From positions 5,534-69,533 of IMG/VR virus record IMGVR_UViG_2974595885_000001: DNA of 64,000 bases. One strand, given 5' to 3'. Source of the DNA: a virus. The notes under the pieces are model-generated. The model did no database searches. It had not been told where the DNA came from and was given only the letters and a program-made list of their open reading frames with translations. Made by a program: the position numbers and the translations under genes. This document shows positions 1-64,000 of this stretch, piece by piece. Numbering within the stretch: the stretch's first letter is position 1; each line of letters starts with the position of its first letter.

Positions 1-60
1 AATCATGGCTACGGTATCGACTTCATCTATGCTGTAGATTTCAAAGGGTCCATCTTCTAA
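1..60 (+). CDS. 3' end of a gene truncated by the window start
   Basis: Frame 1 is open from base 1 (NHGYGIDFIYAVDFKGSIF) to TAA at 58-60, just upstream of the next gene's RBS. Confidence 0.5.
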   Translation, partial: NHGYGIDFIYAVDFKGSIF

Positions 61-91
61 AAGAGGGTGACCAACCAGAAAGGAACGAACT

Positions 92-1069
92 ATGCCCAAT
101 ATCCTCTTCGCCTCCAACAGTGTATCCCACTTTCCGGGATCGCTCATTGGCTCCCCTTCGTGGTCGTGGGATGATTCCCGCGTGCCATACTCGATTCATA
201 CCCTGTCTCTGAACCCTGTTTCTTCTCCGATGTTCAAAGGTTCGGAGACCAATGAAACTTGGGTTCACTTCCGTATGGGTGCAAACTCTTGGTATGTGAA
301 CAACAACGAAAACATCTGTGAGATCACTGATGCTGAAGGTAACAAGCTGATCGGTCTCAGTTACCACAACCGGACCTCTGAGGGTTATCACACCTACCTG
401 ACGGCAGATGGCACACAGTATTCAAGTGTTCGGTACATCCCGATGAGGATCAGCCATGTTCGGACATATGATATCCGGATTCTCCACAACTCCTTGATCG
501 CTCGTGTCGAGGTGTATGTGAATGAGATTCTGATTGATACCATCGAACGCAACATCAACGACCAGATGAATGTACCTCGTTTTCTGGTTCTCGGTGGTGG
601 GTATGGGAACTCAGGTGATATGGATTCCTACTACTCCGAGATCATCGTTGCTGATGGTGATACCCGGAATGCTCGTCTGGACCTCATCCGTCCGGTCGCC
701 ACAGGTGTCTACGGAAACTGGCTCGGTGCTGTTACTACTCTGGCAGATGACGATCCTACAACTGGTATGACCACGGTTCTCCCTGATCAGAAGCAGTCCA
801 CGATCCTCTCTCCCTATGGTGGTGCTCAGAACATCTCCAACATCGTTCAAGTGACCACATCGGTTCGGGGTATCAACTCTCCTGATCAACTGGATCACTT
901 CATCCGGATGTCGGGGGTCGATTACGCCTTCCCAGAGCGGTATGACATTCCGTTCGAGAAAACCTATCAGGTCTCTGATTGGCGTCTGAATCCGGCTACC
1001 TCTCAGCCGTGGGAAGGTTCGGAACTGACCAACATCGAGTTCGGCTTCGAGTCCAAACAGTCATCTTAA
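92..1069 (+). CDS. Putative virion/tail-associated protein with beta-rich lectin-like N-terminal region
   Basis: 325 aa, RBS AAAGGA. C-terminal WRLNPATSQPWEGSELTNIEFGFES resembles the ends of tail-associated proteins of alphaproteobacterial phages. Confidence 0.55.
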   Translation: MPNILFASNSVSHFPGSLIGSPSWSWDDSRVPYSIHTLSLNPVSSPMFKGSETNETWVHFRMGANSWYVNNNENICEITDAEGNKLIGLSYHNRTSEGYHTYLTADGTQYSSVRYIPMRISHVRTYDIRILHNSLIARVEVYVNEILIDTIERNINDQMNVPRFLVLGGGYGNSGDMDSYYSEIIVADGDTRNARLDLIRPVATGVYGNWLGAVTTLADDDPTTGMTTVLPDQKQSTILSPYGGAQNISNIVQVTTSVRGINSPDQLDHFIRMSGVDYAFPERYDIPFEKTYQVSDWRLNPATSQPWEGSELTNIEFGFESKQSS

Positions 1070-1263
1070 TGATATCTCTGGTGGCTCCGCTTACAGTGGA
1101 AGAATCCTAGCAGGGCCACCAGAATCCACCACTTCCTGAAAACCAAATATGAACAGATGCTCTGGGGTTTCGTCCCCGGCCATATTTTCTGCTGCCACAT
1201 GGTACTTTGGCCACTATCCAGCCCATCAAAGTCCCAACCGAGCATCTCTAGTAAATCAAGCAT
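1066..1263 (-). CDS. Hypothetical small protein
   Basis: 65 aa, purine-rich RBS-like GAGAGGG upstream on the minus strand. Its stop overlaps the convergent gene's stop (TTAA 1066-1069). Confidence 0.35.
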   Translation of the reverse strand: MLDLLEMLGWDFDGLDSGQSTMWQQKIWPGTKPQSICSYLVFRKWWILVALLGFFHCKRSHQRYH

Positions 1264-1319
1264 GGACAGACCCTCTCTTTTTTGGTTGGTTTTCCCTACC
1301 CATCTTCTAGGAGAGTATT

Positions 1320-1661
1320 ATGACAGAAGAAACAAAAGTCTACATCGCAGGACCGATGTCAGGCATCCCTGAGTACAATCGACCGGCTTTCATGGCTGCG
1401 AAACAGATGTTCCTCGACCGGGGCTTCCCAGTTGACTGCATCTTCAACCCCATCGAATCCGAGATGTCAGAGATGACTCAGAAAGGGATGTTCCGGGATA
1501 CCCAAGAAGCATACCGACACTGCCTTGCCATGGATCTTGAATGGATCTGTAAAGAGGCCACCCTCATGTACTTCCTTGAGGGTTGGGAACGTTCTCCCGG
1601 TGCTCGGTCTGAACATGCCACAGCAGTGGCTATCGGGATCCCCATCGAATACCAATCATAG
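1320..1661 (+). CDS. DUF4406 family protein (nucleoside deoxyribosyltransferase-like fold)
   Basis: YIAGPMSG...NRPAF...FNP...DLEWI...LEGWERSPGARSEHATA motif pattern, RBS AGGAG. Confidence 0.8.
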   Translation: MTEETKVYIAGPMSGIPEYNRPAFMAAKQMFLDRGFPVDCIFNPIESEMSEMTQKGMFRDTQEAYRHCLAMDLEWICKEATLMYFLEGWERSPGARSEHATAVAIGIPIEYQS

Positions 1662-2152
1662 ACGCAACCTTTTTGGCTTGCTTTTGGGAGATGCAATCAT
1701 AATCGGTTGCATCTCCTTTTTCTTTTGTGGTTTCTAAGCCACTGTGCATCAGTAAACACTCTCTGTGCAAAAATGCAGATCTTGACAGGATGTGCCGATT
1801 TGCTATCTCCGTAGCAGGCCGCTGACGGCCAAGGGGGCAAGCCAGGGTGAAATGTGTTCCCACTATAGGTAACCTCTTCCGGCCCAAACTGCCCCTAGCC
1901 CTTAGAGAAACACTCAACTGTTTCTGTAAAATGTGGGTATCTATTCTCCCCGGATTTCCGACGAACAAGCCTCGGCTTGTGAGGAGGAGACGAGCCATCC
2001 CTGACGGGATGTCTATCCTTCGGATACTCCCCGGAATCTCGACGAATGAGGGAAATACTGACGACGAAGATTACGGAGGCGAAGCCGTAGTAATCTGAGG
2101 AGGAGGCATTTACCCATGAGGAGAGTAACCCCCTCAACAAAGGATCAAATCA

Positions 2153-2398
2153 ATGAGTACCATCGAAGTACCTTATGAAACCTACAGGATGCTCCAAGAG
2201 CATTTCCGAATCTTGAACCAAGTACAGAAAACCCATGAAGGTCTTGCTGACTATGAAGAACTCATCGAACCATGGACACCTTCTGATTGGAACCAAGAAG
2301 AACAAATATCCTGCCCCGAGCTAACTGTGGGTTTCCTGAAGGATGCTGAAAAACTCAGGAAAAGGATGAAGATAGACCTGCCTCAAAATAATGACTAA
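2153..2398 (+). CDS. Hypothetical protein
   Basis: 81 aa, RBS AAAGGA, phage-like codon usage. Confidence 0.65.
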   Translation: MSTIEVPYETYRMLQEHFRILNQVQKTHEGLADYEELIEPWTPSDWNQEEQISCPELTVGFLKDAEKLRKRMKIDLPQNND

Positions 2399-2599
2399 AG
2401 TTCTCACTTTGTTCTCCTTTAGGAGAAATCTCAATTTTTCAAATTTTCATTATGGATTTTGTGAATACTGTAGATGGGGGTAGGTCTTTTGTGTGGTGTT
2501 GTTACACACTCAACCCACCCCCCCGGTCTTCTATCTGACACACATCATAGCCCCCCCATATTTTACACAACCTACTACACCCTACGTTTACACACATTA

Positions 2600-2619
2600 T
2601 TCGCTTCGCTCCTGTTAGG
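2600..2619 (+). promoter_or_regulatory. Putative vRNAP early hairpin promoter 1
   Basis: TCGCTTCGCTCCTGTTAGG. The template strand carries GC-GAA-GC, and the site lies about 35 nt upstream of the first early gene. Confidence 0.65.
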
Positions 2620-2650
2620 TATCATCGCATCAACCCATAGGAGTCTACTC

Positions 2651-2905
2651 ATGCGTGCAATGTATCAAGCTGCTTCGGATGCTGTCGTATCTGTCTTCGA
2701 CACTGTGACCTCAACTGCAACTGCTGCAGAAAAAGTCCTTGGTGACGCAAACCACTATGTCACTGAAAACAGTAAGGCAAATCGTCTGACAATCACCAAC
2801 AACGCTAAAATGAGAGCTACTAAATCTCTCGCTGCTCACCGCAAAGAACTGAACGAAGACGAGGAACTCTCCCAACTCTTCGATGAGATCTCAGCGGAAT
2901 GGTAA
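2651..2905 (+). CDS. Early hypothetical protein
   Basis: ATG at 2651 after TAGGAG, in frame with track ORF 2474-2905, 84 aa. Confidence 0.75.
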   Translation: MRAMYQAASDAVVSVFDTVTSTATAAEKVLGDANHYVTENSKANRLTITNNAKMRATKSLAAHRKELNEDEELSQLFDEISAEW

Positions 2906-2911
2906 CAACCT

Positions 2912-2943
2912 GAACTCTACCCAAACACCACTGGGTAGGGTTC
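2912..2943 (+). terminator. Stem-loop after the first early gene
   Basis: GAACTCTACCCA / TGGGTAGGGTTC arms with an 8-nt loop and no U-tract. Confidence 0.4.
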
Positions 2944-2969
2944 ACACCCTTAATCAGAAAGACTGACCT

Positions 2970-3182
2970 ATGCGTAAGATCGCAGGAATTACCATCCTTT
3001 TCATCCTCTTCATCACAACAATCGTGGAGCTACTCATCATGTCCATCATCATGATCTGGAACATCTTCATCATCGGATCTGTCATGGCCATCATCGGTGG
3101 CTACAAGCTCGCTATGAGCTTCGTACCAGAGTCCAAATTCAACCAACGACTGAACCAACTCAAGGAACAGAACAATGGCTAA
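2970..3182 (+). CDS. Early small membrane protein
   Basis: 70 aa with a long hydrophobic segment. Confidence 0.7.
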   Translation: MRKIAGITILFILFITTIVELLIMSIIMIWNIFIIGSVMAIIGGYKLAMSFVPESKFNQRLNQLKEQNNG

Positions 3183-3378
3183 GACCGAACATATCTTCAT
3201 CACAGAAGGAAGAACTCTCCAAGGTGAGAGCTTCGAATTCTATACTCACGGACAAGAACTCCAACTCTACTGGGACGATGGAGAAATGTCTGTCAAAGAA
3301 CTTCAACCTTGGGAAGATCCCAAGCTGGAGGCTGAACTGTGGTCCAAGGAAATCATGGCTGCAGTTCACTTAAACTAG
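3175..3378 (+). CDS. Early hypothetical protein
   Basis: 67 aa, RBS AAGGA, overlaps the upstream stop. Confidence 0.7.
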   Translation: MAKTEHIFITEGRTLQGESFEFYTHGQELQLYWDDGEMSVKELQPWEDPKLEAELWSKEIMAAVHLN

Positions 3379-3387
3379 CGTAGCTAC

Positions 3388-3406
3388 GTCGCTTCGCTCC
3401 TTTTGG
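3388..3406 (+). promoter_or_regulatory. Putative vRNAP early hairpin promoter 2
   Basis: GTCGCTTCGCTCCTTTTGG, close to N4 P2 as I recall it (GCTCCGCTTCTTTTGG). G3405 is exactly 11 nt from the loop centre. Confidence 0.75.
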
Positions 3407-3445
3407 CAATCATGCCGTAACGCTATGAAAACTGGAGAAAACATC

Positions 3446-3853
3446 ATGGCTTTCCAACTCAACAACCGTTCGAAAACAACTCAAAACTCTGCTCGTCGCA
3501 ATGAGCGTGAACCGTCGGAATTCGATGGCATCTGGCTGAATGTCGGTGTCGAAATCGAGATCGATGGTGAGATCCACTTCGCTCGTCTGAACAAGGGTAT
3601 CGCTCTTGCAGATCTCGAAGTTGCCAAGATCTCTCCTCGCACTGTCGAGAGCAATCCTTCCTACGCTGCACAACTGTCTGAGGCCAACAAGGTCGTCAAG
3701 GCTCTGCAGAAAGGTGGCCTGCAACTCGACCATGGCGATGCTGCTCCGCTGAAGCTGGCAGTTCAGATGTATCGTACAGAAGAAGCGTCTCAGAACATGC
3801 CTGAGATCACAGATTCGGATGTGGATGCGACCGCTGCAAACATCTTCGGCTAA
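3446..3853 (+). CDS. N4 gp2-like ssDNA-binding activator of RNAPII
   Basis: WLNVG, FARLNKGIAL, LDHGD and LAVQMYR align by eye with N4 gp2 as recalled (WINIG, FISLPTGIPL, LEPGE, LQVQLRR). Early position, RBS GGAG. Confidence 0.65.
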   Translation: MAFQLNNRSKTTQNSARRNEREPSEFDGIWLNVGVEIEIDGEIHFARLNKGIALADLEVAKISPRTVESNPSYAAQLSEANKVVKALQKGGLQLDHGDAAPLKLAVQMYRTEEASQNMPEITDSDVDATAANIFG

Positions 3854-3863
3854 CTCCAACCTT

Positions 3864-3891
3864 CCCTACTCTGAGGCAACTCAGGGTAGGG
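3864..3891 (+). terminator. Stem-loop after the gp2-like gene
   Basis: CCCTACTCTGAG-GCAA-CTCAGGGTAGGG, 12-bp stem with a GNRA loop. Confidence 0.6.
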
Positions 3892-3969
3892 ATAAAAGTT
3901 CAGCAGATAGACCTCTGTGATCGTGTGACAAAAATACATCAGACTGAAACCTGACTGTTGCTATTTTGC

Positions 3970-3987
3970 CTCGCTTCGCTCGTTTCG
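3970..3987 (+). promoter_or_regulatory. Putative vRNAP early hairpin promoter 3
   Basis: CTCGCTTCGCTCGTTTCG. G3987 is 11 nt from the loop centre, upstream of the 4062 gene and RNAP1. Confidence 0.6.
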
Positions 3988-4061
3988 CACTGTTGAACTG
4001 GCTGAAACCTAAAGTTCAACTTCACCCCTCAAAATGACTAAACCTTACTGGAGTGTAACTC

Positions 4062-4400
4062 ATGAAAAATACTACCAAAAAACCCACAAAAACTATGGTG
4101 GAAACTATCCGTGAAACCATGCCTACGATTCTTCGGGTTGCTCTCCTGATTGCCTATGACAACGGGATGGTGAACCGTAACGAGTCAGAAGATGACTTCG
4201 TGGGAACCACTGCATCCATCCTTGGGGAAGTACCATTGATCGAACTGATCAAGCTCGAAGCCTTCCTCAAAACCCTAAACCCAATTCAACTGAACATCAT
4301 CGCTGCAGGAGAAGACACAGAGTCAAAAGCTCTGCTGGCTGATGCTCCAAACCCTGAGTTTGCAGATACTCTGTTCAACCGTATCTTCGAAGGAGAATAA
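4062..4400 (+). CDS. Early hypothetical protein
   Basis: 112 aa, RBS GGAG. Confidence 0.7.
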   Translation: MKNTTKKPTKTMVETIRETMPTILRVALLIAYDNGMVNRNESEDDFVGTTASILGEVPLIELIKLEAFLKTLNPIQLNIIAAGEDTESKALLADAPNPEFADTLFNRIFEGE

Positions 4401-4405
4401 GAACC

Positions 4406-5197
4406 ATGACCTCTACCAACACCAACCTGAACGAGACCCAAGCCAATCTCGAAGAACTCTTTGGCCGTCACCAACTGATGCCTACTCTTCGTGAGCAGTT
4501 TGGTCCTCTGTCTGATGATCCATTCCAAGTGGATGTGATTGCTCAGATCTATCTGCACAAACAAGCAGATGTTCCTACGATGGTAGGTCTGTTCTCTCCC
4601 AAATGGGGAACTCCACAAGAAGTCGCTCAGATGCTGTTCGAAGCTGTGGAAGATGACCTGCTGGACTTCGACATGGATACACGTCGGTTCTATCTCAAAT
4701 ATGAACTGACTCGTGATGTCGAAGACCTTCTGGATCGTTACCAGTTCCCTCTGCCTATGATCGTTGAACCACGGAAAGTGGTGAATAACCGTATGGGTAG
4801 TGGATACCTGACAGAACGTTCCAGCATTGTCCTCAACGGCTCTGATATCTTCGATGGAGAAGATGTCTGCCTTGACCACATCAACCGGGCAAACTCAGTC
4901 GCTCTCAAACTGAATCTCGATGTCATTACCTCACCACAAGGCAAATACATGAAGCCTGTGCGTAAGGATGGTGAAACATGGGAGGATTACCGAAAGCGGG
5001 TGAAGCAAGCAGACAAATTCCACGAGATCTCCGTTGAGGTGATGGAGGGTCTGCTTGTATTAGGGAATGAGTTCCACCTGACTCACAAATATGATCGTCG
5101 AGGACGGACATACTGCGTGGGATATCATGTGAACTCACAGGGTACAGACTACAACAAGGCTGTGCTCGAACTGTCAAACGAAGAGGTAATCGTATGA
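4406..5197 (+). CDS. N4-like RNA polymerase II subunit 1 (gp15-like)
   Basis: HKYDRRGRTYCVGYHVNSQGTDYNKAVLEL is the T7-type DxRGRxY motif of the N-terminal half-polymerase. Confidence 0.92.
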   Translation: MTSTNTNLNETQANLEELFGRHQLMPTLREQFGPLSDDPFQVDVIAQIYLHKQADVPTMVGLFSPKWGTPQEVAQMLFEAVEDDLLDFDMDTRRFYLKYELTRDVEDLLDRYQFPLPMIVEPRKVVNNRMGSGYLTERSSIVLNGSDIFDGEDVCLDHINRANSVALKLNLDVITSPQGKYMKPVRKDGETWEDYRKRVKQADKFHEISVEVMEGLLVLGNEFHLTHKYDRRGRTYCVGYHVNSQGTDYNKAVLELSNEEVIV

Positions 5198-5919
5198 AAA
5201 GACAGAAAAATCCCCCGAAGAACCAACAAACTGAAACCAAGCCCATGACTGTACGTCGTAAGCCTCGGCTGCGTCAGGTTCAGTTTGAAGCCCAGACCGA
5301 GAATCAGCAAACCTACGCTGACGAGATCTTTGACAATGATGTCGTGTTCGGTCTGGGACCAGCAGGTACAGGGAAAACCTTCGTTGCTCTCACCTGTGCC
5401 TGCAACATGTTCCAAATGAAGCAGATCAAGCAAATCATCATCACGAGACCAAATGTATCCTCGGGTGAGAAGAGCTTGGGATTCTTCAAAGGAACCAAAG
5501 AAGAGAAGATTGAAGAATGGATGCGTCCTGCTCTCAAGATTCTCTATCGTCACTTCGGTAAGGATGCTGTGGACTTCTATCGTGAAGCAGGACAGATCCT
5601 TCTGGAACCTCTCGAAACTATGCGTGGTGAAACCTTCGATGATGCCTTCGTCCTTCTGGATGAGGCACAGAACACCACGTTTGCAGATCTTGAGATGTTC
5701 CTCACTCGTATCGGCCAGAACTCTACGGTCGTTGTGGATGGGGACATTGAACAGACAGATCTTCATGATCGATCCGGACTCAGACATGTGCTGGAGATGG
5801 TTGATGGTGAGTTTCCTGTCATCGAGTTCGATATCGAAGATATCGTTCGATCTGCACTGACGAAGCGATTCGTCAAACTCTTCCGGGCATACAGAAAGGA
5901 TCACAATGTTCCCGCTTAA
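5194..5919 (+). CDS. phoH: PhoH family ATPase
   Basis: GPAGTGKT, ITRP, MRGETF, LDEAQN, GDIEQTD and IVRS motifs. Confidence 0.93.
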   Translation: MKRQKNPPKNQQTETKPMTVRRKPRLRQVQFEAQTENQQTYADEIFDNDVVFGLGPAGTGKTFVALTCACNMFQMKQIKQIIITRPNVSSGEKSLGFFKGTKEEKIEEWMRPALKILYRHFGKDAVDFYREAGQILLEPLETMRGETFDDAFVLLDEAQNTTFADLEMFLTRIGQNSTVVVDGDIEQTDLHDRSGLRHVLEMVDGEFPVIEFDIEDIVRSALTKRFVKLFRAYRKDHNVPA

Positions 5920-6016
5920 CCCTGCAACCTACGATTACTTGGAGAGAATCGGTTATCCGTTCCTCTTCATGTATTTCCGTGTAACCCTCGTCAACTACAA
6001 AGGATCGAAAGAATGA
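5906..6016 (+). CDS. Small hypothetical protein (36 aa, absent from ORF track)
   Basis: RBS AAAGGA, MFPLNPATYDYLERIGYPFLFMYFRVTLVNYKGSKE, ATGA overlap with the next ORF. Confidence 0.55.
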   Translation: MFPLNPATYDYLERIGYPFLFMYFRVTLVNYKGSKE

Positions 6017-6168
6017 TCGTCGAATGTCTGAATACCGAACAGATGGGATACTTCCTTTCTCTGCTCGATCCTGATGTCTGGAAACAGACTGCTCAGGGAC
6101 TCGTCATCGGTACACAGGAAACCCTGTGGACTTGGAACAAAACAACTCAACTATGGTGCTGGAAATGA
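6013..6168 (+). CDS. Small hypothetical protein (51 aa, absent from ORF track)
   Basis: MIVECLNTEQ...TQLWCWK with ATGA overlaps at both ends. Confidence 0.6.
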   Translation: MIVECLNTEQMGYFLSLLDPDVWKQTAQGLVIGTQETLWTWNKTTQLWCWK

Positions 6169-6542
6169 AACTGTTCTTTCAATCACTGATCATGGGCTTC
6201 TCCTTCGGAGGAGTCTATGGACTCTCATCTGAGTGGGGAGGTCCAAAGGATGAACCACTCTTCTGGATGACATTCTTCGTACTTGGTGTCATCGCCTTCG
6301 GACTGGTCAGAGGATATCCTGAACTGGTCACACGAGAGGTGTTGGCCAAGAGAAACCAGTACGATGATGAGGATCATGCCAAACGTGTGAGCCGAATCAA
6401 GATCATCCAAGGCATCTGCAACCGGAACATGGCAACAGCCGAGGGACGGAACAAACTCCCAATCAAGAGTCACGTCGTCGTACCATACGAGGATATGCTC
6501 AGAATCTGGGACAATGCAGACAAGATCACATACAGCGAATAG
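6165..6542 (+). CDS. Membrane protein
   Basis: Two hydrophobic N-terminal segments. Start refined by the ATGA overlap at 6165. Confidence 0.7.
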   Translation: MKLFFQSLIMGFSFGGVYGLSSEWGGPKDEPLFWMTFFVLGVIAFGLVRGYPELVTREVLAKRNQYDDEDHAKRVSRIKIIQGICNRNMATAEGRNKLPIKSHVVVPYEDMLRIWDNADKITYSE

Positions 6543-6553
6543 GAGGACATCTC

Positions 6554-6760
6554 ATGTCTGTGCTGATCACTCTCGGAGACGGAAACGTCTTCGGGATCGA
6601 CGACGATGACGACATGTTCATTGGTCGTGACTCTGAACCATCTTCCCGAATCTTCCTTGGGAAAGCCTCAGTGCAGAACTTCAACCGTCTCAAAGCAAAT
6701 ATGGAACGGTTGCAGATTCACATGCACCATGACCCATCAGAAAGGACTTATCATCCATGA
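6554..6760 (+). CDS. Hypothetical protein
   Basis: 68 aa, RBS AGGAGG. Confidence 0.75.
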   Translation: MSVLITLGDGNVFGIDDDDDMFIGRDSEPSSRIFLGKASVQNFNRLKANMERLQIHMHHDPSERTYHP

Positions 6761-6879
6761 TCTTTTGGAATCGTCAACTTATGGCCTATCATCCGGACTT
6801 TGATCCGATGGTCGCACAACGTTTCGCTCAACAAGTGATGATCTTGGGAGCACAATTCAGAGGAGAAATCCCACAATGA
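6757..6879 (+). CDS. Small hypothetical protein (40 aa, absent from ORF track)
   Basis: RBS AAAGGA, MIFWNRQLMAYHPDFDPMVAQRFAQQVMILGAQFRGEIPQ, ATGA overlaps on both sides. Confidence 0.6.
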   Translation: MIFWNRQLMAYHPDFDPMVAQRFAQQVMILGAQFRGEIPQ

Positions 6880-7070
6880 TCTACTGGCTCATTACCGTTC
6901 TCTGTGTCTCTACCATTCTTGTGGTGGGACAACCTCGTTCGCACTTCGGTGCAGCCATCAACCGTATTGCACTCCTGACCATCATCTTCACGATCATCTG
7001 TGCAATCTCATACTATGCCTTCGGATATTCGATTCCGGACATGGTAAAGGAGACCATTGCCAATGGCTAA
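6876..7070 (+). CDS. Small membrane protein
   Basis: 64 aa, two hydrophobic helices, RBS GAGGAG. Confidence 0.7.
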   Translation: MIYWLITVLCVSTILVVGQPRSHFGAAINRIALLTIIFTIICAISYYAFGYSIPDMVKETIANG

Positions 7071-7311
7071 ATGGGATCTCAGCAAGCTGCAGTCTGAAAA
7101 TGACAAGAAAGGCAGCAACTCGATCTATGATCTCCGACACCACGGAGATGAAGTCATCGTTGGAACTGATGGTAACAAGATCAAGATCGCATTGAAGACT
7201 CAGACTGGTAAGGATGAATTCCGTTCCACTCTTCTGACCTTCGATACTCAAACCCAAATGGAGCGTCTGCTCCCTTCAATCATGAAAGGTCTGTCCTATG
7301 CTAACCGGTGA
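7063..7311 (+). CDS. Hypothetical protein
   Basis: RBS AAGGAG upstream of ATG 7063. Confidence 0.7.
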   Translation: MAKWDLSKLQSENDKKGSNSIYDLRHHGDEVIVGTDGNKIKIALKTQTGKDEFRSTLLTFDTQTQMERLLPSIMKGLSYANR

Positions 7312-7540
7312 AGACATCGACCGTATGCGTGAGGAGGCTGCAAGCCAACCTACGAAACTGGTCGTCATTGACACCCAACAGTTCTTTGAGATCGAGATTC
7401 CTGCTGATGTGGATCCAGAGTTCTTCGTGAACTCAGAGACATGTCGGAAAGAATGTGCTGAACGCATTCTGAATCAAACCACAGATCTCAATGTGGACCG
7501 AGTATTGACCACCCAGAAACCCGATGGGAGTTGGGAATAG
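7298..7540 (+). CDS. Hypothetical protein
   Basis: 80 aa, within the tightly packed operon. Confidence 0.7.
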   Translation: MLTGEDIDRMREEAASQPTKLVVIDTQQFFEIEIPADVDPEFFVNSETCRKECAERILNQTTDLNVDRVLTTQKPDGSWE

Positions 7541-7544
7541 GTGT

Positions 7545-7745
7545 ATGCTCAACCGTCAGAACTTCCTCTTCAAACACGAAGCTGAGAAGATCGGGACAAA
7601 ACTCCTCCAAGGAAAATACGCAACGCGAATAGGCGTCGAGAAAGATCTCGATGGCTATTGGCTCAATGTGTGGTGGCGATGCGGAATCATCGCTCCACTC
7701 ACTCTTCAAGAAACTGAACAGCTATTAGGAGAAACAAAATGCTGA
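7545..7745 (+). CDS. Hypothetical protein
   Basis: 66 aa, AGGT RBS, overlaps the RNAP2 start. Confidence 0.6.
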   Translation: MLNRQNFLFKHEAEKIGTKLLQGKYATRIGVEKDLDGYWLNVWWRCGIIAPLTLQETEQLLGETKC

Positions 7746-8935
7746 AAGTACAAGAGTTCCAAACCCTTACCGGCATGGAATACGTTAAAGCAGCCATTGC
7801 TTGCTGCCACAACAAGGCCGTTGAAAAGGAACAGTGGGACACTCGTCTGGCATATTTCAGTGGTCTCGATCTGGACGCAGAGTCCACATACAAGAACGCA
7901 TCCAACCCTGTGGGGTTGCGTGCAGCAGTTGAAGCCTACAAGAAAGCTCAACGTGGTGAGAAGTCAGGATACATGATCAGTCTGGATGCTGCATCATCCG
8001 GTCTTCAGTTCCTGTCACTGCTCGTAGAGGATCCTCTCTCATGGAAACTCTGTGGTGGTGATGAGAACATCCTTGATGCCTACGCTGAGATCTTCACCAC
8101 GATGAATTCTGACCTGTCTGTGACACGGAAGGATGTGAAACAGTCGGTGATGACTGCTCTCTATGGTTCAACTGCAACTCCGGCTGCAATCTTCGGAGAT
8201 GACCTCGAAGTCTTCTACGACACCATGGAGAAAATGGCTCCGGGTGCATGGGATCTCAACTTGGGTATCCAAGAACTCTGGGATGAGATTCCGGGCAACA
8301 CCTACGACTGGTATCTGCCAGATGGCTTCTACGCCTGCATCGAAACCAAGGACAAAGAAGCAATCAACTTCACGTTCTTGGATGAAGAGTACACCGTCAT
8401 TCAGAAGGTCAATGAACGTCCTCGGTTCCACAAGGGACTGGGACCAAACCTGATCCACTCGATTGATGGTATGGTGGTTCGTGAGATGCTCCGTCGGTGT
8501 ATGTTCGACTCTCGTGTGACTCAGCGTGTCACTGAGGCCATCATTGCAGGTGAGTATGGTGTGGACGGCAAGTCTGCAGACAAGGTGAAAGAACTCTGGA
8601 CCCTCTACAAAGAGAGTGGGTTCCTGAGTGTCCGTATCCTTGACTACCTCTACGCAGATACTCTGGGTCTGGTCGATCCTATGGTCATCGCCAATCTCAT
8701 GATGACTCTGCCAGACAAGTCGTTCGAACTGGTCACTGTGCATGACTGCTTCCGTTGTCACCCGAACTATGGTGATGACCTCCGTCGTCAGTACAACCGG
8801 ATCATGTGTGACATCAAAAACAGCAATCTGCTGCCCTTCATTGCGACTCAAGTAGCAGGGAAACCTGTGAAAGCACGGAAGATCGGTAAGATCGCTGATG
8901 AGGTGATCCTCAACGCCAACTACGCTATCTGCTAA
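7739..8935 (+). CDS. N4-like RNA polymerase II subunit 2 (gp16-like)
   Basis: Motif A SLDAASSGLQ, motif B RKDVKQSVMTALYG, motif C VHDCF. Confidence 0.93.
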   Translation: MLKVQEFQTLTGMEYVKAAIACCHNKAVEKEQWDTRLAYFSGLDLDAESTYKNASNPVGLRAAVEAYKKAQRGEKSGYMISLDAASSGLQFLSLLVEDPLSWKLCGGDENILDAYAEIFTTMNSDLSVTRKDVKQSVMTALYGSTATPAAIFGDDLEVFYDTMEKMAPGAWDLNLGIQELWDEIPGNTYDWYLPDGFYACIETKDKEAINFTFLDEEYTVIQKVNERPRFHKGLGPNLIHSIDGMVVREMLRRCMFDSRVTQRVTEAIIAGEYGVDGKSADKVKELWTLYKESGFLSVRILDYLYADTLGLVDPMVIANLMMTLPDKSFELVTVHDCFRCHPNYGDDLRRQYNRIMCDIKNSNLLPFIATQVAGKPVKARKIGKIADEVILNANYAIC

Positions 8936-8942
8936 AAGAAAA

Positions 8943-8983
8943 CCCCTCTACTGGACACATGTCTGGTAGAGGGGTATCTTTTT
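8943..8983 (+). terminator. Rho-independent terminator
   Basis: CCCCTCTACTGGAC-ACAT-GTCTGGTAGAGGGG followed by TATCTTTTT. Confidence 0.75.
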
Positions 8984-9009
8984 GACCAACCCAAGGACGG
9001 AGATCAATC

Positions 9010-9231
9010 ATGACCAAGCAAGATCAAGGTACTGAGACAGAACCAACAAATCAAGAGAGATTCTACTACTTCGATGAAGATACTCGGACTGTCTACCATA
9101 CGACGGACGAGGAAGAGGTGGGATATCTGGAGTTTCTTGGTTCCTCAACCAACCCAAACATCCGAATGGCAGTGACTGGTTTTTCTCGAAAGCTCCCTTG
9201 GGACTCGGGATACAAGATCAAGGAACTCTGA
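9010..9231 (+). CDS. Hypothetical protein
   Basis: 73 aa, RBS GGAG. Confidence 0.7.
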   Translation: MTKQDQGTETEPTNQERFYYFDEDTRTVYHTTDEEEVGYLEFLGSSTNPNIRMAVTGFSRKLPWDSGYKIKEL

Positions 9232-9285
9232 TAGCTCATTGTTTTCTTTTGGTTTTTTGTATCTCAACCGAAAGGAGACAGTCTC

Positions 9286-10464
9286 ATGACTGCTGAAATT
9301 CTGAAACTCTCGCCCAGTGAAACGGCAGAGTTCATCTTGAATGCCATTCTGTGCAAGCAAGTTCCGTACATCGCTGGTCCTCCGGGTATCGGCAAATCAC
9401 AGGTTGTCCATGGTGTCTTGGCACAATGTAACCTGAAGATGATCGACCTTCGTTTGTCTCAGATCCTCAGTGAAGACATGACTGGTCTCCCTGAACGCAA
9501 CGCTGAAACTGGCAAGGCAGAATACCTGCCCTTCTCAACCTTCCCTCTTCAGGGTGACAAGATCCCTGATGGGTATGATGGTTGGGGCCTGTTGCTCGAT
9601 GAGCTTCCCTCTGCATCTGAAGAGGTGTTGGCTGCATCCTACTCCCTGATCCTCGACCGTACTGTTGGTGGCCGTAAGCTGCATGATCGCTGTGTCGTCA
9701 TTGCAGCCGGTAACCGAGCCTCTGACAGTGCCATTGCTCGTGAACTCCCTGACACCCTGATCACTCGTATGCTCCCCTGTGAGATGAAGGTGAACGTGGC
9801 TGACTGGGTTCACTGGGCCTCTGGACACAAGAAGTCCAATGAGCAGGTGGTATCCTTCATCGAGAAGAACCCGACCATGCTTTATGCTCCAACTCCTGTG
9901 GCTGATCGTGAAGAGAACGAAACCTACCCTACTCCTCGTGGATGGGAGAAGGTCTTCGCTCATGTGAACCTGCATGAGAAACGCACCAAGAAAGAAGTGG
10001 AAGGTGTCGATTCTGCTGGTCTCCCGACTGGACGGACTGAGATCTCCATTTCCCCGATCTCTGAGCCTATGTTCGCTCTCATGGCTGCTGCTGTTGGTCC
10101 TCTGGCTGCACGCAGTTTCCGTGAAGAGTATGACGAAGCCATCTCTCTCCCGAATCCTTGGGAAGTGGCTCAGTCTCCGAACTCGACTCGGATCCCCGGA
10201 ACCAATGCAGGTAAAGCCAAACTGACAAGCGAACTCTCTCGCTACTGGCTTGAATCCAATGGACAAACTCGTGAGAACGTCACTGCCTACATGAATCGTA
10301 TGGGTGGTGAATATGCTGCACTGTTCGTCAACCAGATTCAGTCTAAGGTTGGTTCCACTGCATCGGACAAAGCCATGGTGGAGAAACTTCAGAAGCGTCT
10401 GAATGTGGATCCTCTGCTTGGTGGTACTCTCCCTGATTCGGATCCTGACAACATCCCTTTCTAG
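9286..10464 (+). CDS. MoxR-like AAA+ ATPase (N4 gp24-like)
   Basis: Walker A GPPGIGKS, Walker B LLLDE, AAGN sensor and TPRGWE, adjacent to a VWA gene. Confidence 0.88.
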   Translation: MTAEILKLSPSETAEFILNAILCKQVPYIAGPPGIGKSQVVHGVLAQCNLKMIDLRLSQILSEDMTGLPERNAETGKAEYLPFSTFPLQGDKIPDGYDGWGLLLDELPSASEEVLAASYSLILDRTVGGRKLHDRCVVIAAGNRASDSAIARELPDTLITRMLPCEMKVNVADWVHWASGHKKSNEQVVSFIEKNPTMLYAPTPVADREENETYPTPRGWEKVFAHVNLHEKRTKKEVEGVDSAGLPTGRTEISISPISEPMFALMAAAVGPLAARSFREEYDEAISLPNPWEVAQSPNSTRIPGTNAGKAKLTSELSRYWLESNGQTRENVTAYMNRMGGEYAALFVNQIQSKVGSTASDKAMVEKLQKRLNVDPLLGGTLPDSDPDNIPF

Positions 10465-10521
10465 GAGGCTCTGCCAAATCCAAACCAAACCCCTTCAAAT
10501 CCCCAGTGAAAGGAACATCTG

Positions 10522-11802
10522 ATGTCCTCGCAGCCGATGACAAACCCCTCGTCCCAAGTGGCAGGTCCAGTTGGTATGAACACCAACAACGGAAGCGCAA
10601 GCCTGCAGTCAGCAGACGCAACGTTCCGGAGTATCGTGGAGGATATGCTTTTGACTGATAACAGGTTCGTAGGGCTAACGTCCTACGTCCTGCAGATCAA
10701 GTTTTGGTGGAGCGAAGCAATCGATACAGCCTGTGCAGGTGCAGGCTTTATCTTTTTCAACCCCAAGTTCTGGGACAAACTGGACGCTGAACGTCGTAAG
10801 ACTGTTGTGGCTCATGAGATCTGGCATCTGATCCTCAACCACCTTGATCGTGGTGAGGGGCTGGATCCTGAGTCCTACAACATCGCAGGCGATTACGTCA
10901 TCAACTGGCATCTGAAGGAAGATGGTTTCTGTGTGGATAATCCATTCGGAGACATCGATATTCTATTGAATGGCAAATACGCAGGCATGAGCACAGAGGC
11001 AGTTTATGCAAAAGTCCACAAACAACGGAAGCAAGACCCAAAAAGTCATGCTGCTCCACATGGCACTCCTACAGCCGACCAGATCGAAGACCTCATCAAA
11101 GAAGCTCTTAATGGAACTGGGAAAGATCTCGGCCAGCAAAAGAAGCAGAACGATCAAGCAAGGGATGAAGCGGTACAACAAGCCAAAGCTGGTAACGGTG
11201 ATGGGTCAACGGATCGCATCCTAGCCTCTGAAGGCTTCAAAGTATTCATTCAGGAGAAAACCTATGAAGAGATCTTCGAACAATGGCTCCTCGACCCACT
11301 CTCTGGTGGAAAGAGAACCTATCTCAGACCGTCTCGTAGACAGATTGCTGGAGGGCTGCGTCTCAAGGGAAAATTCCAAAAGAGGGGTAAACATAATCGA
11401 CTTACGCATCTTGTTTACGCTCTGGATGTCTCCGGATCAATTACGGCCAAACAAGCACAGCAGTTCCTGAGATCAGCTAAGACTCTGAAAGAAAAGCTGA
11501 ATCCTGTGCTGATGACTGTGATTCTTTGGGACACCAAGATCAAATTTGAGAAGGTGTTCAAGGAGGATGAGACCCTCGACAACATCCGAGTCACTGCAGG
11601 TGGAGGAACCAACCTCACTCCTGTCTACAAGCGACTCAAACAACTGAACCCGGAAGCTGCTGTGATCTTCACCGATCTGGAAGTGACCATTCCCCCGAAA
11701 CCAAGTTGGGAGACTATCTGGTTCGTACCTAACCTCGGAATTGGAGACTATTGGCTCCAGAAGGTGAATTACGGCGAAGTCTACCTCGTACCGGAGAAGT
11801 AA
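10522..11802 (+). CDS. Metallopeptidase-VWA domain protein (N4 gp25-like)
   Basis: HEIWH (HExxH), NIAGDYVIN, MIDAS DVSGS, GGGT and IFTD. Confidence 0.88.
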   Translation: MSSQPMTNPSSQVAGPVGMNTNNGSASLQSADATFRSIVEDMLLTDNRFVGLTSYVLQIKFWWSEAIDTACAGAGFIFFNPKFWDKLDAERRKTVVAHEIWHLILNHLDRGEGLDPESYNIAGDYVINWHLKEDGFCVDNPFGDIDILLNGKYAGMSTEAVYAKVHKQRKQDPKSHAAPHGTPTADQIEDLIKEALNGTGKDLGQQKKQNDQARDEAVQQAKAGNGDGSTDRILASEGFKVFIQEKTYEEIFEQWLLDPLSGGKRTYLRPSRRQIAGGLRLKGKFQKRGKHNRLTHLVYALDVSGSITAKQAQQFLRSAKTLKEKLNPVLMTVILWDTKIKFEKVFKEDETLDNIRVTAGGGTNLTPVYKRLKQLNPEAAVIFTDLEVTIPPKPSWETIWFVPNLGIGDYWLQKVNYGEVYLVPEK

Positions 11803-11804
11803 TT

Positions 11805-12233
11805 ATGAGACCCGGATTTCATGAATGGGCCTTGAGCCTTGCTGTTGCAGTTTCGCAACGATCCCGTGACCCCTCCACTAAGGTGGGGGCTGTCATCATT
11901 CGTCCTGATAAGACCATCTGTTCAATGGGTTACAATGGTTTCCCTCGAACCATGGAAGACAAGGATGAGTGGTGGAACGTGCGTGAAGAGAAATACGCTC
12001 GTGTCATCCATGCTGAGATGAATGCCTTGCTCAATGCCAAGGAATCTGTCAAAGGCATGGCCCTCTACTGCACTCACCCTTGCTGTGAACACTGTGCCAA
12101 GCACATCATCGCAGCCGGAATTGAGGCAGTCTACTTCGGTGACAGTGAGGACATCCGTGCTCGATTCGACATCACCCGTTCCCTCGAACTGTTTGAACAG
12201 TGTGGTGTGGCTGTCACTTCAATCGAACTCTAA
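11805..12233 (+). CDS. dCMP deaminase family protein
   Basis: SRDPSTKVGA, GYNG, HAEMNA and PCCEHC zinc-binding motifs. Confidence 0.9.
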   Translation: MRPGFHEWALSLAVAVSQRSRDPSTKVGAVIIRPDKTICSMGYNGFPRTMEDKDEWWNVREEKYARVIHAEMNALLNAKESVKGMALYCTHPCCEHCAKHIIAAGIEAVYFGDSEDIRARFDITRSLELFEQCGVAVTSIEL

Positions 12234-12244
12234 AAGGAAAACCT

Positions 12245-12418
12245 ATGTTTCGACTCCTTCTCGTTCTGATCGGTCTTTCGGCTATCCCTGCTTGGATCAC
12301 ACACCTCGTTGTGTCCATCCAGCATCAGGAGTGGCTGTTCATGATCGTCGGAGCACTTCTTGGCCCTGTGGCTGTCGTTCATGGTTGGGCCACTTGGCTC
12401 GGCTATTCTTGGTTCTAA
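12245..12418 (+). CDS. Small membrane protein
   Basis: 57 aa, two hydrophobic segments, RBS AAGGA. Confidence 0.7.
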   Translation: MFRLLLVLIGLSAIPAWITHLVVSIQHQEWLFMIVGALLGPVAVVHGWATWLGYSWF

Positions 12419-12428
12419 GGAGAATCTC

Positions 12429-13955
12429 ATGACCAAACCAAAACTTCTCATCCTCGGCTATGGCCGACATGGCAAGGATACTGTTGCAGAAATGCTACAG
12501 AACTACGGCTTCAACTTCATGTCTTCATCGGAGTTTGTTGGCCGTGAAATCCTTTGGGATGCTTGGGGTTCTGCTGTCTATGACACCTTCGAAGAGATGT
12601 TCGCTGACCGATCCAATCATCGTGTCCTCTGGATGCAGATGATCTCGGCCTACAACACCCCTGACAAGACCAAGACGGCAAGCACCATGCTGGAACGTGG
12701 CTACGACATGTATGTCGGTATGCGTCGTTTCGATGAACTCCAAGCCTGCAAGGAAGCAGGTATCTTCGACAAAATCATCTGGGTTGATCGCTCTGAGCAT
12801 CTTCCCCCGGAAGAAGGGTCGATGGACATCACCAAAGAGAACTGTGGTGCAGATGTGATCATCTACAACAATGGTTCCTTGGCTCAACTGGAACAGAGTG
12901 TTGCTGTTCTTGTGGAAGAGTACCTCCAAGATCACTGTGGTTTCGAATGGGATCTACCCATGCCCGAAACCATTACGATGGGTGGACGGACTTTCACCCC
13001 ACAACCGTACTTCCCCGGTGAACGTCAAACTGTTGCAGAACGGCCACAGTCTGAACCAACCAAAACAGACAGTGATCAAGTGGACCTGATGGAGCTTCCT
13101 GAAGGTGCAATCCCTGTTCTGGATCATGGCTATGTCAAGCTGGTTCGTGTCGATGGTACTGAAGACGACATTGCTCGTGCTGCACGTCTCTCCTATGGGC
13201 GAGGTACGCAAAAACGCACAGACAATGCCGGTCTGATCCGTTACCTCTACATGAATGCACATACGTCTCCCTTCGAGATGTGTGAGATTGTGGTTCAAAT
13301 GCGACTTCCCATCTTCGTTATGCGACAGTTGGTTCGTCACCGGACTGCAAACCTGAACGAGTATTCGGGACGGTACAGCATCATGCCACGACTGTTCTAC
13401 ATCCCTGAGATGGACCGGATGAACACTCAAAGCAAAGCCAACAAGCAAGGCTCTGATGACAACATGATCCGTGATGCGGATTACTTCCGTCGTGCCATTG
13501 AAGAACAGTGCCATGAAGCCTTCGATCTCTACGAAGCTCTGGTCGCTGACGATGTGGACTTCACTCGTGAACTCGCACGAAACCACCTTCCTCTGAACAC
13601 TTACACAGAGGTGGTGTGGAAAATGGACCTGAACAATCTGTTCAAATTCTTGGCTCTCCGAGATGATGAACATGCTCAGTGGGAAATCCGTGTCTATGCA
13701 CAGATCATCGCTGAGTTCGTTCGTGAGAACTTCCCGGCTGCTTACGCTGCCTATGAGCGGAAGAAATCAATGGTCACAATGACTTGGGAGCAACTCGTTG
13801 CTCTTACATCTGGCTTCGGACGTGATGATCTGCCGAAGTCTGAACGTGCTCAGATCGACGATATCCAACGTCGTTTGCAACAGGATATCACGGCCAAGAT
13901 GGCCCAAATGGTTGATCTGGGAGCACAAAATGGACCTGTAAACCTTGCTCCGTAG
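12429..13955 (+). CDS. thyX: dNMP kinase-like domain fused to flavin-dependent thymidylate synthase
   Basis: N-terminal P-loop ILGYGRHGKDTVA. C-terminal ARLSYG, HTSPFE, RQLVRHR, NEYSGRY and HAQWEIR. No stop between the domains. Confidence 0.88.
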   Translation: MTKPKLLILGYGRHGKDTVAEMLQNYGFNFMSSSEFVGREILWDAWGSAVYDTFEEMFADRSNHRVLWMQMISAYNTPDKTKTASTMLERGYDMYVGMRRFDELQACKEAGIFDKIIWVDRSEHLPPEEGSMDITKENCGADVIIYNNGSLAQLEQSVAVLVEEYLQDHCGFEWDLPMPETITMGGRTFTPQPYFPGERQTVAERPQSEPTKTDSDQVDLMELPEGAIPVLDHGYVKLVRVDGTEDDIARAARLSYGRGTQKRTDNAGLIRYLYMNAHTSPFEMCEIVVQMRLPIFVMRQLVRHRTANLNEYSGRYSIMPRLFYIPEMDRMNTQSKANKQGSDDNMIRDADYFRRAIEEQCHEAFDLYEALVADDVDFTRELARNHLPLNTYTEVVWKMDLNNLFKFLALRDDEHAQWEIRVYAQIIAEFVRENFPAAYAAYERKKSMVTMTWEQLVALTSGFGRDDLPKSERAQIDDIQRRLQQDITAKMAQMVDLGAQNGPVNLAP

Positions 13956-14007
13956 GGTTTGAACGGCTAAGGGAGATCTTGACATCTAAGGATGAAAGGA
14001 TCTCCCG

Positions 14008-15225
14008 ATGACCCAAACCAAGAAAAAGACATCAACCAAGCAAACGAAACCCCCCAAAGAGAAGAAAGAGATCGAGCTAAAGGCCGGTCAGAAAATTGGT
14101 ACTCATGGTAAACCTGCCCCACTGTCAGAAAACGAACGCAAGTTCCATGACAACTGGACCAAGAAAGACTGCATCGATCACCTCCGTGATCTGCAAAACC
14201 AAAATCCCGACATGTTCATCTCACGAAACTGGTTCCGAGCGAACTCAGACATTTCCGATGCTACATGGAATCGATATTTCGGAACCTTCCAAGAATTCAA
14301 ACGCAGTGCCGGAATTGATCTCTCTCGGCACGCTGGTCGGCTCGAAAAGCAAATAGCCAAACATGCGGGCCACGACGAGATCGAGAAGTTTAGTAACCAG
14401 AAGCTCGGTTACATCGGCAAGTACGAGAAACCGAAAGGTGATCGGTGGCAAACCGTTATGGCGTGCAGTGATGTTCATGACGAATTCTGTGACCCCTTCT
14501 GGCGGCGTGTCTTCATCGAAAGCCTCGAACGCATCCAACCAGATATCCTCATCCTGAATGGCGATATTTTCGACCTGCCCGAGTTCTCCAAATATGCTCA
14601 AGATCCCCGTGAATGGGATGTGACTCGGAAGATCCGAATTGCCCTCGACTTTATCCGGGACTGTCGTGAAGCTGCACCGAATGCCCAGATAGATTTCATT
14701 GAAGGTAATCACGAGTTCCGGCTCTTCCGTCACCTTGCGGAAGCTACTCCAGCCCTGAAGACTGTACTTGCTGATTTGCATGGTTTCACTATCCCTAAAC
14801 TGTTGGGCCTCGACGAATTTGAGATCAATTTCGTTGGCACTGCTGATCTTAAAGCGTGGACAGAACGGGACATCAAGAAAGAACTGACACGGAACTACAA
14901 GATCTACTTCGACGGTACGTTTCTTGCCTGTCACTTCCCAGATCGTCGCAATCTTCATATGGCTGGTTTCGGTGGACATCACCACAAACACGAAGTTTGG
15001 CCCATTCGGAATGCTTGGGGAATCCCTGCTGAATTCCATCAAATGGGTGGTGGTCATTACCGTGCTGCAGAATACTGTGACGGTGAAATCTGGAACCTTG
15101 GTTTCATGCTCGGACACTGTGATACCCAGAAAAGGGTTGTCAACTTCGAGTATGTTCCTGTAACAGACCATGCAGTTGTCGGTGGACAGTGGTATCACCG
15201 TACAATTGATGAACACATTGTCTGA
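14008..15225 (+). CDS. Calcineurin-like metallophosphoesterase with an N-terminal helical (HNH-associated-repeat-like) domain
   Basis: SDVH, NGDIFD, EGNHE and GGHHH metal-binding motifs. N-terminal TWNRYFGTFQEFKRSAG. Confidence 0.82.
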   Translation: MTQTKKKTSTKQTKPPKEKKEIELKAGQKIGTHGKPAPLSENERKFHDNWTKKDCIDHLRDLQNQNPDMFISRNWFRANSDISDATWNRYFGTFQEFKRSAGIDLSRHAGRLEKQIAKHAGHDEIEKFSNQKLGYIGKYEKPKGDRWQTVMACSDVHDEFCDPFWRRVFIESLERIQPDILILNGDIFDLPEFSKYAQDPREWDVTRKIRIALDFIRDCREAAPNAQIDFIEGNHEFRLFRHLAEATPALKTVLADLHGFTIPKLLGLDEFEINFVGTADLKAWTERDIKKELTRNYKIYFDGTFLACHFPDRRNLHMAGFGGHHHKHEVWPIRNAWGIPAEFHQMGGGHYRAAEYCDGEIWNLGFMLGHCDTQKRVVNFEYVPVTDHAVVGGQWYHRTIDEHIV

Positions 15226-15235
15226 GGAGACTCCT

Positions 15236-15457
15236 ATGTCCAAGAAATTCCGTCAAGATGAACCCGTCCAAACTGCAGAAGGCACTGGCCGTATTGCAGG
15301 TGAGATTGCTGGTGGCAAACGTGCTCACTGGCGTGTCACGCTGGATGAATCGGGTGATACCGTCACTCTCCCTACTTCTGAGATCTTCAAGCGTGGTGAA
15401 ACCATGCCCGAAGTCGAAGCAGAAGAAGTCGATGAGGGGACTGGTGATGACGACTGA
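15236..15457 (+). CDS. Small protein, possible SH3/KOW-like beta barrel with acidic tail
   Basis: 73 aa, RBS GAGGAG. Confidence 0.65.
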   Translation: MSKKFRQDEPVQTAEGTGRIAGEIAGGKRAHWRVTLDESGDTVTLPTSEIFKRGETMPEVEAEEVDEGTGDDD

Positions 15458-15647
15458 GAAGGTTGAATCCCTCTTCCGATATGCTCACCTGCCTGATGAC
15501 CTTCAGGCGGTGAGTTCCCCCTTCTACCACTTGGCTATGGACCTGACTCGCACACTCCCTCAGAGTGCTGAACTGACTCTGGCCCTTCGTTCCCTCTGGG
15601 AAGCCAAGAATCTGGCTGTATTCGCTGCAGTCGAAGCAAAGGATTGA
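15447..15647 (+). CDS. Small helical-hairpin protein, candidate Acb2/Tad1-like
   Basis: FRYAHLP..LQAVS..F..LA...LPQSAELTLALRSLWEAKNLAV, RBS GAGGGG. The ORF is solid and the function is inferred. Confidence 0.6.
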   Translation: MTTEKVESLFRYAHLPDDLQAVSSPFYHLAMDLTRTLPQSAELTLALRSLWEAKNLAVFAAVEAKD

Positions 15648-15651
15648 TCAC

Positions 15652-15855
15652 ATGGGTGTCAAAGTCGAAGTCAAAGAACCTCGTCGTACAATCAAGATGG
15701 CATCGGGCAACAAGCTCGAACTGCACAACGTCACTGCCTTTGATTGTTCTGGTTCCTTCCTCCGTCTCTGGTCTGATGAAGGCTTCACAATGATCAACGA
15801 AGCCAACATCGACTGGATGATCGTGAAAGGCGAACCTGCCAGCGACGAACAGTAA
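15652..15855 (+). CDS. Hypothetical protein
   Basis: 67 aa, RBS AAGGA. Confidence 0.7.
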   Translation: MGVKVEVKEPRRTIKMASGNKLELHNVTAFDCSGSFLRLWSDEGFTMINEANIDWMIVKGEPASDEQ

Positions 15856-15879
15856 TTGGATCACATTCCAATGAAGATT

Positions 15880-15909
15880 AGGCCCCCTCTTACCGGAGGG
15901 GGTCTTTTT
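15880..15909 (+). terminator. Rho-independent terminator
   Basis: AGGCCCCCTCT-TACC-GGAGGGGGTCT followed by TTTT. Confidence 0.8.
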
Positions 15910-15976
15910 ATATACTATGGCATTGTCAACCGGTTTTTGTTACAGCAAGACATCAAACCAACCAAGAGGACATGCC

Positions 15977-16309
15977 ATGAGCGAACCAGTCAAATATGAA
16001 TTCATCCGTGGAGACGATTTTGTCATCCCGATGTCGTTGACGAACCCTGACAACAACGGTCTCCCTGTGGATATCACTGGCTGGACCATTACGTCTCAGG
16101 TTCGTTACTCCAAGAAACTTATCTCGGATCTTCAAGTGGTTATCACTGATGCAACCCAAGGTGCTTTCACTATCTCTGCTCCGACTTCGGAGACTCAGGT
16201 GTGGCCTGCACGGGAACTGAAGTGTGACATCCAGTTTGATCGTCCGGGTGATGGTCGTGTGTCGTCTCAGACATTCATCATCGACGTGAGCGAGGATCAG
16301 ACACAATGA
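15977..16309 (+). CDS. BppU-like Ig-fold baseplate/tail accessory protein
   Basis: FIRGDDF...PVDITGWTITSQVR...GAFTISAPTSET...CDIQF pattern. Confidence 0.7.
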   Translation: MSEPVKYEFIRGDDFVIPMSLTNPDNNGLPVDITGWTITSQVRYSKKLISDLQVVITDATQGAFTISAPTSETQVWPARELKCDIQFDRPGDGRVSSQTFIIDVSEDQTQ

Positions 16310-16812
16310 GCGAACTGACCCTCAATCAGATCATGGGTCCACGGTATGAAATCGTGATCCAACGAGAGGAGGTTGTTGTTGGCCCTGCCCTTCAACTGAA
16401 TCTCGTGAAAGAGGAACCACTCCGAATCAATGTCGGGGATGGTTTCAACAAGGAGGTCGTATCCACTGGAACTTTGGATGTGACCATTTACGCTGCTGAG
16501 ACTCTGAATGCCTACCGTGCTGTGGGTCATGATGGTCTCTTCACGCAGCCAACTGTGGAAAGCCTCTCGAATTACGCGGGAGTCACCCGCAGTGCTACTG
16601 TGATTGGCGATCCTATCGATGTTGTTCGTGCAGGGATGCTGGAAGAGGGAGCTTGGAATTGGCCGGTAAACGTGCCTATTTTCATTTCCCTTCAAGGGGT
16701 TCTGACCACAACAATTCCAACTGGACTGGGAGTTACCGGTGTACGTCGTATCGGCTGGACTGTATCTCCTACCAAAATCAACCTCGACCCTTACCCAATC
16801 ATAGGAGTGTAA
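16306..16812 (+). CDS. Virion decoration/fibre accessory protein (DUF2190-like C-terminal domain)
   Basis: AAETLNAYRAV...GDPIDVVRAG...IFISLQG...VRRIG; apparent paralog of the next gene. Confidence 0.55.
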   Translation: MSELTLNQIMGPRYEIVIQREEVVVGPALQLNLVKEEPLRINVGDGFNKEVVSTGTLDVTIYAAETLNAYRAVGHDGLFTQPTVESLSNYAGVTRSATVIGDPIDVVRAGMLEEGAWNWPVNVPIFISLQGVLTTTIPTGLGVTGVRRIGWTVSPTKINLDPYPIIGV

Positions 16813-16816
16813 AACC

Positions 16817-17323
16817 ATGGCCGAGAAATTTCTTCAACATGATGCTGCTGGTGGCTTCCGAGAAGTCGAAGCTACCAACACAGGTGGGGCAGGTAAGGCA
16901 AACCTTATCCCTGCTCTTGATTTGAGTGGTCGTCTCGACTCCACCATGATGCCTACGGGTATCGGTGCTGAGACTGCTGTTCTGGAAGCCTTCGGTGCTC
17001 TTGCAGCCGGAGATTTCGTCAATGTGTTCAACGACAACGGTGTTGCAAAGGTCCGTAAGGCCGATGCTTCTGACACTGTGGCTCCTGCAAATGGCTTCGT
17101 TCTCGCTGCCTTTGCTGCAGGTGAATCCGCTACGGTGTATTTCGGTGGTTTGAATTCCGCTGTTTCTGGCGTAACCGCTGGACCAGCATTTCTTTCCACT
17201 ACTCCGGGTCTCTCAAACCATGTGGCTCCCGGTGCTGCTGGAAACGTCGTTCAACGTATTGGCTTTGCAGTCAACGCTTCCACAATCAACGTGCAGTTCC
17301 AAGATCCGATTGAACTCGCGTAA
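16817..17323 (+). CDS. Virion decoration/fibre accessory protein (DUF2190-like)
   Basis: LAAGDFVNV...VRKADAS...ANGFVLAAFAAGESATVYFGG...VVQRIG. Confidence 0.6.
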   Translation: MAEKFLQHDAAGGFREVEATNTGGAGKANLIPALDLSGRLDSTMMPTGIGAETAVLEAFGALAAGDFVNVFNDNGVAKVRKADASDTVAPANGFVLAAFAAGESATVYFGGLNSAVSGVTAGPAFLSTTPGLSNHVAPGAAGNVVQRIGFAVNASTINVQFQDPIELA

Positions 17324-17343
17324 CCAAAAAAGAGGGTATCCCC

Positions 17344-19002
17344 ATGGCTGATCGTCGTCCTATCGTCCTCGTAGACGGAAAATTTCAGGAATTCAAAGAT
17401 GGGGATACCCTTATCGGTGCGGGTGGAGGCAGTGCTTCCTACCCGGATTTTTCTTCCAATGCAGGTAAAGTGCTTGCAGTGAACGACACTGAAGATGGTG
17501 TCGAATGGGTCATTGGTGCAGGTGGTACGGAAAACAACTACTTTTCTGCTCTCTATGATGCCAACGTCAACATGAGCACTTCGATGACTGGAGCCACAGA
17601 AGCCATGAAAGGTGCTCTAGGTACTGTCGTTGAAGATACTGCCGTCGTTGAGATGTTTGGTTATCTTGGTTCAAACCAAGACATTACTCCCATGATCGTG
17701 AAACTGTCTGATGCTACCACGTCAGCAACGATCACCGAGATTCTTTACACTGGGCCTGAGTTCACCACTTCAGGATCCAATGATATCAACCGTGTAGCCA
17801 TGACATCCCCTGTCCATTTGACAGCCGGTGATGTGGTTGCATTCCTCTGGGTACGTCAGGATGGTAGCTCTGTAGCTATCTCCTCTGGTTCTACAGGGTA
17901 TAACCTCCCTGATGAGATCACCTTTGAAACTGTCCAAGCCATCCGAAATAACCCTGCAGGTGCTCTCCCTGCTGTTGGTGAAGGTGGGGTTGTATCAAGT
18001 TCTGGTACATACTCCGTCGGTATTCGCCTCTTCTCCAATGATCTTTATGCTGCAATGGACTTCGGAGGCGGAGATGCTTCCTACCCCTCATTCACTGGGA
18101 ACCAAGGAAAGATCCTTGCAGTCAATTCCGCAGAAGACGGTGTTGAATGGATCGATGCACCCTCTGGTGGGGACACCTATGGAGCAAAGATTGGTGTCGA
18201 TATCCTTGATACCCCTCTCGGATCTTCCTCTGGTTTTGCTACCAAAGGTAACTTGTACCTTGCTTCCATCGACATGCGGATCACAGATGTCTCTTTCCTG
18301 ACTGCAACTGCAGGAGCTTCTTTTGAGGTGATTGCAGCTATCATGGACAACGGTACTTCGAGCAACAACATCGTCTCGATGACCCGTGAAACTGTGTCTT
18401 CGTACACTGAGGGGAGTGTTGCAAACAACACTGTGGCTCTGACCACTCCTCTGGAAGTAGCTGCAGGTCAGTATTTCTATGTTGCTCTGGTCCGTACTGA
18501 TGGTTCTGCAACCACAAGCAATGGAGCTTACTACCAACAAAACACCTCTATCACGAACGATTCTGCTACTCACCAAGGTGGTCAGCGTCTTCAAGACATT
18601 GATGTTCAGGTTGGAGACGGTCCAAGTTCTGACCTCTTTGCGTCTGATATGTGGTCTGTAACCTACTCCTATGAACCAAAGGAAGCCGATACTGACTCTC
18701 TGATCACTCAGGAAACGATCTCTGGGGCATACAGTATCGTTGAGGAGGATCTCAGTGGGTTGATCATGAAGAAGGCTTCAGCGGCTGCTACAGTCACTGT
18801 CACGGCTGGTCTTTCATCCAGTCAGCCTGTCACTTTCATTCAGACAGGGGCTGGTCAAATCACCTTCGTGGCTGATACCGGTGTGACAATCGTTTCTGCA
18901 GATGGAAACCTCCTGACTCGTGTCCAAGGTTCTTCGGCTACATTGGTTCAGGATGCAGATACTGCAGACACCTACTACCTGTTCGGGGATTTGACATCAT
19001 GA
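17344..19002 (+). CDS. Tail fibre/receptor-binding-associated protein with duplicated modules
   Basis: N-terminal MADRRPIVLVDG anchor, two 26-aa linker repeats and two similar beta domains, C-terminal ...TYYLFGDLT adaptor domain. Confidence 0.65.
   Translation: MADRRPIVLVDGKFQEFKDGDTLIGAGGGSASYPDFSSNAGKVLAVNDTEDGVEWVIGAGGTENNYFSALYDANVNMSTSMTGATEAMKGALGTVVEDTAVVEMFGYLGSNQDITPMIVKLSDATTSATITEILYTGPEFTTSGSNDINRVAMTSPVHLTAGDVVAFLWVRQDGSSVAISSGSTGYNLPDEITFETVQAIRNNPAGALPAVGEGGVVSSSGTYSVGIRLFSNDLYAAMDFGGGDASYPSFTGNQGKILAVNSAEDGVEWIDAPSGGDTYGAKIGVDILDTPLGSSSGFATKGNLYLASIDMRITDVSFLTATAGASFEVIAAIMDNGTSSNNIVSMTRETVSSYTEGSVANNTVALTTPLEVAAGQYFYVALVRTDGSATTSNGAYYQQNTSITNDSATHQGGQRLQDIDVQVGDGPSSDLFASDMWSVTYSYEPKEADTDSLITQETISGAYSIVEEDLSGLIMKKASAAATVTVTAGLSSSQPVTFIQTGAGQITFVADTGVTIVSADGNLLTRVQGSSATLVQDADTADTYYLFGDLTS
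17434..17511 (+). repeat. 26-aa repeat copy 1 (ASYPDFSSNAGKVLAVNDTEDGVEWV)
   Basis: Matches copy 2 at 18076-18153. Confidence 0.85.
18076..18153 (+). repeat. 26-aa repeat copy 2 (ASYPSFTGNQGKILAVNSAEDGVEWI)
   Basis: Matches copy 1 at 17434-17511, 642 nt (214 aa) upstream. Confidence 0.85.
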
Positions 19003-21380
19003 TGCCAGTAATCATCGGAACCATCGCAAGTTCATTCCGTTTGCCAGTGGTGGGGGAACTCGTTTCTTCCCACCGTTACTGGCGTTTGACTTTCCTTGAT
19101 GGAGATAACTTTACCTATTGTTCTCTGGCAGAAGTTGAGATGCGTGCTGTAGCAGATGGACCTTCTATCGCTACTGGAGGTACTGCATTTGGTACGAATG
19201 ATCGTGGTGGATCTTGGGTCAAAGCCAATGCTTTCGATGGAAATGCCAACAGTTTTTTCTCCACCACTGAAGATTACCCTGTGTATCTTGGTTATGATTT
19301 TGGGACTAATGTGGAAGTCGTTGAAATCATGATTAAAGCTCGTCCTACATTCAATGACCACACTCCCACAGTATTCCGTCTGGAAGCCTCTGATGACATG
19401 GAAAACTGGGCCTTTATGGGTATTGGTTCCATTGAATCTGATTGGACTGCTGCTCAAGAATTGGTGTGTACTGTTGCTCCTCCTGATTTTGATACCACAC
19501 ATCAACGTGTTGGTTACTCTCTTGGTACAACTTCCAACATTCTCAACGGAAACCTATCCAAAGCATATGCTGCAAATACTCTTACCCATATAGTAGGCCG
19601 TACTGGTAACAGTGGGGTCGATTGGGAAGGTCGAGTATTTCGAGCCACTTCGAAAGGTATGATTAAATCTCAGGTAGCCACATTTTCTCACACGAATACT
19701 TCTTCAGGTGAGTTTATTGACATGGCACTTTCTTCCCCTGTTGCAGTGAAAAAAGGTGAACACATTGTCACTTTGTTCCGTCGATCTGATGATCCTTCTC
19801 AGGGATCTCGATTGAACTTCATGCGAGATGGTAACACCCCTGCCATTTACGAGAACATCGGTGACGGATGGAATGTCACCTCTGATAACTGGCCATCAGC
19901 AGGAGATGTATCAGACAGTGATACCAATGAATCAAGTTCTGATGGTCATCTGATCAACTTCATTGGTACTTATGAACGTGAACCAACCAAACGAGACTAT
20001 TTAGGAAAGACTGTGGTCTTGGTTATCATGGGTCAGTCAAACGCTGTGGGGCGTGCCACAGACACTCTCTCGTCTGATACAACCACAACTGCCAACGTCC
20101 TCACCTGTAACTCCTCTCACGCTCTCATTGACGCTGTGGAGCCTCTTCCTACGACCAACTCGAATGAGAATTCTGGTCAGATGGGGTATGGTTATGGTGT
20201 GGCCCGTGAATTCCTCACCCGTCACTCTCCTGCTCGGGTCATCGTCATCAACCTTGCTGTTGGTGGTGCAGGTTTCCTGAATGGTGATTGGAACCCTTCC
20301 AATGGTCCAGTCTATGACTCTGCAAAAGCTCGTTGGGAAGCCTGCTGGTCTACAATTACTTCCACCTATCCCGGTGCTGAGATTGGATCAATCATCTGGA
20401 CTCAAGGTGAGGATGAAGTCCAAGACTATACCACCTTGTTTGATGGTACTGATGATGATCATCGTTATGCTGCTATGGTGATGGGACTCTTCGAAACTGT
20501 ACGTCGTTCTTGGACTGGCTTCGATCAAGATGTCCCTATTGTTGTGACTCCGATTCCCGGATCTTCCAACTACACAAACCAACCTGCAGCAAACTCCAAT
20601 ATCCAAACAGGTATTGGCACCATCGCTCAGTCGATGAAGTATGCTGCTTTGGTGGATATGTCAGGTGTGACAGAGACTTACAAAGATGCTGGTCACTGGG
20701 ACGGGGATACCTATCGTCAGATGTTTGTTCCTATCGTGGATGCCATTGATGCAACCCTGTTCAACAACTGGACCTACGAGAAAACCTCTGACTGGACACA
20801 GGTATCTGGGGTCAAGATTGGTCTTGATGCTCGTGGTTTGGCTGAAGGTGCAACCATCACAAACGTGAGTTCTGAATTCCCTGAGTTCGACAACAAACGA
20901 GTATTTGTGGACACCAACAGCCGTATGAATTTTGATGGACAAGCTGAACTTCGGTGGAGAGACAACGGGAAACCTCGTCTCGGAACCAATGATTTCAGTA
21001 TCCGTCTGAGCTTTGAGTCCACATCCTCTGTAGAACAGGGTTTGATTGCTGATTACCAGACCACAGGAAACAAACGGTCTTGGGTTCTTCGTCGTTCAAG
21101 CACTTCGACTCTTCAGTTTTATGTATCAAACAATGGTACATCTGCTGATTTGGCTCTGGAACACTCCATCTCTTCAAACACCACCTACAAAGTAGAGGTG
21201 AAACGTACCGGGACTCTTCTCGAATTGTACGTTGATGATGTGGTTGTTGATACTCACACTCTTGCAAGTGGGTACGATTTCTTCGACACAGGTGATGATT
21301 CACCTCTCCTCATTGGAGATCACATCAATGGAAGAGAACTGGTCGGATACCTCGACTATGTTTTCCTCGAATTACTGTAG
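18999..21380 (+). CDS. Multidomain receptor-binding protein: discoidin-like, SGNH/SASA carbohydrate esterase and LamG/ConA-like domains
   Basis: RYWRL...AFDG...YLGYDFG...FRLEASDD (F5/8 type C). GQSN, WTQGEDE and DAGH (SGNH esterase). C-terminal LamG-like domain ending LLIG...GYLDYV. Confidence 0.8.
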   Translation: MMPVIIGTIASSFRLPVVGELVSSHRYWRLTFLDGDNFTYCSLAEVEMRAVADGPSIATGGTAFGTNDRGGSWVKANAFDGNANSFFSTTEDYPVYLGYDFGTNVEVVEIMIKARPTFNDHTPTVFRLEASDDMENWAFMGIGSIESDWTAAQELVCTVAPPDFDTTHQRVGYSLGTTSNILNGNLSKAYAANTLTHIVGRTGNSGVDWEGRVFRATSKGMIKSQVATFSHTNTSSGEFIDMALSSPVAVKKGEHIVTLFRRSDDPSQGSRLNFMRDGNTPAIYENIGDGWNVTSDNWPSAGDVSDSDTNESSSDGHLINFIGTYEREPTKRDYLGKTVVLVIMGQSNAVGRATDTLSSDTTTTANVLTCNSSHALIDAVEPLPTTNSNENSGQMGYGYGVAREFLTRHSPARVIVINLAVGGAGFLNGDWNPSNGPVYDSAKARWEACWSTITSTYPGAEIGSIIWTQGEDEVQDYTTLFDGTDDDHRYAAMVMGLFETVRRSWTGFDQDVPIVVTPIPGSSNYTNQPAANSNIQTGIGTIAQSMKYAALVDMSGVTETYKDAGHWDGDTYRQMFVPIVDAIDATLFNNWTYEKTSDWTQVSGVKIGLDARGLAEGATITNVSSEFPEFDNKRVFVDTNSRMNFDGQAELRWRDNGKPRLGTNDFSIRLSFESTSSVEQGLIADYQTTGNKRSWVLRRSSTSTLQFYVSNNGTSADLALEHSISSNTTYKVEVKRTGTLLELYVDDVVVDTHTLASGYDFFDTGDDSPLLIGDHINGRELVGYLDYVFLELL

Positions 21381-21389
21381 GATACGCCC

Positions 21390-21629
21390 ATGCTCCCTGT
21401 CTCCCCAATCCGTACCGTCACAAGACTCGACCGAATCCAATCACGGGACTTGTATAAGGCAATAGACTTCTCAGGGCCTCGACCACGATATCTTCACATG
21501 AATGGTCTGGCCCTCACAGAAGACAAATTTTGGGCATGGACAGGGACGCTTCGGAACTTTAGGAACATCTGCACCCAAAATGAATGGGATGCTCTCGAAG
21601 CAGTGCCAGTGGATCGTCTGAAGTTCTGA
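21390..21629 (+). CDS. Hypothetical protein
   Basis: 79 aa, RBS AGGA. Confidence 0.6.
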   Translation: MLPVSPIRTVTRLDRIQSRDLYKAIDFSGPRPRYLHMNGLALTEDKFWAWTGTLRNFRNICTQNEWDALEAVPVDRLKF

Positions 21630-21676
21630 CTCCTTTTTTCTGGTTCGCTTTGAGCCAAATGAAGAAAGGAAAATCA

Positions 21677-22237
21677 ATGTTCACTGAATCTTTCCCTTAT
21701 GAGGTCTTCTTGACCCAGAAGGAGTTCATCCGTGTCATGGAGGCACCTCGGGACTTCGTTTTCTGGGTCGATCTGATCGATGAGGAAACCAACGAGCTTA
21801 TCAAAGCTCACCAAGAAGAAGAGGGTATGGAGCAGATCTTCAAAGAAGCTGCAGACCTTCTGTATGTTGTGTGTGGTTTTTACAACACAATGCCCCCCAA
21901 CTGCTACGAACTCATCTCTGATGAAGCCAATGCCCGTGTGCAACAGGTGTTCGAACGTGCAGTGAGTGCATTTGGTGAAATCATCTCCAACTACGTCATC
22001 CCCCCTGCACTGGTGATTGAAGCTTTCCAAGTCGTCCACCAGTCGAACATGTCCAAACTGGACGACAACGGTCAACCGATCCGCAGCGATGGCACGGACG
22101 GTAATCCGAAAGGGAAGATCCTGAAGGGTCCGAACTACGTCGCTCCGTCCATGGCCCCTGTGGTCATGAAATGGGACAAGTACATCCAACAACTCAAAGA
22201 TCAGGGGATGATCGAAGATGCTGCAGAAGGTAACTGA
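21677..22237 (+). CDS. MazG/PRA-PH-like NTP pyrophosphohydrolase (dUTPase-like)
   Basis: LIDEETNEL, KEAADLLYV, VHQSNMSKL and GKILKGPNY. Confidence 0.85.
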   Translation: MFTESFPYEVFLTQKEFIRVMEAPRDFVFWVDLIDEETNELIKAHQEEEGMEQIFKEAADLLYVVCGFYNTMPPNCYELISDEANARVQQVFERAVSAFGEIISNYVIPPALVIEAFQVVHQSNMSKLDDNGQPIRSDGTDGNPKGKILKGPNYVAPSMAPVVMKWDKYIQQLKDQGMIEDAAEGN

Positions 22238-22532
22238 TGAGAGCTTCCACGACGAAGTTCGTGAGGCCGAGCAACCTGTAGTCGTTCTGTTCAAGGCGAC
22301 TTGGTGCAATCCCTGCAAAGAGTTCACTCCTCTTGTGGAGGATCTCGCAGGCAAAATGACGGGCTTCAAGTTCGTCACAATCGATCTGGATGAGTCACCC
22401 AAAACCACGGGTGATATGGCAATCCGGACAGTCCCCTCATTGGCTCTCTTCAATGACGGTATGGTGCGAGACGTTCTCGTTGGTCGCCATCCGAAACAGG
22501 AAGTGCGTCACTGGATCAACGACAACCACTAA
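22218..22532 (+). CDS. trxA: Thioredoxin
   Basis: ATWCNPCK active site and IRTVPSL cis-proline loop. Confidence 0.92.
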   Translation: MLQKVTDESFHDEVREAEQPVVVLFKATWCNPCKEFTPLVEDLAGKMTGFKFVTIDLDESPKTTGDMAIRTVPSLALFNDGMVRDVLVGRHPKQEVRHWINDNH

Positions 22533-22541
22533 GGAACCAAC

Positions 22542-22967
22542 ATGAAAAAGCTCCTTCTCGCTGCTGCTGCAGTTTTGGGTGTTTCGGCTCTCTCGGGCTG
22601 TCTCCCTGATGCTCAAGTGGCAAACCAGAACCTCACAACTGAGGCTGACAACTTCAAACTGCTCCGAAAGACGGTGTTCTACAACGTCTGGACCGATCAG
22701 GAAGTCGCAGTCTTCACTGGGTTCTGCTCCATCGAAGACAAAGGCAACCGTTTCTGGGTGACCTGCAAAGACGCTGATGGCTTCAAACGTCACCAGCTTG
22801 GCTCGTCTGCGAACATGACCTACTTCATGATCCAACTGGACTCTGCCGATGTCTCCACCTATCACACGAAGATCGTGTGGAAACCTCAGAGCTTCATCCC
22901 GGATATCGACGTTCGTGTCGATACCGATGAACTCCTCAGCACGGACCATATCGACAATGAATCCTGA
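22542..22967 (+). CDS. Phage lipoprotein
   Basis: Signal peptide MKKLLLAAAAVLGVSA with lipobox LSGC. Confidence 0.75.
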   Translation: MKKLLLAAAAVLGVSALSGCLPDAQVANQNLTTEADNFKLLRKTVFYNVWTDQEVAVFTGFCSIEDKGNRFWVTCKDADGFKRHQLGSSANMTYFMIQLDSADVSTYHTKIVWKPQSFIPDIDVRVDTDELLSTDHIDNES

Positions 22968-23163
22968 CATCTTTGGAAAACTCGAAGAGTTTGCACGGAA
23001 CTGGGCAAAAGAACTGACTCTGCTTGAGGTTCACCGGCTGAAACATGCTGGCCTGAACCGGGCATTCCGTCGGAAGATCGCTCACAAGATCCGTCGTGGA
23101 ACTCTCGCAGGGAACGACATTCCCCTGCCTCTGGTACTCCAGAAGTTCACCGGAGCAATCTGA
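22957..23163 (+). CDS. Hypothetical basic protein
   Basis: 68 aa from ATG 22957, followed by a terminator. Confidence 0.55.
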   Translation: MNPDIFGKLEEFARNWAKELTLLEVHRLKHAGLNRAFRRKIAHKIRRGTLAGNDIPLPLVLQKFTGAI

Positions 23164-23173
23164 GAAAACTGAG

Positions 23174-23202
23174 AGGCCCCTTCATTGGGGCCTTTCTTTT
23201 TT
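23174..23202 (+). terminator. Rho-independent terminator
   Basis: AGGCCCC-TTCATT-GGGGCCT followed by TTCTTTTTT. Confidence 0.8.
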
Positions 23203-23245
23203 GGTTTTTTAGCAATTCCGCCTCAACTCAAAATGGAGAAAACCA

Positions 23246-23467
23246 ATGGCACTTTTTCGTAAACAAACCGTTGACGGTATCATGGCTGCGTTCGAAGACA
23301 CGATCAGCAACCTCGAAACTCTGAACACCAATGCTCAGAAGGACGTGGAAGCCCTGACTGCTCAACGTGACACGATCAACACCCAGATCGCAGAAGCCGA
23401 AACTGAAGGCTCCCGTGCTCTGAAGATCGCTGCTTCGCTTCGCAAACTGACGAACGGCGACATCTGA
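23246..23467 (+). CDS. Coiled-coil hypothetical protein
   Basis: 73 aa with heptad pattern, RBS GGAG, upstream of rIIA. Confidence 0.75.
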   Translation: MALFRKQTVDGIMAAFEDTISNLETLNTNAQKDVEALTAQRDTINTQIAEAETEGSRALKIAASLRKLTNGDI

Positions 23468-23493
23468 ACCAACACAGAAAAGGAGACCGGACC

Positions 23494-26085
23494 ATGCAGG
23501 TCATGAACACTGCAGAATTCGAACAGAAAGAAGTGCTGCTTGGACAGCAAGGCAAGACTGAATCCTTCGGGGTGTCAGACGATGCAGCACTCATGTCGAT
23601 GCTTTCGACGGGCCTCTATGCCAACCCTTTGCGGACCATGATCCAAGAGATCATCTTCAACGCATGGGATGCTCATCGGATGGGGAATTGCCAAGACACT
23701 ACCCCAATCGACATTCATCTGAACGATACCACTGGATTGATTGTTCGTGACTATGGTCCGGGTATCCACCCTGATGACATGGTTCCGATTTACTGCATCT
23801 ACGGTAACTCGACCAAACGTGACGACAAAGGCTCCACTGGTGGCTTTGGTCTGGGTTCAAAGTCTCCCTTCGCCTATACCGAATCGTTCACTGTCACATC
23901 TTTCCACAACAAAACACAAAACATGTACCTCATCAGTCGTGCATCTGACGACAATGATGGGCGTCCGGGTCTGACCAAGATCATTGACGGTGTACCTTCT
24001 GAAGAGTGTGGCCTTTTGGTCACAGTTCCGATCAAGAATGACCGTGATTTGGAACTGGCCTACAACCACCTGAAGGAACTGCTGAAGTTCTCTGGCATCT
24101 GGGCCAAGGTCCATTACCTCGACAACGACGTTGAAGAGATCAAAGCAGAGAAAGTCGATGCTGGACGGTGGGAACTGGATGAAGATTCCGACTACAGCAT
24201 TTACGCTCAGTACGGTGGTGTGTCCTATGCCATTGAATCTCGTGACGAATATGCTGCTGAGTTCGATTTCATCTATCGGATCGCACGTACCTGCCAAGCC
24301 AAGATTCGTATTGGTTTCGCCCCAGACAGTCTGACCCCTCTCCCGAACCGGGAAGGTCTGAACTTCTCTGAACGCACTGTTGAGACGATCAAGTCCCAAC
24401 TGGAGACCATGGTGGAGTTCTACAAATCCCACGTCAAACCGGCCATGAGGCTGGCTATGGAGTGCGGTATCCGGGACATGGCTGGCTCAGGTATCCCTGC
24501 GAAGTTCTTGGCCTACACATGGCGTGAGGTTGGCTCCTACAGCCTTCAGGATACTGTCAAAGGATCCACGACGTTCTATGCGAACGCTGAGTGTCCTGAT
24601 GACATCCCTGAGAACCAATGGATCTCCATCGCCAAGATCTGCTGGCAGAACACCAAGGTTGCTCGTGACCTGATCGGTATCGATGAGTTCAACAAGATGC
24701 GGGCTATCGTCTTCGTGAAACAGTTTCCTGCTGAACGGAAACTCCTGTCTTGGATGAGTGATGGTTCTGTCCATGGTCGTCGTGACTATGAAACGCTGAC
24801 CCAGATGTATACCCCCGGTAACATCATGGCCATGAACCAAGATCTGAAAGCAATCACTGAAGAAACTGGTCAGGATCTGGCTTTCCGTGTGAAGTCCTCG
24901 AACAAAACCACATGGACCAAGGTCGATGGATGGCGTGGTAAAAAACCTGCTCGTAATGCAGGTTCCATGCGTCAGGAAGACAAGATCAAAACCCTCTTTG
25001 GGAAAGGTCTTCTCAAAACTCCAAAGGTTGAATCTCTGGATAAGTGGTACAACCATGAAGGTGATGAGATCAAAGGTCATCTGTTCTTGGAGAAACACAT
25101 CATCATTGCAAAAACTGCAACGGCTCTGAATGAGACGGATCCTCAGTTCGCAATGCACGTTTCTCCTAACCGTCCGGTTGCAGGTCGGTGGGACAAATAC
25201 CATTGGTCAAGCCTGACTGAGCACCAGCAATACGGTCCTGTCCTTGGTCTGGTGGTTCACAAGCGGAAAGGTGGCTACGAAGCTGCCGTGAAGCACTTCC
25301 AAGATCTGGGTTACACCGTGATCGAAGGAGAGGAACCAGAAGAACGTGTGAAGGCCAAGCCTGCTGCACAAACCACTGACGGAACCTCTACTCCTCAGAA
25401 GAAAGGTCCACCTACCTTCCCTCTGTTGAGACGTGGTGCCAATGACTGGATCGACTACGGTGCAGATGAGATCGAGAAACCCAAGGCATACCTGCCTGTG
25501 ACCATCACTGCCATTCACTCCTATGAATGGGATGGGAAGCGTCCGAGTTCTGGGCTGCTTCAGGCCATCGAAAAACGTTGGCCTAAAACTGTGGTTCTCC
25601 ACAACAAACAGCGCGTTCCCGCAGTCGAAAGAGCGGGTGCCGTACACATTCGTGTGTTGATCGACAAGGAAGTGGACAAAATCCTCGGAAATGCTGAACG
25701 CATGAAGAAGATGATGCTCCACGACTATGTGCATGAACAGTCTTCTCTGCCTGCTGAGATTCTCGCAATCCCAGAGATGCAGAAAATGTTCGGGATTCCA
25801 TATCTCCGGACGGCTGAAGTGGAACGGTTCTCTCAGGATCGGTTCTTCTTGAAGATGGTTCGTGACGAACGTTGGTCCGAGATCAGCTATGAAACTCGTC
25901 GGAAGGTTAAAGAGGCTCTGTCCTATAAAGCCTATACTGACGATGCTTTTTCGGTTGCTCGGAAGATGTGCAGCAACACCAGCATCTTTGATGAACGGGA
26001 ACTCCGTAGCCTTGTGCTCGGGAAAAAACCCGGTGAAGTCAAGATGTTGATGCAGAAGATTGCACGTCTGCTTCGCACCCTCTGA
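23494..26085 (+). CDS. rIIA: rIIA-like protein
   Basis: N-terminal GHKL ATPase (QEIIFNAWDA, RDYGPGI, STKR, GGFGLGSKSPFAY), paired with rIIB. Confidence 0.88.
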   Translation: MQVMNTAEFEQKEVLLGQQGKTESFGVSDDAALMSMLSTGLYANPLRTMIQEIIFNAWDAHRMGNCQDTTPIDIHLNDTTGLIVRDYGPGIHPDDMVPIYCIYGNSTKRDDKGSTGGFGLGSKSPFAYTESFTVTSFHNKTQNMYLISRASDDNDGRPGLTKIIDGVPSEECGLLVTVPIKNDRDLELAYNHLKELLKFSGIWAKVHYLDNDVEEIKAEKVDAGRWELDEDSDYSIYAQYGGVSYAIESRDEYAAEFDFIYRIARTCQAKIRIGFAPDSLTPLPNREGLNFSERTVETIKSQLETMVEFYKSHVKPAMRLAMECGIRDMAGSGIPAKFLAYTWREVGSYSLQDTVKGSTTFYANAECPDDIPENQWISIAKICWQNTKVARDLIGIDEFNKMRAIVFVKQFPAERKLLSWMSDGSVHGRRDYETLTQMYTPGNIMAMNQDLKAITEETGQDLAFRVKSSNKTTWTKVDGWRGKKPARNAGSMRQEDKIKTLFGKGLLKTPKVESLDKWYNHEGDEIKGHLFLEKHIIIAKTATALNETDPQFAMHVSPNRPVAGRWDKYHWSSLTEHQQYGPVLGLVVHKRKGGYEAAVKHFQDLGYTVIEGEEPEERVKAKPAAQTTDGTSTPQKKGPPTFPLLRRGANDWIDYGADEIEKPKAYLPVTITAIHSYEWDGKRPSSGLLQAIEKRWPKTVVLHNKQRVPAVERAGAVHIRVLIDKEVDKILGNAERMKKMMLHDYVHEQSSLPAEILAIPEMQKMFGIPYLRTAEVERFSQDRFFLKMVRDERWSEISYETRRKVKEALSYKAYTDDAFSVARKMCSNTSIFDERELRSLVLGKKPGEVKMLMQKIARLLRTL

Positions 26086-26105
26086 AACCAAGCAAAGGAA
26101 ACCAA

Positions 26106-27560
26106 ATGGCCAATGTCAAAAACATTGTGTCTATGCTGGTCGCTGAAACCAAGATCACCCTCATCAGTTCTGCTGGTGAGGTCTTGGACATGAAGCTGGA
26201 TGGCCCGTATGACACAACGGCAATTTCAGAATTTCTCGCTCCTCAACTGAGTGGCGGGAATATCGTTGAGTTGAACCTCGACGATTACCTGACTGTCACC
26301 AAAGCTCTTACCCCCGAATATGAGGAAGATGGTATTGTCATCACGCAAATCATCGACGGTAAAGAGGTTCAGGGCATCTTCTATCCACAGAAGATCTCGG
26401 TGTCTGTTCAGGAATCCCCTGACGTGGAACCGGTTGTGATTCCAAAGGTCGAGAAACTCCAAGCACAGATGAAACGTGCTGCAACGGAGCAATCACCTGC
26501 GGTTCGCAACTTCCTCTCACGTCTCGCCCCAGTGGTTCGGGATCGTCTGCACTCGGCTGAAGACCTCATGGACTTCATCGAAACTGCAGAACTGCCCCTG
26601 ACCAATGACGGAATGATCGTTGCCTACAAACGTGTGCGTCGTGGACCCGATCCGGGTACATTTGTGGACTGCCACTCGCAAAAGATCGTTCAGCGTCTCG
26701 GTTCGTCTGTCTGGATGGACGTGGACGGTGTTGACCCCTCTCGGAACAAATCCTGTTCCCATGGGCTTCATGTCGCCAATCTGGGGTATATGCGTAGCTT
26801 CGGAGGCGATAGCACTCTGATCGTCCTTGTGGACCCTGCAGACTTCATTGCAGTTCCTCATGGTGAGACTACCAAAGCCCGTGTCTGCCGTTACCTTGTG
26901 GTCGGTGTGATGGGTCAAGGTGCTCATGAGACTGTACGATCCAGCCATGTTGAAGGTGATCTGTCGTTCGAACAGATGATCACTGATGTGGTTTCCGGTC
27001 GTCATGTTCAAGCAGTCGAGACGGTCAAAGTGGGCAAGAAAGAGATTCTGGAGGTTCTTCCCATCGTGGAAAATCTTGAGGAAGCTCTTGTACCTGCTGA
27101 ACCTGTTGCCCCCAAAGCGGAAGTTGAACGTTCTGGACGGTCTCTGAACACGGACCCGAAAGAAGAATCCAAGGACATCCGTAAGATGGCAAAAACCACC
27201 AAGGCAGCGGCTCAAGGCCGTAATCTGTGGGACAACGCTCCTGCAGAAGTGATTGCTGCTTTCGAAGACATGCGTGCTGGCACCATGTCCAAGACAGCGA
27301 TTGCAACCAAACACAACACTTCGACCCGGACCATGGGTCGTTGGGCTGACAAGTACGACTACGAAGGTTACGTGGCTTCCAAAGCTGCGAACATGACCGT
27401 CGGTGAACGTGCTATGGCCTTGTATGACCAGTGGATCAACGGTGTTGTTGAACTGGCCGATCTCGTGAGCTTCAAGAAAGCACGCAAGAAAGGTTGGGCA
27501 GCACTGGGATTCAATGGCCGTCAGGTCACCCGGATTGAGAACGCAATCAAGGCGTCCTAA
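26106..27560 (+). CDS. rIIB: rIIB-like protein
   Basis: LPLTNDGMIVAYKRV, DCHS, SCSHGLHV, LVDPADFIAVP and KARVCRY; C-terminal HTH-like segment. Confidence 0.9.
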   Translation: MANVKNIVSMLVAETKITLISSAGEVLDMKLDGPYDTTAISEFLAPQLSGGNIVELNLDDYLTVTKALTPEYEEDGIVITQIIDGKEVQGIFYPQKISVSVQESPDVEPVVIPKVEKLQAQMKRAATEQSPAVRNFLSRLAPVVRDRLHSAEDLMDFIETAELPLTNDGMIVAYKRVRRGPDPGTFVDCHSQKIVQRLGSSVWMDVDGVDPSRNKSCSHGLHVANLGYMRSFGGDSTLIVLVDPADFIAVPHGETTKARVCRYLVVGVMGQGAHETVRSSHVEGDLSFEQMITDVVSGRHVQAVETVKVGKKEILEVLPIVENLEEALVPAEPVAPKAEVERSGRSLNTDPKEESKDIRKMAKTTKAAAQGRNLWDNAPAEVIAAFEDMRAGTMSKTAIATKHNTSTRTMGRWADKYDYEGYVASKAANMTVGERAMALYDQWINGVVELADLVSFKKARKKGWAALGFNGRQVTRIENAIKAS

Positions 27561-27574
27561 TCCCCTCCCCCCGG

Positions 27575-27615
27575 AACCCTCACTGGCAGAAATGTCGGTG
27601 GGGGTTTTGTTTTTT
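27575..27615 (+). terminator. Rho-independent terminator
   Basis: AACCCTCACTGGCA-GAAA-TGTCGGTGGGGGTT with G-U pairs, followed by a T-tract. Confidence 0.75.
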
Positions 27616-27639
27616 GGTTTATTATCAAGGAGCAAGACA

Positions 27640-27978
27640 ATGGCTGTGGCCAAACTCATCACCACGTTGACAGGTCGTCGTAAGGAAATCTTCGACAAGA
27701 TCATGTCCAATGTCAAAATCGATCACAACACCGGCTGTTGGGAATGGCAAGGTGGAACCTCTGGTTCAGGTCGTGGTGGGGGCTATGGACGTATGTCTCT
27801 CGATGGTGGTACTGTCGCCACCCACATAACCATGTTCATCAATTTCTTCGGAGCAATCCCTCCCAAGAAACAGATCGACCATAAGTGCAACAACCGCATC
27901 TGTTGCAATCCCGATCATCTGGAGATGGTCACTCACAAACAAAACCAGAAGCGTCGAGACGCAAGGAGAAAATCATGA
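27640..27978 (+). CDS. HNH endonuclease
   Basis: CWEWQG...GYG...IDHKCNNRICCNPDHLEMVTHKQN. Confidence 0.9.
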   Translation: MAVAKLITTLTGRRKEIFDKIMSNVKIDHNTGCWEWQGGTSGSGRGGGYGRMSLDGGTVATHITMFINFFGAIPPKKQIDHKCNNRICCNPDHLEMVTHKQNQKRRDARRKS

Positions 27979-28349
27979 TCTTCGTATTTGGAAGCAACAA
28001 GTCCGGTATCCACGGTGCAGGTGCAGCAGCCTATGCTCACAAACGTCTGGGTGCCAAATGGGGTGTTGGTGAAGGTATGACGGGCGATTGCTACGCTCTC
28101 CCAACCAAAGGACCGAAGATCGAGTTCATCCCTCTGGAAGAAATCAAAGAAGCTGTGGACCGGTTTCTGAAGTATGCTTCGGACCATCCCAACAAAGACT
28201 TCAAAGTCACCCAAGTGGGTTGTGGTCTCGGTGGTTTCACCCCTGCAGACATTGCACCCCTCTTCTACACTCACCCGGAGAACTGTCATTTCGATGTGAA
28301 ATGGCATGACTATCTCCCCTATGGAACCAAGTATTGGGGAACAGGATGA
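27975..28349 (+). CDS. A1S_2505-like phage protein (macro-domain-like)
   Basis: IFVFGSN..GIHGAGAA...YALPTK...FKVTQVGCGLGG. Confidence 0.75.
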   Translation: MIFVFGSNKSGIHGAGAAAYAHKRLGAKWGVGEGMTGDCYALPTKGPKIEFIPLEEIKEAVDRFLKYASDHPNKDFKVTQVGCGLGGFTPADIAPLFYTHPENCHFDVKWHDYLPYGTKYWGTG

Positions 28350-28870
28350 TCTATGCAGGAATTGGAGCACGAGAAACACCGGGACCGATCCTCGATTCCA
28401 TGCGTAATGCAGCTACAGCCTTGGCAAAAGCAGGTGTTGGATTGCGTACTGGCGGAGCCAAAGGTGCAGATCAGGCTTTCTTCGATGGGTGGGAGAGGGT
28501 CGGCCAAGAGCAGCTTCTTGAGGTCTTTGTACCGTACTCTGGATTCCGTGGATTCAGAGTGGGTGAGGGACCAGTATATGGCCCACCTACTCGGGAAGCC
28601 CGACTACTTGCTAAGGAATACCACCCCAACTGGGCGGTCCTTGGCGATACTGGACGGGATTTCCACGCACGAAATTGCTACCAGATTCTGGGATTCGACC
28701 TCAAGACTCCCTGCGATTTTGTCCTCTGTTGGACAAAAGATGGCAAGGTTGTCGGAGGCACGGGACAAGCGTTACGGCTGGCAACTGCACATGAAATTCC
28801 AATCTTCAACCTTGGTTCAATGAGCCAAGATGAAGTCAACGAAGCAATCATGGAGATGCTCAATGCTTAA
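28346..28870 (+). CDS. SLOG/DprA-like nucleotide-binding protein
   Basis: YAGIGARETP, LRTGGAKGAD, ARNCYQILG, GGTGQA and IPIFNL. Confidence 0.8.
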   Translation: MIYAGIGARETPGPILDSMRNAATALAKAGVGLRTGGAKGADQAFFDGWERVGQEQLLEVFVPYSGFRGFRVGEGPVYGPPTREARLLAKEYHPNWAVLGDTGRDFHARNCYQILGFDLKTPCDFVLCWTKDGKVVGGTGQALRLATAHEIPIFNLGSMSQDEVNEAIMEMLNA

Positions 28871-29213
28871 ACTCTTGTGGCGGTTCTTGCCGCTCCCCCC
28901 TGACATTCAAAGTCTTGTCGATGCCTGTGAACAGGTTCGGGAAAACTCTGAAGACGAAGAAATCATGATCTACCCTGCTGGTGAATATGGTTTCCAAATC
29001 CACACTTCAGATGGTCTGATGGAACCAGTCATCTTCCCAACCCCTCAAGAACGTGCTGCGTTTGGTGCAGGATTGCAACAGGCAGTGAATATGTTTGGGG
29101 GTCAGTCACAATTCCTTTCTGGCCAGCAAGCCAACGATATGGATCAATGGCTTGAGGAGATGTCTGAGGAAGATCGTGCTCTTCTGAAGAAAAAACCTGC
29201 TGGAAGCGGTTGA
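28863..29213 (+). CDS. Hypothetical protein
   Basis: 116 aa from ATG 28863, RBS GGAG. Confidence 0.65.
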   Translation: MLKLLWRFLPLPPDIQSLVDACEQVRENSEDEEIMIYPAGEYGFQIHTSDGLMEPVIFPTPQERAAFGAGLQQAVNMFGGQSQFLSGQQANDMDQWLEEMSEEDRALLKKKPAGSG

Positions 29214-29278
29214 TCCAGATAACCGTCCTTGGTACGACCAAGCTCTTCAATCACAATATATGCCAAGAGGACGACATC

Positions 29279-31678
29279 ATGGACTCACTCTTTCCACAAC
29301 CCATCTGTGAAACAGTATGGGGATCCAAATACCAGTTCAAAACGGAACGTGAAGGCTTCATGCCAGATCTCACAGTCCATGACACTTGGGATCGCATTGC
29401 CACATCCTGTGCAAGCTCCCCTCGTTTCACGACTGCTGAGGCTCAAGCTGCAGCACACAAACGCTTCTATGACATTCTGGAGAACTTCAAGTTCTCTCCT
29501 GCAGGTCGCATCATTGCGGGTTCAGGTACTGGTCGGAATGTCACGCTGTTCAACTGCTTCGTCATGGGTACTGTCCCTGACTCTCTTGCTGGCATCTTCG
29601 ATATGCTCAAGGAAGCAGCACTGACCATGCAACAAGGTGGTGGCATTGGCTACGACTTCTCTACCATTCGTCCGAAAACAGCCTTCGTGAAGGGTGTCGA
29701 GGCTGAAGCATCTGGTCCTCTGTCCTTCATGGATGTCTGGGACAAGATGTGTGAGACAATCATGTCTGCTGGTGGTCGTCGTGGTGCAATGATGGCTACG
29801 ATGGCCTGTAACCACCCAGATGTTCTGGACTTCATCACTGCCAAACGGACAGTGGGTCGTCTGAACAAATTCAACATGTCTGTTCTTGTGACGGATGAGT
29901 TGATGAACAAAGTCAAAACCGAAGAAGACATTGCTCTGGTTCACGTCGAGCCACCAATGATCGACTCTGGTTTGGGACAAGATGCTGATGGCAAATACAT
30001 TTACGAGTACATCAACGCTCGTGACCTGTGGGAAGCAATCATGGCTGAGACATATCACCATGCTGAACCGGGAGTCATCTTCATCGACCGTATCAACCGG
30101 GAAAACAACCTGTGGTTCGCGGAAACCATTGCAGCCACGAATCCCTGTGGTGAGCAACCACTGCCGCCCTACGGTGCTTGTTTGCTTGGTTCGATCAACC
30201 TGACGAAGTTCGTTGACAACCCTTTCACACCTGAAGCCAGCTTCCGCTACGGCGAACTGGAACGGGTCATGGCTACGGCTGTGGAACTGACAGACTGCGT
30301 TATTGACGCCAGCAATTTCCCTCTGGAAAAGCAGCGTGAAGAAGCAGAGTTGAAACGTCGGATGGGTATTGGTGTAACCGGTCTCGCAGATGCAATGTAT
30401 ATGCTTGGCACCAAGTATGGCTCTGAATCCTCTCAGGAGTTCACCCGTGAAGTGCTGAAAGTCATGGCCATTGCAGGCTACCAAGCCTCTGCAGATCTGG
30501 CAAAAGAATATGGTCCTGCACCTATCTTTGCCGAAACCAACAATCGGAAACTGGCCCTTGAAAAAGGGATGATCCGGAAACTCCCGGTTCGTGTGAAAGA
30601 ATCCATCATGGAGAATGGTCTCCGGAACTCTCACATCCTTTCGATTGCTCCGACTGGCACAATGTCCATCTACATGGGCAACGTGTCCTCTGGTGTGGAA
30701 CCAAACTTCGCAGATTCTTACGTCCGTAAGGTGCTGCAGAAGGATGGAACCAAGATCGATGAACGTGTCTATGCTTCGGCTGTGCTGGTGTTCACACAAC
30801 TGTACGACCAAGCTGATGATACCCGGAAACGGGAACTCGACAACTGGCGTGAAAACTTCTGGTGTACGGCTCAAGACCTTGCTCCTGAAGATCACGTAGC
30901 AGTGCAAGCTGCTGCACAGGAGTGGGTGGATTCTTCGATCTCCAAGACCGTGAACCTTCCTGAAGACATCTCGATGGAAGACTTCGCAAGCGTCTATGTG
31001 GACGCATTTGACCAAGGGTGTAAGGGCTGTACGACCTACCGTCCGAATGACATTCTTGGTTCTGTGCTGTCTGTGGAACCAGAGAAGAAAGACGAACCTG
31101 AAGAGACGGTGGAACCTCCTGTAGAGCCTGTCGTCTGGGAACGTCCCTACGAACTGAGTGGGAAAACGTACAAACTGAAGTGGCAAGGCGATGCGGTCTA
31201 TCTGACCTTCAATGACATCGACGCTCCTGAAGGCTGGCGTGCTCCATTCGAGATGTTCGTGACCACCAAGAATCCGGAACATGCTGCGTGGATCGGTGCT
31301 CTGACTCGTATGATCAGTGCTATCTTCCGTCGTGGTGGTGACATCCGGTTCATTATCGAGGAACTGAAGAACGTGCATGACCCCAAAGGTGGTGCATGGG
31401 TGGATGGAAAATACTGTCCTTCTTTGGTCGCCCTTCTCGGGCGTACTCTCGAAACTCATCTCATGCGGATTGGGTATCAATCGACCCCAGAACCTGTTGA
31501 GATCACTGTGTACCATTCACAGGCCACCGAAGACGGTCCTGAAGCTCCAGAGGAGCCAGAAGTCCAGATCGTGGTAGCCGGGACACCTAATCAATGTCCT
31601 TCCTGTGGTGAATACGCAATGGTTGAAGGTGCTGGATGCTCAACCTGCACGAGTTGCGGCTACTCCAAATGTGGCTGA
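29279..31678 (+). CDS. nrdJ: Class II (adenosylcobalamin-dependent) ribonucleotide reductase
   Basis: TLFNCFV, GGGIGYDFS, RRGA, TNPCGEQPL, IAPTGT and KGCTTYRP. C-terminal TSCPD-like domain and Cys-rich zinc ribbon. No nrdB-like partner seen in the window. Confidence 0.9.
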   Translation: MDSLFPQPICETVWGSKYQFKTEREGFMPDLTVHDTWDRIATSCASSPRFTTAEAQAAAHKRFYDILENFKFSPAGRIIAGSGTGRNVTLFNCFVMGTVPDSLAGIFDMLKEAALTMQQGGGIGYDFSTIRPKTAFVKGVEAEASGPLSFMDVWDKMCETIMSAGGRRGAMMATMACNHPDVLDFITAKRTVGRLNKFNMSVLVTDELMNKVKTEEDIALVHVEPPMIDSGLGQDADGKYIYEYINARDLWEAIMAETYHHAEPGVIFIDRINRENNLWFAETIAATNPCGEQPLPPYGACLLGSINLTKFVDNPFTPEASFRYGELERVMATAVELTDCVIDASNFPLEKQREEAELKRRMGIGVTGLADAMYMLGTKYGSESSQEFTREVLKVMAIAGYQASADLAKEYGPAPIFAETNNRKLALEKGMIRKLPVRVKESIMENGLRNSHILSIAPTGTMSIYMGNVSSGVEPNFADSYVRKVLQKDGTKIDERVYASAVLVFTQLYDQADDTRKRELDNWRENFWCTAQDLAPEDHVAVQAAAQEWVDSSISKTVNLPEDISMEDFASVYVDAFDQGCKGCTTYRPNDILGSVLSVEPEKKDEPEETVEPPVEPVVWERPYELSGKTYKLKWQGDAVYLTFNDIDAPEGWRAPFEMFVTTKNPEHAAWIGALTRMISAIFRRGGDIRFIIEELKNVHDPKGGAWVDGKYCPSLVALLGRTLETHLMRIGYQSTPEPVEITVYHSQATEDGPEAPEEPEVQIVVAGTPNQCPSCGEYAMVEGAGCSTCTSCGYSKCG

Positions 31679-31727
31679 TACCTCGGGGGGAGGGAGAAAT
31701 CTCTCCCCTCAAACCAACGGAGCAAAC

Positions 31728-32072
31728 ATGGACGGGACTCATCAAAGGATGTTGGAGGCAATCTCCAAAGACATCCACATCTATTACCTCTGTGTGACCG
31801 TAGATCATGCAAGAGTGATGGCTGACAAAGCTGAGTCGATCTACAGTCCATACGGTTACAACAGGACCGGACACAGAGACTTCCGAACCAAGAAAGGAAA
31901 ACTGTTGGAATTCCGTGGCTTGAATAGAATCACACCCTCCAGCCTAATGGGTTTTCAGGGATGTGTTTTGGTTCACCCGGACTGTTACCGACATCCTCAC
32001 TGGAGAGAAAAACCTCATCTCCAAGAAAACATCATCAACGCAAACGTAAGGACACGCCCATGGCAACCCTGA
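31728..32072 (+). CDS. Hypothetical protein
   Basis: ATG 31728 after GGAG, 114 aa. Confidence 0.6.
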   Translation: MDGTHQRMLEAISKDIHIYYLCVTVDHARVMADKAESIYSPYGYNRTGHRDFRTKKGKLLEFRGLNRITPSSLMGFQGCVLVHPDCYRHPHWREKPHLQENIINANVRTRPWQP

Positions 32073-33334
32073 ATGACGAACAGAGAGCAGCCTTCATGGA
32101 CGTGCTCGCCTTCATCCAAGACCCCCTACGGAAGTTCCACCGTATCTCTGGTGGGGCTGGAACAGGGAAGTCTTTCTTCATCTCCAAAGTGGCAGATGAC
32201 ATCCTGAAACACAAAGGTCAGTCTCGTTTGACTGAGGTGGCTATCACCGCCACAACGAACAAAGCTGCAGCCGTACTTGCAGAAGCTATGCCCCATCGGA
32301 GAGGGGACATTGGGACGATCTATTCGTTCATGAATCTCCGAGTATCTCAGAATTTCAACGACGGAACACAGAAAGTGATCCCGACTCGGAATTGGGTGGT
32401 CCATCACTGCACGCTGATCATCGTGGACGAAGCGTCTATGATCAATCAGAAGCTGTGGGAATACATCGACAAAGGTACGACCAATGACTGTAAGGTTCTT
32501 TTCGTCGGAGACAAGAATCAGCTTGCGCCTGTAAAGGAGAGTCTAAGCCCGGTCTATGCTCAACCTCTGTCGGAAAGCCTGCTCATCCATCCTGTACGGA
32601 ATGCGGAGCAGCCTGCCCTCATGGAACTGTGTGAACAAGCCAAGCAAACAGTGCTGACAGGTGAGTTCACTCGCATTAAGGAAGTACCCGGAGTCATTGA
32701 TTTCATTGATGGAAATCAGATGCAGGGTATTCTGGAACGGGAGTATCATCAGGAAGATGCTGGCAAGCGGATCTTGAGTTACACCAACCAACGAGTGCTC
32801 CAATACAACGAGTATGTTCGTGGTTTGCGTGGGTATACGAAACCCTTCGAAGTGGGTGAAGTCGTTACCAACAACCAATCCGCTGAACTGGTCACAAAAG
32901 AGCGTCTCTACACTGACCAGATGGTCCAGATCGATTCGATTGACGAAGAATACTTCGACTCTCAGATCGTTCCCGGTCATGACATTCCGATGATGCGTCT
33001 GACAGTTTCTGATGTCTCTTCTGGTGCTGAGTACCATGTGAACGTGTTCCAAGACTTTGTGGACCGAGCCAATGTTCTCAAGCATTACAGTGGGATGAAG
33101 AAGTGGGACAGGTATTTCAAGGTACGGGACAACTATCCGGACTTGAGATCTGTCGCAGCATCGACTACCCACAAGGCCCAAGGCTCGACATATCAGTCTG
33201 TGATTGTCGATCTGGCCGATATTGGGAAGTCAACTAATCGGGAACAGACTGCACGGATGCAATACGTTGCACTGTCCCGGCCAAAACAACGGCTCTACAT
33301 CCGGGGCCAATTGCCTGAAAGGTACTTCTCATGA
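32060..33334 (+). CDS. SF1B (Dda/RecD-like) DNA helicase
   Basis: GGAGTGKS, IIVDEASM, GDKNQLAPV, TTHKAQGSTY and YVALSR. Confidence 0.92.
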   Translation: MATLNDEQRAAFMDVLAFIQDPLRKFHRISGGAGTGKSFFISKVADDILKHKGQSRLTEVAITATTNKAAAVLAEAMPHRRGDIGTIYSFMNLRVSQNFNDGTQKVIPTRNWVVHHCTLIIVDEASMINQKLWEYIDKGTTNDCKVLFVGDKNQLAPVKESLSPVYAQPLSESLLIHPVRNAEQPALMELCEQAKQTVLTGEFTRIKEVPGVIDFIDGNQMQGILEREYHQEDAGKRILSYTNQRVLQYNEYVRGLRGYTKPFEVGEVVTNNQSAELVTKERLYTDQMVQIDSIDEEYFDSQIVPGHDIPMMRLTVSDVSSGAEYHVNVFQDFVDRANVLKHYSGMKKWDRYFKVRDNYPDLRSVAASTTHKAQGSTYQSVIVDLADIGKSTNREQTARMQYVALSRPKQRLYIRGQLPERYFS

Positions 33335-33627
33335 GCGAAATGGAAATGTTTATCGGGACTGCCAAACGTTATGTTGGTCCCGACATCGAACCCGAAGACA
33401 CTGATGACTTCTACGAATTGGAGAAGAGTCTTGGACACTCTGCAATCGTGAAGGTCAACGGGGAACTCTGGTGTATCGATCATCTGAAAGAGGTCGATTC
33501 CTACGGTTTCCAAACCATCATTGAACCACAGCAAGAACTCATGTTCATCGGCTACTGGTACAACGGTGGTGCAGGTCTTCATGAAGTGGCTGAATCAGCC
33601 ATCAAAGAACACTTGGAGAGCGACTGA
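33331..33627 (+). CDS. Hypothetical protein
   Basis: 98 aa between helicase and polymerase, with ATGA and TGATG overlaps. Confidence 0.75.
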   Translation: MSEMEMFIGTAKRYVGPDIEPEDTDDFYELEKSLGHSAIVKVNGELWCIDHLKEVDSYGFQTIIEPQQELMFIGYWYNGGAGLHEVAESAIKEHLESD

Positions 33628-36245
33628 TGAACTACGACATTTTGGGGCAAGGTGGTCCTGCCCGAATCGCCATTCTGACACCGAAGATTCAGAAGGCTGA
33701 AATCGAAAAGCACTACATGCCCCATTTGTCGGAACTCAATGAGGAGGTTATGGTTTGTGACCTCTTCATCAATCGATCCAAGAAGAAAACCCCTGCTGCA
33801 GAGATCAAAGAGTATCTGAATGATCTTCTCCCAGAACTTCTGGAGCAGGGGATTGAAATGCTGGTTGTCACTCAACCGGACTATTTCAAAGTCATCTCCA
33901 AACAAGCGAAAACCGATGCTGTCATTGGGGACGTTATGGACGGGGTGGGTGGTTTCAAAGTTACCTACGCCCCCAATTACACGAGAGTTTTCTATGACCC
34001 AGACAAAACCAAACAGCGAATCGCTCAAGCATTTTCGTCTGTTCGTCGATGGACAACCGGTGACACCGAAAAAACCGGAACCGGAATCATCCATTTTGGG
34101 GAGTATCCTGACACTGATGAGCGGATTGCTCAATGGCTTGACCGTCTCATTGGTATGGATTGCGATCTTACTTGTGATATCGAAGGATTTGACCTCAAGC
34201 ACCACAGTGCTGGAATCGGAACCATTACCTTCTGTTGGAACGAGCATGAAGGAATCGCCTTCGAGGTTGATGACTGTGAGTCCAAGGCCGAGAATGCGAC
34301 CCGCAGACTTCTTCTGAAGCAGTTCTTCTATCGCTTCAAACGGAAGATGATCTACCACAACATCTGCTATGATGCCTATGTGCTGATCTACCAACTGTTC
34401 ATGGATCATATCCTTGACCAAGAGGGTCTTCTCGAAGGTCTCAACATCATGCTGGAGAACTGGGACTGTACCCAGTTGATCACCTATCTGGCGACAAATA
34501 CCTGTGCTGGCAATGAGTTAGGTCTCAAAGCTCAAGCTCAGGAGTTTGCCGGGAATTATGCTGTTGAAGAGATCAACGACATCACCAAAATCCCTCTCCC
34601 GGATCTTCTCCGGTACAACCTCGTGGATGGTCTGTCCACTTGGTACGTCCGGAACAAGCACTGGGATACTCTGGTAGCTGACCAGCAAGAGGAGATTTAC
34701 AATACGATCTTCAAACCTGCTGTGATCGACATCATCCAGATGCAGTTGACCGGTCTTCCGGTGAACATGGAGAAGGTGGTGGCTCTGGACAAGCAGCTTA
34801 TGGCTGAATCCAACCGTGCTGTGAGACGTATGAAGCAGACTCGTGCTGTTCGTGGTTTCATGGTGGTTCTGGAGGATGAAGCTCTGGAGAAGAAGAATGC
34901 CAAACTCAAAACAAAGGTTGTTACTCGTGCTGACCTCGGAACGACCAAAGACCTCACTGTTGAGTTTAATCCTAATTCGGCACCTCAACTCCAACGCTTG
35001 CTCTATGACAAGCAGTTCCTCGGACTCCCAGTCCTTGATTACACCGACTCCAAGTTGCCCTCCACTGGTGCAGAAACCTTGGAGAAACTGCTGAAGCACA
35101 ACATTCCTGAAGAAACCAAGGCTTTCCTTGAGATCCTGATGGAGTACAAGGCTTCGGCTATCATCCTCTCAACCTTCCTCCCTGCCTTCCTGAAAGCCTT
35201 CAAAGGCCCTGATGGCTGGCATTACCTGTTCGGTAACTTCCGACTGGGTGGGACTCTCTCTGGACGCTTGTCGTCCAACAACCCAAACCTGCAGAACATT
35301 CCGAGCAGTGCTGGTGCTCCTCTGAAGAAGAGACTTGCAAAACTCATCAAGGAATGCTTTGAAGCTCCTCCCGGATGGATCTTCTGTGGTCTGGACTTTG
35401 ACAGTCTGGAAGACAGGATCTCTGCTCTCACCACGAGGGATCCGGAAAAGCTGAAGGTCTATACGGATGGTTACGATGGTCACTCTCTCAGAGCTTACTC
35501 ATATTTTGGCGAGAATATGCCAGATATCGATGCTGGTTCTGTGGAGTCCATCAATTCCATTGCCAAGAAGTATAAGCAGTATCGTCAGGACTCGAAGGCA
35601 CCAACCTTCGCCCTGACCTATCAGGGTACATACATGACTCTGATGAACAACTGTGGCTTCAGCAAAGAGATGGCTCAGGCAATCGAGAATGCCTATCGCA
35701 AGATGTATAAGGTCTCGATTGATTGGGTTCAGGATCGTTTGGAGAAGGCAACAAAGAATGGGTATATCACTGTGGCTTTCGGACTTCGTGTTCGGACACC
35801 ACTCCTGAAGCAGTCGATTCTTGGAACCAAGAAAACACCAAGAGAAGTGGAAGCTGAAGGACGTACTGCCGGTAACGCAATGGGTCAGTCCTACTGTCTG
35901 TTGAATAACCGTGCTGCATCTGAGTTCATGGGCAAGGTCCGTAAGTCTGAATATCGACTGGACATCAAACCATGTGCTCACATCCACGACGCCCAATACT
36001 ATCTGGTACGGGATCGTGGCTTCGGACCTCTGATGTATATGAATGAGCATCTTCCGAAGGCAGTATCTTGGCAAGACGATCCTGAAATCTATCACGATCA
36101 GGTCAAGTTGTCTGGTTCGGTGGAGATCTTCCACCCGAATTGGAACCATGGATTCGACCTTCCTGCCAACTGCAACGAAGAAACTATCATCGAGAAGATC
36201 AAAGCTCACAAAGCTGATCTTGAAGAAAAAGGAATCGCAGCATGA
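33627..36245 (+). CDS. Family A DNA polymerase with 3'-5' exonuclease
   Basis: Exo I CDIEG, RLSSNNPNLQNIP, motif A GLDFDSLE, motif B RQDSKAPTFALTYQG, motif C HIHDA. Confidence 0.95.
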   Translation: MNYDILGQGGPARIAILTPKIQKAEIEKHYMPHLSELNEEVMVCDLFINRSKKKTPAAEIKEYLNDLLPELLEQGIEMLVVTQPDYFKVISKQAKTDAVIGDVMDGVGGFKVTYAPNYTRVFYDPDKTKQRIAQAFSSVRRWTTGDTEKTGTGIIHFGEYPDTDERIAQWLDRLIGMDCDLTCDIEGFDLKHHSAGIGTITFCWNEHEGIAFEVDDCESKAENATRRLLLKQFFYRFKRKMIYHNICYDAYVLIYQLFMDHILDQEGLLEGLNIMLENWDCTQLITYLATNTCAGNELGLKAQAQEFAGNYAVEEINDITKIPLPDLLRYNLVDGLSTWYVRNKHWDTLVADQQEEIYNTIFKPAVIDIIQMQLTGLPVNMEKVVALDKQLMAESNRAVRRMKQTRAVRGFMVVLEDEALEKKNAKLKTKVVTRADLGTTKDLTVEFNPNSAPQLQRLLYDKQFLGLPVLDYTDSKLPSTGAETLEKLLKHNIPEETKAFLEILMEYKASAIILSTFLPAFLKAFKGPDGWHYLFGNFRLGGTLSGRLSSNNPNLQNIPSSAGAPLKKRLAKLIKECFEAPPGWIFCGLDFDSLEDRISALTTRDPEKLKVYTDGYDGHSLRAYSYFGENMPDIDAGSVESINSIAKKYKQYRQDSKAPTFALTYQGTYMTLMNNCGFSKEMAQAIENAYRKMYKVSIDWVQDRLEKATKNGYITVAFGLRVRTPLLKQSILGTKKTPREVEAEGRTAGNAMGQSYCLLNNRAASEFMGKVRKSEYRLDIKPCAHIHDAQYYLVRDRGFGPLMYMNEHLPKAVSWQDDPEIYHDQVKLSGSVEIFHPNWNHGFDLPANCNEETIIEKIKAHKADLEEKGIAA

Positions 36246-37237
36246 AAAAGCTGACCAACGAACATGGCATTGATTTGCCATTGGCTGTCTGGCTCCTCCA
36301 GAACGGCTATAACAGCGGTGCTGACGTGGCTCCTGCAGGGGAGCTACTCAGTGTCACCTCACTCATGAAACCCACTCGTCGCCTCATTCTGGAGCGTCAG
36401 GTGGACGATGAGCAAGAAACCATGGATGTCAGTGATCTGATTGCCTCCCGCATGGGCCATGGTTTGCACGATTCCATCGAACGCAGTTGGGTTGAGGGCG
36501 ACTGGGCTGGAGCGATGCGGCGTCTCCACTACCCCCAGTCAGTGATTGATCGAGTCAAGATCAATCCAGACCCCTCTGAGGTCGGTAAGGATGATATCCC
36601 CATCTATCTTGAAAAGCGTGGGTTCAAGGAGATCGGTGGAATCATTCTTACCGGCCAATTGGATTTCGCTGTCAACGGTGCATACCGGGACTTCAAATCC
36701 ACCTCGACGTTCTCCTTCACCTCTGGGTCGAAGGATCAGGACTACATCCTGCAAGGCTCTATGTATCGTCTTATCATGCCAGAGTTCATCTGGAAGGATA
36801 AGATGCGTATCGAGTTCATCTTCACCGACTGGTTGAAGTACCGAGCCAAAGCAGATCCTACCTATCCTCAAGCCCGTGTGGCTCACAAAGAATTCCCTCT
36901 GATGTCTGTCAAGGAAACTGAAGAATGGGTGCTGGATAAGCTGGATGATGTCCGTCAGAACGCTCGTTACACTCACAAACAAGACAAGATGGTGCGTTGT
37001 ACGGACAAGGAACTGTGGAAACAGCCCGACTCCTACAAATACTACGCCAACCCTGAGACTGCCAAGAAAGGTGGTCGTGCTCAGAAGAGCTTCGATACTC
37101 GTGCAGATGCAGAGATCTGGCTCAAAGAGAAGGGCAAAGGCACCATTGTCACTGTCCCCGGAGAAGTAAAGGCATGTGAATACTGCCCTGCTTTTGCGGT
37201 TTGTGAACAACGAAAGGAGTATTTCCCCGATGACTGA
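36242..37237 (+). CDS. PD-(D/E)XK (Cas4/RecB-like) nuclease
   Basis: LSVTSLMKP, GHGLHDSIE, LTGQLD, DFKST and CEYCPAFAVC. Confidence 0.85.
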   Translation: MKKLTNEHGIDLPLAVWLLQNGYNSGADVAPAGELLSVTSLMKPTRRLILERQVDDEQETMDVSDLIASRMGHGLHDSIERSWVEGDWAGAMRRLHYPQSVIDRVKINPDPSEVGKDDIPIYLEKRGFKEIGGIILTGQLDFAVNGAYRDFKSTSTFSFTSGSKDQDYILQGSMYRLIMPEFIWKDKMRIEFIFTDWLKYRAKADPTYPQARVAHKEFPLMSVKETEEWVLDKLDDVRQNARYTHKQDKMVRCTDKELWKQPDSYKYYANPETAKKGGRAQKSFDTRADAEIWLKEKGKGTIVTVPGEVKACEYCPAFAVCEQRKEYFPDD

Positions 37238-39422
37238 ATTCTATGATCGTTCCGTCATCGAACAGACCCCCCACCATAACGCTATGGGTGAACTGGTTGA
37301 TCTTCTCTGTCACCGTACAGGGAACGTCAACCGGGACTTCTTCCAAGCAGAGGTGGCCTATTTCCTCGCACTGATTCCGACTTCGATGCGTGCAACCATT
37401 GCATCTCCGGAGCGGGGAAACCTTCCGATGAATATCTATTCGGTTGGTTTGGCCACATCTGGCTTTGGTAAGGGTCACTCTGTCAGCGTGATGGAAGATG
37501 TGATCGCAGGTTTCCGTGATGACTTCATGCAGTCCACGATGCCTCAGATTGCAGAAACGGCTCTGTTCGATCTTGCTGTCGATATCGCTGCTGCCAAAGG
37601 CGGTGATGAACAGCAAGAACATGAGTTGATCAAGACGGACTACAAACGTCAGGGTCATGCTCCTTTCATCTTTGACTCAGGCACTGGTCCTGCTGTCAAA
37701 CAACTCCGCTATAAGCTCCTGCTGGCCAAGTGTGGCTCGATCAATTTCCAGATGGATGAGATCGGGTCGAACCTTGTTGGCAACACTGAGGTTCTGAACA
37801 CCCTGCTGGAGCTTTATGACCTTGGCAAAATCAAAGCCAAACTGGTCAAAAACACATCTGACAACGAGCGAGGCTTGGACATTGTTGGTTCAACACCAGC
37901 GAACGTCCTTATGTTCGGTACGAGTTCGAAACTCTTTGACGGTTCCAAGACCGAAGAGGAGTTTTATTCTTTCCTCGCAACGGGTTATGCCCGACGTTGT
38001 TTCTTTGGGATTGGTAAGTCAGAGACCACCTTTGCCTCTATCCAACCCGAAGCTGTCTACAACGGACTGGTGTCTAAGAACCAATCACAGGCTCTGGCAC
38101 GTTGGAAACAGTACCTCACCAAGTTCGCAGACCCACGGTTCTATGATCAACAGATCGATGTGCCAAAGGATGTGGGCGTGGAGCTTGTCAGCTATCGGTT
38201 GCAGTGTGAAGCCGAAGCCAATGAACTCCCTGAGCATGAGGAAATCCGTAAGGCTGAACTGAGTCACAGGTATTTCAAATCCCTGAAACTTGCAGGTGTT
38301 TATGCGTTCTTGGACGAGAGTTCGGAAATCACCCAACAACATCTGCGTCAGGCCATCAAGGTTGCTGAAGAGTCAGGTGCATCGTTCCAGAAACTGCTGA
38401 AGCGGGAACGGAACTTTGTTCGATTGGCGAAGTACATTGCGACCAGCCCGGACAACCTTACTCATGCGGACTTGGTTGAGGATCTTCCCTACTATCCGAC
38501 GAGCACAACAGCACGTCGGGAGATGATGGACCTTGCCATGGCGTGGGGTGTGTCAAACCATGTTGTCATCACGAAAAACGTGGTCCAGTCTGTGGAGTTC
38601 TTCTCTGGAGATACTCTGCAGGAAACTGATCTGGAAAAACTCTCCTTCAGTTTCTCGGATCACTTTGCCTATGACTACGATCACTACGAACAGCCTTTCG
38701 ACAAGCTCCCCAAACTCTTGGAGCAACCCGGAATGCACTGGGCTAACCATGCCTTCGAGGAAAACCATCGTCATGAAGACAAGGTGCTCCCCGGATTCAA
38801 TCTCATCGTGATCGACGTTGACGGGCATACTCGTGACAAGGAAGGTAACATCACCAACTACGGTCCTACTCTGGATCAGGTGCATGAGTTGCTTGGCGAC
38901 TACACCTTCATCACTCAGACGACGAAGAGCCATACAGACGAAGAACATCGATTCCGTCTCATCCTGCCTACGAACTATGTTCTGAAGCTCGACAAGGACG
39001 ACTACAAAGAGTTCATGGATTCTTTTGCGATGTGGCTTCCCTTCGTGACAGACACTGCAGCAAACCAGCGTTCCCGGAAATGGCGAACGAACGACCTTGC
39101 TCAGATTCACGTCAACAAGGGACCACAAGTCATTGATGTGCTTCCGTTTATTCCCAAAACCAAGGCGAATAACGAGTACGTCCAACAAGTGGCAGACCTC
39201 GGAAATCTGGACAATCTGGAACGTTGGTTCTTGAACAACATGGACGTTGGGAATAGAAACAACAACCTGCTCAATTACGCAATGATGCTGAAAGATGCAG
39301 GTGCGTCCTTCGATGACGTGGAGAAAAAAGTCCTCGATCTGAACAAACGGTCAAACGCTCCTCTCAAGGTTGACGAGCTTCAAATGACTGTCCTCAAATC
39401 GGTGGCTTCCAAATACTCATAA
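37230..39422 (+). CDS. DNA primase (N4 gp43-like; P-loop, prim-pol and PriCT regions)
   Basis: ATSGFGKG, FQMDEIG, LIVIDVD and C-terminal GNRNNNLLNYA, in the expected syntenic position. Confidence 0.82.
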   Translation: MTEFYDRSVIEQTPHHNAMGELVDLLCHRTGNVNRDFFQAEVAYFLALIPTSMRATIASPERGNLPMNIYSVGLATSGFGKGHSVSVMEDVIAGFRDDFMQSTMPQIAETALFDLAVDIAAAKGGDEQQEHELIKTDYKRQGHAPFIFDSGTGPAVKQLRYKLLLAKCGSINFQMDEIGSNLVGNTEVLNTLLELYDLGKIKAKLVKNTSDNERGLDIVGSTPANVLMFGTSSKLFDGSKTEEEFYSFLATGYARRCFFGIGKSETTFASIQPEAVYNGLVSKNQSQALARWKQYLTKFADPRFYDQQIDVPKDVGVELVSYRLQCEAEANELPEHEEIRKAELSHRYFKSLKLAGVYAFLDESSEITQQHLRQAIKVAEESGASFQKLLKRERNFVRLAKYIATSPDNLTHADLVEDLPYYPTSTTARREMMDLAMAWGVSNHVVITKNVVQSVEFFSGDTLQETDLEKLSFSFSDHFAYDYDHYEQPFDKLPKLLEQPGMHWANHAFEENHRHEDKVLPGFNLIVIDVDGHTRDKEGNITNYGPTLDQVHELLGDYTFITQTTKSHTDEEHRFRLILPTNYVLKLDKDDYKEFMDSFAMWLPFVTDTAANQRSRKWRTNDLAQIHVNKGPQVIDVLPFIPKTKANNEYVQQVADLGNLDNLERWFLNNMDVGNRNNNLLNYAMMLKDAGASFDDVEKKVLDLNKRSNAPLKVDELQMTVLKSVASKYS

Positions 39423-39432
39423 GGAGAAGCAC

Positions 39433-40182
39433 ATGAGTGCAGAAAACCCCAAGAGTATCCTCATCTGTGGTGAGAGCGGACATGGTAAGTCCGCCTCACT
39501 CATGGGGATCAAAGACCGGACTGATGTCCTGTATCTGAACTGTGAACAGGGGAAACCTCTTCCCTTCAAGAACAAGTTCAAAAAGAAAACCATCACCGAT
39601 CCTGAAGATATCATCGACTGGATCGAACAGTTGGAAGAAATGGGTGACGAGAATCCGTTCAAGTTTGTCGTTATCGACACCATCAGCTTTATGATGGACA
39701 TGTACGAGCGTATGCACGTCACTGGTTCTGCCAACACCCAAAAGGCATGGGGTGACTATGGTCAGTTCTTCCCTCGCCTCATGGACGCCACAGCACGTCT
39801 GGATGACGTGTTCTTCATCTTCCTTGGTCACCTCGATTCGTATCTCGACGAGGATGAGGGGATGATGAAATACCGCGTTCCTGTGAAGGGTTCTCTCAAG
39901 ACCAAAGGTCTGGAAGCCTACTTCACAACTGTCGTGTACGTGAAACGGATGCGAACCAAAGACATCACGAAAGTGTGTCCTGATGGCAACAGCCTGCTGA
40001 AAATCTCAGCCAAGGAAGAAGCCAAAGGGTTCAAGCATGTGTTCCTCACGGACGCTGACAAGACCACTATTGGTGGTCGGATCCGCTCACCTCTGGGTAT
40101 GTGGGAAGATGAGGAACTCTACATCGACAACGATGTTCAGCATGTTCTGAAGCGACTCATCGACTACTACGCAGAAGACTGA
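39433..40182 (+). CDS. Sak4/AAA_24-like ATPase (N4 gp44-like)
   Basis: GESGHGKS, VVIDTIS and GLEAYFTTVVY. Confidence 0.85.
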   Translation: MSAENPKSILICGESGHGKSASLMGIKDRTDVLYLNCEQGKPLPFKNKFKKKTITDPEDIIDWIEQLEEMGDENPFKFVVIDTISFMMDMYERMHVTGSANTQKAWGDYGQFFPRLMDATARLDDVFFIFLGHLDSYLDEDEGMMKYRVPVKGSLKTKGLEAYFTTVVYVKRMRTKDITKVCPDGNSLLKISAKEEAKGFKHVFLTDADKTTIGGRIRSPLGMWEDEELYIDNDVQHVLKRLIDYYAED

Positions 40183-40237
40183 TCTTTTTTGGTTCTCCGG
40201 AACTGATCAAGCAACTCTCATGAAAAAAGGAAAAACC

Positions 40238-41050
40238 ATGGGAAACATTTTCGCAAACTCCAAACCTGCTGCCAAACGTGAAGTCGAAGAGGACTACGTT
40301 GGCGGTGGTGGTCTTCTGGACACTGACATCTACACCGGTACGATCAAGTACGCCTACATCGGGAAAGCGGCCAACTCTGGTGCTCGCAACCTGACTCTGG
40401 CTGTTACCATTGGTTCGACCGAGGTGACCCGTCAGATCTGGATGACGAACCGTGACGGTGAAGTCACCTACAAGGACAAGAAGACTGGCGATCTGAAGAA
40501 CCTTCCGGGTTACAATCAGGTCAACGCTCTGACCATGCTGCTGTGCTCGAAAGAGGTCGGTGACATGGATGTCGAAGACAAGACCCTGAGCCTCTACGAC
40601 TACGAGTCGAAGAAAGAGATCCCTCAGTCGGTTCCGTGCTTCGTCGATCTTCATGGCCTCGAACTGCAGGTGGCAATCCAACGTCAGACTCTCGACAAGA
40701 CCGAGAAGAACGAAGCCACTGGCAACTACGAGCCGAACGGTGAAACCCGTGACGTGAACGAGTTCATCAAGTTCTTCCCTGCTGACAAAGCAGTGACTCT
40801 GGGCGAGGTGGCACAGTTCATCTCCAGCCTTGGTGGTGACTTTGATGACGTTCTGTCTGACGGTGACCTCGACAAAGCCATCGCCAAGATGGAAGTCGAA
40901 ATGGGTGGTTGGGCCGAGAAGTGGCTCGACAAAAACCGTGGTCAAACTTGGGACCGCTCGACTGGCAAGAAAGAAGGCAAAGCCTTCGGTGGCAGTGCAA
41001 AATCGGGTGGTGGATCCTCGAAACCGAAGTCGAACCTGTTTGACGATTGA
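40238..41050 (+). CDS. ssb: Single-stranded DNA-binding protein (N4 gp45-like)
   Basis: Position after gp44-like gene; LDTDIY.GTIK.AY, LPGYNQVN; C-terminal KSNLFDD. Confidence 0.8.
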   Translation: MGNIFANSKPAAKREVEEDYVGGGGLLDTDIYTGTIKYAYIGKAANSGARNLTLAVTIGSTEVTRQIWMTNRDGEVTYKDKKTGDLKNLPGYNQVNALTMLLCSKEVGDMDVEDKTLSLYDYESKKEIPQSVPCFVDLHGLELQVAIQRQTLDKTEKNEATGNYEPNGETRDVNEFIKFFPADKAVTLGEVAQFISSLGGDFDDVLSDGDLDKAIAKMEVEMGGWAEKWLDKNRGQTWDRSTGKKEGKAFGGSAKSGGGSSKPKSNLFDD

Positions 41051-41994
41051 TCCACATCCCTCAGCTTGAGGGATACAGGGTGCGGGATTCTCATACTTTG
41101 AGGATCCCCACCTATGTAAACGTTTCAAAGAAGACCACAAAAGCGTGCAATCTGAACGTTTACCGTAACCTTCATCACCATCATCTGAACTCACAGAAAA
41201 AGAACTTCAAAGATGAGGTGTCACCAGAGGTCAGGAAACTGCCTCGGATGGACAAGATCTGGATCCACTATACAGTCTTCGCTCCAACTGCACGTACACT
41301 CGACACGATGAACGTGGGATCTATCGTCGATAAGTATTTCAGCGATGCCCTGACAGAACTGGGCAGAATCCCCGACGACAACCACAAACACATCGTCTTC
41401 TCATCGTTCTCTTTTGGTGGGATCGTCAAACTTGATGGTCACGCAATCGCAACGATTTATGAACTTGAAGAGGAAAAACCAATGCGAATCCTTCTCGACC
41501 AAGCAGACATTCAGACTGCTCTGGATAACCACGTTCAGACTCTGGGTCTGACGGGTGCTTCCGGTGTGGCATTGTCTGTCAACGACGCAGGTGAGATCGA
41601 AGCAGAAGTCCAGATGGGCGAAGCTGCTGAGACCACTGCACCTGCCCCCAAACCAAAGAACAAAGGTGGCCGTCCCAAAGGTTCCCGGAACAAGCCAAAG
41701 GCTCCTGAAGTAGAGGAGACTGCGGATGTTGAAGAATCTGCTGATGACGCTGGCGATGGATCTGATAGCGGAGGAAGTGACGCATCAGAGGAAGCTGCTG
41801 AGACAGGAACGGACACAGCAACGGAGGGATCGGAAACCGAAAACCCTTCCGAAAAACCGGAGCCAAAAAGCTCTTCCAGCATCTTCGAAAGTGAAGGTGA
41901 CGAGGAAGGAACCTCGGACTCCGCATCGGGTGAAGCTGTAGATGCAGCGAAACCTGCTGGCAAGAAGAAGTCGAGCATCTTCGATGTTGACTAA
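41047..41994 (+). CDS. RusA-like Holliday junction resolvase in frame with an acidic, AT-hook-containing extension
   Basis: LDTMNV...DKYFSDAL...IPDDN is the RusA-like catalytic pattern. An internal RBS and ATG at 41482 begin the acidic half. Confidence 0.7.
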   Translation: MIHIPQLEGYRVRDSHTLRIPTYVNVSKKTTKACNLNVYRNLHHHHLNSQKKNFKDEVSPEVRKLPRMDKIWIHYTVFAPTARTLDTMNVGSIVDKYFSDALTELGRIPDDNHKHIVFSSFSFGGIVKLDGHAIATIYELEEEKPMRILLDQADIQTALDNHVQTLGLTGASGVALSVNDAGEIEAEVQMGEAAETTAPAPKPKNKGGRPKGSRNKPKAPEVEETADVEESADDAGDGSDSGGSDASEEAAETGTDTATEGSETENPSEKPEPKSSSSIFESEGDEEGTSDSASGEAVDAAKPAGKKKSSIFDVD

Positions 41995-42151
41995 ACTCTT
42001 CCGTCTCATGCTCGTCATCGGAGCCATTGCAGCCTTCATTGTGTTGGCTCCGATCCTCATCACCATTGCTGGCCTGTTCCTCATGGGTCTGGTTGGCTTT
42101 GGCGTCCTGTGTCTGATCGTATTCCTTATCTGGGCTGCGATCCAAGACTGA
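41984..42151 (+). CDS. Small membrane protein
   Basis: 55 aa, almost entirely hydrophobic; last gene of the + strand block. Confidence 0.65.
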   Translation: MLTKLFRLMLVIGAIAAFIVLAPILITIAGLFLMGLVGFGVLCLIVFLIWAAIQD

Positions 42152-42155
42152 GGTA

Positions 42156-42201
42156 GAGGAGGGGGACAGGTTTTTCTCCAATTTTCCCTGTCCCCTTTCT
42201 C
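42156..42201. terminator. Stem-loop at the convergence of the middle and late blocks
   Basis: GAGGAGGGGGACAGG / CCTGTCCCCTTTCTC arms between convergent stop codons. Confidence 0.6.
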
Positions 42202-42203
42202 CC

Positions 42204-45200
42204 TTAGTTCCAACCAGCAATCACTGCCCATGGGTGCATTTCCGGGGCTGTGAAGAACATCTCTGTACCAGTCGAGAAGTCCAGACGATCTGCACCAATG
42301 GTGAAAATGTTATCGTCCACTGGGTTACCGACATCAGGTCCAGCCATCTGCATAGTCAGAGACCGTACAGGGTTTTCCCGCATCATCCGCATTGCCACTT
42401 TTGCAGCCCGGATCTTGTATGCGAAGAACCAAGTACCACCCATCCGCTCCAACAGAGAGCGAACACGACCCGGAAGAATGCCGTAGTTGATGAAGTTGTT
42501 GTTCATCTTTGCGAGAGCCTCTTCCTTCTCAAGTCCCTGAGCAATCAGGTGGTCGTAGTAGATCGACTTGGCAACCAAATCCCCATACTGAGTAGACGTG
42601 TTCATGAACTTGTAGAACTTCGTGTCCTTCGAGATCAATGCAACACGAGCAGCCTTACGGCCACGTTCACCACCATGTTTCTCTGCAAGATCAATGAGTT
42701 GCTGTTCCCAGTCCTTGTTGTACTCGCCTTGCTCGGTGAGTCCTTCAACGAGGTTCTTGAACTGACCAGCTTCGATCATAGGAGCAATGGACATCCGGTT
42801 ACGACGTTCTTCCAGAGCAGAGATCTTCCGGTCAATGGTCACACGTTTCCGAGGATTAACTTCACGTTCCACGGAGAGATCCATGATCTGAACACCAATC
42901 TTCTCGAACTCCTGCAGTTCAGCAATCTTGTCACGAGTACCCTTCAGGATAGCCTTGATAGGAACACCTTGGTTCGCAAGCTGCCAGACGTTGGAAACTG
43001 CATTCTGGTAAGCCACCTGAACCGATTTGATGATGATGGTGGACTTCACATTGGACACAGTTTCCTCAAGAGCACGTTCACCTTGAGCCAACCAACGCAT
43101 AGCATTCTTGCCCATGAGCATCTGAGCGACCTGACGAGCACCCTTGTTCACCTCTGCAGGCATATTGTTCTGACCGGTCCAGATATCCGTCACAGACGCC
43201 TCACGATAGCCCACAGACAGGTCCACATGGTCTTTCCGTACCATGAACCCAGTATCCTCACCGAACTGCTCATCAGCGTAGTCTTTGACGTACTGAGGCA
43301 TCAGACGATAGGCTTCCCGGTGCTGAGGGTTCTTCGAGGTTTTCAGGTTCACGAATTCCTCAGAAGTATCATTGTCCCGGTTGTGCCAGAGAGAAGCCAA
43401 ATGCTCCACAGTACCTTTGTTGAACTCAACAGAGGCATTCTCTTCGAAGGTACGACCGTATTTGATACCCGACAGGGTGAAGATGTCGTTTTCCAGTTCC
43501 AGAGCGTTTTCCATGACCTCACGGTTGTGCAGGAACTCGAAACCTTCAATCGTCCCATCAGGACCGTAAACCGGTGCATAGAACTCAGTCTCATCAGCAG
43601 ACAGATCTGAGTTGTAGAAGTTCACCAATTGCTCAGTGACATCCACTTCCATTGCATCAGTCCCGAATGTGGATTGACCAGTCACCTTGTCCACACCTTT
43701 GAAGGTCTGACCAGCGTTCTGCAGAACACCTTGAGAGTAGTTCTGTTGGGCTGTGTCATTCACAAAGTAGGCCATGGTGAAACCGGTAGGTAGACCAGTC
43801 TCGATATCCTGAACCTTACGCCAGCCTTTGGCTTTCAGAGCAGCTTCACTCGCAGCCGTATCGATCTTGATCCGGGAACCACCTTTGGAAACCATAGGCT
43901 GATAACCTTTGTAGTGGTTCATCCGAGCCATACCAGAGATCTGAGTGGCCCCAGTTTCCTCTTCTTGGTTCATGTGGTTCAGCCAGTTCAGGAGACCCTG
44001 TGCAGCTTCTTCGTTGTCCATGACGTACTGTTGCAAATCTGCATCACCTCCGGCCAGTTCCAGAGCTTTCAGAGTCACATACTCATCAATGATGTCCACA
44101 CCATCGATCTCAGGGTTTTCCAGTCGAGCAATCGCAAATGCGTTACGCTGCAGGAATTTACCCGGAACACCGTTGACCATGAAGTTTGCAAGCTGGTCAG
44201 CCTTGGCTTCCACAGCAGATGCACGAGAACCATACAGAACACCAATCTGGGCCTGTGCATCGTTCATACGCTGGTTGAAGTAAGCTGCATCAGTCAGGAG
44301 ACGGACAGCATTCCCTGCACCCTCACGAGAAGCGATAGAGGCCAGATCAGTTTTGGCGATCTGAGTATTCATCGTTTGAGCCATCTCACGATCATCGGTG
44401 AAACGGTTACGCAGGATAGCAGGGATACGGTCACGAATCTGTTGACGCGCCCAAACAACCCGGAAATTCACTTCATCCAGTTTCTGGATCAAACCTTTGT
44501 TGTCATCGGTGGAACCAATAACCTCATTCACAAAGGAACGAATTGGCTGGCCGATCACAGTATCAAAGAACGGGATCCGGTTCATCTGGTGTTGTGTTGC
44601 TGCAGCCTGAAGTTCAGCCCGATCAGCATCCAGCATGTTGGTCACAGATGTGACAGCATTTGCCAGACCACGAACGATCAGGTTGGAGTTTTCCTCCATG
44701 ATCTTCTCACGTTTCCGGTCAGTGATCTCTGCAAGCTGAGACATAGCACCAGAGACAAACTCATCTGCCTTGTCAAAGGAACGGGTCAAACCATCCAGAA
44801 CACCATACTCACGGGACGTATCGACCTTGTGGAGAGACCGAGCAAGGTTATCCACCACACTCAGAAGATCACCCTCAACGTCTACTTTTTGGGTGAGTTT
44901 CCGGACAGTGTAGTCAACCGCTCCCGTAATGAAGTCAGGGAGGCTTTCAGCTTTTGCATTTTCTCCTTCCGGAGCCGGTATCTCTCCCAACGCTTCGCGG
45001 AATTGTCGTGAAGATTGAGTGAGTGAAAGAAACGCTGCCAAGGGTCCATGATCAGACTCCCTATCCATAAGCGACTGAATTTCTTGAGTTTGACGAGCAT
45101 CAGCCATGTTCAGGTTTTCCATGACATGGTTCAGGATCTTCGTCAAACCACCTTCCATCTGAGTATTCGTCGGAAGACCAGCACGCATGATGATGTAGAC

Positions 45201-48200
45201 AGCACGGAAGTTAGCCCGAGCTTCTGCACCACGCAGCAGGTTCGACTGACCCAGATCGTTGATAATCCGGTCTGCTTCATCGTGGAAATCAACCACATCC
45301 TGAGCATTCTGAGAGCGTTGGCCCCCATTCGCAGGAGTGGATTTTACGTTCATATCGTCGATCCAGTTTTTGACCATATCGATCCAGTAACCTGTTGGTT
45401 TACCAGAGAAAGGTCCAGAACCTTCGCCACCATCCTCAACAGGAGGAACAGGAGGTTGGCCCAGATACCCAGTTGCGAAAACCAACTCATCAAACATATT
45501 CGCAGGAACCCCTACGATACGTTTCATCAACTGGACCACTTTCTGAGCCAGTTTCAGGATCGGAGATTTGGACTCCAGAGCCTTACGGGTTTTCATGTTG
45601 GTCAGGCCCCAAGCCATGAACTCATTCAGAGCAGCAGCTTTCGCTTCTGGTGTTGTGTTCGTTTGGTTCCGGAGCACTGCAGCTTTGGCCTGTGGAGCGT
45701 CAATGGTGTCATCACCCATGAACTCATCCATCAGAGCTTCAAGCTGTTCCACAGCCTCATGCTTGTTCCCGTTGTAGTGATCCAGCACACGGCTCATGGT
45801 TGCAGCATGAACCAACTCATGAAGAGCAGCTTCCGGATCTTTGGTAGCCAAGAAGATCACATCGTTGTTCGGGTCATAGTTCGCATCAGCTTTCAGGATC
45901 TGAGCATCGTCAGGGAAGTTCTGGATCCGGTATTCGTTCAACTGTTCCAGAGTACCGTAGACCACACGAGTCTCAGGACGGATCATTGGAGCAATGACCT
46001 TCAGGACTGCAGGATCACCCTTCATACGCTTCATGAGAGCCTGAGCAGTGAATTCCTTCACCGGTACACGGACATCTTCCTGAACCTTCTCACCGGCCAG
46101 TTCCTTACGGATCAGTTCGTTGATTTCGGAGCGAGACAGTTCCAGACCATCTTGGGAGAAACCAACATCAGAACCACCCATCTGATCGACAGACTTGGCC
46201 AGACGTTTCATCACCCGTTTACGGGCTTTGATTGCTTCATGCCTCTGATCCAATTGTACCATCAAATCCTGCATATTCGAGATTTCGATCTCACTTTTTT
46301 CTTGAGCGATAGCAATTGCTTCGTCGAGAGCAGTTTGATCGAGATCATTCGACAGGAAACCACGGAAGTTTTCTGCAGCCATTCCAAACACATCACGTTC
46401 CCAAGTAGCAGCAACCTGTTCGTTCACGAGAGGTGCATACTCTTTGATCTTGGTGACAGGCATATCGATACCGTCAAAGATCGGGAGAGTGTCTGGCATC
46501 TTGTCAGCAACACGAGAGTAGATGAGGTTCATCATCATCGCATCACCAGTGGCGATCACAGTGAACGGGATAGCAGCCACACCCGGCAGAGACGGGAACG
46601 GAAGGTTGGATTTCTGACGGAATTCACGAGTCATCGACGAGGACAGTTCCAAGTCAGACTGGGTTTTCTCAAAACCACCAATACTTAGAGTCTGGGTATC
46701 CGACGTGAACAGAGGAGACATGGTTTCCAGTTCAGCCATGGCTTTCTCATAGTCAGCCCGTGCGATCTTGGAATAGACCGGATCACCTTTGTCGTTCTTC
46801 GGAGCGTACTCAGCCAGTTTCCGAGCCATCATGACTTGGAGATATGCAGACTGGACGTTCGTCGAGTAGACCATCAGATCGTTCAGAGTCTTGATGTCAT
46901 CACCAATCGTCTGTTGTGTGGCTTCAGCCAGAACACGACCCAGTGTTGAACCAACTTGGTTCTGGAACTGATCGATTGCAGAGTCAGGGAATTCAAAGGC
47001 ACCATCAATCCCTTGGGGCAGAGTATCCCCAAAGAGAACACGGATGTCCTGTTGGATTTCCGGGTAGCCAAAATACTCAGCATAATCAACGTTGTTCGGG
47101 ATGTTCTGGATCTTGGTGTAGAATTCCAGAAGCATGTCGTTGGCAACACCGATACCCACACCTTTCACACCAGAACCATAGTTGACCTTGGTCATCGGGT
47201 TCTTGGCAGTGTTACGGGTCATCTCGATACGACCATCGTCATGACGCTTCAGGTTACCGAATGCAGCACCAAAACGCATGGAGGCTTCCAGAGCAGCCTG
47301 TTTACCGGGCTTCTTAGCCAGAGCCTTGTAGACGTTCCGAGCATGAGTAATGGAGCGTTCAGAGACTTTCTCGTACAGGTCTTTGTTGGTTCCCTGACCG
47401 AAGAAACTGTTGATCGAACGACCAGTCTCACCGAGGAACAAACCAATACGCTGAAGGTTTCCGAACTCTTCTTGGCTGATCTCACCTTGACCGAAGTTCA
47501 CCATCATGTTGGCAGCACCGTTGGTCAGACCATCCAGTTCCACAGACAGAGAGGTGTCAAAGGTTTCACGGCCACTTTCCATGGCGAACTCTGCTTCAGC
47601 CACAGCATATACAGCAGCCAACTGTTGCATTTCTACAACACCCATGGCTTGGCCCAGATTACCTTGCAATTCACCCGTCTGAAGGTAGGATTTCAAGATT
47701 GCCTTGGCTTCACCGTAGCGAGCTTCGAATTCATCTTGGACGTTTGCCAAGATCTCAGCTTGGTTCTTCTTCTCGATCTTGAACAGGTCAGAAGCCTGAG
47801 CAACACCCAACCAGAAAGCATCCATCTGATCTTTGTCGTTCAGGTTCACAGTGGCCCAGTTCGGAGCAACCAGAGCACGGAGGATCTTGTTCGATTGAGG
47901 GTTGATACCCTGATACTGGTGACGACCAACCTTGGTCACACCAACCGAGTAATACACCGGAGTATCCCGAGTTTCTGCTTCACCGATCACTTGCAGTGCA
48001 TCAGCGTAACCCATTTCAATCGAAAGGTTTTTACCCTCGACAGACTTCCGGAGAGTTTCGTTCTGGATCTCATCAGGGTTCACCCAACCAAGCATAAATG
48101 CCAGATCATCACCCATCTGGTCAGCCACATCAGCGAGACCTTCATTCAGGTAATGAGGAGTTTCCTGCATGGCCCGGAGAGCTTTCTTCTCCGTCGCACT

Positions 48201-51200
48201 CAACCGCACCTTCGAACGGTTTTGAGTGTTTGCCACCTCTGCGAAAGGTTCACCAATTTGGAAACCCAGAGGTTTTTCGTTGAACAGAGCTTCACGAACA
48301 GTATTCGGAGTCCCCTTCACTTTCTCTTCAGCATAGCGAGCCTTGGCAGTGTCGAGAGCTTTGGTTTTGACGTAGATACCCTTGGTGGTTTGTTTCACAC
48401 CATCCACAAGAGTAGGAACGTCACGCAGTTCGATGATACCACCGTCAGCAGCGACAGTGAGCATCTCAGCAACCAGACCTTCAACAACACCGGTCAGCAT
48501 GTCGATAGGAGCGTTCTTGTTCTCACGGACATTCCACAGACGGAGTACCTGACCAGAGATTTCCTCCAGTGCATTCTGCGAAGGAACCGAACCAACCAGA
48601 TTCTCGAACTCTTCTTGAGTTGGTTTCACTTCCATCAGGCTGTCACGAACTTCATTCAGCATCGACGGAGTAGCATTGAGGATCCAGTCAGATACGACCA
48701 GACCAGCCAATTCAACCATCTCAGCGTTGTAGTTCCCAGTGGTAGGATCGATCACAGCAGTGTTCCGGTATTCACGCAACTCACTGAATTTACGACCATT
48801 CTTGTCTGTGGTTCCTTCCAGAGTATGTTGACGAGCAGACAGTTTCTTTCCACCGAAAGAGGTAGTCACATTGTCCAGACGGGCTTCCATTTTACGGACC
48901 CAACGAGGAACCATCTGACCAGCAAAACGAGCCAGATATGGGTTTGCTTTCACGTTCTGAGCAAAGTCGTCGATGTTCTGAACAGGACGATCACCATCTT
49001 GCTCCTGATATGTTGCGGAGAAAACCTCAGTAACCACCGCATCAGGAGTATCGATGTCTTCAGAAACAACCTCTTCATCAGATTGGTTGTCACGAGCAGC
49101 AACAGTCCCATCAAAGTCAGGGTTTGTTTGGTGGATCTGAGACCCCTTGGAAGCGATCACCATAGCCTCATTGTCGTTGAACAGGAGAATGGAGTCATTC
49201 CCATCACGATCACGAGCCTCTTTCAGACGCATGTTGTTCTGCATCCAGAAGTCATAGGGATCGATGTTGTTTCCGACATGTTGTGCCAGAGGATTGGCCA
49301 GTTCCACTTCAGCCTCAATGAGACGAGCAGTACCAGAACCGTCACCACGAGCGAATTCCCGTGCCAGACCTTTACGAGTGGTCAGGAACGTTTCGCCATC
49401 CCGGAATGTGGCAAAGTCAGCATTTGTGCCATGGTAGAACTTGGTGCGTTCACCAGAGGCTTCATCAACAAGGAAGTCACCATCACCTTCGATAGTGGTG
49501 GCAGCATCTTCAGAAGCCTGCAGTTCAGAGTTTTCCAGAGCATCAGCGATTTCTGCCTCCACAACCTCCGCTGCGGCGTCGGTTGCTTCGTCAGTCCGGG
49601 GAGTTTCTTCAACAGTATCAGTTGCTTGGTTTTGCTCCTCATCTGTTGACACTCCCTCGGCGGGGGCCTCGGAAGTATCCCCAGTTTCGTCGTTTGTCCG
49701 GGGAGTGGTGTCTGTTTGTTCGCCATCCGCGTAATCGATTAGACTGTCAGCAACGTCCAGAGTCTCTCCGGGTGAAACAGTCAGGTCTTCTGCCTTGGCA
49801 AGCTCAATGGGGGTGAACTTGTCGAATGAACCAAACAGATCAGGGAATGTGGCCTGAACTTGGTTATAGACCTCAACAGCAGTATTCAGGTCCGAAGCGA
49901 CACGTTCAGCAAACGCAACCGAAGAAGGATTGCTACGGTTATAGCGAACAGGTTTCGCTCCACCTTCTGCACCTGCAGGTACGAATTTAGTACCACCAAC
50001 CAAGGACTCGAAGTGAACAAGAGGGCCACGGCCATCAGAGTTATTTCGGTTAAAGCTGTCATTGAGAGCCTCCACTTTATTGCTCATGTGACGAACGAAG
50101 TTTCCAAACTCAGCCATGATTTGGGTAGCAGGAATCTCAACACCACGAGAGTTGACGATTGCTCCAGTCGGGGACTGAGCAGCAGAGAAGATGTCAGAAG
50201 CAAAGTCATTCACAGAACGAAGCGAACGACCAGCACGGTCCACATAACCATTGGCAAGGATACTGCGAGATGTATCAGCCTGTGATCCAGCAGCTTTTGT
50301 GGGTTTTCCAGCCCGTGTCAGGCTGATGTTCTCTGCTTCATTGATCTGAACGTTTGTCTCTACAGCTTTGTTCACTGTAGCAGCAATCTTGCTGGCAGAC
50401 TGAAGGATCTTCACATCTGCATCAGAGATCTGACCAACATTCTGTTCAAGAATCCGAGTAGCAGTTTCAGGATTCACTGCAGCAGGATTGGTACGAGCCA
50501 GAGCAAGAGTTTCCTCTTCCACCACAGGAGTGATGGTTTCCACAGGATCAGCAGTATTCTGGTCGATGGTATTCAGATTGGCTTCCAGTTCCTGAACAAC
50601 AGGTTGAGCCAAAACATTCATGATCCGATCTTTGGCCAAACCACTCATAGAAGCAGCAGCCTGACGGAGACGAGTCACCTGTTCAGCGAACACAGCCTTG
50701 TTCCCATCGAAGTCACGACGAGTACCCCGGAAAACAGCTTCCAGAGACTGTTCCACATCAGCAGTTACTTCTGGTTCAGCAATGACGGCAGCAGCCGCTT
50801 CATTCACAGCAGAACGAACCTCATCCCGTTCACCACGACGTTCATCCACCCGATCAGCAACAGCAGATGCAGCTTCCTGACCACGTTGGATCAGACCAGT
50901 ACGTCCCTCAGTGCCAAGGAAGGCATTACGGACAGGATCAGAGTATGTGCCTTCAGTACCGTAGAGAAGATCTGTGGCACCCTGTACGACGGCTTCTCCG
51001 GTCCCTTGGATCGTTGCAGGAGCAGAGGTAACACCAGCCATACCCAGACCACCAATGGCACCCAGAGCAGCTTGTTCACCCACTCCATCAAGGAGAGAAC
51101 CATCACGAACACCTACTTCATTCTGGACGTAGTTCCCGACCAGAGCAGAGTTTGCACCTTGTCCTGCTTCTTCAGCAGTCTGTGCAATGGCTGTACGGAG

Positions 51201-52262
51201 ACCACCTGCAACACCAGCACCACGGAAACTCCGAATTGGCATGGCTTCAAAACGAGCAGTCAGAACACCCAGAGCAATACTTGCAGGGAGAGCAGAGACG
51301 AAAGCAGTCTCACCGGTCAAACCAGCAAGTTCAACACGAGCACGGGCAGTATCACCCTCATATTCTTCCAGCAGTGCCTGATAAACCGAAGAGTTCATCA
51401 GTTCTTCTTCAGGAAGATCCAGAATGGTGGAAACCGTCTCAGAGTATGTCCCAGAGGCTTCAACAGCACCAATACCCAGAGCAGAGCCTGTGTAGTGTGC
51501 AACCTGCAGAGCACGGGGAGAGTTCGTCAGAAGAGCAGTACCTGCAACAGAAGCACCACCTGTGGCACCTGCGATGATTGCCGAAGGAATCAGGGAACCA
51601 ACACCCTCAGAGACAACCTGACCAGTCAGAGCACCATCACGGAGAGTACGTTCACCAGCGTTGTATGCGTCACGACCAACTCGACGTAGAGCAGCAGCAA
51701 AAGGATCTGCACCTTCTTCCACTTCACGTTGGAATTGAGCCTCGGAGTCCTGTGCATCCAGAACACCTTCGATAGCTGCAAAACGTTGTTTCTCAAGAAC
51801 AGTTTCGGAGAGATTTTCCTGAGAAACACCTCCCCAAATATCATTCCAAGTATCTACAGTAGCGGCAGCTTCAGACCGACCAGTAGTGTTAGGATCGCCA
51901 TCAAGCTCACCAGCAATGTATCCCGCTCCTGCACCAAGAACAGTAGTAGCTGTACGACCCAGAGCGACAGAAGCACCCACGAATGAATCAGAAATAGCTT
52001 CACCCCATGTACGTGATGCTCGATCCGACTCTGCAAGACGATTAGTTCCGTCACGAAGTCGAAACCGATTTCTTGCAACCTCGTCACCATATGCGTTCCG
52101 AATTTCGCCATAGCTCATCTCCTCAAGATCACGGAGCACCTGTTCGCGCTCAAGCAGATCATTACCGCGTGCAGAGTTTACTGCAAGAGTATCCTGCGTA
52201 TTCGTGTCGTTCAGGATACCAGCGATGATTTCATCAGATGTAAGAGGAGTGTCTTGTGCCAT
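42204..52262 (-). CDS. Virion-encapsidated RNA polymerase (vRNAP, N4 gp50-like)
   Basis: 3352 aa. Motif A ELDGLTNG, motif B RNTAKNPMTKVNYG, motif C IFDGID. No Cys noticed on reading, as expected for vRNAPs. Confidence 0.96.
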   Translation of the reverse strand: MAQDTPLTSDEIIAGILNDTNTQDTLAVNSARGNDLLEREQVLRDLEEMSYGEIRNAYGDEVARNRFRLRDGTNRLAESDRASRTWGEAISDSFVGASVALGRTATTVLGAGAGYIAGELDGDPNTTGRSEAAATVDTWNDIWGGVSQENLSETVLEKQRFAAIEGVLDAQDSEAQFQREVEEGADPFAAALRRVGRDAYNAGERTLRDGALTGQVVSEGVGSLIPSAIIAGATGGASVAGTALLTNSPRALQVAHYTGSALGIGAVEASGTYSETVSTILDLPEEELMNSSVYQALLEEYEGDTARARVELAGLTGETAFVSALPASIALGVLTARFEAMPIRSFRGAGVAGGLRTAIAQTAEEAGQGANSALVGNYVQNEVGVRDGSLLDGVGEQAALGAIGGLGMAGVTSAPATIQGTGEAVVQGATDLLYGTEGTYSDPVRNAFLGTEGRTGLIQRGQEAASAVADRVDERRGERDEVRSAVNEAAAAVIAEPEVTADVEQSLEAVFRGTRRDFDGNKAVFAEQVTRLRQAAASMSGLAKDRIMNVLAQPVVQELEANLNTIDQNTADPVETITPVVEEETLALARTNPAAVNPETATRILEQNVGQISDADVKILQSASKIAATVNKAVETNVQINEAENISLTRAGKPTKAAGSQADTSRSILANGYVDRAGRSLRSVNDFASDIFSAAQSPTGAIVNSRGVEIPATQIMAEFGNFVRHMSNKVEALNDSFNRNNSDGRGPLVHFESLVGGTKFVPAGAEGGAKPVRYNRSNPSSVAFAERVASDLNTAVEVYNQVQATFPDLFGSFDKFTPIELAKAEDLTVSPGETLDVADSLIDYADGEQTDTTPRTNDETGDTSEAPAEGVSTDEEQNQATDTVEETPRTDEATDAAAEVVEAEIADALENSELQASEDAATTIEGDGDFLVDEASGERTKFYHGTNADFATFRDGETFLTTRKGLAREFARGDGSGTARLIEAEVELANPLAQHVGNNIDPYDFWMQNNMRLKEARDRDGNDSILLFNDNEAMVIASKGSQIHQTNPDFDGTVAARDNQSDEEVVSEDIDTPDAVVTEVFSATYQEQDGDRPVQNIDDFAQNVKANPYLARFAGQMVPRWVRKMEARLDNVTTSFGGKKLSARQHTLEGTTDKNGRKFSELREYRNTAVIDPTTGNYNAEMVELAGLVVSDWILNATPSMLNEVRDSLMEVKPTQEEFENLVGSVPSQNALEEISGQVLRLWNVRENKNAPIDMLTGVVEGLVAEMLTVAADGGIIELRDVPTLVDGVKQTTKGIYVKTKALDTAKARYAEEKVKGTPNTVREALFNEKPLGFQIGEPFAEVANTQNRSKVRLSATEKKALRAMQETPHYLNEGLADVADQMGDDLAFMLGWVNPDEIQNETLRKSVEGKNLSIEMGYADALQVIGEAETRDTPVYYSVGVTKVGRHQYQGINPQSNKILRALVAPNWATVNLNDKDQMDAFWLGVAQASDLFKIEKKNQAEILANVQDEFEARYGEAKAILKSYLQTGELQGNLGQAMGVVEMQQLAAVYAVAEAEFAMESGRETFDTSLSVELDGLTNGAANMMVNFGQGEISQEEFGNLQRIGLFLGETGRSINSFFGQGTNKDLYEKVSERSITHARNVYKALAKKPGKQAALEASMRFGAAFGNLKRHDDGRIEMTRNTAKNPMTKVNYGSGVKGVGIGVANDMLLEFYTKIQNIPNNVDYAEYFGYPEIQQDIRVLFGDTLPQGIDGAFEFPDSAIDQFQNQVGSTLGRVLAEATQQTIGDDIKTLNDLMVYSTNVQSAYLQVMMARKLAEYAPKNDKGDPVYSKIARADYEKAMAELETMSPLFTSDTQTLSIGGFEKTQSDLELSSSMTREFRQKSNLPFPSLPGVAAIPFTVIATGDAMMMNLIYSRVADKMPDTLPIFDGIDMPVTKIKEYAPLVNEQVAATWERDVFGMAAENFRGFLSNDLDQTALDEAIAIAQEKSEIEISNMQDLMVQLDQRHEAIKARKRVMKRLAKSVDQMGGSDVGFSQDGLELSRSEINELIRKELAGEKVQEDVRVPVKEFTAQALMKRMKGDPAVLKVIAPMIRPETRVVYGTLEQLNEYRIQNFPDDAQILKADANYDPNNDVIFLATKDPEAALHELVHAATMSRVLDHYNGNKHEAVEQLEALMDEFMGDDTIDAPQAKAAVLRNQTNTTPEAKAAALNEFMAWGLTNMKTRKALESKSPILKLAQKVVQLMKRIVGVPANMFDELVFATGYLGQPPVPPVEDGGEGSGPFSGKPTGYWIDMVKNWIDDMNVKSTPANGGQRSQNAQDVVDFHDEADRIINDLGQSNLLRGAEARANFRAVYIIMRAGLPTNTQMEGGLTKILNHVMENLNMADARQTQEIQSLMDRESDHGPLAAFLSLTQSSRQFREALGEIPAPEGENAKAESLPDFITGAVDYTVRKLTQKVDVEGDLLSVVDNLARSLHKVDTSREYGVLDGLTRSFDKADEFVSGAMSQLAEITDRKREKIMEENSNLIVRGLANAVTSVTNMLDADRAELQAAATQHQMNRIPFFDTVIGQPIRSFVNEVIGSTDDNKGLIQKLDEVNFRVVWARQQIRDRIPAILRNRFTDDREMAQTMNTQIAKTDLASIASREGAGNAVRLLTDAAYFNQRMNDAQAQIGVLYGSRASAVEAKADQLANFMVNGVPGKFLQRNAFAIARLENPEIDGVDIIDEYVTLKALELAGGDADLQQYVMDNEEAAQGLLNWLNHMNQEEETGATQISGMARMNHYKGYQPMVSKGGSRIKIDTAASEAALKAKGWRKVQDIETGLPTGFTMAYFVNDTAQQNYSQGVLQNAGQTFKGVDKVTGQSTFGTDAMEVDVTEQLVNFYNSDLSADETEFYAPVYGPDGTIEGFEFLHNREVMENALELENDIFTLSGIKYGRTFEENASVEFNKGTVEHLASLWHNRDNDTSEEFVNLKTSKNPQHREAYRLMPQYVKDYADEQFGEDTGFMVRKDHVDLSVGYREASVTDIWTGQNNMPAEVNKGARQVAQMLMGKNAMRWLAQGERALEETVSNVKSTIIIKSVQVAYQNAVSNVWQLANQGVPIKAILKGTRDKIAELQEFEKIGVQIMDLSVEREVNPRKRVTIDRKISALEERRNRMSIAPMIEAGQFKNLVEGLTEQGEYNKDWEQQLIDLAEKHGGERGRKAARVALISKDTKFYKFMNTSTQYGDLVAKSIYYDHLIAQGLEKEEALAKMNNNFINYGILPGRVRSLLERMGGTWFFAYKIRAAKVAMRMMRENPVRSLTMQMAGPDVGNPVDDNIFTIGADRLDFSTGTEMFFTAPEMHPWAVIAGWN

Positions 52263-52323
52263 GGGGAGATGTCCTAGCAGTGAATTAACCTGCTAGGACC
52301 AATCTCATAAACTATCGCTCAGA

Positions 52324-54240
52324 TCAAGGGCGAATGGCATTCAGTTGTGTACGGGCCACATCGATCTGTGCTTGGATAGCAGCATGTTGAGGAGTACCCG
52401 GTTCAGCTTTGGCAAGCTGAGTTTCCAGAGATTGGATCTGGCTCCGAAGAGTATTGAGTTGACCTCGTGTGGTTCCGTCTTGAAGCAGACCTTCCACACC
52501 ACGGCCATAATTCTCTTCACCGAAGAACTGTTGAGCATAGGAGTCAACGACTTCTTCAGGGAAACGGTTTGCCAGAGTATTCCGCCAACCACCATTACCT
52601 TCACCATCGAACCAGCCCGGATCACGGTCAAATGCACGAGCCATTGCTGCAGCAGCTTGGCTTTCGGAGATGTTGTTCCGACGTGCAGTATCCCGGATCA
52701 TTGTACGAAGTTGGTTGTCATCGAAACCACTCTCACCAAACATACCCAGAATAGCACCCGGATTCTGACCATCAGAACCAAGACGCAAGTGATCAATGAG
52801 GCTTGCAGTCGGATCTTCCTGCCACTCAGTAGCCTGACGAATTGCAGAGGCTTGTGGGTCAGCAGCTTGACGACGTTCGATCTCAGCATTGACTGTAGCT
52901 GCAACAACCTCATCTTCCCGACCTTCAGGGGTAACAGGAGCAGAAGGATTGAGCAGAGAACCTTGTTCAGTTCCACCAGTCTGATTGATCAAACCAAGCA
53001 TCTCATCGACACGTTGAGCGTTCTCAGTTGCAGTGAAACGATCATCAGCCAAAACGGCAGCAATAGCCTGATCTGCAGATGTGATGTTTGGATCTTGAAG
53101 GATCGATTGGAGACCTGCAGCAGATTGTTCTGCAACGATTTCTCGGTCACGAGCTTCCAGTTCACCAGTACGAGTTTCCTCTGCTTCACGAACACCAGAC
53201 AACATCCGGTCGATCTCAGCAGCAGTAAACAAACCAGTTTCTTCCAACTGACTGCGAACTGCATCACGGGGGTTATCCCGAACAGCAATCCGAGTATTTG
53301 CAGAAGCTGAACCGTCAATAGGACCAGTATTCCCAACAGGAGTGGCACCGGGGTTTCCATCACCGAAACCGAACCAGTGATTACCACGACGCTGGAAGGA
53401 GTTGTTGAACCACGAAGGCTGAGAAACATTGTAGTTGACGTAGTGAGTTGCACCACCAGTTTGGTCTTCATATTGACCAGACAAGATAGTACGAGCAGCA
53501 CGTAGAGCTTCTTCACTTGGAGTAAAGTTCATGTTCTGACCTTGCTCACCACCTGCATACCCTGTGACAGAGTTCCAAGCAGAGAACTGACCCGGACGCA
53601 TGATAACGCCTTCGACACCCTCACCATAACGGCCTGTGGCTGCACGGTTACGGATGACCGAACCAACATCCAACATACCTTGATAACCTTCAGAACCTGC
53701 CTCTGCTTGCAGAGTACGAGCCAGAAGAAGTTCAAGGCTTTGGTTCGATTCAATGGGGCCTATGGCTTCACCGTATTCACGACCGAATTCAACAGCATCG
53801 TTGATTGCACCAGCAGCAGAACGTTCAGCATCACGACGGGCAACAGCATCTTGCCATTCAGAAGCAGTACGAGCTTCTTGTGCCAGACGGATACCAGTTC
53901 CTGCACGGGTAGAGGCTGTACGAGCACGAGTACCATCATCATTGATGAAACCAGTACGCATACCAAGAACATGATCTCGCATACTCTTGGAAATACCACG
54001 ACCGTTCAGACCACCTCCATCAACGAAGGCATCAAATTCAGCTTCATTCCCCAGACCAGCAAGATCTGCGAGAAGTGCGTTGTCAGCCAGTTCTTCCTGA
54101 CCGCTTGCATATTGTTCGAGAATCCCACCGGCAGAATCAAATGCACGGTTAAAGGAATCATTGGCTTGTGCCATAGCAGCAGAAGAACCGGAGAAGTCCG
54201 GTCCTGCTACTTGACGCCACTGAAGACGAGGATCTGCCAT
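52324..54240 (-). CDS. Ejection/internal virion protein with a SleB-like (Hydrolase_2) cell wall hydrolase domain
   Basis: LARTLQAEAG...VIRNR...VIMRPGQFSAWN...TGGATHY...GNHWF, immediately upstream of vRNAP. Confidence 0.82.
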   Translation of the reverse strand: MADPRLQWRQVAGPDFSGSSAAMAQANDSFNRAFDSAGGILEQYASGQEELADNALLADLAGLGNEAEFDAFVDGGGLNGRGISKSMRDHVLGMRTGFINDDGTRARTASTRAGTGIRLAQEARTASEWQDAVARRDAERSAAGAINDAVEFGREYGEAIGPIESNQSLELLLARTLQAEAGSEGYQGMLDVGSVIRNRAATGRYGEGVEGVIMRPGQFSAWNSVTGYAGGEQGQNMNFTPSEEALRAARTILSGQYEDQTGGATHYVNYNVSQPSWFNNSFQRRGNHWFGFGDGNPGATPVGNTGPIDGSASANTRIAVRDNPRDAVRSQLEETGLFTAAEIDRMLSGVREAEETRTGELEARDREIVAEQSAAGLQSILQDPNITSADQAIAAVLADDRFTATENAQRVDEMLGLINQTGGTEQGSLLNPSAPVTPEGREDEVVAATVNAEIERRQAADPQASAIRQATEWQEDPTASLIDHLRLGSDGQNPGAILGMFGESGFDDNQLRTMIRDTARRNNISESQAAAAMARAFDRDPGWFDGEGNGGWRNTLANRFPEEVVDSYAQQFFGEENYGRGVEGLLQDGTTRGQLNTLRSQIQSLETQLAKAEPGTPQHAAIQAQIDVARTQLNAIRP

Positions 54241-54251
54241 GTGGGATCTCC

Positions 54252-54671
54252 TTACAGGCTGTGCTCTTCAAGATACTGATCGGCCTCACCCGAGGAACGA
54301 CCCTCAGTGTGGTAACGAGCACGAATTCGATCTTCCAGAGCCGTGTTGTATGTTTGTGTTTGGTTTGCGAGGTTCGTTTGGAATGCTTCCTTCTGAAATG
54401 CAAACTGTTGTTTGGCAAGTTTGTTTTGCTGATAGGAGTTCCAGAGGTTGCCCAGAGCTTGGACACCACCGAGGATCATCCCGACATTACCGGCAAAACC
54501 ACGACCAGAAAAACCACCAGTTGTACCGGTCATGGGTTCGACTTGGACACCCATCCAGTTGGTGGAAGTTGTTGGGGCAGCAGCCCCATTCACGGCAGCA
54601 CCTGCAGTTGTTGCAGGGTTTTGGACAGCAGCGGGAGCAGCAGACTGTGTGTTATTGAACCAATTGAACAT
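54252..54671 (-). CDS. Small ejection/structural protein (N4 gp52-like)
   Basis: 139 aa, Ala/Gly/Gln-rich with a hydrophobic ILGGVQALG segment; synteny. Confidence 0.7.
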   Translation of the reverse strand: MFNWFNNTQSAAPAAVQNPATTAGAAVNGAAAPTTSTNWMGVQVEPMTGTTGGFSGRGFAGNVGMILGGVQALGNLWNSYQQNKLAKQQFAFQKEAFQTNLANQTQTYNTALEDRIRARYHTEGRSSGEADQYLEEHSL

Positions 54672-54682
54672 GAGTCTCTCCT

Positions 54683-57388
54683 TTAGTTCTTGGGCAGGGT
54701 TCTTTGGATTTCAGCGTAGTCACTCACCATGGCAAGTGTAATCTCAACAAGATCTGTTCCTGTCATGGTAGTTCGCTGGATAAACTGATCTGCAGTTTCA
54801 GGGAGATAACCTCCAGAACCCGATCCGCCATTGCCTCTTGCGCTATCTGTAAAGAACATGGGGTTGAAATTCAAATCGTTTCCTCCGAGGGAGGCGATCA
54901 AGTCATTGATACGATCCATCTCTTTCTCGTAGTCTTCTCGATCCTCTGCCATGTCATCATACATCTCCATGGCTTCACCTTGGAGGTATCCAGCATATCC
55001 GTTGGCCAGAGCATTGGCGAAACCAAAGATGTTCTGTGCAGAGAAGAGAGGAGCACCTGACATTGCCACACCAAGGGCAAAGGATGCGATTGCAGCAAAT
55101 ACTGCACCCCATTTTTCTCCGAAGAGTTCTACAGCAACAACAGACAGAAGCTGAGAGATGATGATTGAAGCGATGTAGTTTGCAACCACACCAGCAACAA
55201 GGGCAGCAGTACCTGTCAAACCAAGTGCAGTACCAATGGCCAAATTACCACCGAGAATGCCCCCACCAGCAGCAAATGCACCGGGGAAGGCAACCACAGC
55301 AATCACGATCACCAGAATGACCAGCAGGATTTTGAAGATACCTCGCTGATACCATTTCTGTTTCGTCACAGTGTAGGAGTTAAACAGGATATGGGTGTTG
55401 GCCGTAGCCATCTGGGTATAGTCCACAATCCCCATAGCCTTCATGGTAGGGTAATGGAGAGGAACCACGAAACCAGACTCATCATCGTCATCCAGAGCTT
55501 CACTGGAGGAGATCTTCACTGATTTCCCACCATAGATGTAGTTCTGATGAAGAGCACCCCAGACAGTCGTTTTCTCATAGGTGTCAGAGTCGATCTGGAA
55601 ATACACTTCAAAAGAAGGGATGGTGTGAGTTTCATATCGGTATGTGGTTTCATCTCGACCTTGAAGACCAACACGTTCCTGCCAAGTGACAGTCTCACCT
55701 TTGACGATCAGACATTCCCCTTGTTTGGAGTTCCGTTCCACAGAAACCCCATTATCTGGATCCAGATAGTCATAGGTTCCGTTGATGACTTCAGTTTCCA
55801 CATGGATAAAGGGAACTCGAATATCGAACCCCATACCACCATTGAAAGCAGTCAGACGAATAGTTGTAGTTGGTGGTTCAGACCGGTTCGGACGAACAGG
55901 AGGAGGAGTATTTTTTGCAGATGTCCAATTACTCTCACTGTTCTGTGCCTGTTGCCATGCAGCATAATCAATCTCCCATTGCTCATAAGCAGCAATGGCA
56001 TCTTTCAGATCATCGATAGCATTGAACGAAGAGTTCTGAATTGGAATCATCGACTTGTAATACTCTTGGACATACCGACGAGCAGAATAATCCCGTGCAT
56101 TTAGAGAAACCCCATAGATCATATAGGCATAGTCGATATCGTCGATAGAATCATTATCCTCGACTAGATCAACGAGCTTTGAGAAGGACTCACCATCTGT
56201 GGCCCTCCGATATGCTTTCTTGGTTTCGTCATAAACACCGTTAGTGTCATACGGAGCTTCCGTTATAGACTTGTTATCAATTCGAATGGGCAGGAAAGGG
56301 TAAAACTCTTGGTAGTTCTGTGCATCGGCATTTGTAGCCAAAGCATCAAGAGTAGCGTTGCCAGACCCAATCTCGTAGATGAAATACCTTTCCCCATCCA
56401 CGACTTCGTTTGTGTAGACTGTTTGTGTTTCATAGGTCTCATCCCAAGCTGTCGTCACCTGCTCCCCAGTCGTAGTACGAGTGGTGGTGATAATCAAACC
56501 AGCAGGACCATTCTCAGTCGTTGTCGTGACGTGATGGTAATCATTCGTTACGTGGTCATCTCCAACGTAGATGTAACGCTGGACTTCACCCTGAAGGCTG
56601 GAACCAACAAGATCTTGAACCACAGTCCGTTCAAAGGTTTCCTCGCTCCGATACATCTCCTGATCTGTCAGAGAGGAGTCTTCGTAGGATGTCGTGGAAG
56701 GAGTCCCATCATTGTAGGACACAACCACTTCAGTCTCACGAGTGAGGTCTGTCAGAACGAAGGAAGGGTTGTCTACGGTTTTGTCCCACCCGGTAGTATC
56801 TGCTTGGGAGAAAACTCGACCATTGGGAGTTGTTTCTACCGGTTCAGAGGATTCTTCGACATAGAAATAATACTTGGCTTCCAGATACTGTTTGTTCGTC
56901 GAGAACGAAGCATCTGTGAAGTTGTAGACAGTTCCATCTTCAGTCTGGACCACGAATTGCCCATTATCGTAATCACCAACCCACTCTTTGGTCAGTTCTT
57001 CTGGATGGTTTTCAGCCAACCAACGTTCCAAGAAAGGTTGAGGATCACCAGCAGAAATGAATGCCTGTTGAACCGATACCTCATACCCTTCTGGGTTAGG
57101 TATAAATGGGACCACAGCATTCGCATCCACAGAGGAGGTATTGGTAATCGTGGTTTGAGGTAAACCAACAAGATTATTCCGATCAGCATACCGAAAGAAG
57201 TGACGCTGACGCATACCCGGACCTTTGAAATAAGATCCTGTGATGTCATCAGCGATAGAGGGATTGTTCGCCATCACCGAAGAAAACAGCGTACCCTTGA
57301 GGTAGTTAGGCCGGTCCTCTTCAGGACCAGCCAGATTGTAGATTGTGGAAGATACGTTGATGATCTTCTTGCTGGAAAACAGACCCAT
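54683..57388 (-). CDS. Structural protein (N4 gp53-like)
   Basis: 901 aa, MGLFSSKKIINVSS start, C-terminal hydrophobic helices; synteny. Confidence 0.75.
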   Translation of the reverse strand: MGLFSSKKIINVSSTIYNLAGPEEDRPNYLKGTLFSSVMANNPSIADDITGSYFKGPGMRQRHFFRYADRNNLVGLPQTTITNTSSVDANAVVPFIPNPEGYEVSVQQAFISAGDPQPFLERWLAENHPEELTKEWVGDYDNGQFVVQTEDGTVYNFTDASFSTNKQYLEAKYYFYVEESSEPVETTPNGRVFSQADTTGWDKTVDNPSFVLTDLTRETEVVVSYNDGTPSTTSYEDSSLTDQEMYRSEETFERTVVQDLVGSSLQGEVQRYIYVGDDHVTNDYHHVTTTTENGPAGLIITTTRTTTGEQVTTAWDETYETQTVYTNEVVDGERYFIYEIGSGNATLDALATNADAQNYQEFYPFLPIRIDNKSITEAPYDTNGVYDETKKAYRRATDGESFSKLVDLVEDNDSIDDIDYAYMIYGVSLNARDYSARRYVQEYYKSMIPIQNSSFNAIDDLKDAIAAYEQWEIDYAAWQQAQNSESNWTSAKNTPPPVRPNRSEPPTTTIRLTAFNGGMGFDIRVPFIHVETEVINGTYDYLDPDNGVSVERNSKQGECLIVKGETVTWQERVGLQGRDETTYRYETHTIPSFEVYFQIDSDTYEKTTVWGALHQNYIYGGKSVKISSSEALDDDDESGFVVPLHYPTMKAMGIVDYTQMATANTHILFNSYTVTKQKWYQRGIFKILLVILVIVIAVVAFPGAFAAGGGILGGNLAIGTALGLTGTAALVAGVVANYIASIIISQLLSVVAVELFGEKWGAVFAAIASFALGVAMSGAPLFSAQNIFGFANALANGYAGYLQGEAMEMYDDMAEDREDYEKEMDRINDLIASLGGNDLNFNPMFFTDSARGNGGSGSGGYLPETADQFIQRTTMTGTDLVEITLAMVSDYAEIQRTLPKN

Positions 57389-57390
57389 GA

Positions 57391-58734
57391 TTAGCTCCCC
57401 AGACTGTTGTTGCTCCGTACAGCAGCCAGAACCTCGTTGATCTCGTTGTTGGTCAACTGGGTAGGAGCAGTCAGACCTTCATCCAGAGTTTTCTGGGTGA
57501 TCCACGAGTCCAGATACATCTTCGCAGTCTTGTGCTGAGAGTCTTTGACGAACGAGTCGATCTGTTGGTCATACAGGTCTTTCTGTTTACCAACCGAACC
57601 CTCAACAGTCGCACCATCGGTACGAGTATCCAGAGTTTTCGCACGCTCACTTTCACGCTGTTCAGTGGTGAGGTCGATCTGTTTACCGACCAGTTCCACC
57701 TGACGAGGCAGTTGGTTGGCCAGAACATAGTCTTTTGTCTGGTTGTCCCAGTCGAGACCTTCTTTCTGCAAACCAATCACACCAGACACAGGAGTGAGAC
57801 CATCCCGACGAGTGTCGAGAGTTTGAGCACGAGCCTGTTCAATCTGTTCGAAGATAGCTTCCGACTCTGCAGGCTGACGAACGTTAAGAACGTGTTGTGC
57901 CTGAGCGTATTGGTTCGGAAGGATCTTTTCGAGGTTGTAGGTAGCAGTCTCAGACTCCACACCAGCAATCTCGTTCTGAATTTCCTTCAGAGCCTTCTCC
58001 AGAGGAAGAATTTCATGGTTCGTGTATTCTGCAGCAGCAGCTTGTGCAGGCAGGATACGATCCACCTGAAACTCATTCATCGCCACAGTGGAAGGCATCA
58101 CAGCGTTACGTTCGTAATGCTTGATAGCCACTTCAGCAGGGGCAGTGTAGTTCAGGTTGTACTCAGCCAGAGCATTGTTGATGGTCACACCATCATGTTC
58201 AGCTTCGACCACAGCAGTCTGCATCTTCGTCATGGCAAAGTTTGCAGCAGTGAGGTTCATATCGAAACCAGCTTTGGCAGTTTCAATCTTGGCTTTCTCC
58301 AGTTCAATCAGAGCCATGGTAGCCTGAATCTCCACGATCCGAGCTTGCATCTGAGCCTGAATAGCAGCCCATTTGGACTGATCTTTCTGAAGAGCAAAAC
58401 TTGTAGCGTTGGACAAAACACTCTGAGTAACAGCAGTGTAGACCTCAGCATATTGGGCAGTTGTCAGACGACCAGCTTTGAACTCACGCTCCATATGGAG
58501 ATCGAGAGCAGCCATCATCTTGTCAAATGCACCATCCCCTTCAAGGGAAACGGTTGTCACATCGTCGATACTGACAGGAGTAGTATCCTGATACAGAACC
58601 GAAGAACTGTCTGGATCGAAGGAATACTTGTCCTCCGAAAAGTCAGGAGCCTCCGGGATATCAATCCCGGAGGTCAGTGTTGCAAACAGGCTATTCGCCA
58701 GTTCCGATGAATTGTCGAGATTCTCTACAGCCAT
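57391..58734 (-). CDS. Structural protein (N4 gp54-like)
   Basis: 447 aa, helical, LEGDGAFDKMM, ends GSVGKQKDLY...QKTLDEG; synteny. Confidence 0.75.
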   Translation of the reverse strand: MAVENLDNSSELANSLFATLTSGIDIPEAPDFSEDKYSFDPDSSSVLYQDTTPVSIDDVTTVSLEGDGAFDKMMAALDLHMEREFKAGRLTTAQYAEVYTAVTQSVLSNATSFALQKDQSKWAAIQAQMQARIVEIQATMALIELEKAKIETAKAGFDMNLTAANFAMTKMQTAVVEAEHDGVTINNALAEYNLNYTAPAEVAIKHYERNAVMPSTVAMNEFQVDRILPAQAAAAEYTNHEILPLEKALKEIQNEIAGVESETATYNLEKILPNQYAQAQHVLNVRQPAESEAIFEQIEQARAQTLDTRRDGLTPVSGVIGLQKEGLDWDNQTKDYVLANQLPRQVELVGKQIDLTTEQRESERAKTLDTRTDGATVEGSVGKQKDLYDQQIDSFVKDSQHKTAKMYLDSWITQKTLDEGLTAPTQLTNNEINEVLAAVRSNNSLGS

Positions 58735-58756
58735 AGCCTGCTTTCCTTCTTGTCAG

Positions 58757-59470
58757 TTAACCGACAGCCCCACGAGCCTTTTGATCTTGAGCCAGAGCTT
58801 TCAACTCTTCAGGAGTCAGAGGCGGAAGAACTTCGATTGCGAATTTCGGTACAAGAGAGGTTTTATACTCTTTCACACCAAAAGCCGACCCTTTCTTCTT
58901 GATCTCTTTCCGGAGAGCATATTTCCGGCGTTTCAGTTCCTTGAGAATGATCTCAGGAACGTGATAACCGTACTCGTTCTCTTCGCCATAGGGGATGTAT
59001 TTCTTCACGGTGCCAGCGTACTTGTTGTGGACTGTGACGATTGCACCGGGAACATCCTGATCATTGGGATCCAGATTGGTAATCCGAACACGGTGAAGAC
59101 GGGTGGCTTTCGCTTTGACGATCCGACGCTTCAGGAACTCGTTGTTCGTTGCGTTGGGGTCCATTTCGTAGAGTTCGTCCATTGAGTACGCACTTACAGG
59201 TTTTTCGTCAGAAGCATTGGTCGGAGCCAAAGAAACCGAATCACCAGCAGCAGCCAGAGCCTGCAGAACAGGATCATTGGGGTCGCCTTCAGAATCGGGA
59301 ACTTCATCCAAAACCAGTTCAGCCAGAATGTTGGTTTTGAGTTTTTCCACCCCGGTATTCCCGGAGTATGTGACGCCAACGAAGTCTGCAGCAGCACGAA
59401 GAACGTCTTTGTCTTCAGAGTCACGAACCAGTTGAGCGATCTCTTCAGGGGTAAGTTTGGTAAAGTCCAT
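58757..59470 (-). CDS. Conserved N4-like protein (gp55-like)
   Basis: 237 aa, RVRITNLDPND and GYHVPEII, downstream of the capsid gene. Confidence 0.72.
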   Translation of the reverse strand: MDFTKLTPEEIAQLVRDSEDKDVLRAAADFVGVTYSGNTGVEKLKTNILAELVLDEVPDSEGDPNDPVLQALAAAGDSVSLAPTNASDEKPVSAYSMDELYEMDPNATNNEFLKRRIVKAKATRLHRVRITNLDPNDQDVPGAIVTVHNKYAGTVKKYIPYGEENEYGYHVPEIILKELKRRKYALRKEIKKKGSAFGVKEYKTSLVPKFAIEVLPPLTPEELKALAQDQKARGAVG

Positions 59471-59548
59471 TGGGATATCCTTTATCCATGGTTGGTTACA
59501 GGTGATTTGGGGACTAGCACAGGATTTAGGCTATGACCAGTATAAACG

Positions 59549-59579
59549 AAAAAGACCGCCCCCGAAGGGACGGCCTCTT
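59549..59579 (-). terminator. Rho-independent terminator after the major capsid gene
   Basis: Minus strand AAGAGGCCGTCCC-TTCG-GGGGCGGTCTTTTT, a UUCG tetraloop followed by a U-tract. Confidence 0.85.
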
Positions 59580-59598
59580 AGCTTGGAAGATCTGAGTC

Positions 59599-60783
59599 TT
59601 ACTCAGGGATCGGGCTGTAAGCCACGGCAATCCGCTCACCACGGAGCTTGATGAAGCCGTACCAGAAGCTGATCGAGGAGAAGCCCAGTTTACCGTAGGG
59701 GTCACGGTAGTCTGCACGTTCAACACCCGGCTTCTTGACGATGATCCGGAACTTCTGCTTGCCTTTGCCACCCATGCCTTGCAGGCCGATGGTAGCGAAC
59801 GACTCATCACCAACCACAAGGATCGGAGCCACGTCGTAGTTGCCACCAGTGACTTGGTAACCAGCGTTGGTCCCTTCAGCAGCACCAGCACCTGCCCAGT
59901 GCATCATCTGAGGAACAACGACGATCCGCAGGTGAGCACCCGGAATGGCACCGATTTCACCGTTCATGATGGTAGCCGCATCAGCGTACTGTTCCACAGG
60001 AACGTAGCCCGACATCTCGGTGAACATGATCTGCAGTTCCGAACCGATGTAAGCGATACGGCTTGCCGAGATCACTTTGGTGTCGGTCATACGGGAACCT
60101 TTGATGATGGTCGTTTTCTTGGGTGTACGGTTGTCATCCAAGATGATCGACATCTTCTGCAGGTCCGTTTTGGTCAGCAGAGTTTCAGCACCAGAGGCAC
60201 CGGAAACTTCGTCCACGTCGGTAGCAGTACCACCAAAGACTTTCACATCGGCTGCGTTCAGCAGGTCGATCTGAAGAAGGTCTTCGTTGATCTCGTTCGC
60301 ACCACGAAGCATCTCACGGCTCAGGTGGCCATAGAGTTCGGAGTCCGTATCGAACATCAGCGAATCTTCAGTGAATTCCGTGAAGAAGCCGTATTCAGCG
60401 ATTTGACCAGTCCGTTCCAGACGGGTGAAACCAACACGGTTCACACGGCCACCATCTTCGGTGAGCGTCGGCATTTTGCCAGAGATCGTACCAACGTCAC
60501 GCGAACCCATGTAGAGACCAGCATCACTGGTATCAGCACCGGCAGCGTCCAGACCTTGGTCAGACACGTTGAGGTCGTCGAGCAGAGGCACGTAGTAGAA
60601 CACTTTCAGTTCTTTACCGTAGTGCTTCGGCATCGATTTCACGTCAGCCAGCGGAGAGAAGAACATCTCTTCGGCAGCATCCATGAGCGATTTGCGGTCC
60701 CAGTAATGGGTGTTGAACTGAGGACCAATCGAGGACTGATTACCAGCCACACCGACTTTGGGAGCGTTATAAATCTGAGCCAT
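59599..60783 (-). CDS. Major capsid protein (N4 gp56-like)
   Basis: 394 aa, DVKSMPKHYGKELK, GGRVNRVGF and DPYGKLGFSSISFWYG. Confidence 0.92.
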   Translation of the reverse strand: MAQIYNAPKVGVAGNQSSIGPQFNTHYWDRKSLMDAAEEMFFSPLADVKSMPKHYGKELKVFYYVPLLDDLNVSDQGLDAAGADTSDAGLYMGSRDVGTISGKMPTLTEDGGRVNRVGFTRLERTGQIAEYGFFTEFTEDSLMFDTDSELYGHLSREMLRGANEINEDLLQIDLLNAADVKVFGGTATDVDEVSGASGAETLLTKTDLQKMSIILDDNRTPKKTTIIKGSRMTDTKVISASRIAYIGSELQIMFTEMSGYVPVEQYADAATIMNGEIGAIPGAHLRIVVVPQMMHWAGAGAAEGTNAGYQVTGGNYDVAPILVVGDESFATIGLQGMGGKGKQKFRIIVKKPGVERADYRDPYGKLGFSSISFWYGFIKLRGERIAVAYSPIPE

Positions 60784-60823
60784 GTCGCATTCCTTTCATG
60801 ATTTTAGCGTGTGCTCGTTTCAG

Positions 60824-62182
60824 TTACTTCGGAGGTGCAAGTTTTGCGAATTCCTCGTCAGACAGATTGTCATAGTCAATCTCTTCCGTAGAAGGTGCTG
60901 ATTGCTGTGACGGAGGTGTCGAAGAAAGATGCGGATTGGGCTTCGGCTTCTTCGCTGCCGGGGCCTTCCTTGCACCTGAAGCGACTGGTTCTTTCTGAGC
61001 GGGCGCACTATTCAAGGGTGCCATCTGGGAACCATTTGCTGCAGGTTGCTCCTGAACGTTGAACACCCCGGCTTTCGCCATTGCTTCCCCAACCTGATCG
61101 AAGGCTTGGAGGAACGGTACGTCAGTAAGATATCCGACGGACTTTTGGTATTCGACTTCAGCAACCACTTTGTCGTAAACACCGCTGCTCTTCATCTCAG
61201 TCAGATTGCCCAGAATACTGGGGTCTTCCTTCAAACGAGCTTTCGACTTTGGATCCCAAGACTTGTGAATCTCACCGACAAGTTGCTGCCCTTCGGCAGA
61301 TTGCATGGTGGTCTCCAACGCATCTCGGAACTCATTGTCTTGCGAGTTTCCTGCGTAGTTGTTGCCCTGATACCGAGTTTCTTTTTCAGTATCAAGATCC
61401 ATGGTGTCAATTTTGTTGTCTTTCAACAACTTCTCGATTGCACCTTTATCCCCTTTCGACAGGTCGATCAGGAAATTCAGCTTATCGGGAGTATTCAAAC
61501 CATGGTCCTGAAGCATCCGATTGAGTTGCTTCATGGGTTTCAGTTCTTGCATCCGACGGGAGTAGTTAACCCCTTGCTGCATAAGACGAATTGCATCTTC
61601 AGGGTTACGGACAGAGAAGTCCTTACCATCGGCTTTGAACGGGGCTGTGATTTTCTGGTAGAAACCAAGAGCAGAAGTAACCTGCTCCTGAGTGACACCA
61701 TCAGGAACGACGATTTTCCCGGAACCTTTTTTGGCTTCGGGTTTCTTGTCATCAGTTTCTGCAGTTTCACCATCTTTGGTTTGGTCCGTCTCTTCTTCGG
61801 AACCAGCCTTTTCAGCATCTTCCTCAGAGACTTCCTCTCCACCATTCAGCGTTTGATCAGTTTTTCCTTCCGGATCCTCTTCCTCTGAGGCGGTGTCTTC
61901 CGCTTCCTCGGAGGTGTCATCGGTATCACCGGAATCAGTACCGCCATCAGTCCCGACAGAATCATCAGTATCATCTGTGTCGTCGGACTCTGCATGAGTT
62001 TCCTCAGTGGTTTCTTCGGTGCTGGAGTCTTCGTTGGTTTCTTCATGGTTCGGATCCAGTTGATCTGCAGTTGTTGCATAGTCAGTTTCGCCGTCGTCAG
62101 TGACTTCGATACTGTCAGGATTCAGAGCCATGAATTCATCATCGGACATGTTGTCCAGTTGTTCACGAGTAAATTTAGCCAT
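60824..62182 (-). CDS. N4 gp57-like protein (scaffold/tape-measure-like)
   Basis: 452 aa, highly acidic N-half, PFKADGK...AIRLMQQGVNY; upstream of the capsid gene. Confidence 0.78.
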   Translation of the reverse strand: MAKFTREQLDNMSDDEFMALNPDSIEVTDDGETDYATTADQLDPNHEETNEDSSTEETTEETHAESDDTDDTDDSVGTDGGTDSGDTDDTSEEAEDTASEEEDPEGKTDQTLNGGEEVSEEDAEKAGSEEETDQTKDGETAETDDKKPEAKKGSGKIVVPDGVTQEQVTSALGFYQKITAPFKADGKDFSVRNPEDAIRLMQQGVNYSRRMQELKPMKQLNRMLQDHGLNTPDKLNFLIDLSKGDKGAIEKLLKDNKIDTMDLDTEKETRYQGNNYAGNSQDNEFRDALETTMQSAEGQQLVGEIHKSWDPKSKARLKEDPSILGNLTEMKSSGVYDKVVAEVEYQKSVGYLTDVPFLQAFDQVGEAMAKAGVFNVQEQPAANGSQMAPLNSAPAQKEPVASGARKAPAAKKPKPNPHLSSTPPSQQSAPSTEEIDYDNLSDEEFAKLAPPK

Positions 62183-62221
62183 TGGAGCATCCTCTTAGCT
62201 ATGGTTAGGGTAGTTGGGGGA

Positions 62222-62611
62222 TTACTCCCCCGCTTCACCAGCCTCCAGAAGAATTGCTTCTTCACGGGCTGCTTCGAGATTTGCCAACTCAGTACGAGCA
62301 TTTGCAGCAGAATCTGCGAAGTTCTGGAGAAACGCACGGAATCGACCGATAGAGTCGAGTTCTTTCACGCAGTTCTCTTTGTTCCGTTCGGGGAGTTTAC
62401 CAGAGGCAAGAAGAGAAGCCAGACGTTGGGGTTCGGCTTTGAAATAACCTTCCATAACCAACGAAACAAAATCTGGGTTCTCAGAAAGGCGTTTCACCTT
62501 CTCACCGATTTCGATTGCAGGGAGAAGTGTCGCTTTCTGTTCAGCATACTCTTCATGGCTCAGTGGGGCTTCGAGGTCTTCTTCGCCCATAGACGCATTG
62601 TAGAGATCCAT
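62222..62611 (-). CDS. N4 gp58-like protein
   Basis: 129 aa between portal and gp57-like gene; RLSENPDF...GYF. Confidence 0.7.
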   Translation of the reverse strand: MDLYNASMGEEDLEAPLSHEEYAEQKATLLPAIEIGEKVKRLSENPDFVSLVMEGYFKAEPQRLASLLASGKLPERNKENCVKELDSIGRFRAFLQNFADSAANARTELANLEAAREEAILLEAGEAGE

Positions 62612-62666
62612 CAGTAGTCCTTTCAGGTTTTACTCCCCCAGAGTAGTCCGGGGGAGTATTTTGGGT

Positions 62667-64000
62667 TTATGCAGTTCCCAATGGACCAAGTGGCTGTTGT
62701 TGTCCAGAAAATTGTGGAGGAACCATAGAGGGATCCGAGAAACCTTGGCCCAGTCTGGGTTCAGTTTCCCGTTCATCCTTGCTTTCAGTTAGACGGTTCC
62801 AACCAATTGCAGCTTCGATATTTGCCATCGGAGCTTCACCTTTGGTAAGAGCCTTGCTGATTTCCAGATCACGGTTTCCACGAGCCTGAGCACCTTGCTT
62901 CTCGATATCACGCTCATGCTTGAGACCTGTGGCTTCATTCTGAGCATCGATCATTGCAGCCTGTGCTTGAGCTTCAGCCAACAGAGCACGAGCTTGAGAC
63001 AGTGCAACTTCTGCCTGACCCTTCTCGATTTCGATCTGAGCCATAGCTTGTTGCATCGGATCAGGTTGAGGCTGATAGGAACGAATTTGTTCAGCAAGAT
63101 CTGGCATCCGTTTGAGATCAGCCACTTTTCCGAGAATGATCTGACGAAGCATCGGATCCATATCCGGACCAACAGTCTGAAGAACGAAACCAAGATCCTG
63201 AGCACGTTGTTCATCAACAGATGCAGTGGAGATATCCACTTTCAGGTCGAAGTTTCCTTCCAGTTCAGCACGAGAGATCTCGACGAACTGTTTGTTGGTG
63301 ACACGAACAACCTCTTTCTCTTCGAGGTATACAGCGTTCATGGCGATCATCTTTTCACCGATCTTCTGAACACCTTTGGCCAGACGACGGAGAATACTCA
63401 TCTCACGAGTAGATGCAGAGTCCAGAGCACCACGGATACCTGTAGCAACAGAACCATAAGCATCACCAGATACACCACCGGAGAAAGACTTCACACCGGT
63501 CAAAGATTCAGCTTCAGCATTCTGAGCCATAATGGTTTCATGTGCAGAACGAGGAATCTCAGGATACTGCATTTGCTGGATTTGTTGACGAGGATCACCA
63601 TTCGGGTTGAACTCGAAGTCCTCACCAGAAGTGAAACGACGTTTGTTCACTGGATCCATGAAGCCTTTGGCATAACCAGTCTGAGCATTCGCAGAACGAC
63701 CCATAAGGTCAATCATACCACGAGTCACAGCACCAATGATCCGTTGGTTGTCTTGCAGCAACGAAGCATCAGCCTCACCGAACACAGAGTTCAGGATAGG
63801 CATGTAAGGAACGATGACGAACGGAGGCATGTTGTCCGGGAAGGGGTTTTCTTCCATCTGAATGACTTGCTCACCAATCCAAGTCACAACGATAGGCATC
63901 AGAACACCATCTTCATGGATGTCATGCAGACCCCAGTATTCGTAAACCAACACCTTCTTCTTGTTGGTTACTCCACGAGAATCATCGTTGGGAGTATTCG
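62667..64000 (-). CDS. Portal protein (N4 gp59-like), 5' part outside the window
   Basis: Frame is open to the window edge. YEYWG, ENPFPD..PPFV.VPY and TGVKSF..G pattern; synteny. Confidence 0.88.
   Translation of the reverse strand, partial: NTPNDDSRGVTNKKKVLVYEYWGLHDIHEDGVLMPIVVTWIGEQVIQMEENPFPDNMPPFVIVPYMPILNSVFGEADASLLQDNQRIIGAVTRGMIDLMGRSANAQTGYAKGFMDPVNKRRFTSGEDFEFNPNGDPRQQIQQMQYPEIPRSAHETIMAQNAEAESLTGVKSFSGGVSGDAYGSVATGIRGALDSASTREMSILRRLAKGVQKIGEKMIAMNAVYLEEKEVVRVTNKQFVEISRAELEGNFDLKVDISTASVDEQRAQDLGFVLQTVGPDMDPMLRQIILGKVADLKRMPDLAEQIRSYQPQPDPMQQAMAQIEIEKGQAEVALSQARALLAEAQAQAAMIDAQNEATGLKHERDIEKQGAQARGNRDLEISKALTKGEAPMANIEAAIGWNRLTESKDERETEPRLGQGFSDPSMVPPQFSGQQQPLGPLGTA

Follow-up and report, generated by a model that had tools for sequence, protein, structure and literature searches.

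An N4-like early region with three copies of an 11-base motif

The DNA stretch analysed here (the window, 64,000 nucleotides) comprises bases 5534-69533 of the 72,674-bp IMG/VR virus record IMGVR_UViG_2974595885_000001, which carries terminal repeats of the assembly type. It is the genome of a marine N4-like podovirus, an N4-like roseophage, and includes the following genes:

2651..2905, + strand: first early gene, 84 aa, identified by its match to phrog_14155
3446..3853, + strand: N4 gp2-like protein (homologue of the RNAPII cofactor), identified by homology
4406..5197, + strand: N4-like RNAPII small subunit (gp15-like RNAP1), identified by homology
7739..8935, + strand: N4-like RNAPII large subunit (RNAP2), identified by homology
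42204..52262, - strand: virion RNA polymerase (vRNAP), 3352 aa, phrog_2206 with 2647 bits; expected reader of the three promoters described below

The giant virion RNA polymerase is homologous to N4 gp50, the enzyme on which N4-type promoters depend. Its central domain aligned to the crystal structures of the N4 mini-vRNAP with E = 3e-63; in this comparison the N-terminal recognition element gave no alignment. The residue aligned to N4 R904, which contacts -8G, is an arginine in the window vRNAP, and N4 D901 also aligns to an arginine. The relatives of the gp2-like protein are all N4-like roseophages of the Rhodovirinae (33-40% identity). Since vRNAP, gp2 and the RNAPII subunits mark an N4-like gene set, the motif sites described below fall in the early, first-injected region.

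A sequence-only reading of this DNA had placed the 11-base motif TCGCTTCGCTC at 2601, 3389 and 3971, each time upstream of an early gene. These proved to be exact matches on the + strand (2601-2611, 3389-3399 and 3971-3981), and all are intergenic, 35-75 nt ahead of + strand ORFs that start at 2651, 3446 and 4062 and are equipped with Shine-Dalgarno sequences. The three copies lie inside the leftmost 1.5 kb of the early region; as expected of N4-type promoters, they are few, on the coding strand, at the first-injected end and in front of gp2 (3446) and RNAP1 (4062-5197). The whole 72,674-bp genome contains three forward and no reverse exact copies. When one mismatch was allowed, five matches were obtained compared to 0.89 expected, and none of 100 shuffles reached five.

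At all three sites the template strand reads N-GA-GC-GAA-GC-GA-N'. The flanking + strand positions are T2600 and C2612 at the first site (template A/G), G3388-C3400 at the second and C3970-G3982 at the third, and the base 11 nt past the loop centre is a purine in each case (A2617, G3405 and G3987). The template pattern, the purines and the changing outer pair (G/A, G-C and C-G at sites 1, 2 and 3, respectively) had all been described correctly from the letters alone. A generalised model of the sites (TC-N-C-NNN-G-N'-TC with T at +7 and a purine at +11) retrieved on the + strand only these three, plus one intragenic match at 54073 on the - strand; shuffled sequences gave 1.2 matches per window. 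We refer to the sites as P1, P2 and P3:

2600..2612, - (template) strand: early promoter P1 hairpin, GCGAAGC core, tandem GA/AG, outer position a third G/A
2617..2618, + strand: predicted P1 transcript start, A2617 at 11 nt from the loop centre, G2618 as alternative
3388..3400, - (template) strand: early promoter P2 hairpin, just upstream of gp2
3405..3416, + strand: predicted P2 +1 (G3405) and inverted repeat GGCA-ATCA-TGCC at the transcript 5' end, from sequence comparison
3970..3982, - (template) strand: early promoter P3 hairpin, upstream of the RNAP1-containing operon, outer pair C3970-G3982
3987..3987, + strand: predicted P3 +1 (G), 11 nt from the loop centre

Standard searches pass over these elements, as the sequence-only reading had foreseen for inverted-repeat searches. 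Repeat detection reported the motif sites as direct repeats only, DNA folding of both strands predicted no hairpin at them, and a scan for stems of at least 4 bp missed them. The reading as a direct repeat (TCGCT twice) was ruled out, as related phages preserve the pairing pattern and not the repeat. Sigma-70-like promoters are not enriched in the region (7 found compared to 8.2 expected), and tRNA and Rfam searches of the region gave no match. A nucleotide similarity search of the region returned only a 123-nt noncoding match to DFL12phi1. Related loci were not found when the gp2 protein alone served as query; alignment queries did find them.

Homology to canonical hairpin promoters

Early regions were compared between N4 and twelve roseophage isolates. 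In Sanyabayvirus (AX, RD-1410Ws-07 and DS-1410Ws-06), Gonggongvirus R7L and Aorunvirus (V21, DSS3phi2 and EE36phi1), the same early genes are preceded by canonical N4-style hairpins on the + strand, with Watson-Crick stems of 5-7 bp and a C...G pair that closes the TCC loop. Three uncultured contigs also have 5-7-bp Watson-Crick hairpins at homologous places. The hairpins of these sister roseophages, which were inferred here, agree with the window sites in position, register, start boxes (TTTTGG and TCTC-GC) and leaders, and differ from them in the 5-7-bp Watson-Crick stem and in the TCC loop on the + strand. Before gp2, RD-1410Ws-07 reads AGCGCC-TCC-GGCGCT followed by TTTGGCAATGATGCC, and the window reads CGTCGC-TTC-GCTCCT followed by TTTGGCAATCATGCC; in both, GG is found at 11 nt from the loop centre. 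P2 is in register with this RD-1410Ws-07 hairpin as well as with N4 P2, and the inverted repeat GGCA-ATCA-TGCC that follows it covaries in relatives and has counterparts behind N4 P1 and P2. For sites 1 and 3, start boxes and leaders recur at the first and third promoters of relatives: P1 is homologous to, and has its leader in common with, the first promoter of V13, DFL12phi1 and the uncultured contigs G001 and L062, and the P3 start box TYTC-GC is homologous in R7L, V21 and EE36phi1.

In N4 itself, hairpins were located at 96 (GTTGC-TTC-GCAAC-ttat-GG) and at 565, just upstream of gp2 (AAGAAGC-TCC-GCTTCTT-tt-GG), both 11 nt from GG; a scan of the first 4.5 kb of N4 for C-TNC-G did not find N4 P3. 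Like the window sites, N4 P1 and P2 lie at the left end ahead of early genes, with P2 directly before gp2. Further shared features are a loop of three nucleotides that has a purine in its centre and is closed by C:G, the bases G (-10), C (-9) and G (-8), and a T-rich non-template spacer; the distance of 11 nt between loop centre and start in N4 is also the one predicted for the window. The GCTTCGC core of N4 P1 is identical to that of the window (PMC4496689). What N4 requires is established: a working stem of five pairs, C at +1 and, within the hairpin, G at -8, C at -9, G at -10 and a purine at -11; the intercalating hairpin sits at the -5/-4 junction (PMC4496689). All of these determinants are kept at the window sites except the continuous stem, with A2617 standing at +11 in P1. 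Specifically, each site presents GC-GAA-GC on the template, that is, a G-N-A loop of 3 nt closed by C:G together with the four N4 bases from -11 to -8.

The difference lies in the stem. Whereas N4 stems consist of 5-7 continuous Watson-Crick pairs, those of the window have two such pairs, followed by A·G and G·A in an invariant GA/AG block and by one outer pair, which is Watson-Crick at P2 (G3388-C3400) and P3 and G/A at P1. Also unlike N4, the complementary strand in the window can form only C/T mismatches here. Because the strict feature of a continuous stem is absent, we class the sites as a variant of the N4-type vRNAP hairpin promoters. The promoter identity proposed by the sequence-only reading is strongly supported by synteny and homology with canonical hairpin promoters and by the N4-like gene set, and we regard it as very probable that the three sites are early promoters read by the injected vRNAP.

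Transcription is predicted to start at 2617/2618, 3405 and 3987. An RNA start with G at 11 nt from the loop centre fits G3405 and G3987; at P1, A2617 is followed by G2618, which may be the start instead. The early and middle promoters of LUZ7, mapped by 5'-end sequencing, are likewise hairpin promoters of an N4-like phage with G as preferred start; they differ in having Watson-Crick stems (4 bp or more), a start 13-14 nt from the hairpin centre and hairpins also at the middle promoters (PMC9163698).

The proposed G·A stem in related phages

The G·A-stem variant is common to at least eight related phages. A search of related phages for the motif and its covariation, which the sequence-only reading had proposed, gave an alignment (A2) of 19 sites from six lineages: the window, G001, the fragment G002, phiCB2047-B, V13 and DFL12phi1/R2C. 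The isolates among them are cultured phages, with Dinoroseobacter shibae as host of DFL12phi1 and R2C, Ruegeria pomeroyi as host of V13 and Sulfitobacter as host of phiCB2047-B. On the + strand the common design is N, TC, two Watson-Crick pairs enclosing a 3-nt loop, TC and N'. Three copies of the identical 11-mer TCGCTTCGCTC occur in G001 and four in G002. The motif takes the form TCAC-TTC-GTTC twice in phiCB2047-B, TCGC-TCC-GCTC twice and TCAC-TCC-GTTC once in V13, and TCSC-GTT-GSTC four times in DFL12phi1/R2C.

Across these sites the closing pair (pair 1) is C-G without exception (19/19), and pair 2 is always Watson-Crick but of three types (GC 13, AT 3 and CG 3). Positions 3 and 4 are C/T and T/C in 19/19 sites, which corresponds to A·G and G·A on the template. 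The outer pair (pair 5) is Watson-Crick in 14 of 19 (GC 8, CG 5 and AT 1); among the five exceptions, which include P1 of the window and also occur in G001 and G002, three are again G/A on the template. Every one of the 19 sites has T at +7, and 18 have G at +11. The covariation score was 0.313 compared to 0.104 after shuffling (0/500 shuffles reached it), all slid registers scored lower, and the outer pair alone gave a permutation p of ~1e-5 over the 19 sites; as the sites are related by descent, these shuffle statistics overstate their independence. Each of the three homologous promoter groups nevertheless underwent switches from GC to CG of its own.

More distant N4-like contigs also have sites of the G·A type, namely L062, L053/L063 (with RNAP1 only 39% identical) and L066. 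In Baltimorevirus sites GA/AG is kept and the template loop is AAC instead of GNA, which shows that conservation is stronger for the GA/AG step than for the loop, and that the polymerases differ in details of recognition. Two candidate promoters of L063 depart from the design: A·A replaces one G·A in the candidate at 4375, and the one at 6703 shows no pairing past the 2-bp core.

In sister phages, positions 3 and 4 are occupied by ordinary Watson-Crick pairs of varying sequence. The tree of gp2 and RNAP1 groups V13, which has the G·A type, with the Watson-Crick-type Sanyabayvirus (support 98/96). This indicates that the G·A type is not monophyletic and that at least two switches between stem types took place. 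Both types even occur within one genome: the first promoter of L062 is of the G·A type (G-TC-GC-TTC-GC-TC-C), and its second and third promoters carry Watson-Crick stems on the same GCTTCGC core (C-AT-GC-TTC-GC-AT-G and TT-GC-TTC-GC-AA). Apparently, one polymerase accepts both, and adaptation of vRNAP to the promoter type is therefore not required.

Proposed hairpin structure and alternative readings

In the structure that we propose, the template-strand hairpin would span -5 to -17. Its nucleus would be the GCGAAGC mini-hairpin with two G-C pairs and a GAA loop, in which the loop G and A form a sheared pair, and which retains the N4 recognition bases of positions -11 to -8. Two consecutive purine-purine pairs, A(-7)·G(-15) with G(-6)·A(-16), equivalent to 5'-GA/3'-AG, would prolong the stem, and the -5:-17 pair would close it. 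Stem length, with five steps, and the distance of 11 nt from the loop centre to +1 would then be the same as in N4. The GA/AG step is bracketed by G(-8):C(-14) on the inside and by -5:-17 on the outside, the latter being Watson-Crick at P2, P3 and 14/19 related sites. We infer a sheared and stacked geometry for the G·A pairs. The complementary strand offers only C/T and T/C mismatches, which would make the hairpin strongly strand-asymmetric. At P1, three purine-purine oppositions follow one another and a Watson-Crick outer pair is lacking; A2599-T2613 could serve as closing pair of this hairpin.

The continuation of the stem through the tandem G·A, as claimed in the sequence-only reading, gains support from the comparison: the GA/AG block is invariant, the outer pair covaries over the 19 sites, and the same positions are Watson-Crick in relatives and in L062. 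Covariation of a pair outside the mismatches can be understood only if the strand is kept aligned across them. The freely varying Watson-Crick pairs at positions 3 and 4 of the sister phages and of L062 argue against a base-specific reading and for a helical role of these positions. Where a mismatch is present, it belongs in nearly all cases to the single tandem type for which compatibility with a helix is known. A five-step stem passing through the tandem G·A is thus supported by comparative evidence, and the full model of vRNAP promoters with in-helix tandem G·A is in our judgement probable, if by no means assured.

Each part of this structure has a counterpart among model DNAs. The template core of all three sites is exactly the GCGAAGC of the d(GCGAAGC) mini-hairpin, for which the heptamer GCGAAGC or GCGNAGC is required, and a review has already linked such cores to the N4 promoter; the stem extension by tandem G·A in a promoter is not described in the mini-hairpin literature examined (PMC13037366). 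In DNA duplexes, tandem 5'-GA/3'-AG mismatches form the same antiparallel step beside a G-C pair; GA-AG is stabilised by exceptionally strong sheared cross-strand stacking, and C·T ranks among the weakest mismatches (PMC8163305). Such steps are known mainly from model oligonucleotides and repeats, in contrast to the use inside a polymerase-recognition hairpin that we propose here. Nearest-neighbour calculations with a DNA model gave +1.4 to +2.9 kcal/mol for the proposed fold and +0.2 for GCGAAGC alone, a heptamer that melts at 76.5 C; as the model also fails for GCGAAGC, these energies were given no weight. The ideal context of a tandem GA is pyrimidine-GA-purine. On the outer side, it arises only with the + strand pair C...G, as at P3.

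The alternative closest to this structure retains the vRNAP promoters and limits the hairpin to the 7-nt GCGAAGC, the flanking GA being unpaired and either read single-stranded by the polymerase or SSB or stacked without pairing. All base-specific N4 contacts (-8 to -11) indeed fall in the core, the mini-hairpin alone is extraordinarily stable, P1 of the window, G001 and G002 does without a Watson-Crick outer pair, and the L063 candidate at 6703 without any outer pairing, so that the core alone may suffice. However, this reading leaves aside that the outer pair is Watson-Crick at 14/19 sites in the types GC, CG and AT, and that Watson-Crick pairs vary freely at the GA positions of sister phages and of the second and third L062 promoters. 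We therefore consider it rather unlikely.

A double-stranded recognition sequence without a hairpin, as in T7-type promoters, would agree with the invariance of the 11-mer within the genome and with a stem too weak for standard folding models; yet pair 2 (GC, AT or CG, paired in 19/19) and pair 5 show symmetric compensatory changes, the sites are homologous to canonical inverted-repeat promoters, and the N4 homologue of the vRNAP requires a template-strand hairpin, all of which makes this reading very improbable. It is just as doubtful that the hairpins are promoters of the second polymerase, RNAPII, and not of vRNAP. This idea derives from LUZ7, in which GC-rich hairpins at middle genes resemble the early ones (PMC9163698). 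In the window, however, gp2 and the RNAP1 operon, which supply products that RNAPII needs before it can act, lie downstream of the sites, and since the sites drive gp2 and RNAP1 they cannot depend on RNAPII alone; moreover, no more than three copies exist, confined to the leftmost 1.5 kb of the early region, N4 P1 and P2 are placed in the same way, and the phage encodes an N4-type gp2. Finally, the sites might be no promoters at all and represent the binding site of another protein or a chance repeat. Copy number and shuffle statistics exclude chance, position, strand, spacing to conserved leaders and N4-type homology all fit a promoter, and sigma-70-like sites are not enriched in the region; accordingly, we hold this to be extremely unlikely.

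Returning to the hairpin with in-helix tandem G·A, we tentatively suggest that the mismatch is a selected device and not a tolerated defect. In that case, the purine-rich template would hold a stable hairpin that the pyrimidine complement could not form. The promoter could open without SSB melting a competing non-template hairpin, or at a superhelical threshold other than that of N4. The polymerase may also read the unusual groove of the sheared step, and the sites might constitute a distinct, structure-encoded promoter class across marine N4-like phages. We regard this proposal as speculative.

The textbook example of DNA structure being read by a polymerase is the N4 hairpin promoter. In literature searches, promoters of roseophages or Rhodovirinae were not found described, including those of Sanyabayvirus, Gonggongvirus and Aorunvirus, and nothing relevant was found on G·A mismatches in vRNAP promoters or on the 11-mer TCGCTTCGCTC. 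Apparently, the G·A-stem hairpin promoter variant has not been described before. Our comparison suggests that a set of marine N4 relatives builds its promoter structure partly from non-Watson-Crick pairs. If true, tandem G·A pairing would be in natural and conserved use in a promoter, and this would explain why inverted-repeat searches for early promoters fail in many N4-like roseophages. It would also provide a clean test system for the effects of stem geometry and strand asymmetry on hairpin extrusion and polymerase recognition: cultured phages exist, and one promoter can be compared in its natural Watson-Crick and G·A versions.

Template loops at predicted vRNAP promoters of related phages

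In the two Baltimorevirus phages, DFL12phi1 and R2C (L010), the promoters keep the GA/AG step, that is, the two invariant G·A mismatches of the template-strand hairpin stem, and their outer pair is Watson-Crick. Their template loop reads AAC, whereas promoters of the N4 type carry G-N-A, and the hairpins are therefore without a sheared G·A loop closure. In N4 this closure is required for extrusion. The sites in question are:

L011:984, 1434, 2453 and 3257: inferred promoters of DFL12phi1
L004:~350-400: RLP1, GGGGC-TAAC-GCCCC at the homologous promoter position
L022:1010, 2422 and 2993: contig UViG_3300025632, CTT loop (template AAG), 5-6-bp stems
L066:8342-8359, - strand: exact match to G-TCGCTTCGCTC-C-tctt-GG

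Loop types vary at the homologous promoter position, RLP1 and UViG_3300025632 both differing from G-N-A; judged from its sequence, the RLP1 template loop is possibly a GTTA tetraloop. The exact G-TCGCTTCGCTC-C-tctt-GG site is the only one in IMGVR_UViG_3300003322_001129, a viral contig of 42 kb.

Noncoding DNA upstream of the early genes

1740-2150: noncoding stretch of ~400 nt, separating the right-arm genes from the early region

Two GAGGAGGA boxes lie in this stretch, as does a 23-nt unit whose two copies (1943-1965 and 2024-2046) are 81 nt apart. On the + strand, the mini-hairpin motif GCGAAGC occurs at 2080-2086 within a longer imperfect inverted repeat. Rfam and tRNA searches of 1740-2150 gave no match. 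Of the whole early region, only positions 2441-2563, which are rich in G/C runs and lie directly upstream of the first predicted promoter, P1, resemble a known phage at the nucleotide level: they are 75% similar to noncoding sequence close to one end of the DFL12phi1 record. This segment may lie near the physical left end or a terminal repeat.

Predicted hairpins at the ends of early transcripts

2917-2938: hairpin directly 3' of the first early gene, 7-9 pairs
3864-3891: hairpin directly 3' of gp2, 12 pairs, GCAA loop
3405-3416: inverted repeat GGCA-ATCA-TGCC, whose first base is the predicted +1 of the P2 transcript
L016:107-123 and 576-596: N4 inverted repeats at +1, after P1 and P2

The two 3' hairpins share the 3' arm GGGTAGGG, and neither is followed by a T run. 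Each precedes the next promoter, and by sequence they are candidate early (vRNAP) terminators.

As at P2 of the window, an inverted repeat occupies +1 at both P1 and P2 of N4, and it also occurs at comparison loci L007, L006, L012, L013, L024 and L062, the last an uncultured N4-like contig. Its arms covary among these relatives (GGGA...TCCC, GGCG...TGCC, GAGGA...TCCTC). The repeat appears to be a conserved hairpin, either an RNA one at the 5' terminus or a second one in the DNA.

Follow-up and report, generated by a model that had tools for sequence, protein, structure and literature searches.

A 66-residue protein from an N4-like marine roseophage represents a large phage protein family with probable distant homology to Acb2/Tad1 hairpin proteins

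The product of a small gene in an N4-like marine roseophage, a protein of 66 aa, is very probably a distant homologue of the Acb2/Tad1 hairpin superfamily, judging from profile comparisons and a predicted structure. By the same sequence comparisons, the family to which it belongs, phrog_1761, is a very large sister family that lies beyond the reach of the Pfam model PF24729. The family is distinct from Acb2 in that it has its own conserved motif set, is missed by the PF24729 HMM, and has tested members that are inactive on five signals; the superfamily, the fold and probably also the mode of assembly are held in common with Acb2. The 66-aa protein is a candidate Acb2-like oligomeric sponge for a nucleotide immune signal, an assignment for which we consider the chances to be about even.

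Genomic context and gene structure

The source of the DNA is an N4-like marine roseophage, the virus record of which comprises 72,674 bp with direct terminal repeats. The window (i.e. the whole stretch of 64,000 nucleotides that was analysed) is a part of this record. The best tblastn matches of the 66-aa protein are found in N4-like roseophages of Schitoviridae/Rhodovirinae, including Sulfitobacter phage EE36phi1, Ruegeria phage DSS3phi2, and phages of Dinoroseobacter and Roseovarius, with identities of 68-76%. In the window, the gene is part of a co-directional block that is composed of a metallophosphoesterase gene, a 73-aa ORF, the 66-aa gene, a 67-aa ORF, and a terminator. The block is preceded by genes for a dCMP deaminase and ThyX, and is followed by tail-fibre-type genes encoding BppU_N-like, lectin-like, and SASA-esterase proteins. 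Its features are as follows.

14008..15225, + strand: calcineurin-like metallophosphoesterase, 405 aa (Pfam PF00149, E 2.2e-5; phrog_20266, E 1.8e-177), first gene of the block
15236..15457, + strand: 73-aa ORF with a strongly acidic tail, EVEAEEVDEGTGDDD, between the esterase gene and the hairpin gene
15434..15439, + strand: GAGGGG, a Shine-Dalgarno-like box 7 nt before the ATG of the 66-aa gene, found by sequence inspection
15447..15647, + strand: 66-aa hairpin gene (P0001), an ORF for a stand-alone helical-hairpin protein of the phrog_1761 family
15652..15855, + strand: 67-aa ORF downstream of the hairpin gene, just before the terminator
15880..15905, + strand: intrinsic-terminator-like hairpin (11-bp stem with 7 GC pairs, and a T-run) that ends the block before the tail-fibre-like genes

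Translation of 15447-15647 (+) yields 66 residues, including ...SLFRYAHLPDDLQAVSSPFYHLAMDLTRTLPQSAELTLALRSLWEAKNLAVFAAVEAKD, and then TGA, in exact agreement with the protein and the motifs quoted for it in an earlier note on this DNA. The start of the gene overlaps the stop of the upstream 73-aa ORF, which is in another frame, by 11 nt. A word-indexed search identified 52 close relatives with 65-81% identity and 23 invariant columns, among them proteins of other N4-like roseophages. Given these homologues, the match to phrog_1761, the 4,431 clusters of the family, and a confident AlphaFold2 model, the 66-aa ORF is a genuine conserved gene and more than a chance reading frame. Two other gene models were considered and rejected. 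The first is a 129-aa reading in the same frame, from an ATG at 15258; homologues begin at or near the ATG at 15447, or bear unrelated N-terminal extensions. The second, suggested by the 148 positions of the PHROG profile, is a split or frameshifted gene that includes the 73-aa ORF, an ORF without homologues; the extra length of the profile is due to members that are N-terminally extended or fused.

The 73-aa ORF has no match in Pfam, PHROG or NCBIfam, and no tblastn match in 50,697 phage records. In DSS3phi2, there is no gene at the corresponding position. The 67-aa ORF has no family match, and its tblastn matches are solely in two Rhizobium phages and are weak (35-43% identity). Since the first of these ORFs has no homologue in isolated phages and the second is matched only in two Rhizobium phages, the site of the hairpin gene behaves as a variable accessory region.

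A widespread family of small phage proteins

The 66-aa protein matches phrog_1761 with an E value of 1.3e-29 (residues 2-65 on profile positions 78-141 of 148) and phrog_5120 with an E value of 1.6e-13, both of which are PHROG families of uncharacterised function. The family is characterised by the motif 'F-x-Y-x-HLP ... LP-x-S-x-E-x-T-x-A-L-R-x-L-x-E-A-K-[DN]'. When clusters are counted as 50% identity representatives, an exhaustive HMMER search with an alignment of 52 relatives recovers 4,431 representative clusters at E<=1e-3, and 828 of these also pass E<=1e-10. Most members are stand-alone proteins of 60-95 aa. Among GenBank phages, tblastn identified 197 records, including jumbo phages of Erwinia and Dickeya as well as phages of Acinetobacter, Vibrio, Alteromonas, Gordonia, Brevibacterium, Actinoplanes, and Microcystis. 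The family extends over podo-, sipho- and jumbo phages whose hosts belong to at least three bacterial phyla, and reaches across Proteobacteria, Actinobacteria and cyanobacterial phages. Nearly all of the GenBank matches listed are annotated as hypothetical, and none of those listed is named Acb2. In the literature searched, no mention of 'phrog_1761' was found, nor any paper that combines Acb2 with N4-like or roseophage terms.

Conservation was scored over 109 diverse members of the family. L15 is 100% conserved, and is followed by F10, H14 and A30 (99% each), D/N55 (98%), S23 and K54 (97% each), V58 (96%), F26 (95%), P16, E42, R48 and E52 (92% each), and T44 (88%). Position 12 is Y in 84% of members and F in a further 9%.

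The surroundings of the gene vary between unrelated phages. In Gordonia phage DumpsterDude, it lies between the genes for a head-tail connector and an adaptor; in Vibrio phage martha, it lies between the small and large terminase genes; and in Erwinia jumbo phages, a 150-aa protein of the early region has the family domain as its C-terminal half. Scattered, insert-like placement of this kind is typical for accessory genes. Because the neighbourhoods differ in this way, the link to a metallophosphoesterase gene is specific to the roseophage lineage.

Predicted fold, tandem copies and fusions

The AlphaFold2 model of the 66-aa protein, built from an alignment of 29 sequences, has a mean pLDDT of 96.1 and a pTM of 0.81. 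It consists of a short helix (residues 3-10) followed by two long antiparallel helices (residues 17-36 and 41-65), with no strands. The domain is duplicated in tandem in seven of the 148 listed representatives (P0054, P0058, P0068, P0085, P0100, P0105 and P0150). One of these, P0068, is predicted from a six-sequence alignment to fold as a compact two-hairpin unit (pTM 0.80, pLDDT 83), and this modelled pseudo-dimer fits a dimer as the building block of a larger assembly.

In other members, the domain is joined to unrelated sequences. P0104 and P0188 carry the family domain together with a PF21825 Sequestin domain in one polypeptide (E 1.5e-15 and 8.9e-17, respectively), with Sequestin on the C-terminal side of the family domain. 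In further fusions (P0116, P0075, P0171, P0168, P0184 and P0194), varied small modules are located at the N-terminal side. Among these modules are a PGDYG-like domain and Cys-rich segments of zinc-ribbon-like appearance; another segment bears a DFDGV motif and is, by eye, HAD-phosphatase-like.

Relationship to the Acb2/Tad1 hairpin superfamily

Scans of the 66-aa protein against Pfam, NCBIfam and PADLOC returned nothing meaningful. The HMM of PF24729 (Acb2_Tad1_hairpin; cut-off 27 bits) has no match at E<=10 to the 66-aa protein or anywhere in the phage genome; as positive controls, T4 Vs.4 and PaMx33 Acb2 were detected by it at 7e-20 and 3e-18, respectively. Weak matches to PF24729 (E<=10, the best being 0.0058) occur in 5 of the 109 diverse family members and are no commoner than the matches of the same members to the unrelated families Occludin_ELL (5) and HEAT_2 (4). 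Searches of all PDB sequences, using phmmer and two profiles, found no Acb2, Tad1, other sponge or credible match. Similarly, fold searches of the PDB with Foldseek and VIA-align returned generic helical bundles with Z<8, and Acb2 and Tad1 were not among the matches listed. Whether the narrow alignment of roseophage proteins or that of the broad family was used, direct comparison by hhalign with T4 Vs.4 or PaMx33 Acb2 was not significant, with probabilities for the family of 1.4% (Vs.4 clade) and 0.3% (PaMx33 clade). The phage genome was also searched with PF21825, PF11195 and PF13876 and gave no match; Sequestin, Tad2 and Acb4 are not encoded.

The relationship to Acb2 is instead apparent through an intermediate clade. 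Two IMG/VR proteins of 'F-[ST]-Y-H-P-P-T' type (L006/L007), found with a short degenerate motif, match PF24729 at 3e-16 and 1e-11, and among the relatives of the second, 36 of 37 bear PF24729 in precomputed annotation. Within the accessible part of the study by Hadary et al. (bioRxiv 10.1101/2025.08.24.671296), one protein of this type is listed in Table S1, and a near relative is 'Acb2' homologue 17. By hhalign, the family (109 members) aligns with the 'FTYHPPT' clade at a probability of 95.7% (E 8.5e-9) over 62 columns, corresponding to 62 of 66 residues. The 'FTYHPPT' clade in turn aligns with the T4 Vs.4 clade at 86.8% (E 4.2e-6), and the Vs.4 clade with PaMx33 Acb2 at 82.6% (E 9.6e-6). 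Controls with reversed alignments gave 0.1-0.2%, and 200 column shuffles gave a mean score of 10.5 (sd 2.4, maximum 22.3), so that the observed score of 46.8 is about 15 sd above the mean. Based on these scores and on the shuffle and reversal controls, profile comparison places the family no further from an accepted Acb2 clade than such clades lie from one another. Because the direct comparison is not significant, the link from the family to Vs.4 and PaMx33 is transitive.

Additional connections were found by other methods. Both Vs.4 (7e-4) and family members (4.7e-7) match phrog_1454. A BLASTP alignment of the 66-aa protein with P0359, which bears PF24729, has 41% identity over 27 aa that include the turn and the second helix (E 0.001). 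The nearest clusters in the ESM Atlas carry PF24729 in 18% and 51% of their members. In a Foldseek search of BFVD, about 15 of the top 50 matches, beyond those to the family itself, are named 'Acb2/Tad1 hairpin domain-containing protein', and the best of these has a TM score of 0.77-0.78 and an rmsd of 1.6 Å over 61 columns, with a probability of 0.99.

The earlier note had pointed out, by eye, a resemblance to Acb2/Tad1-type sponges and had named structure searching as a way to check it. As a placement in the superfamily, the resemblance is upheld by profile-profile comparison; it does not extend to a match with the PF24729 HMM, to a lysine equivalent to K26 of PaMx33 Acb2, or to the beta domain of Tad1. 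Foldseek with the monomer model gave a divided answer, namely Acb2/Tad1 hairpins in BFVD and generic helical bundles in the PDB. The helix register proposed in the same note was accurate, in that SAELTLALRSLWEA aligns column by column with the helix S-R-E-L-S-L-A-L-T-K-L-E-E-[AC] of PF24729. The correct register in the 66-aa protein is S40-A41-E42...A46-L47...L50-x-E52-A53.

Comparison with known sponge proteins

The 'F-[ST]-Y-H-P-P-T' Acb2 clade (PF24729; Hadary homologues 4 and 17; P0324-P0360 and L006:7924-8133:-) likewise comprises stand-alone proteins, of 66-75 aa. It has in common with the family the N-terminal F-x-Y-H motif, the turn 'P-x-[SG]-x-E/G-x-[ST]', and the second-helix register A-[LI]-[RT]-[KS]-L-x-[ED]-A. 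Those genes of this clade that were fetched are small inserts adjoining portal or capsid genes, and the 66-aa gene is a small insert as well. However, the helix-1 region of the family is about 5 residues shorter, and the family is undetected by the PF24729 HMM. The family alone has the invariants H-L-P, S23, P-F and E-A-K-[DN]-x-A-V, whereas the 'F-[ST]-Y-H-P-P-T' clade has E-A-x-M-W-A-N.

PaMx33 Acb2 (P0322; PDB 8H2J, 8H2X) and T4 Vs.4 (P0201) have the same topology as the 66-aa protein, with a short N-terminal segment and two long antiparallel helices. The stacking Tyr is also common to them, and hexamers are predicted for the family in the models of Tal et al. In contrast, the 66-aa protein is 22-27 residues shorter than these two proteins and has no direct sequence or profile match to them.

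Tad1 (PDB 7UAW), a hexameric sponge, shares the C-terminal helical hairpin, from which the name of PF24729 is derived. The N-terminal beta-sheet domain of Tad1 contributes to gcADPR binding. From its description, Tad1 is set apart from the 66-aa protein, which is all-helical, only 66 aa long, and without such a domain; Tad1 proper is thus excluded as the closest relative. Sequestin (PF21825, crAss001_48) is likewise a small helical phage protein, and is fused to the family domain in some polypeptides, but it belongs to an unrelated family and is a dimeric 3'cADPR sponge (Tal et al. 2025).

Published screens of family members

Members of the family have already been included in a published screen. 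From among functionally uncharacterised short phage proteins, Tal et al. (bioRxiv 10.1101/2025.07.12.664507) selected those for which AlphaFold-Multimer confidently predicted a homo-oligomer that has several positively charged pockets between protomers. Their Table S2 lists at least three family members, with 68 aa and 61 aa ('hexamer') and 93 aa ('dimer/hexamer'). Five defence systems were used, namely Thoeris of type I (gcADPR) and type II (His-ADPR), CBASS of type I (3'3'-cGAMP), and Pycsar from E. coli (cCMP) and from Bacillus (cUMP) (Tal et al., bioRxiv 10.1101/2025.07.12.664507). Of the ligands named in the earlier note, the panel covers gcADPR, cGAMP, cCMP and cUMP. Where transformants were obtained, the three family members caused neither culture collapse nor phage rescue. 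Given these negative results, the ligand of the family is probably not 3'3'-cGAMP, 3'cADPR, His-ADPR, cCMP or cUMP. Although picked by Tal et al. as a structural sponge candidate, the family was thus far negative on all five signals tried.

The same study reported that sponge domains are often fused together, which was the route to the discovery of Sequestin (PF21825), and its Table S1 contains Sequestin homologues that have the family domain as their N-terminal half (Tal et al., bioRxiv 10.1101/2025.07.12.664507). In the accessible part of Hadary et al. (bioRxiv 10.1101/2025.08.24.671296), proteins joining a sponge domain to PF21825 were removed from the set; Acb2 homologue 4 inhibits cGAMP-CBASS, and homologue 17, like the tested members of the present family, was negative in all systems. 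The searched part of Tables S1 and S2 of that study contains no 'SKPF' motif, and, judged on this part, the family appears to be absent from the published Acb2 catalogue.

Possible function and alternatives

As an Acb2-like sponge, the 66-residue protein would self-assemble into a homo-oligomer, with a hexamer composed of dimers as its probable form. By analogy with Acb2, the pockets between protomers would bind a nucleotide second messenger produced by a host abortive-infection system, and sequestration of the messenger would keep the effector from ever being activated. For the 66-aa protein, we infer the oligomeric state as well as the pockets and the sequestration; the pockets are expected to involve Y12 and H14 at a dimer site and R48, at the position of Acb2 T74, at a three-fold site.

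Residue equivalences were obtained from chained hhalign alignments with PaMx33 Acb2 as the reference. PaMx33 Y11 (Y8 in Vs.4), which stacks on a base of the cyclic dinucleotide, corresponds to Y12 and is kept, with Tyr or Phe in the proportions given above. PaMx33 K26, which forms a salt bridge with phosphate, corresponds in an alignment that spans a 5-residue gap and has an uncertain register to S23, a position at which 97% of the family have Ser, i.e. the Lys is not kept. At the residue that follows S23, 70% of the family have K or R, and the 66-aa protein has Ser. At the cA3 site on the three-fold axis, PaMx33 R67 and T74 correspond to A41 and to the 92% conserved R48, respectively. The positive charge of the three-fold site would accordingly be kept on the other residue of the pair, at R48 and not at the R67 position.

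A different and less probable interpretation is that the Acb2 fold has been put to another use, as a small module for oligomerisation, as an adaptor, or as an inhibitor that binds proteins; the domain in sponge fusions would then be a multimerising head and not a second binding site. The loss of the Acb2 Lys is in line with this, as are the uniformly negative published functional tests of family members. The domain is also joined to many unrelated N-terminal modules, the Zn-ribbon-like and PGDYG-like ones included, and some siphophages place the gene inside head-tail or terminase operons. However, most members stand alone at 60-95 aa and have nothing else to multimerise, and the 88-99% conservation of H14, S23, E42, T44, R48, E52, K54 and D/N55 exceeds what a packing module would need. 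Moreover, members were picked by Tal et al. for charged pockets in their models. We consider this interpretation unlikely, although it is the strongest of the alternatives to a sponge.

It is more improbable still that the hairpin protein and the metallophosphoesterase form a two-part module, in which the esterase degrades an immune signal and the hairpin protein sequesters the same signal. This is a special case of the proposed sponge function, and the confidence placed in the two overlaps accordingly. In DSS3phi2, the hairpin homologue (gp31) is directly 3' of the esterase gene (gp30), with overlapping start and stop; in the present phage, both genes are within one terminator-bounded block; and in several other roseophage records the tblastn matches overlap a gene annotated as 'DNA repair exonuclease'. 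On the other hand, the 73-aa ORF separates the two genes in the source phage, and phrog_20266/phrog_221, in which the esterase falls, is a general family of phage phosphoesterases. Outside Rhodovirinae, the neighbours are head-tail connector genes, terminase subunits or the jumbo-phage early region, and the combination of esterase and sponge is poorly supported beyond the roseophage lineage.

Least probable of all is that the likeness to Acb2 arose by convergence or by chance and that the 66-aa protein is an unrelated helical hairpin, since, although short helical hairpins match many folds and the Pfam HMM and PDB sequence searches were empty, the profile-profile score stands far above its column shuffles over the full length, the PHROG bridge, the ESM Atlas features and the BFVD structure matches agree independently, and the F-x-Y-H and P-x-S-x-E-x-[ST]-x-A-L-x-x-L-x-E-A motifs are common to both in the same register.

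Implications for sponge discovery

Sponge proteins have repeatedly provided a handle for finding new bacterial immune signals. With several thousand clusters, the present family approximately equals the entire catalogued Acb2 set in size. For an oligomeric sponge function of the 66-aa protein, homology to Acb2/Tad1 raises the prior, and it narrows the search for a ligand to those outside the published tests. A more demanding proposal, and one that we regard as doubtful, is that the 'HLP...EAK[DN]' family acts as a sponge on an immune signal outside all characterised sponges and screens; if it is true, the ligand would reveal a new specificity among sponges or else a widespread new bacterial immune signalling molecule. 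A sponge function would also make this the first counter-defence gene assigned for N4-like roseophages, within the literature searched.

Other observations in the window

Several other genes of the window have unusual features. The ThyX gene upstream of the block (12429-13955, + strand) encodes 508 aa, and the Pfam Thy1 domain spans residues 238-436 only. The first ~237 residues have no Pfam match and begin with a P-loop-like GYGRHGKD motif. In DSS3phi2, ThyX is ~280 aa and is preceded by a separate gene for a dATP/dGTP pyrophosphohydrolase. The 508-aa ThyX may be a fusion. Upstream of the dCMP deaminase gene, a 426-aa protein (10522-11802, + strand) combines DUF2201_N, a putative metallopeptidase, with a VWA-like DUF2201 domain.

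Among the tail-fibre-type genes, 18999-21380 (+ strand) encodes a 793-aa protein with F5/8 type C (discoidin) and SASA sialate O-acetylesterase-like carbohydrate esterase domains, which, from its domain composition, may be a receptor-modifying enzyme. No tRNA genes were detected with ARAGORN in the window (1-64000). On the minus strand, an ORF of 3,352 aa occupies 42204-52262, a size that we take to be that expected of an N4-type virion RNA polymerase.
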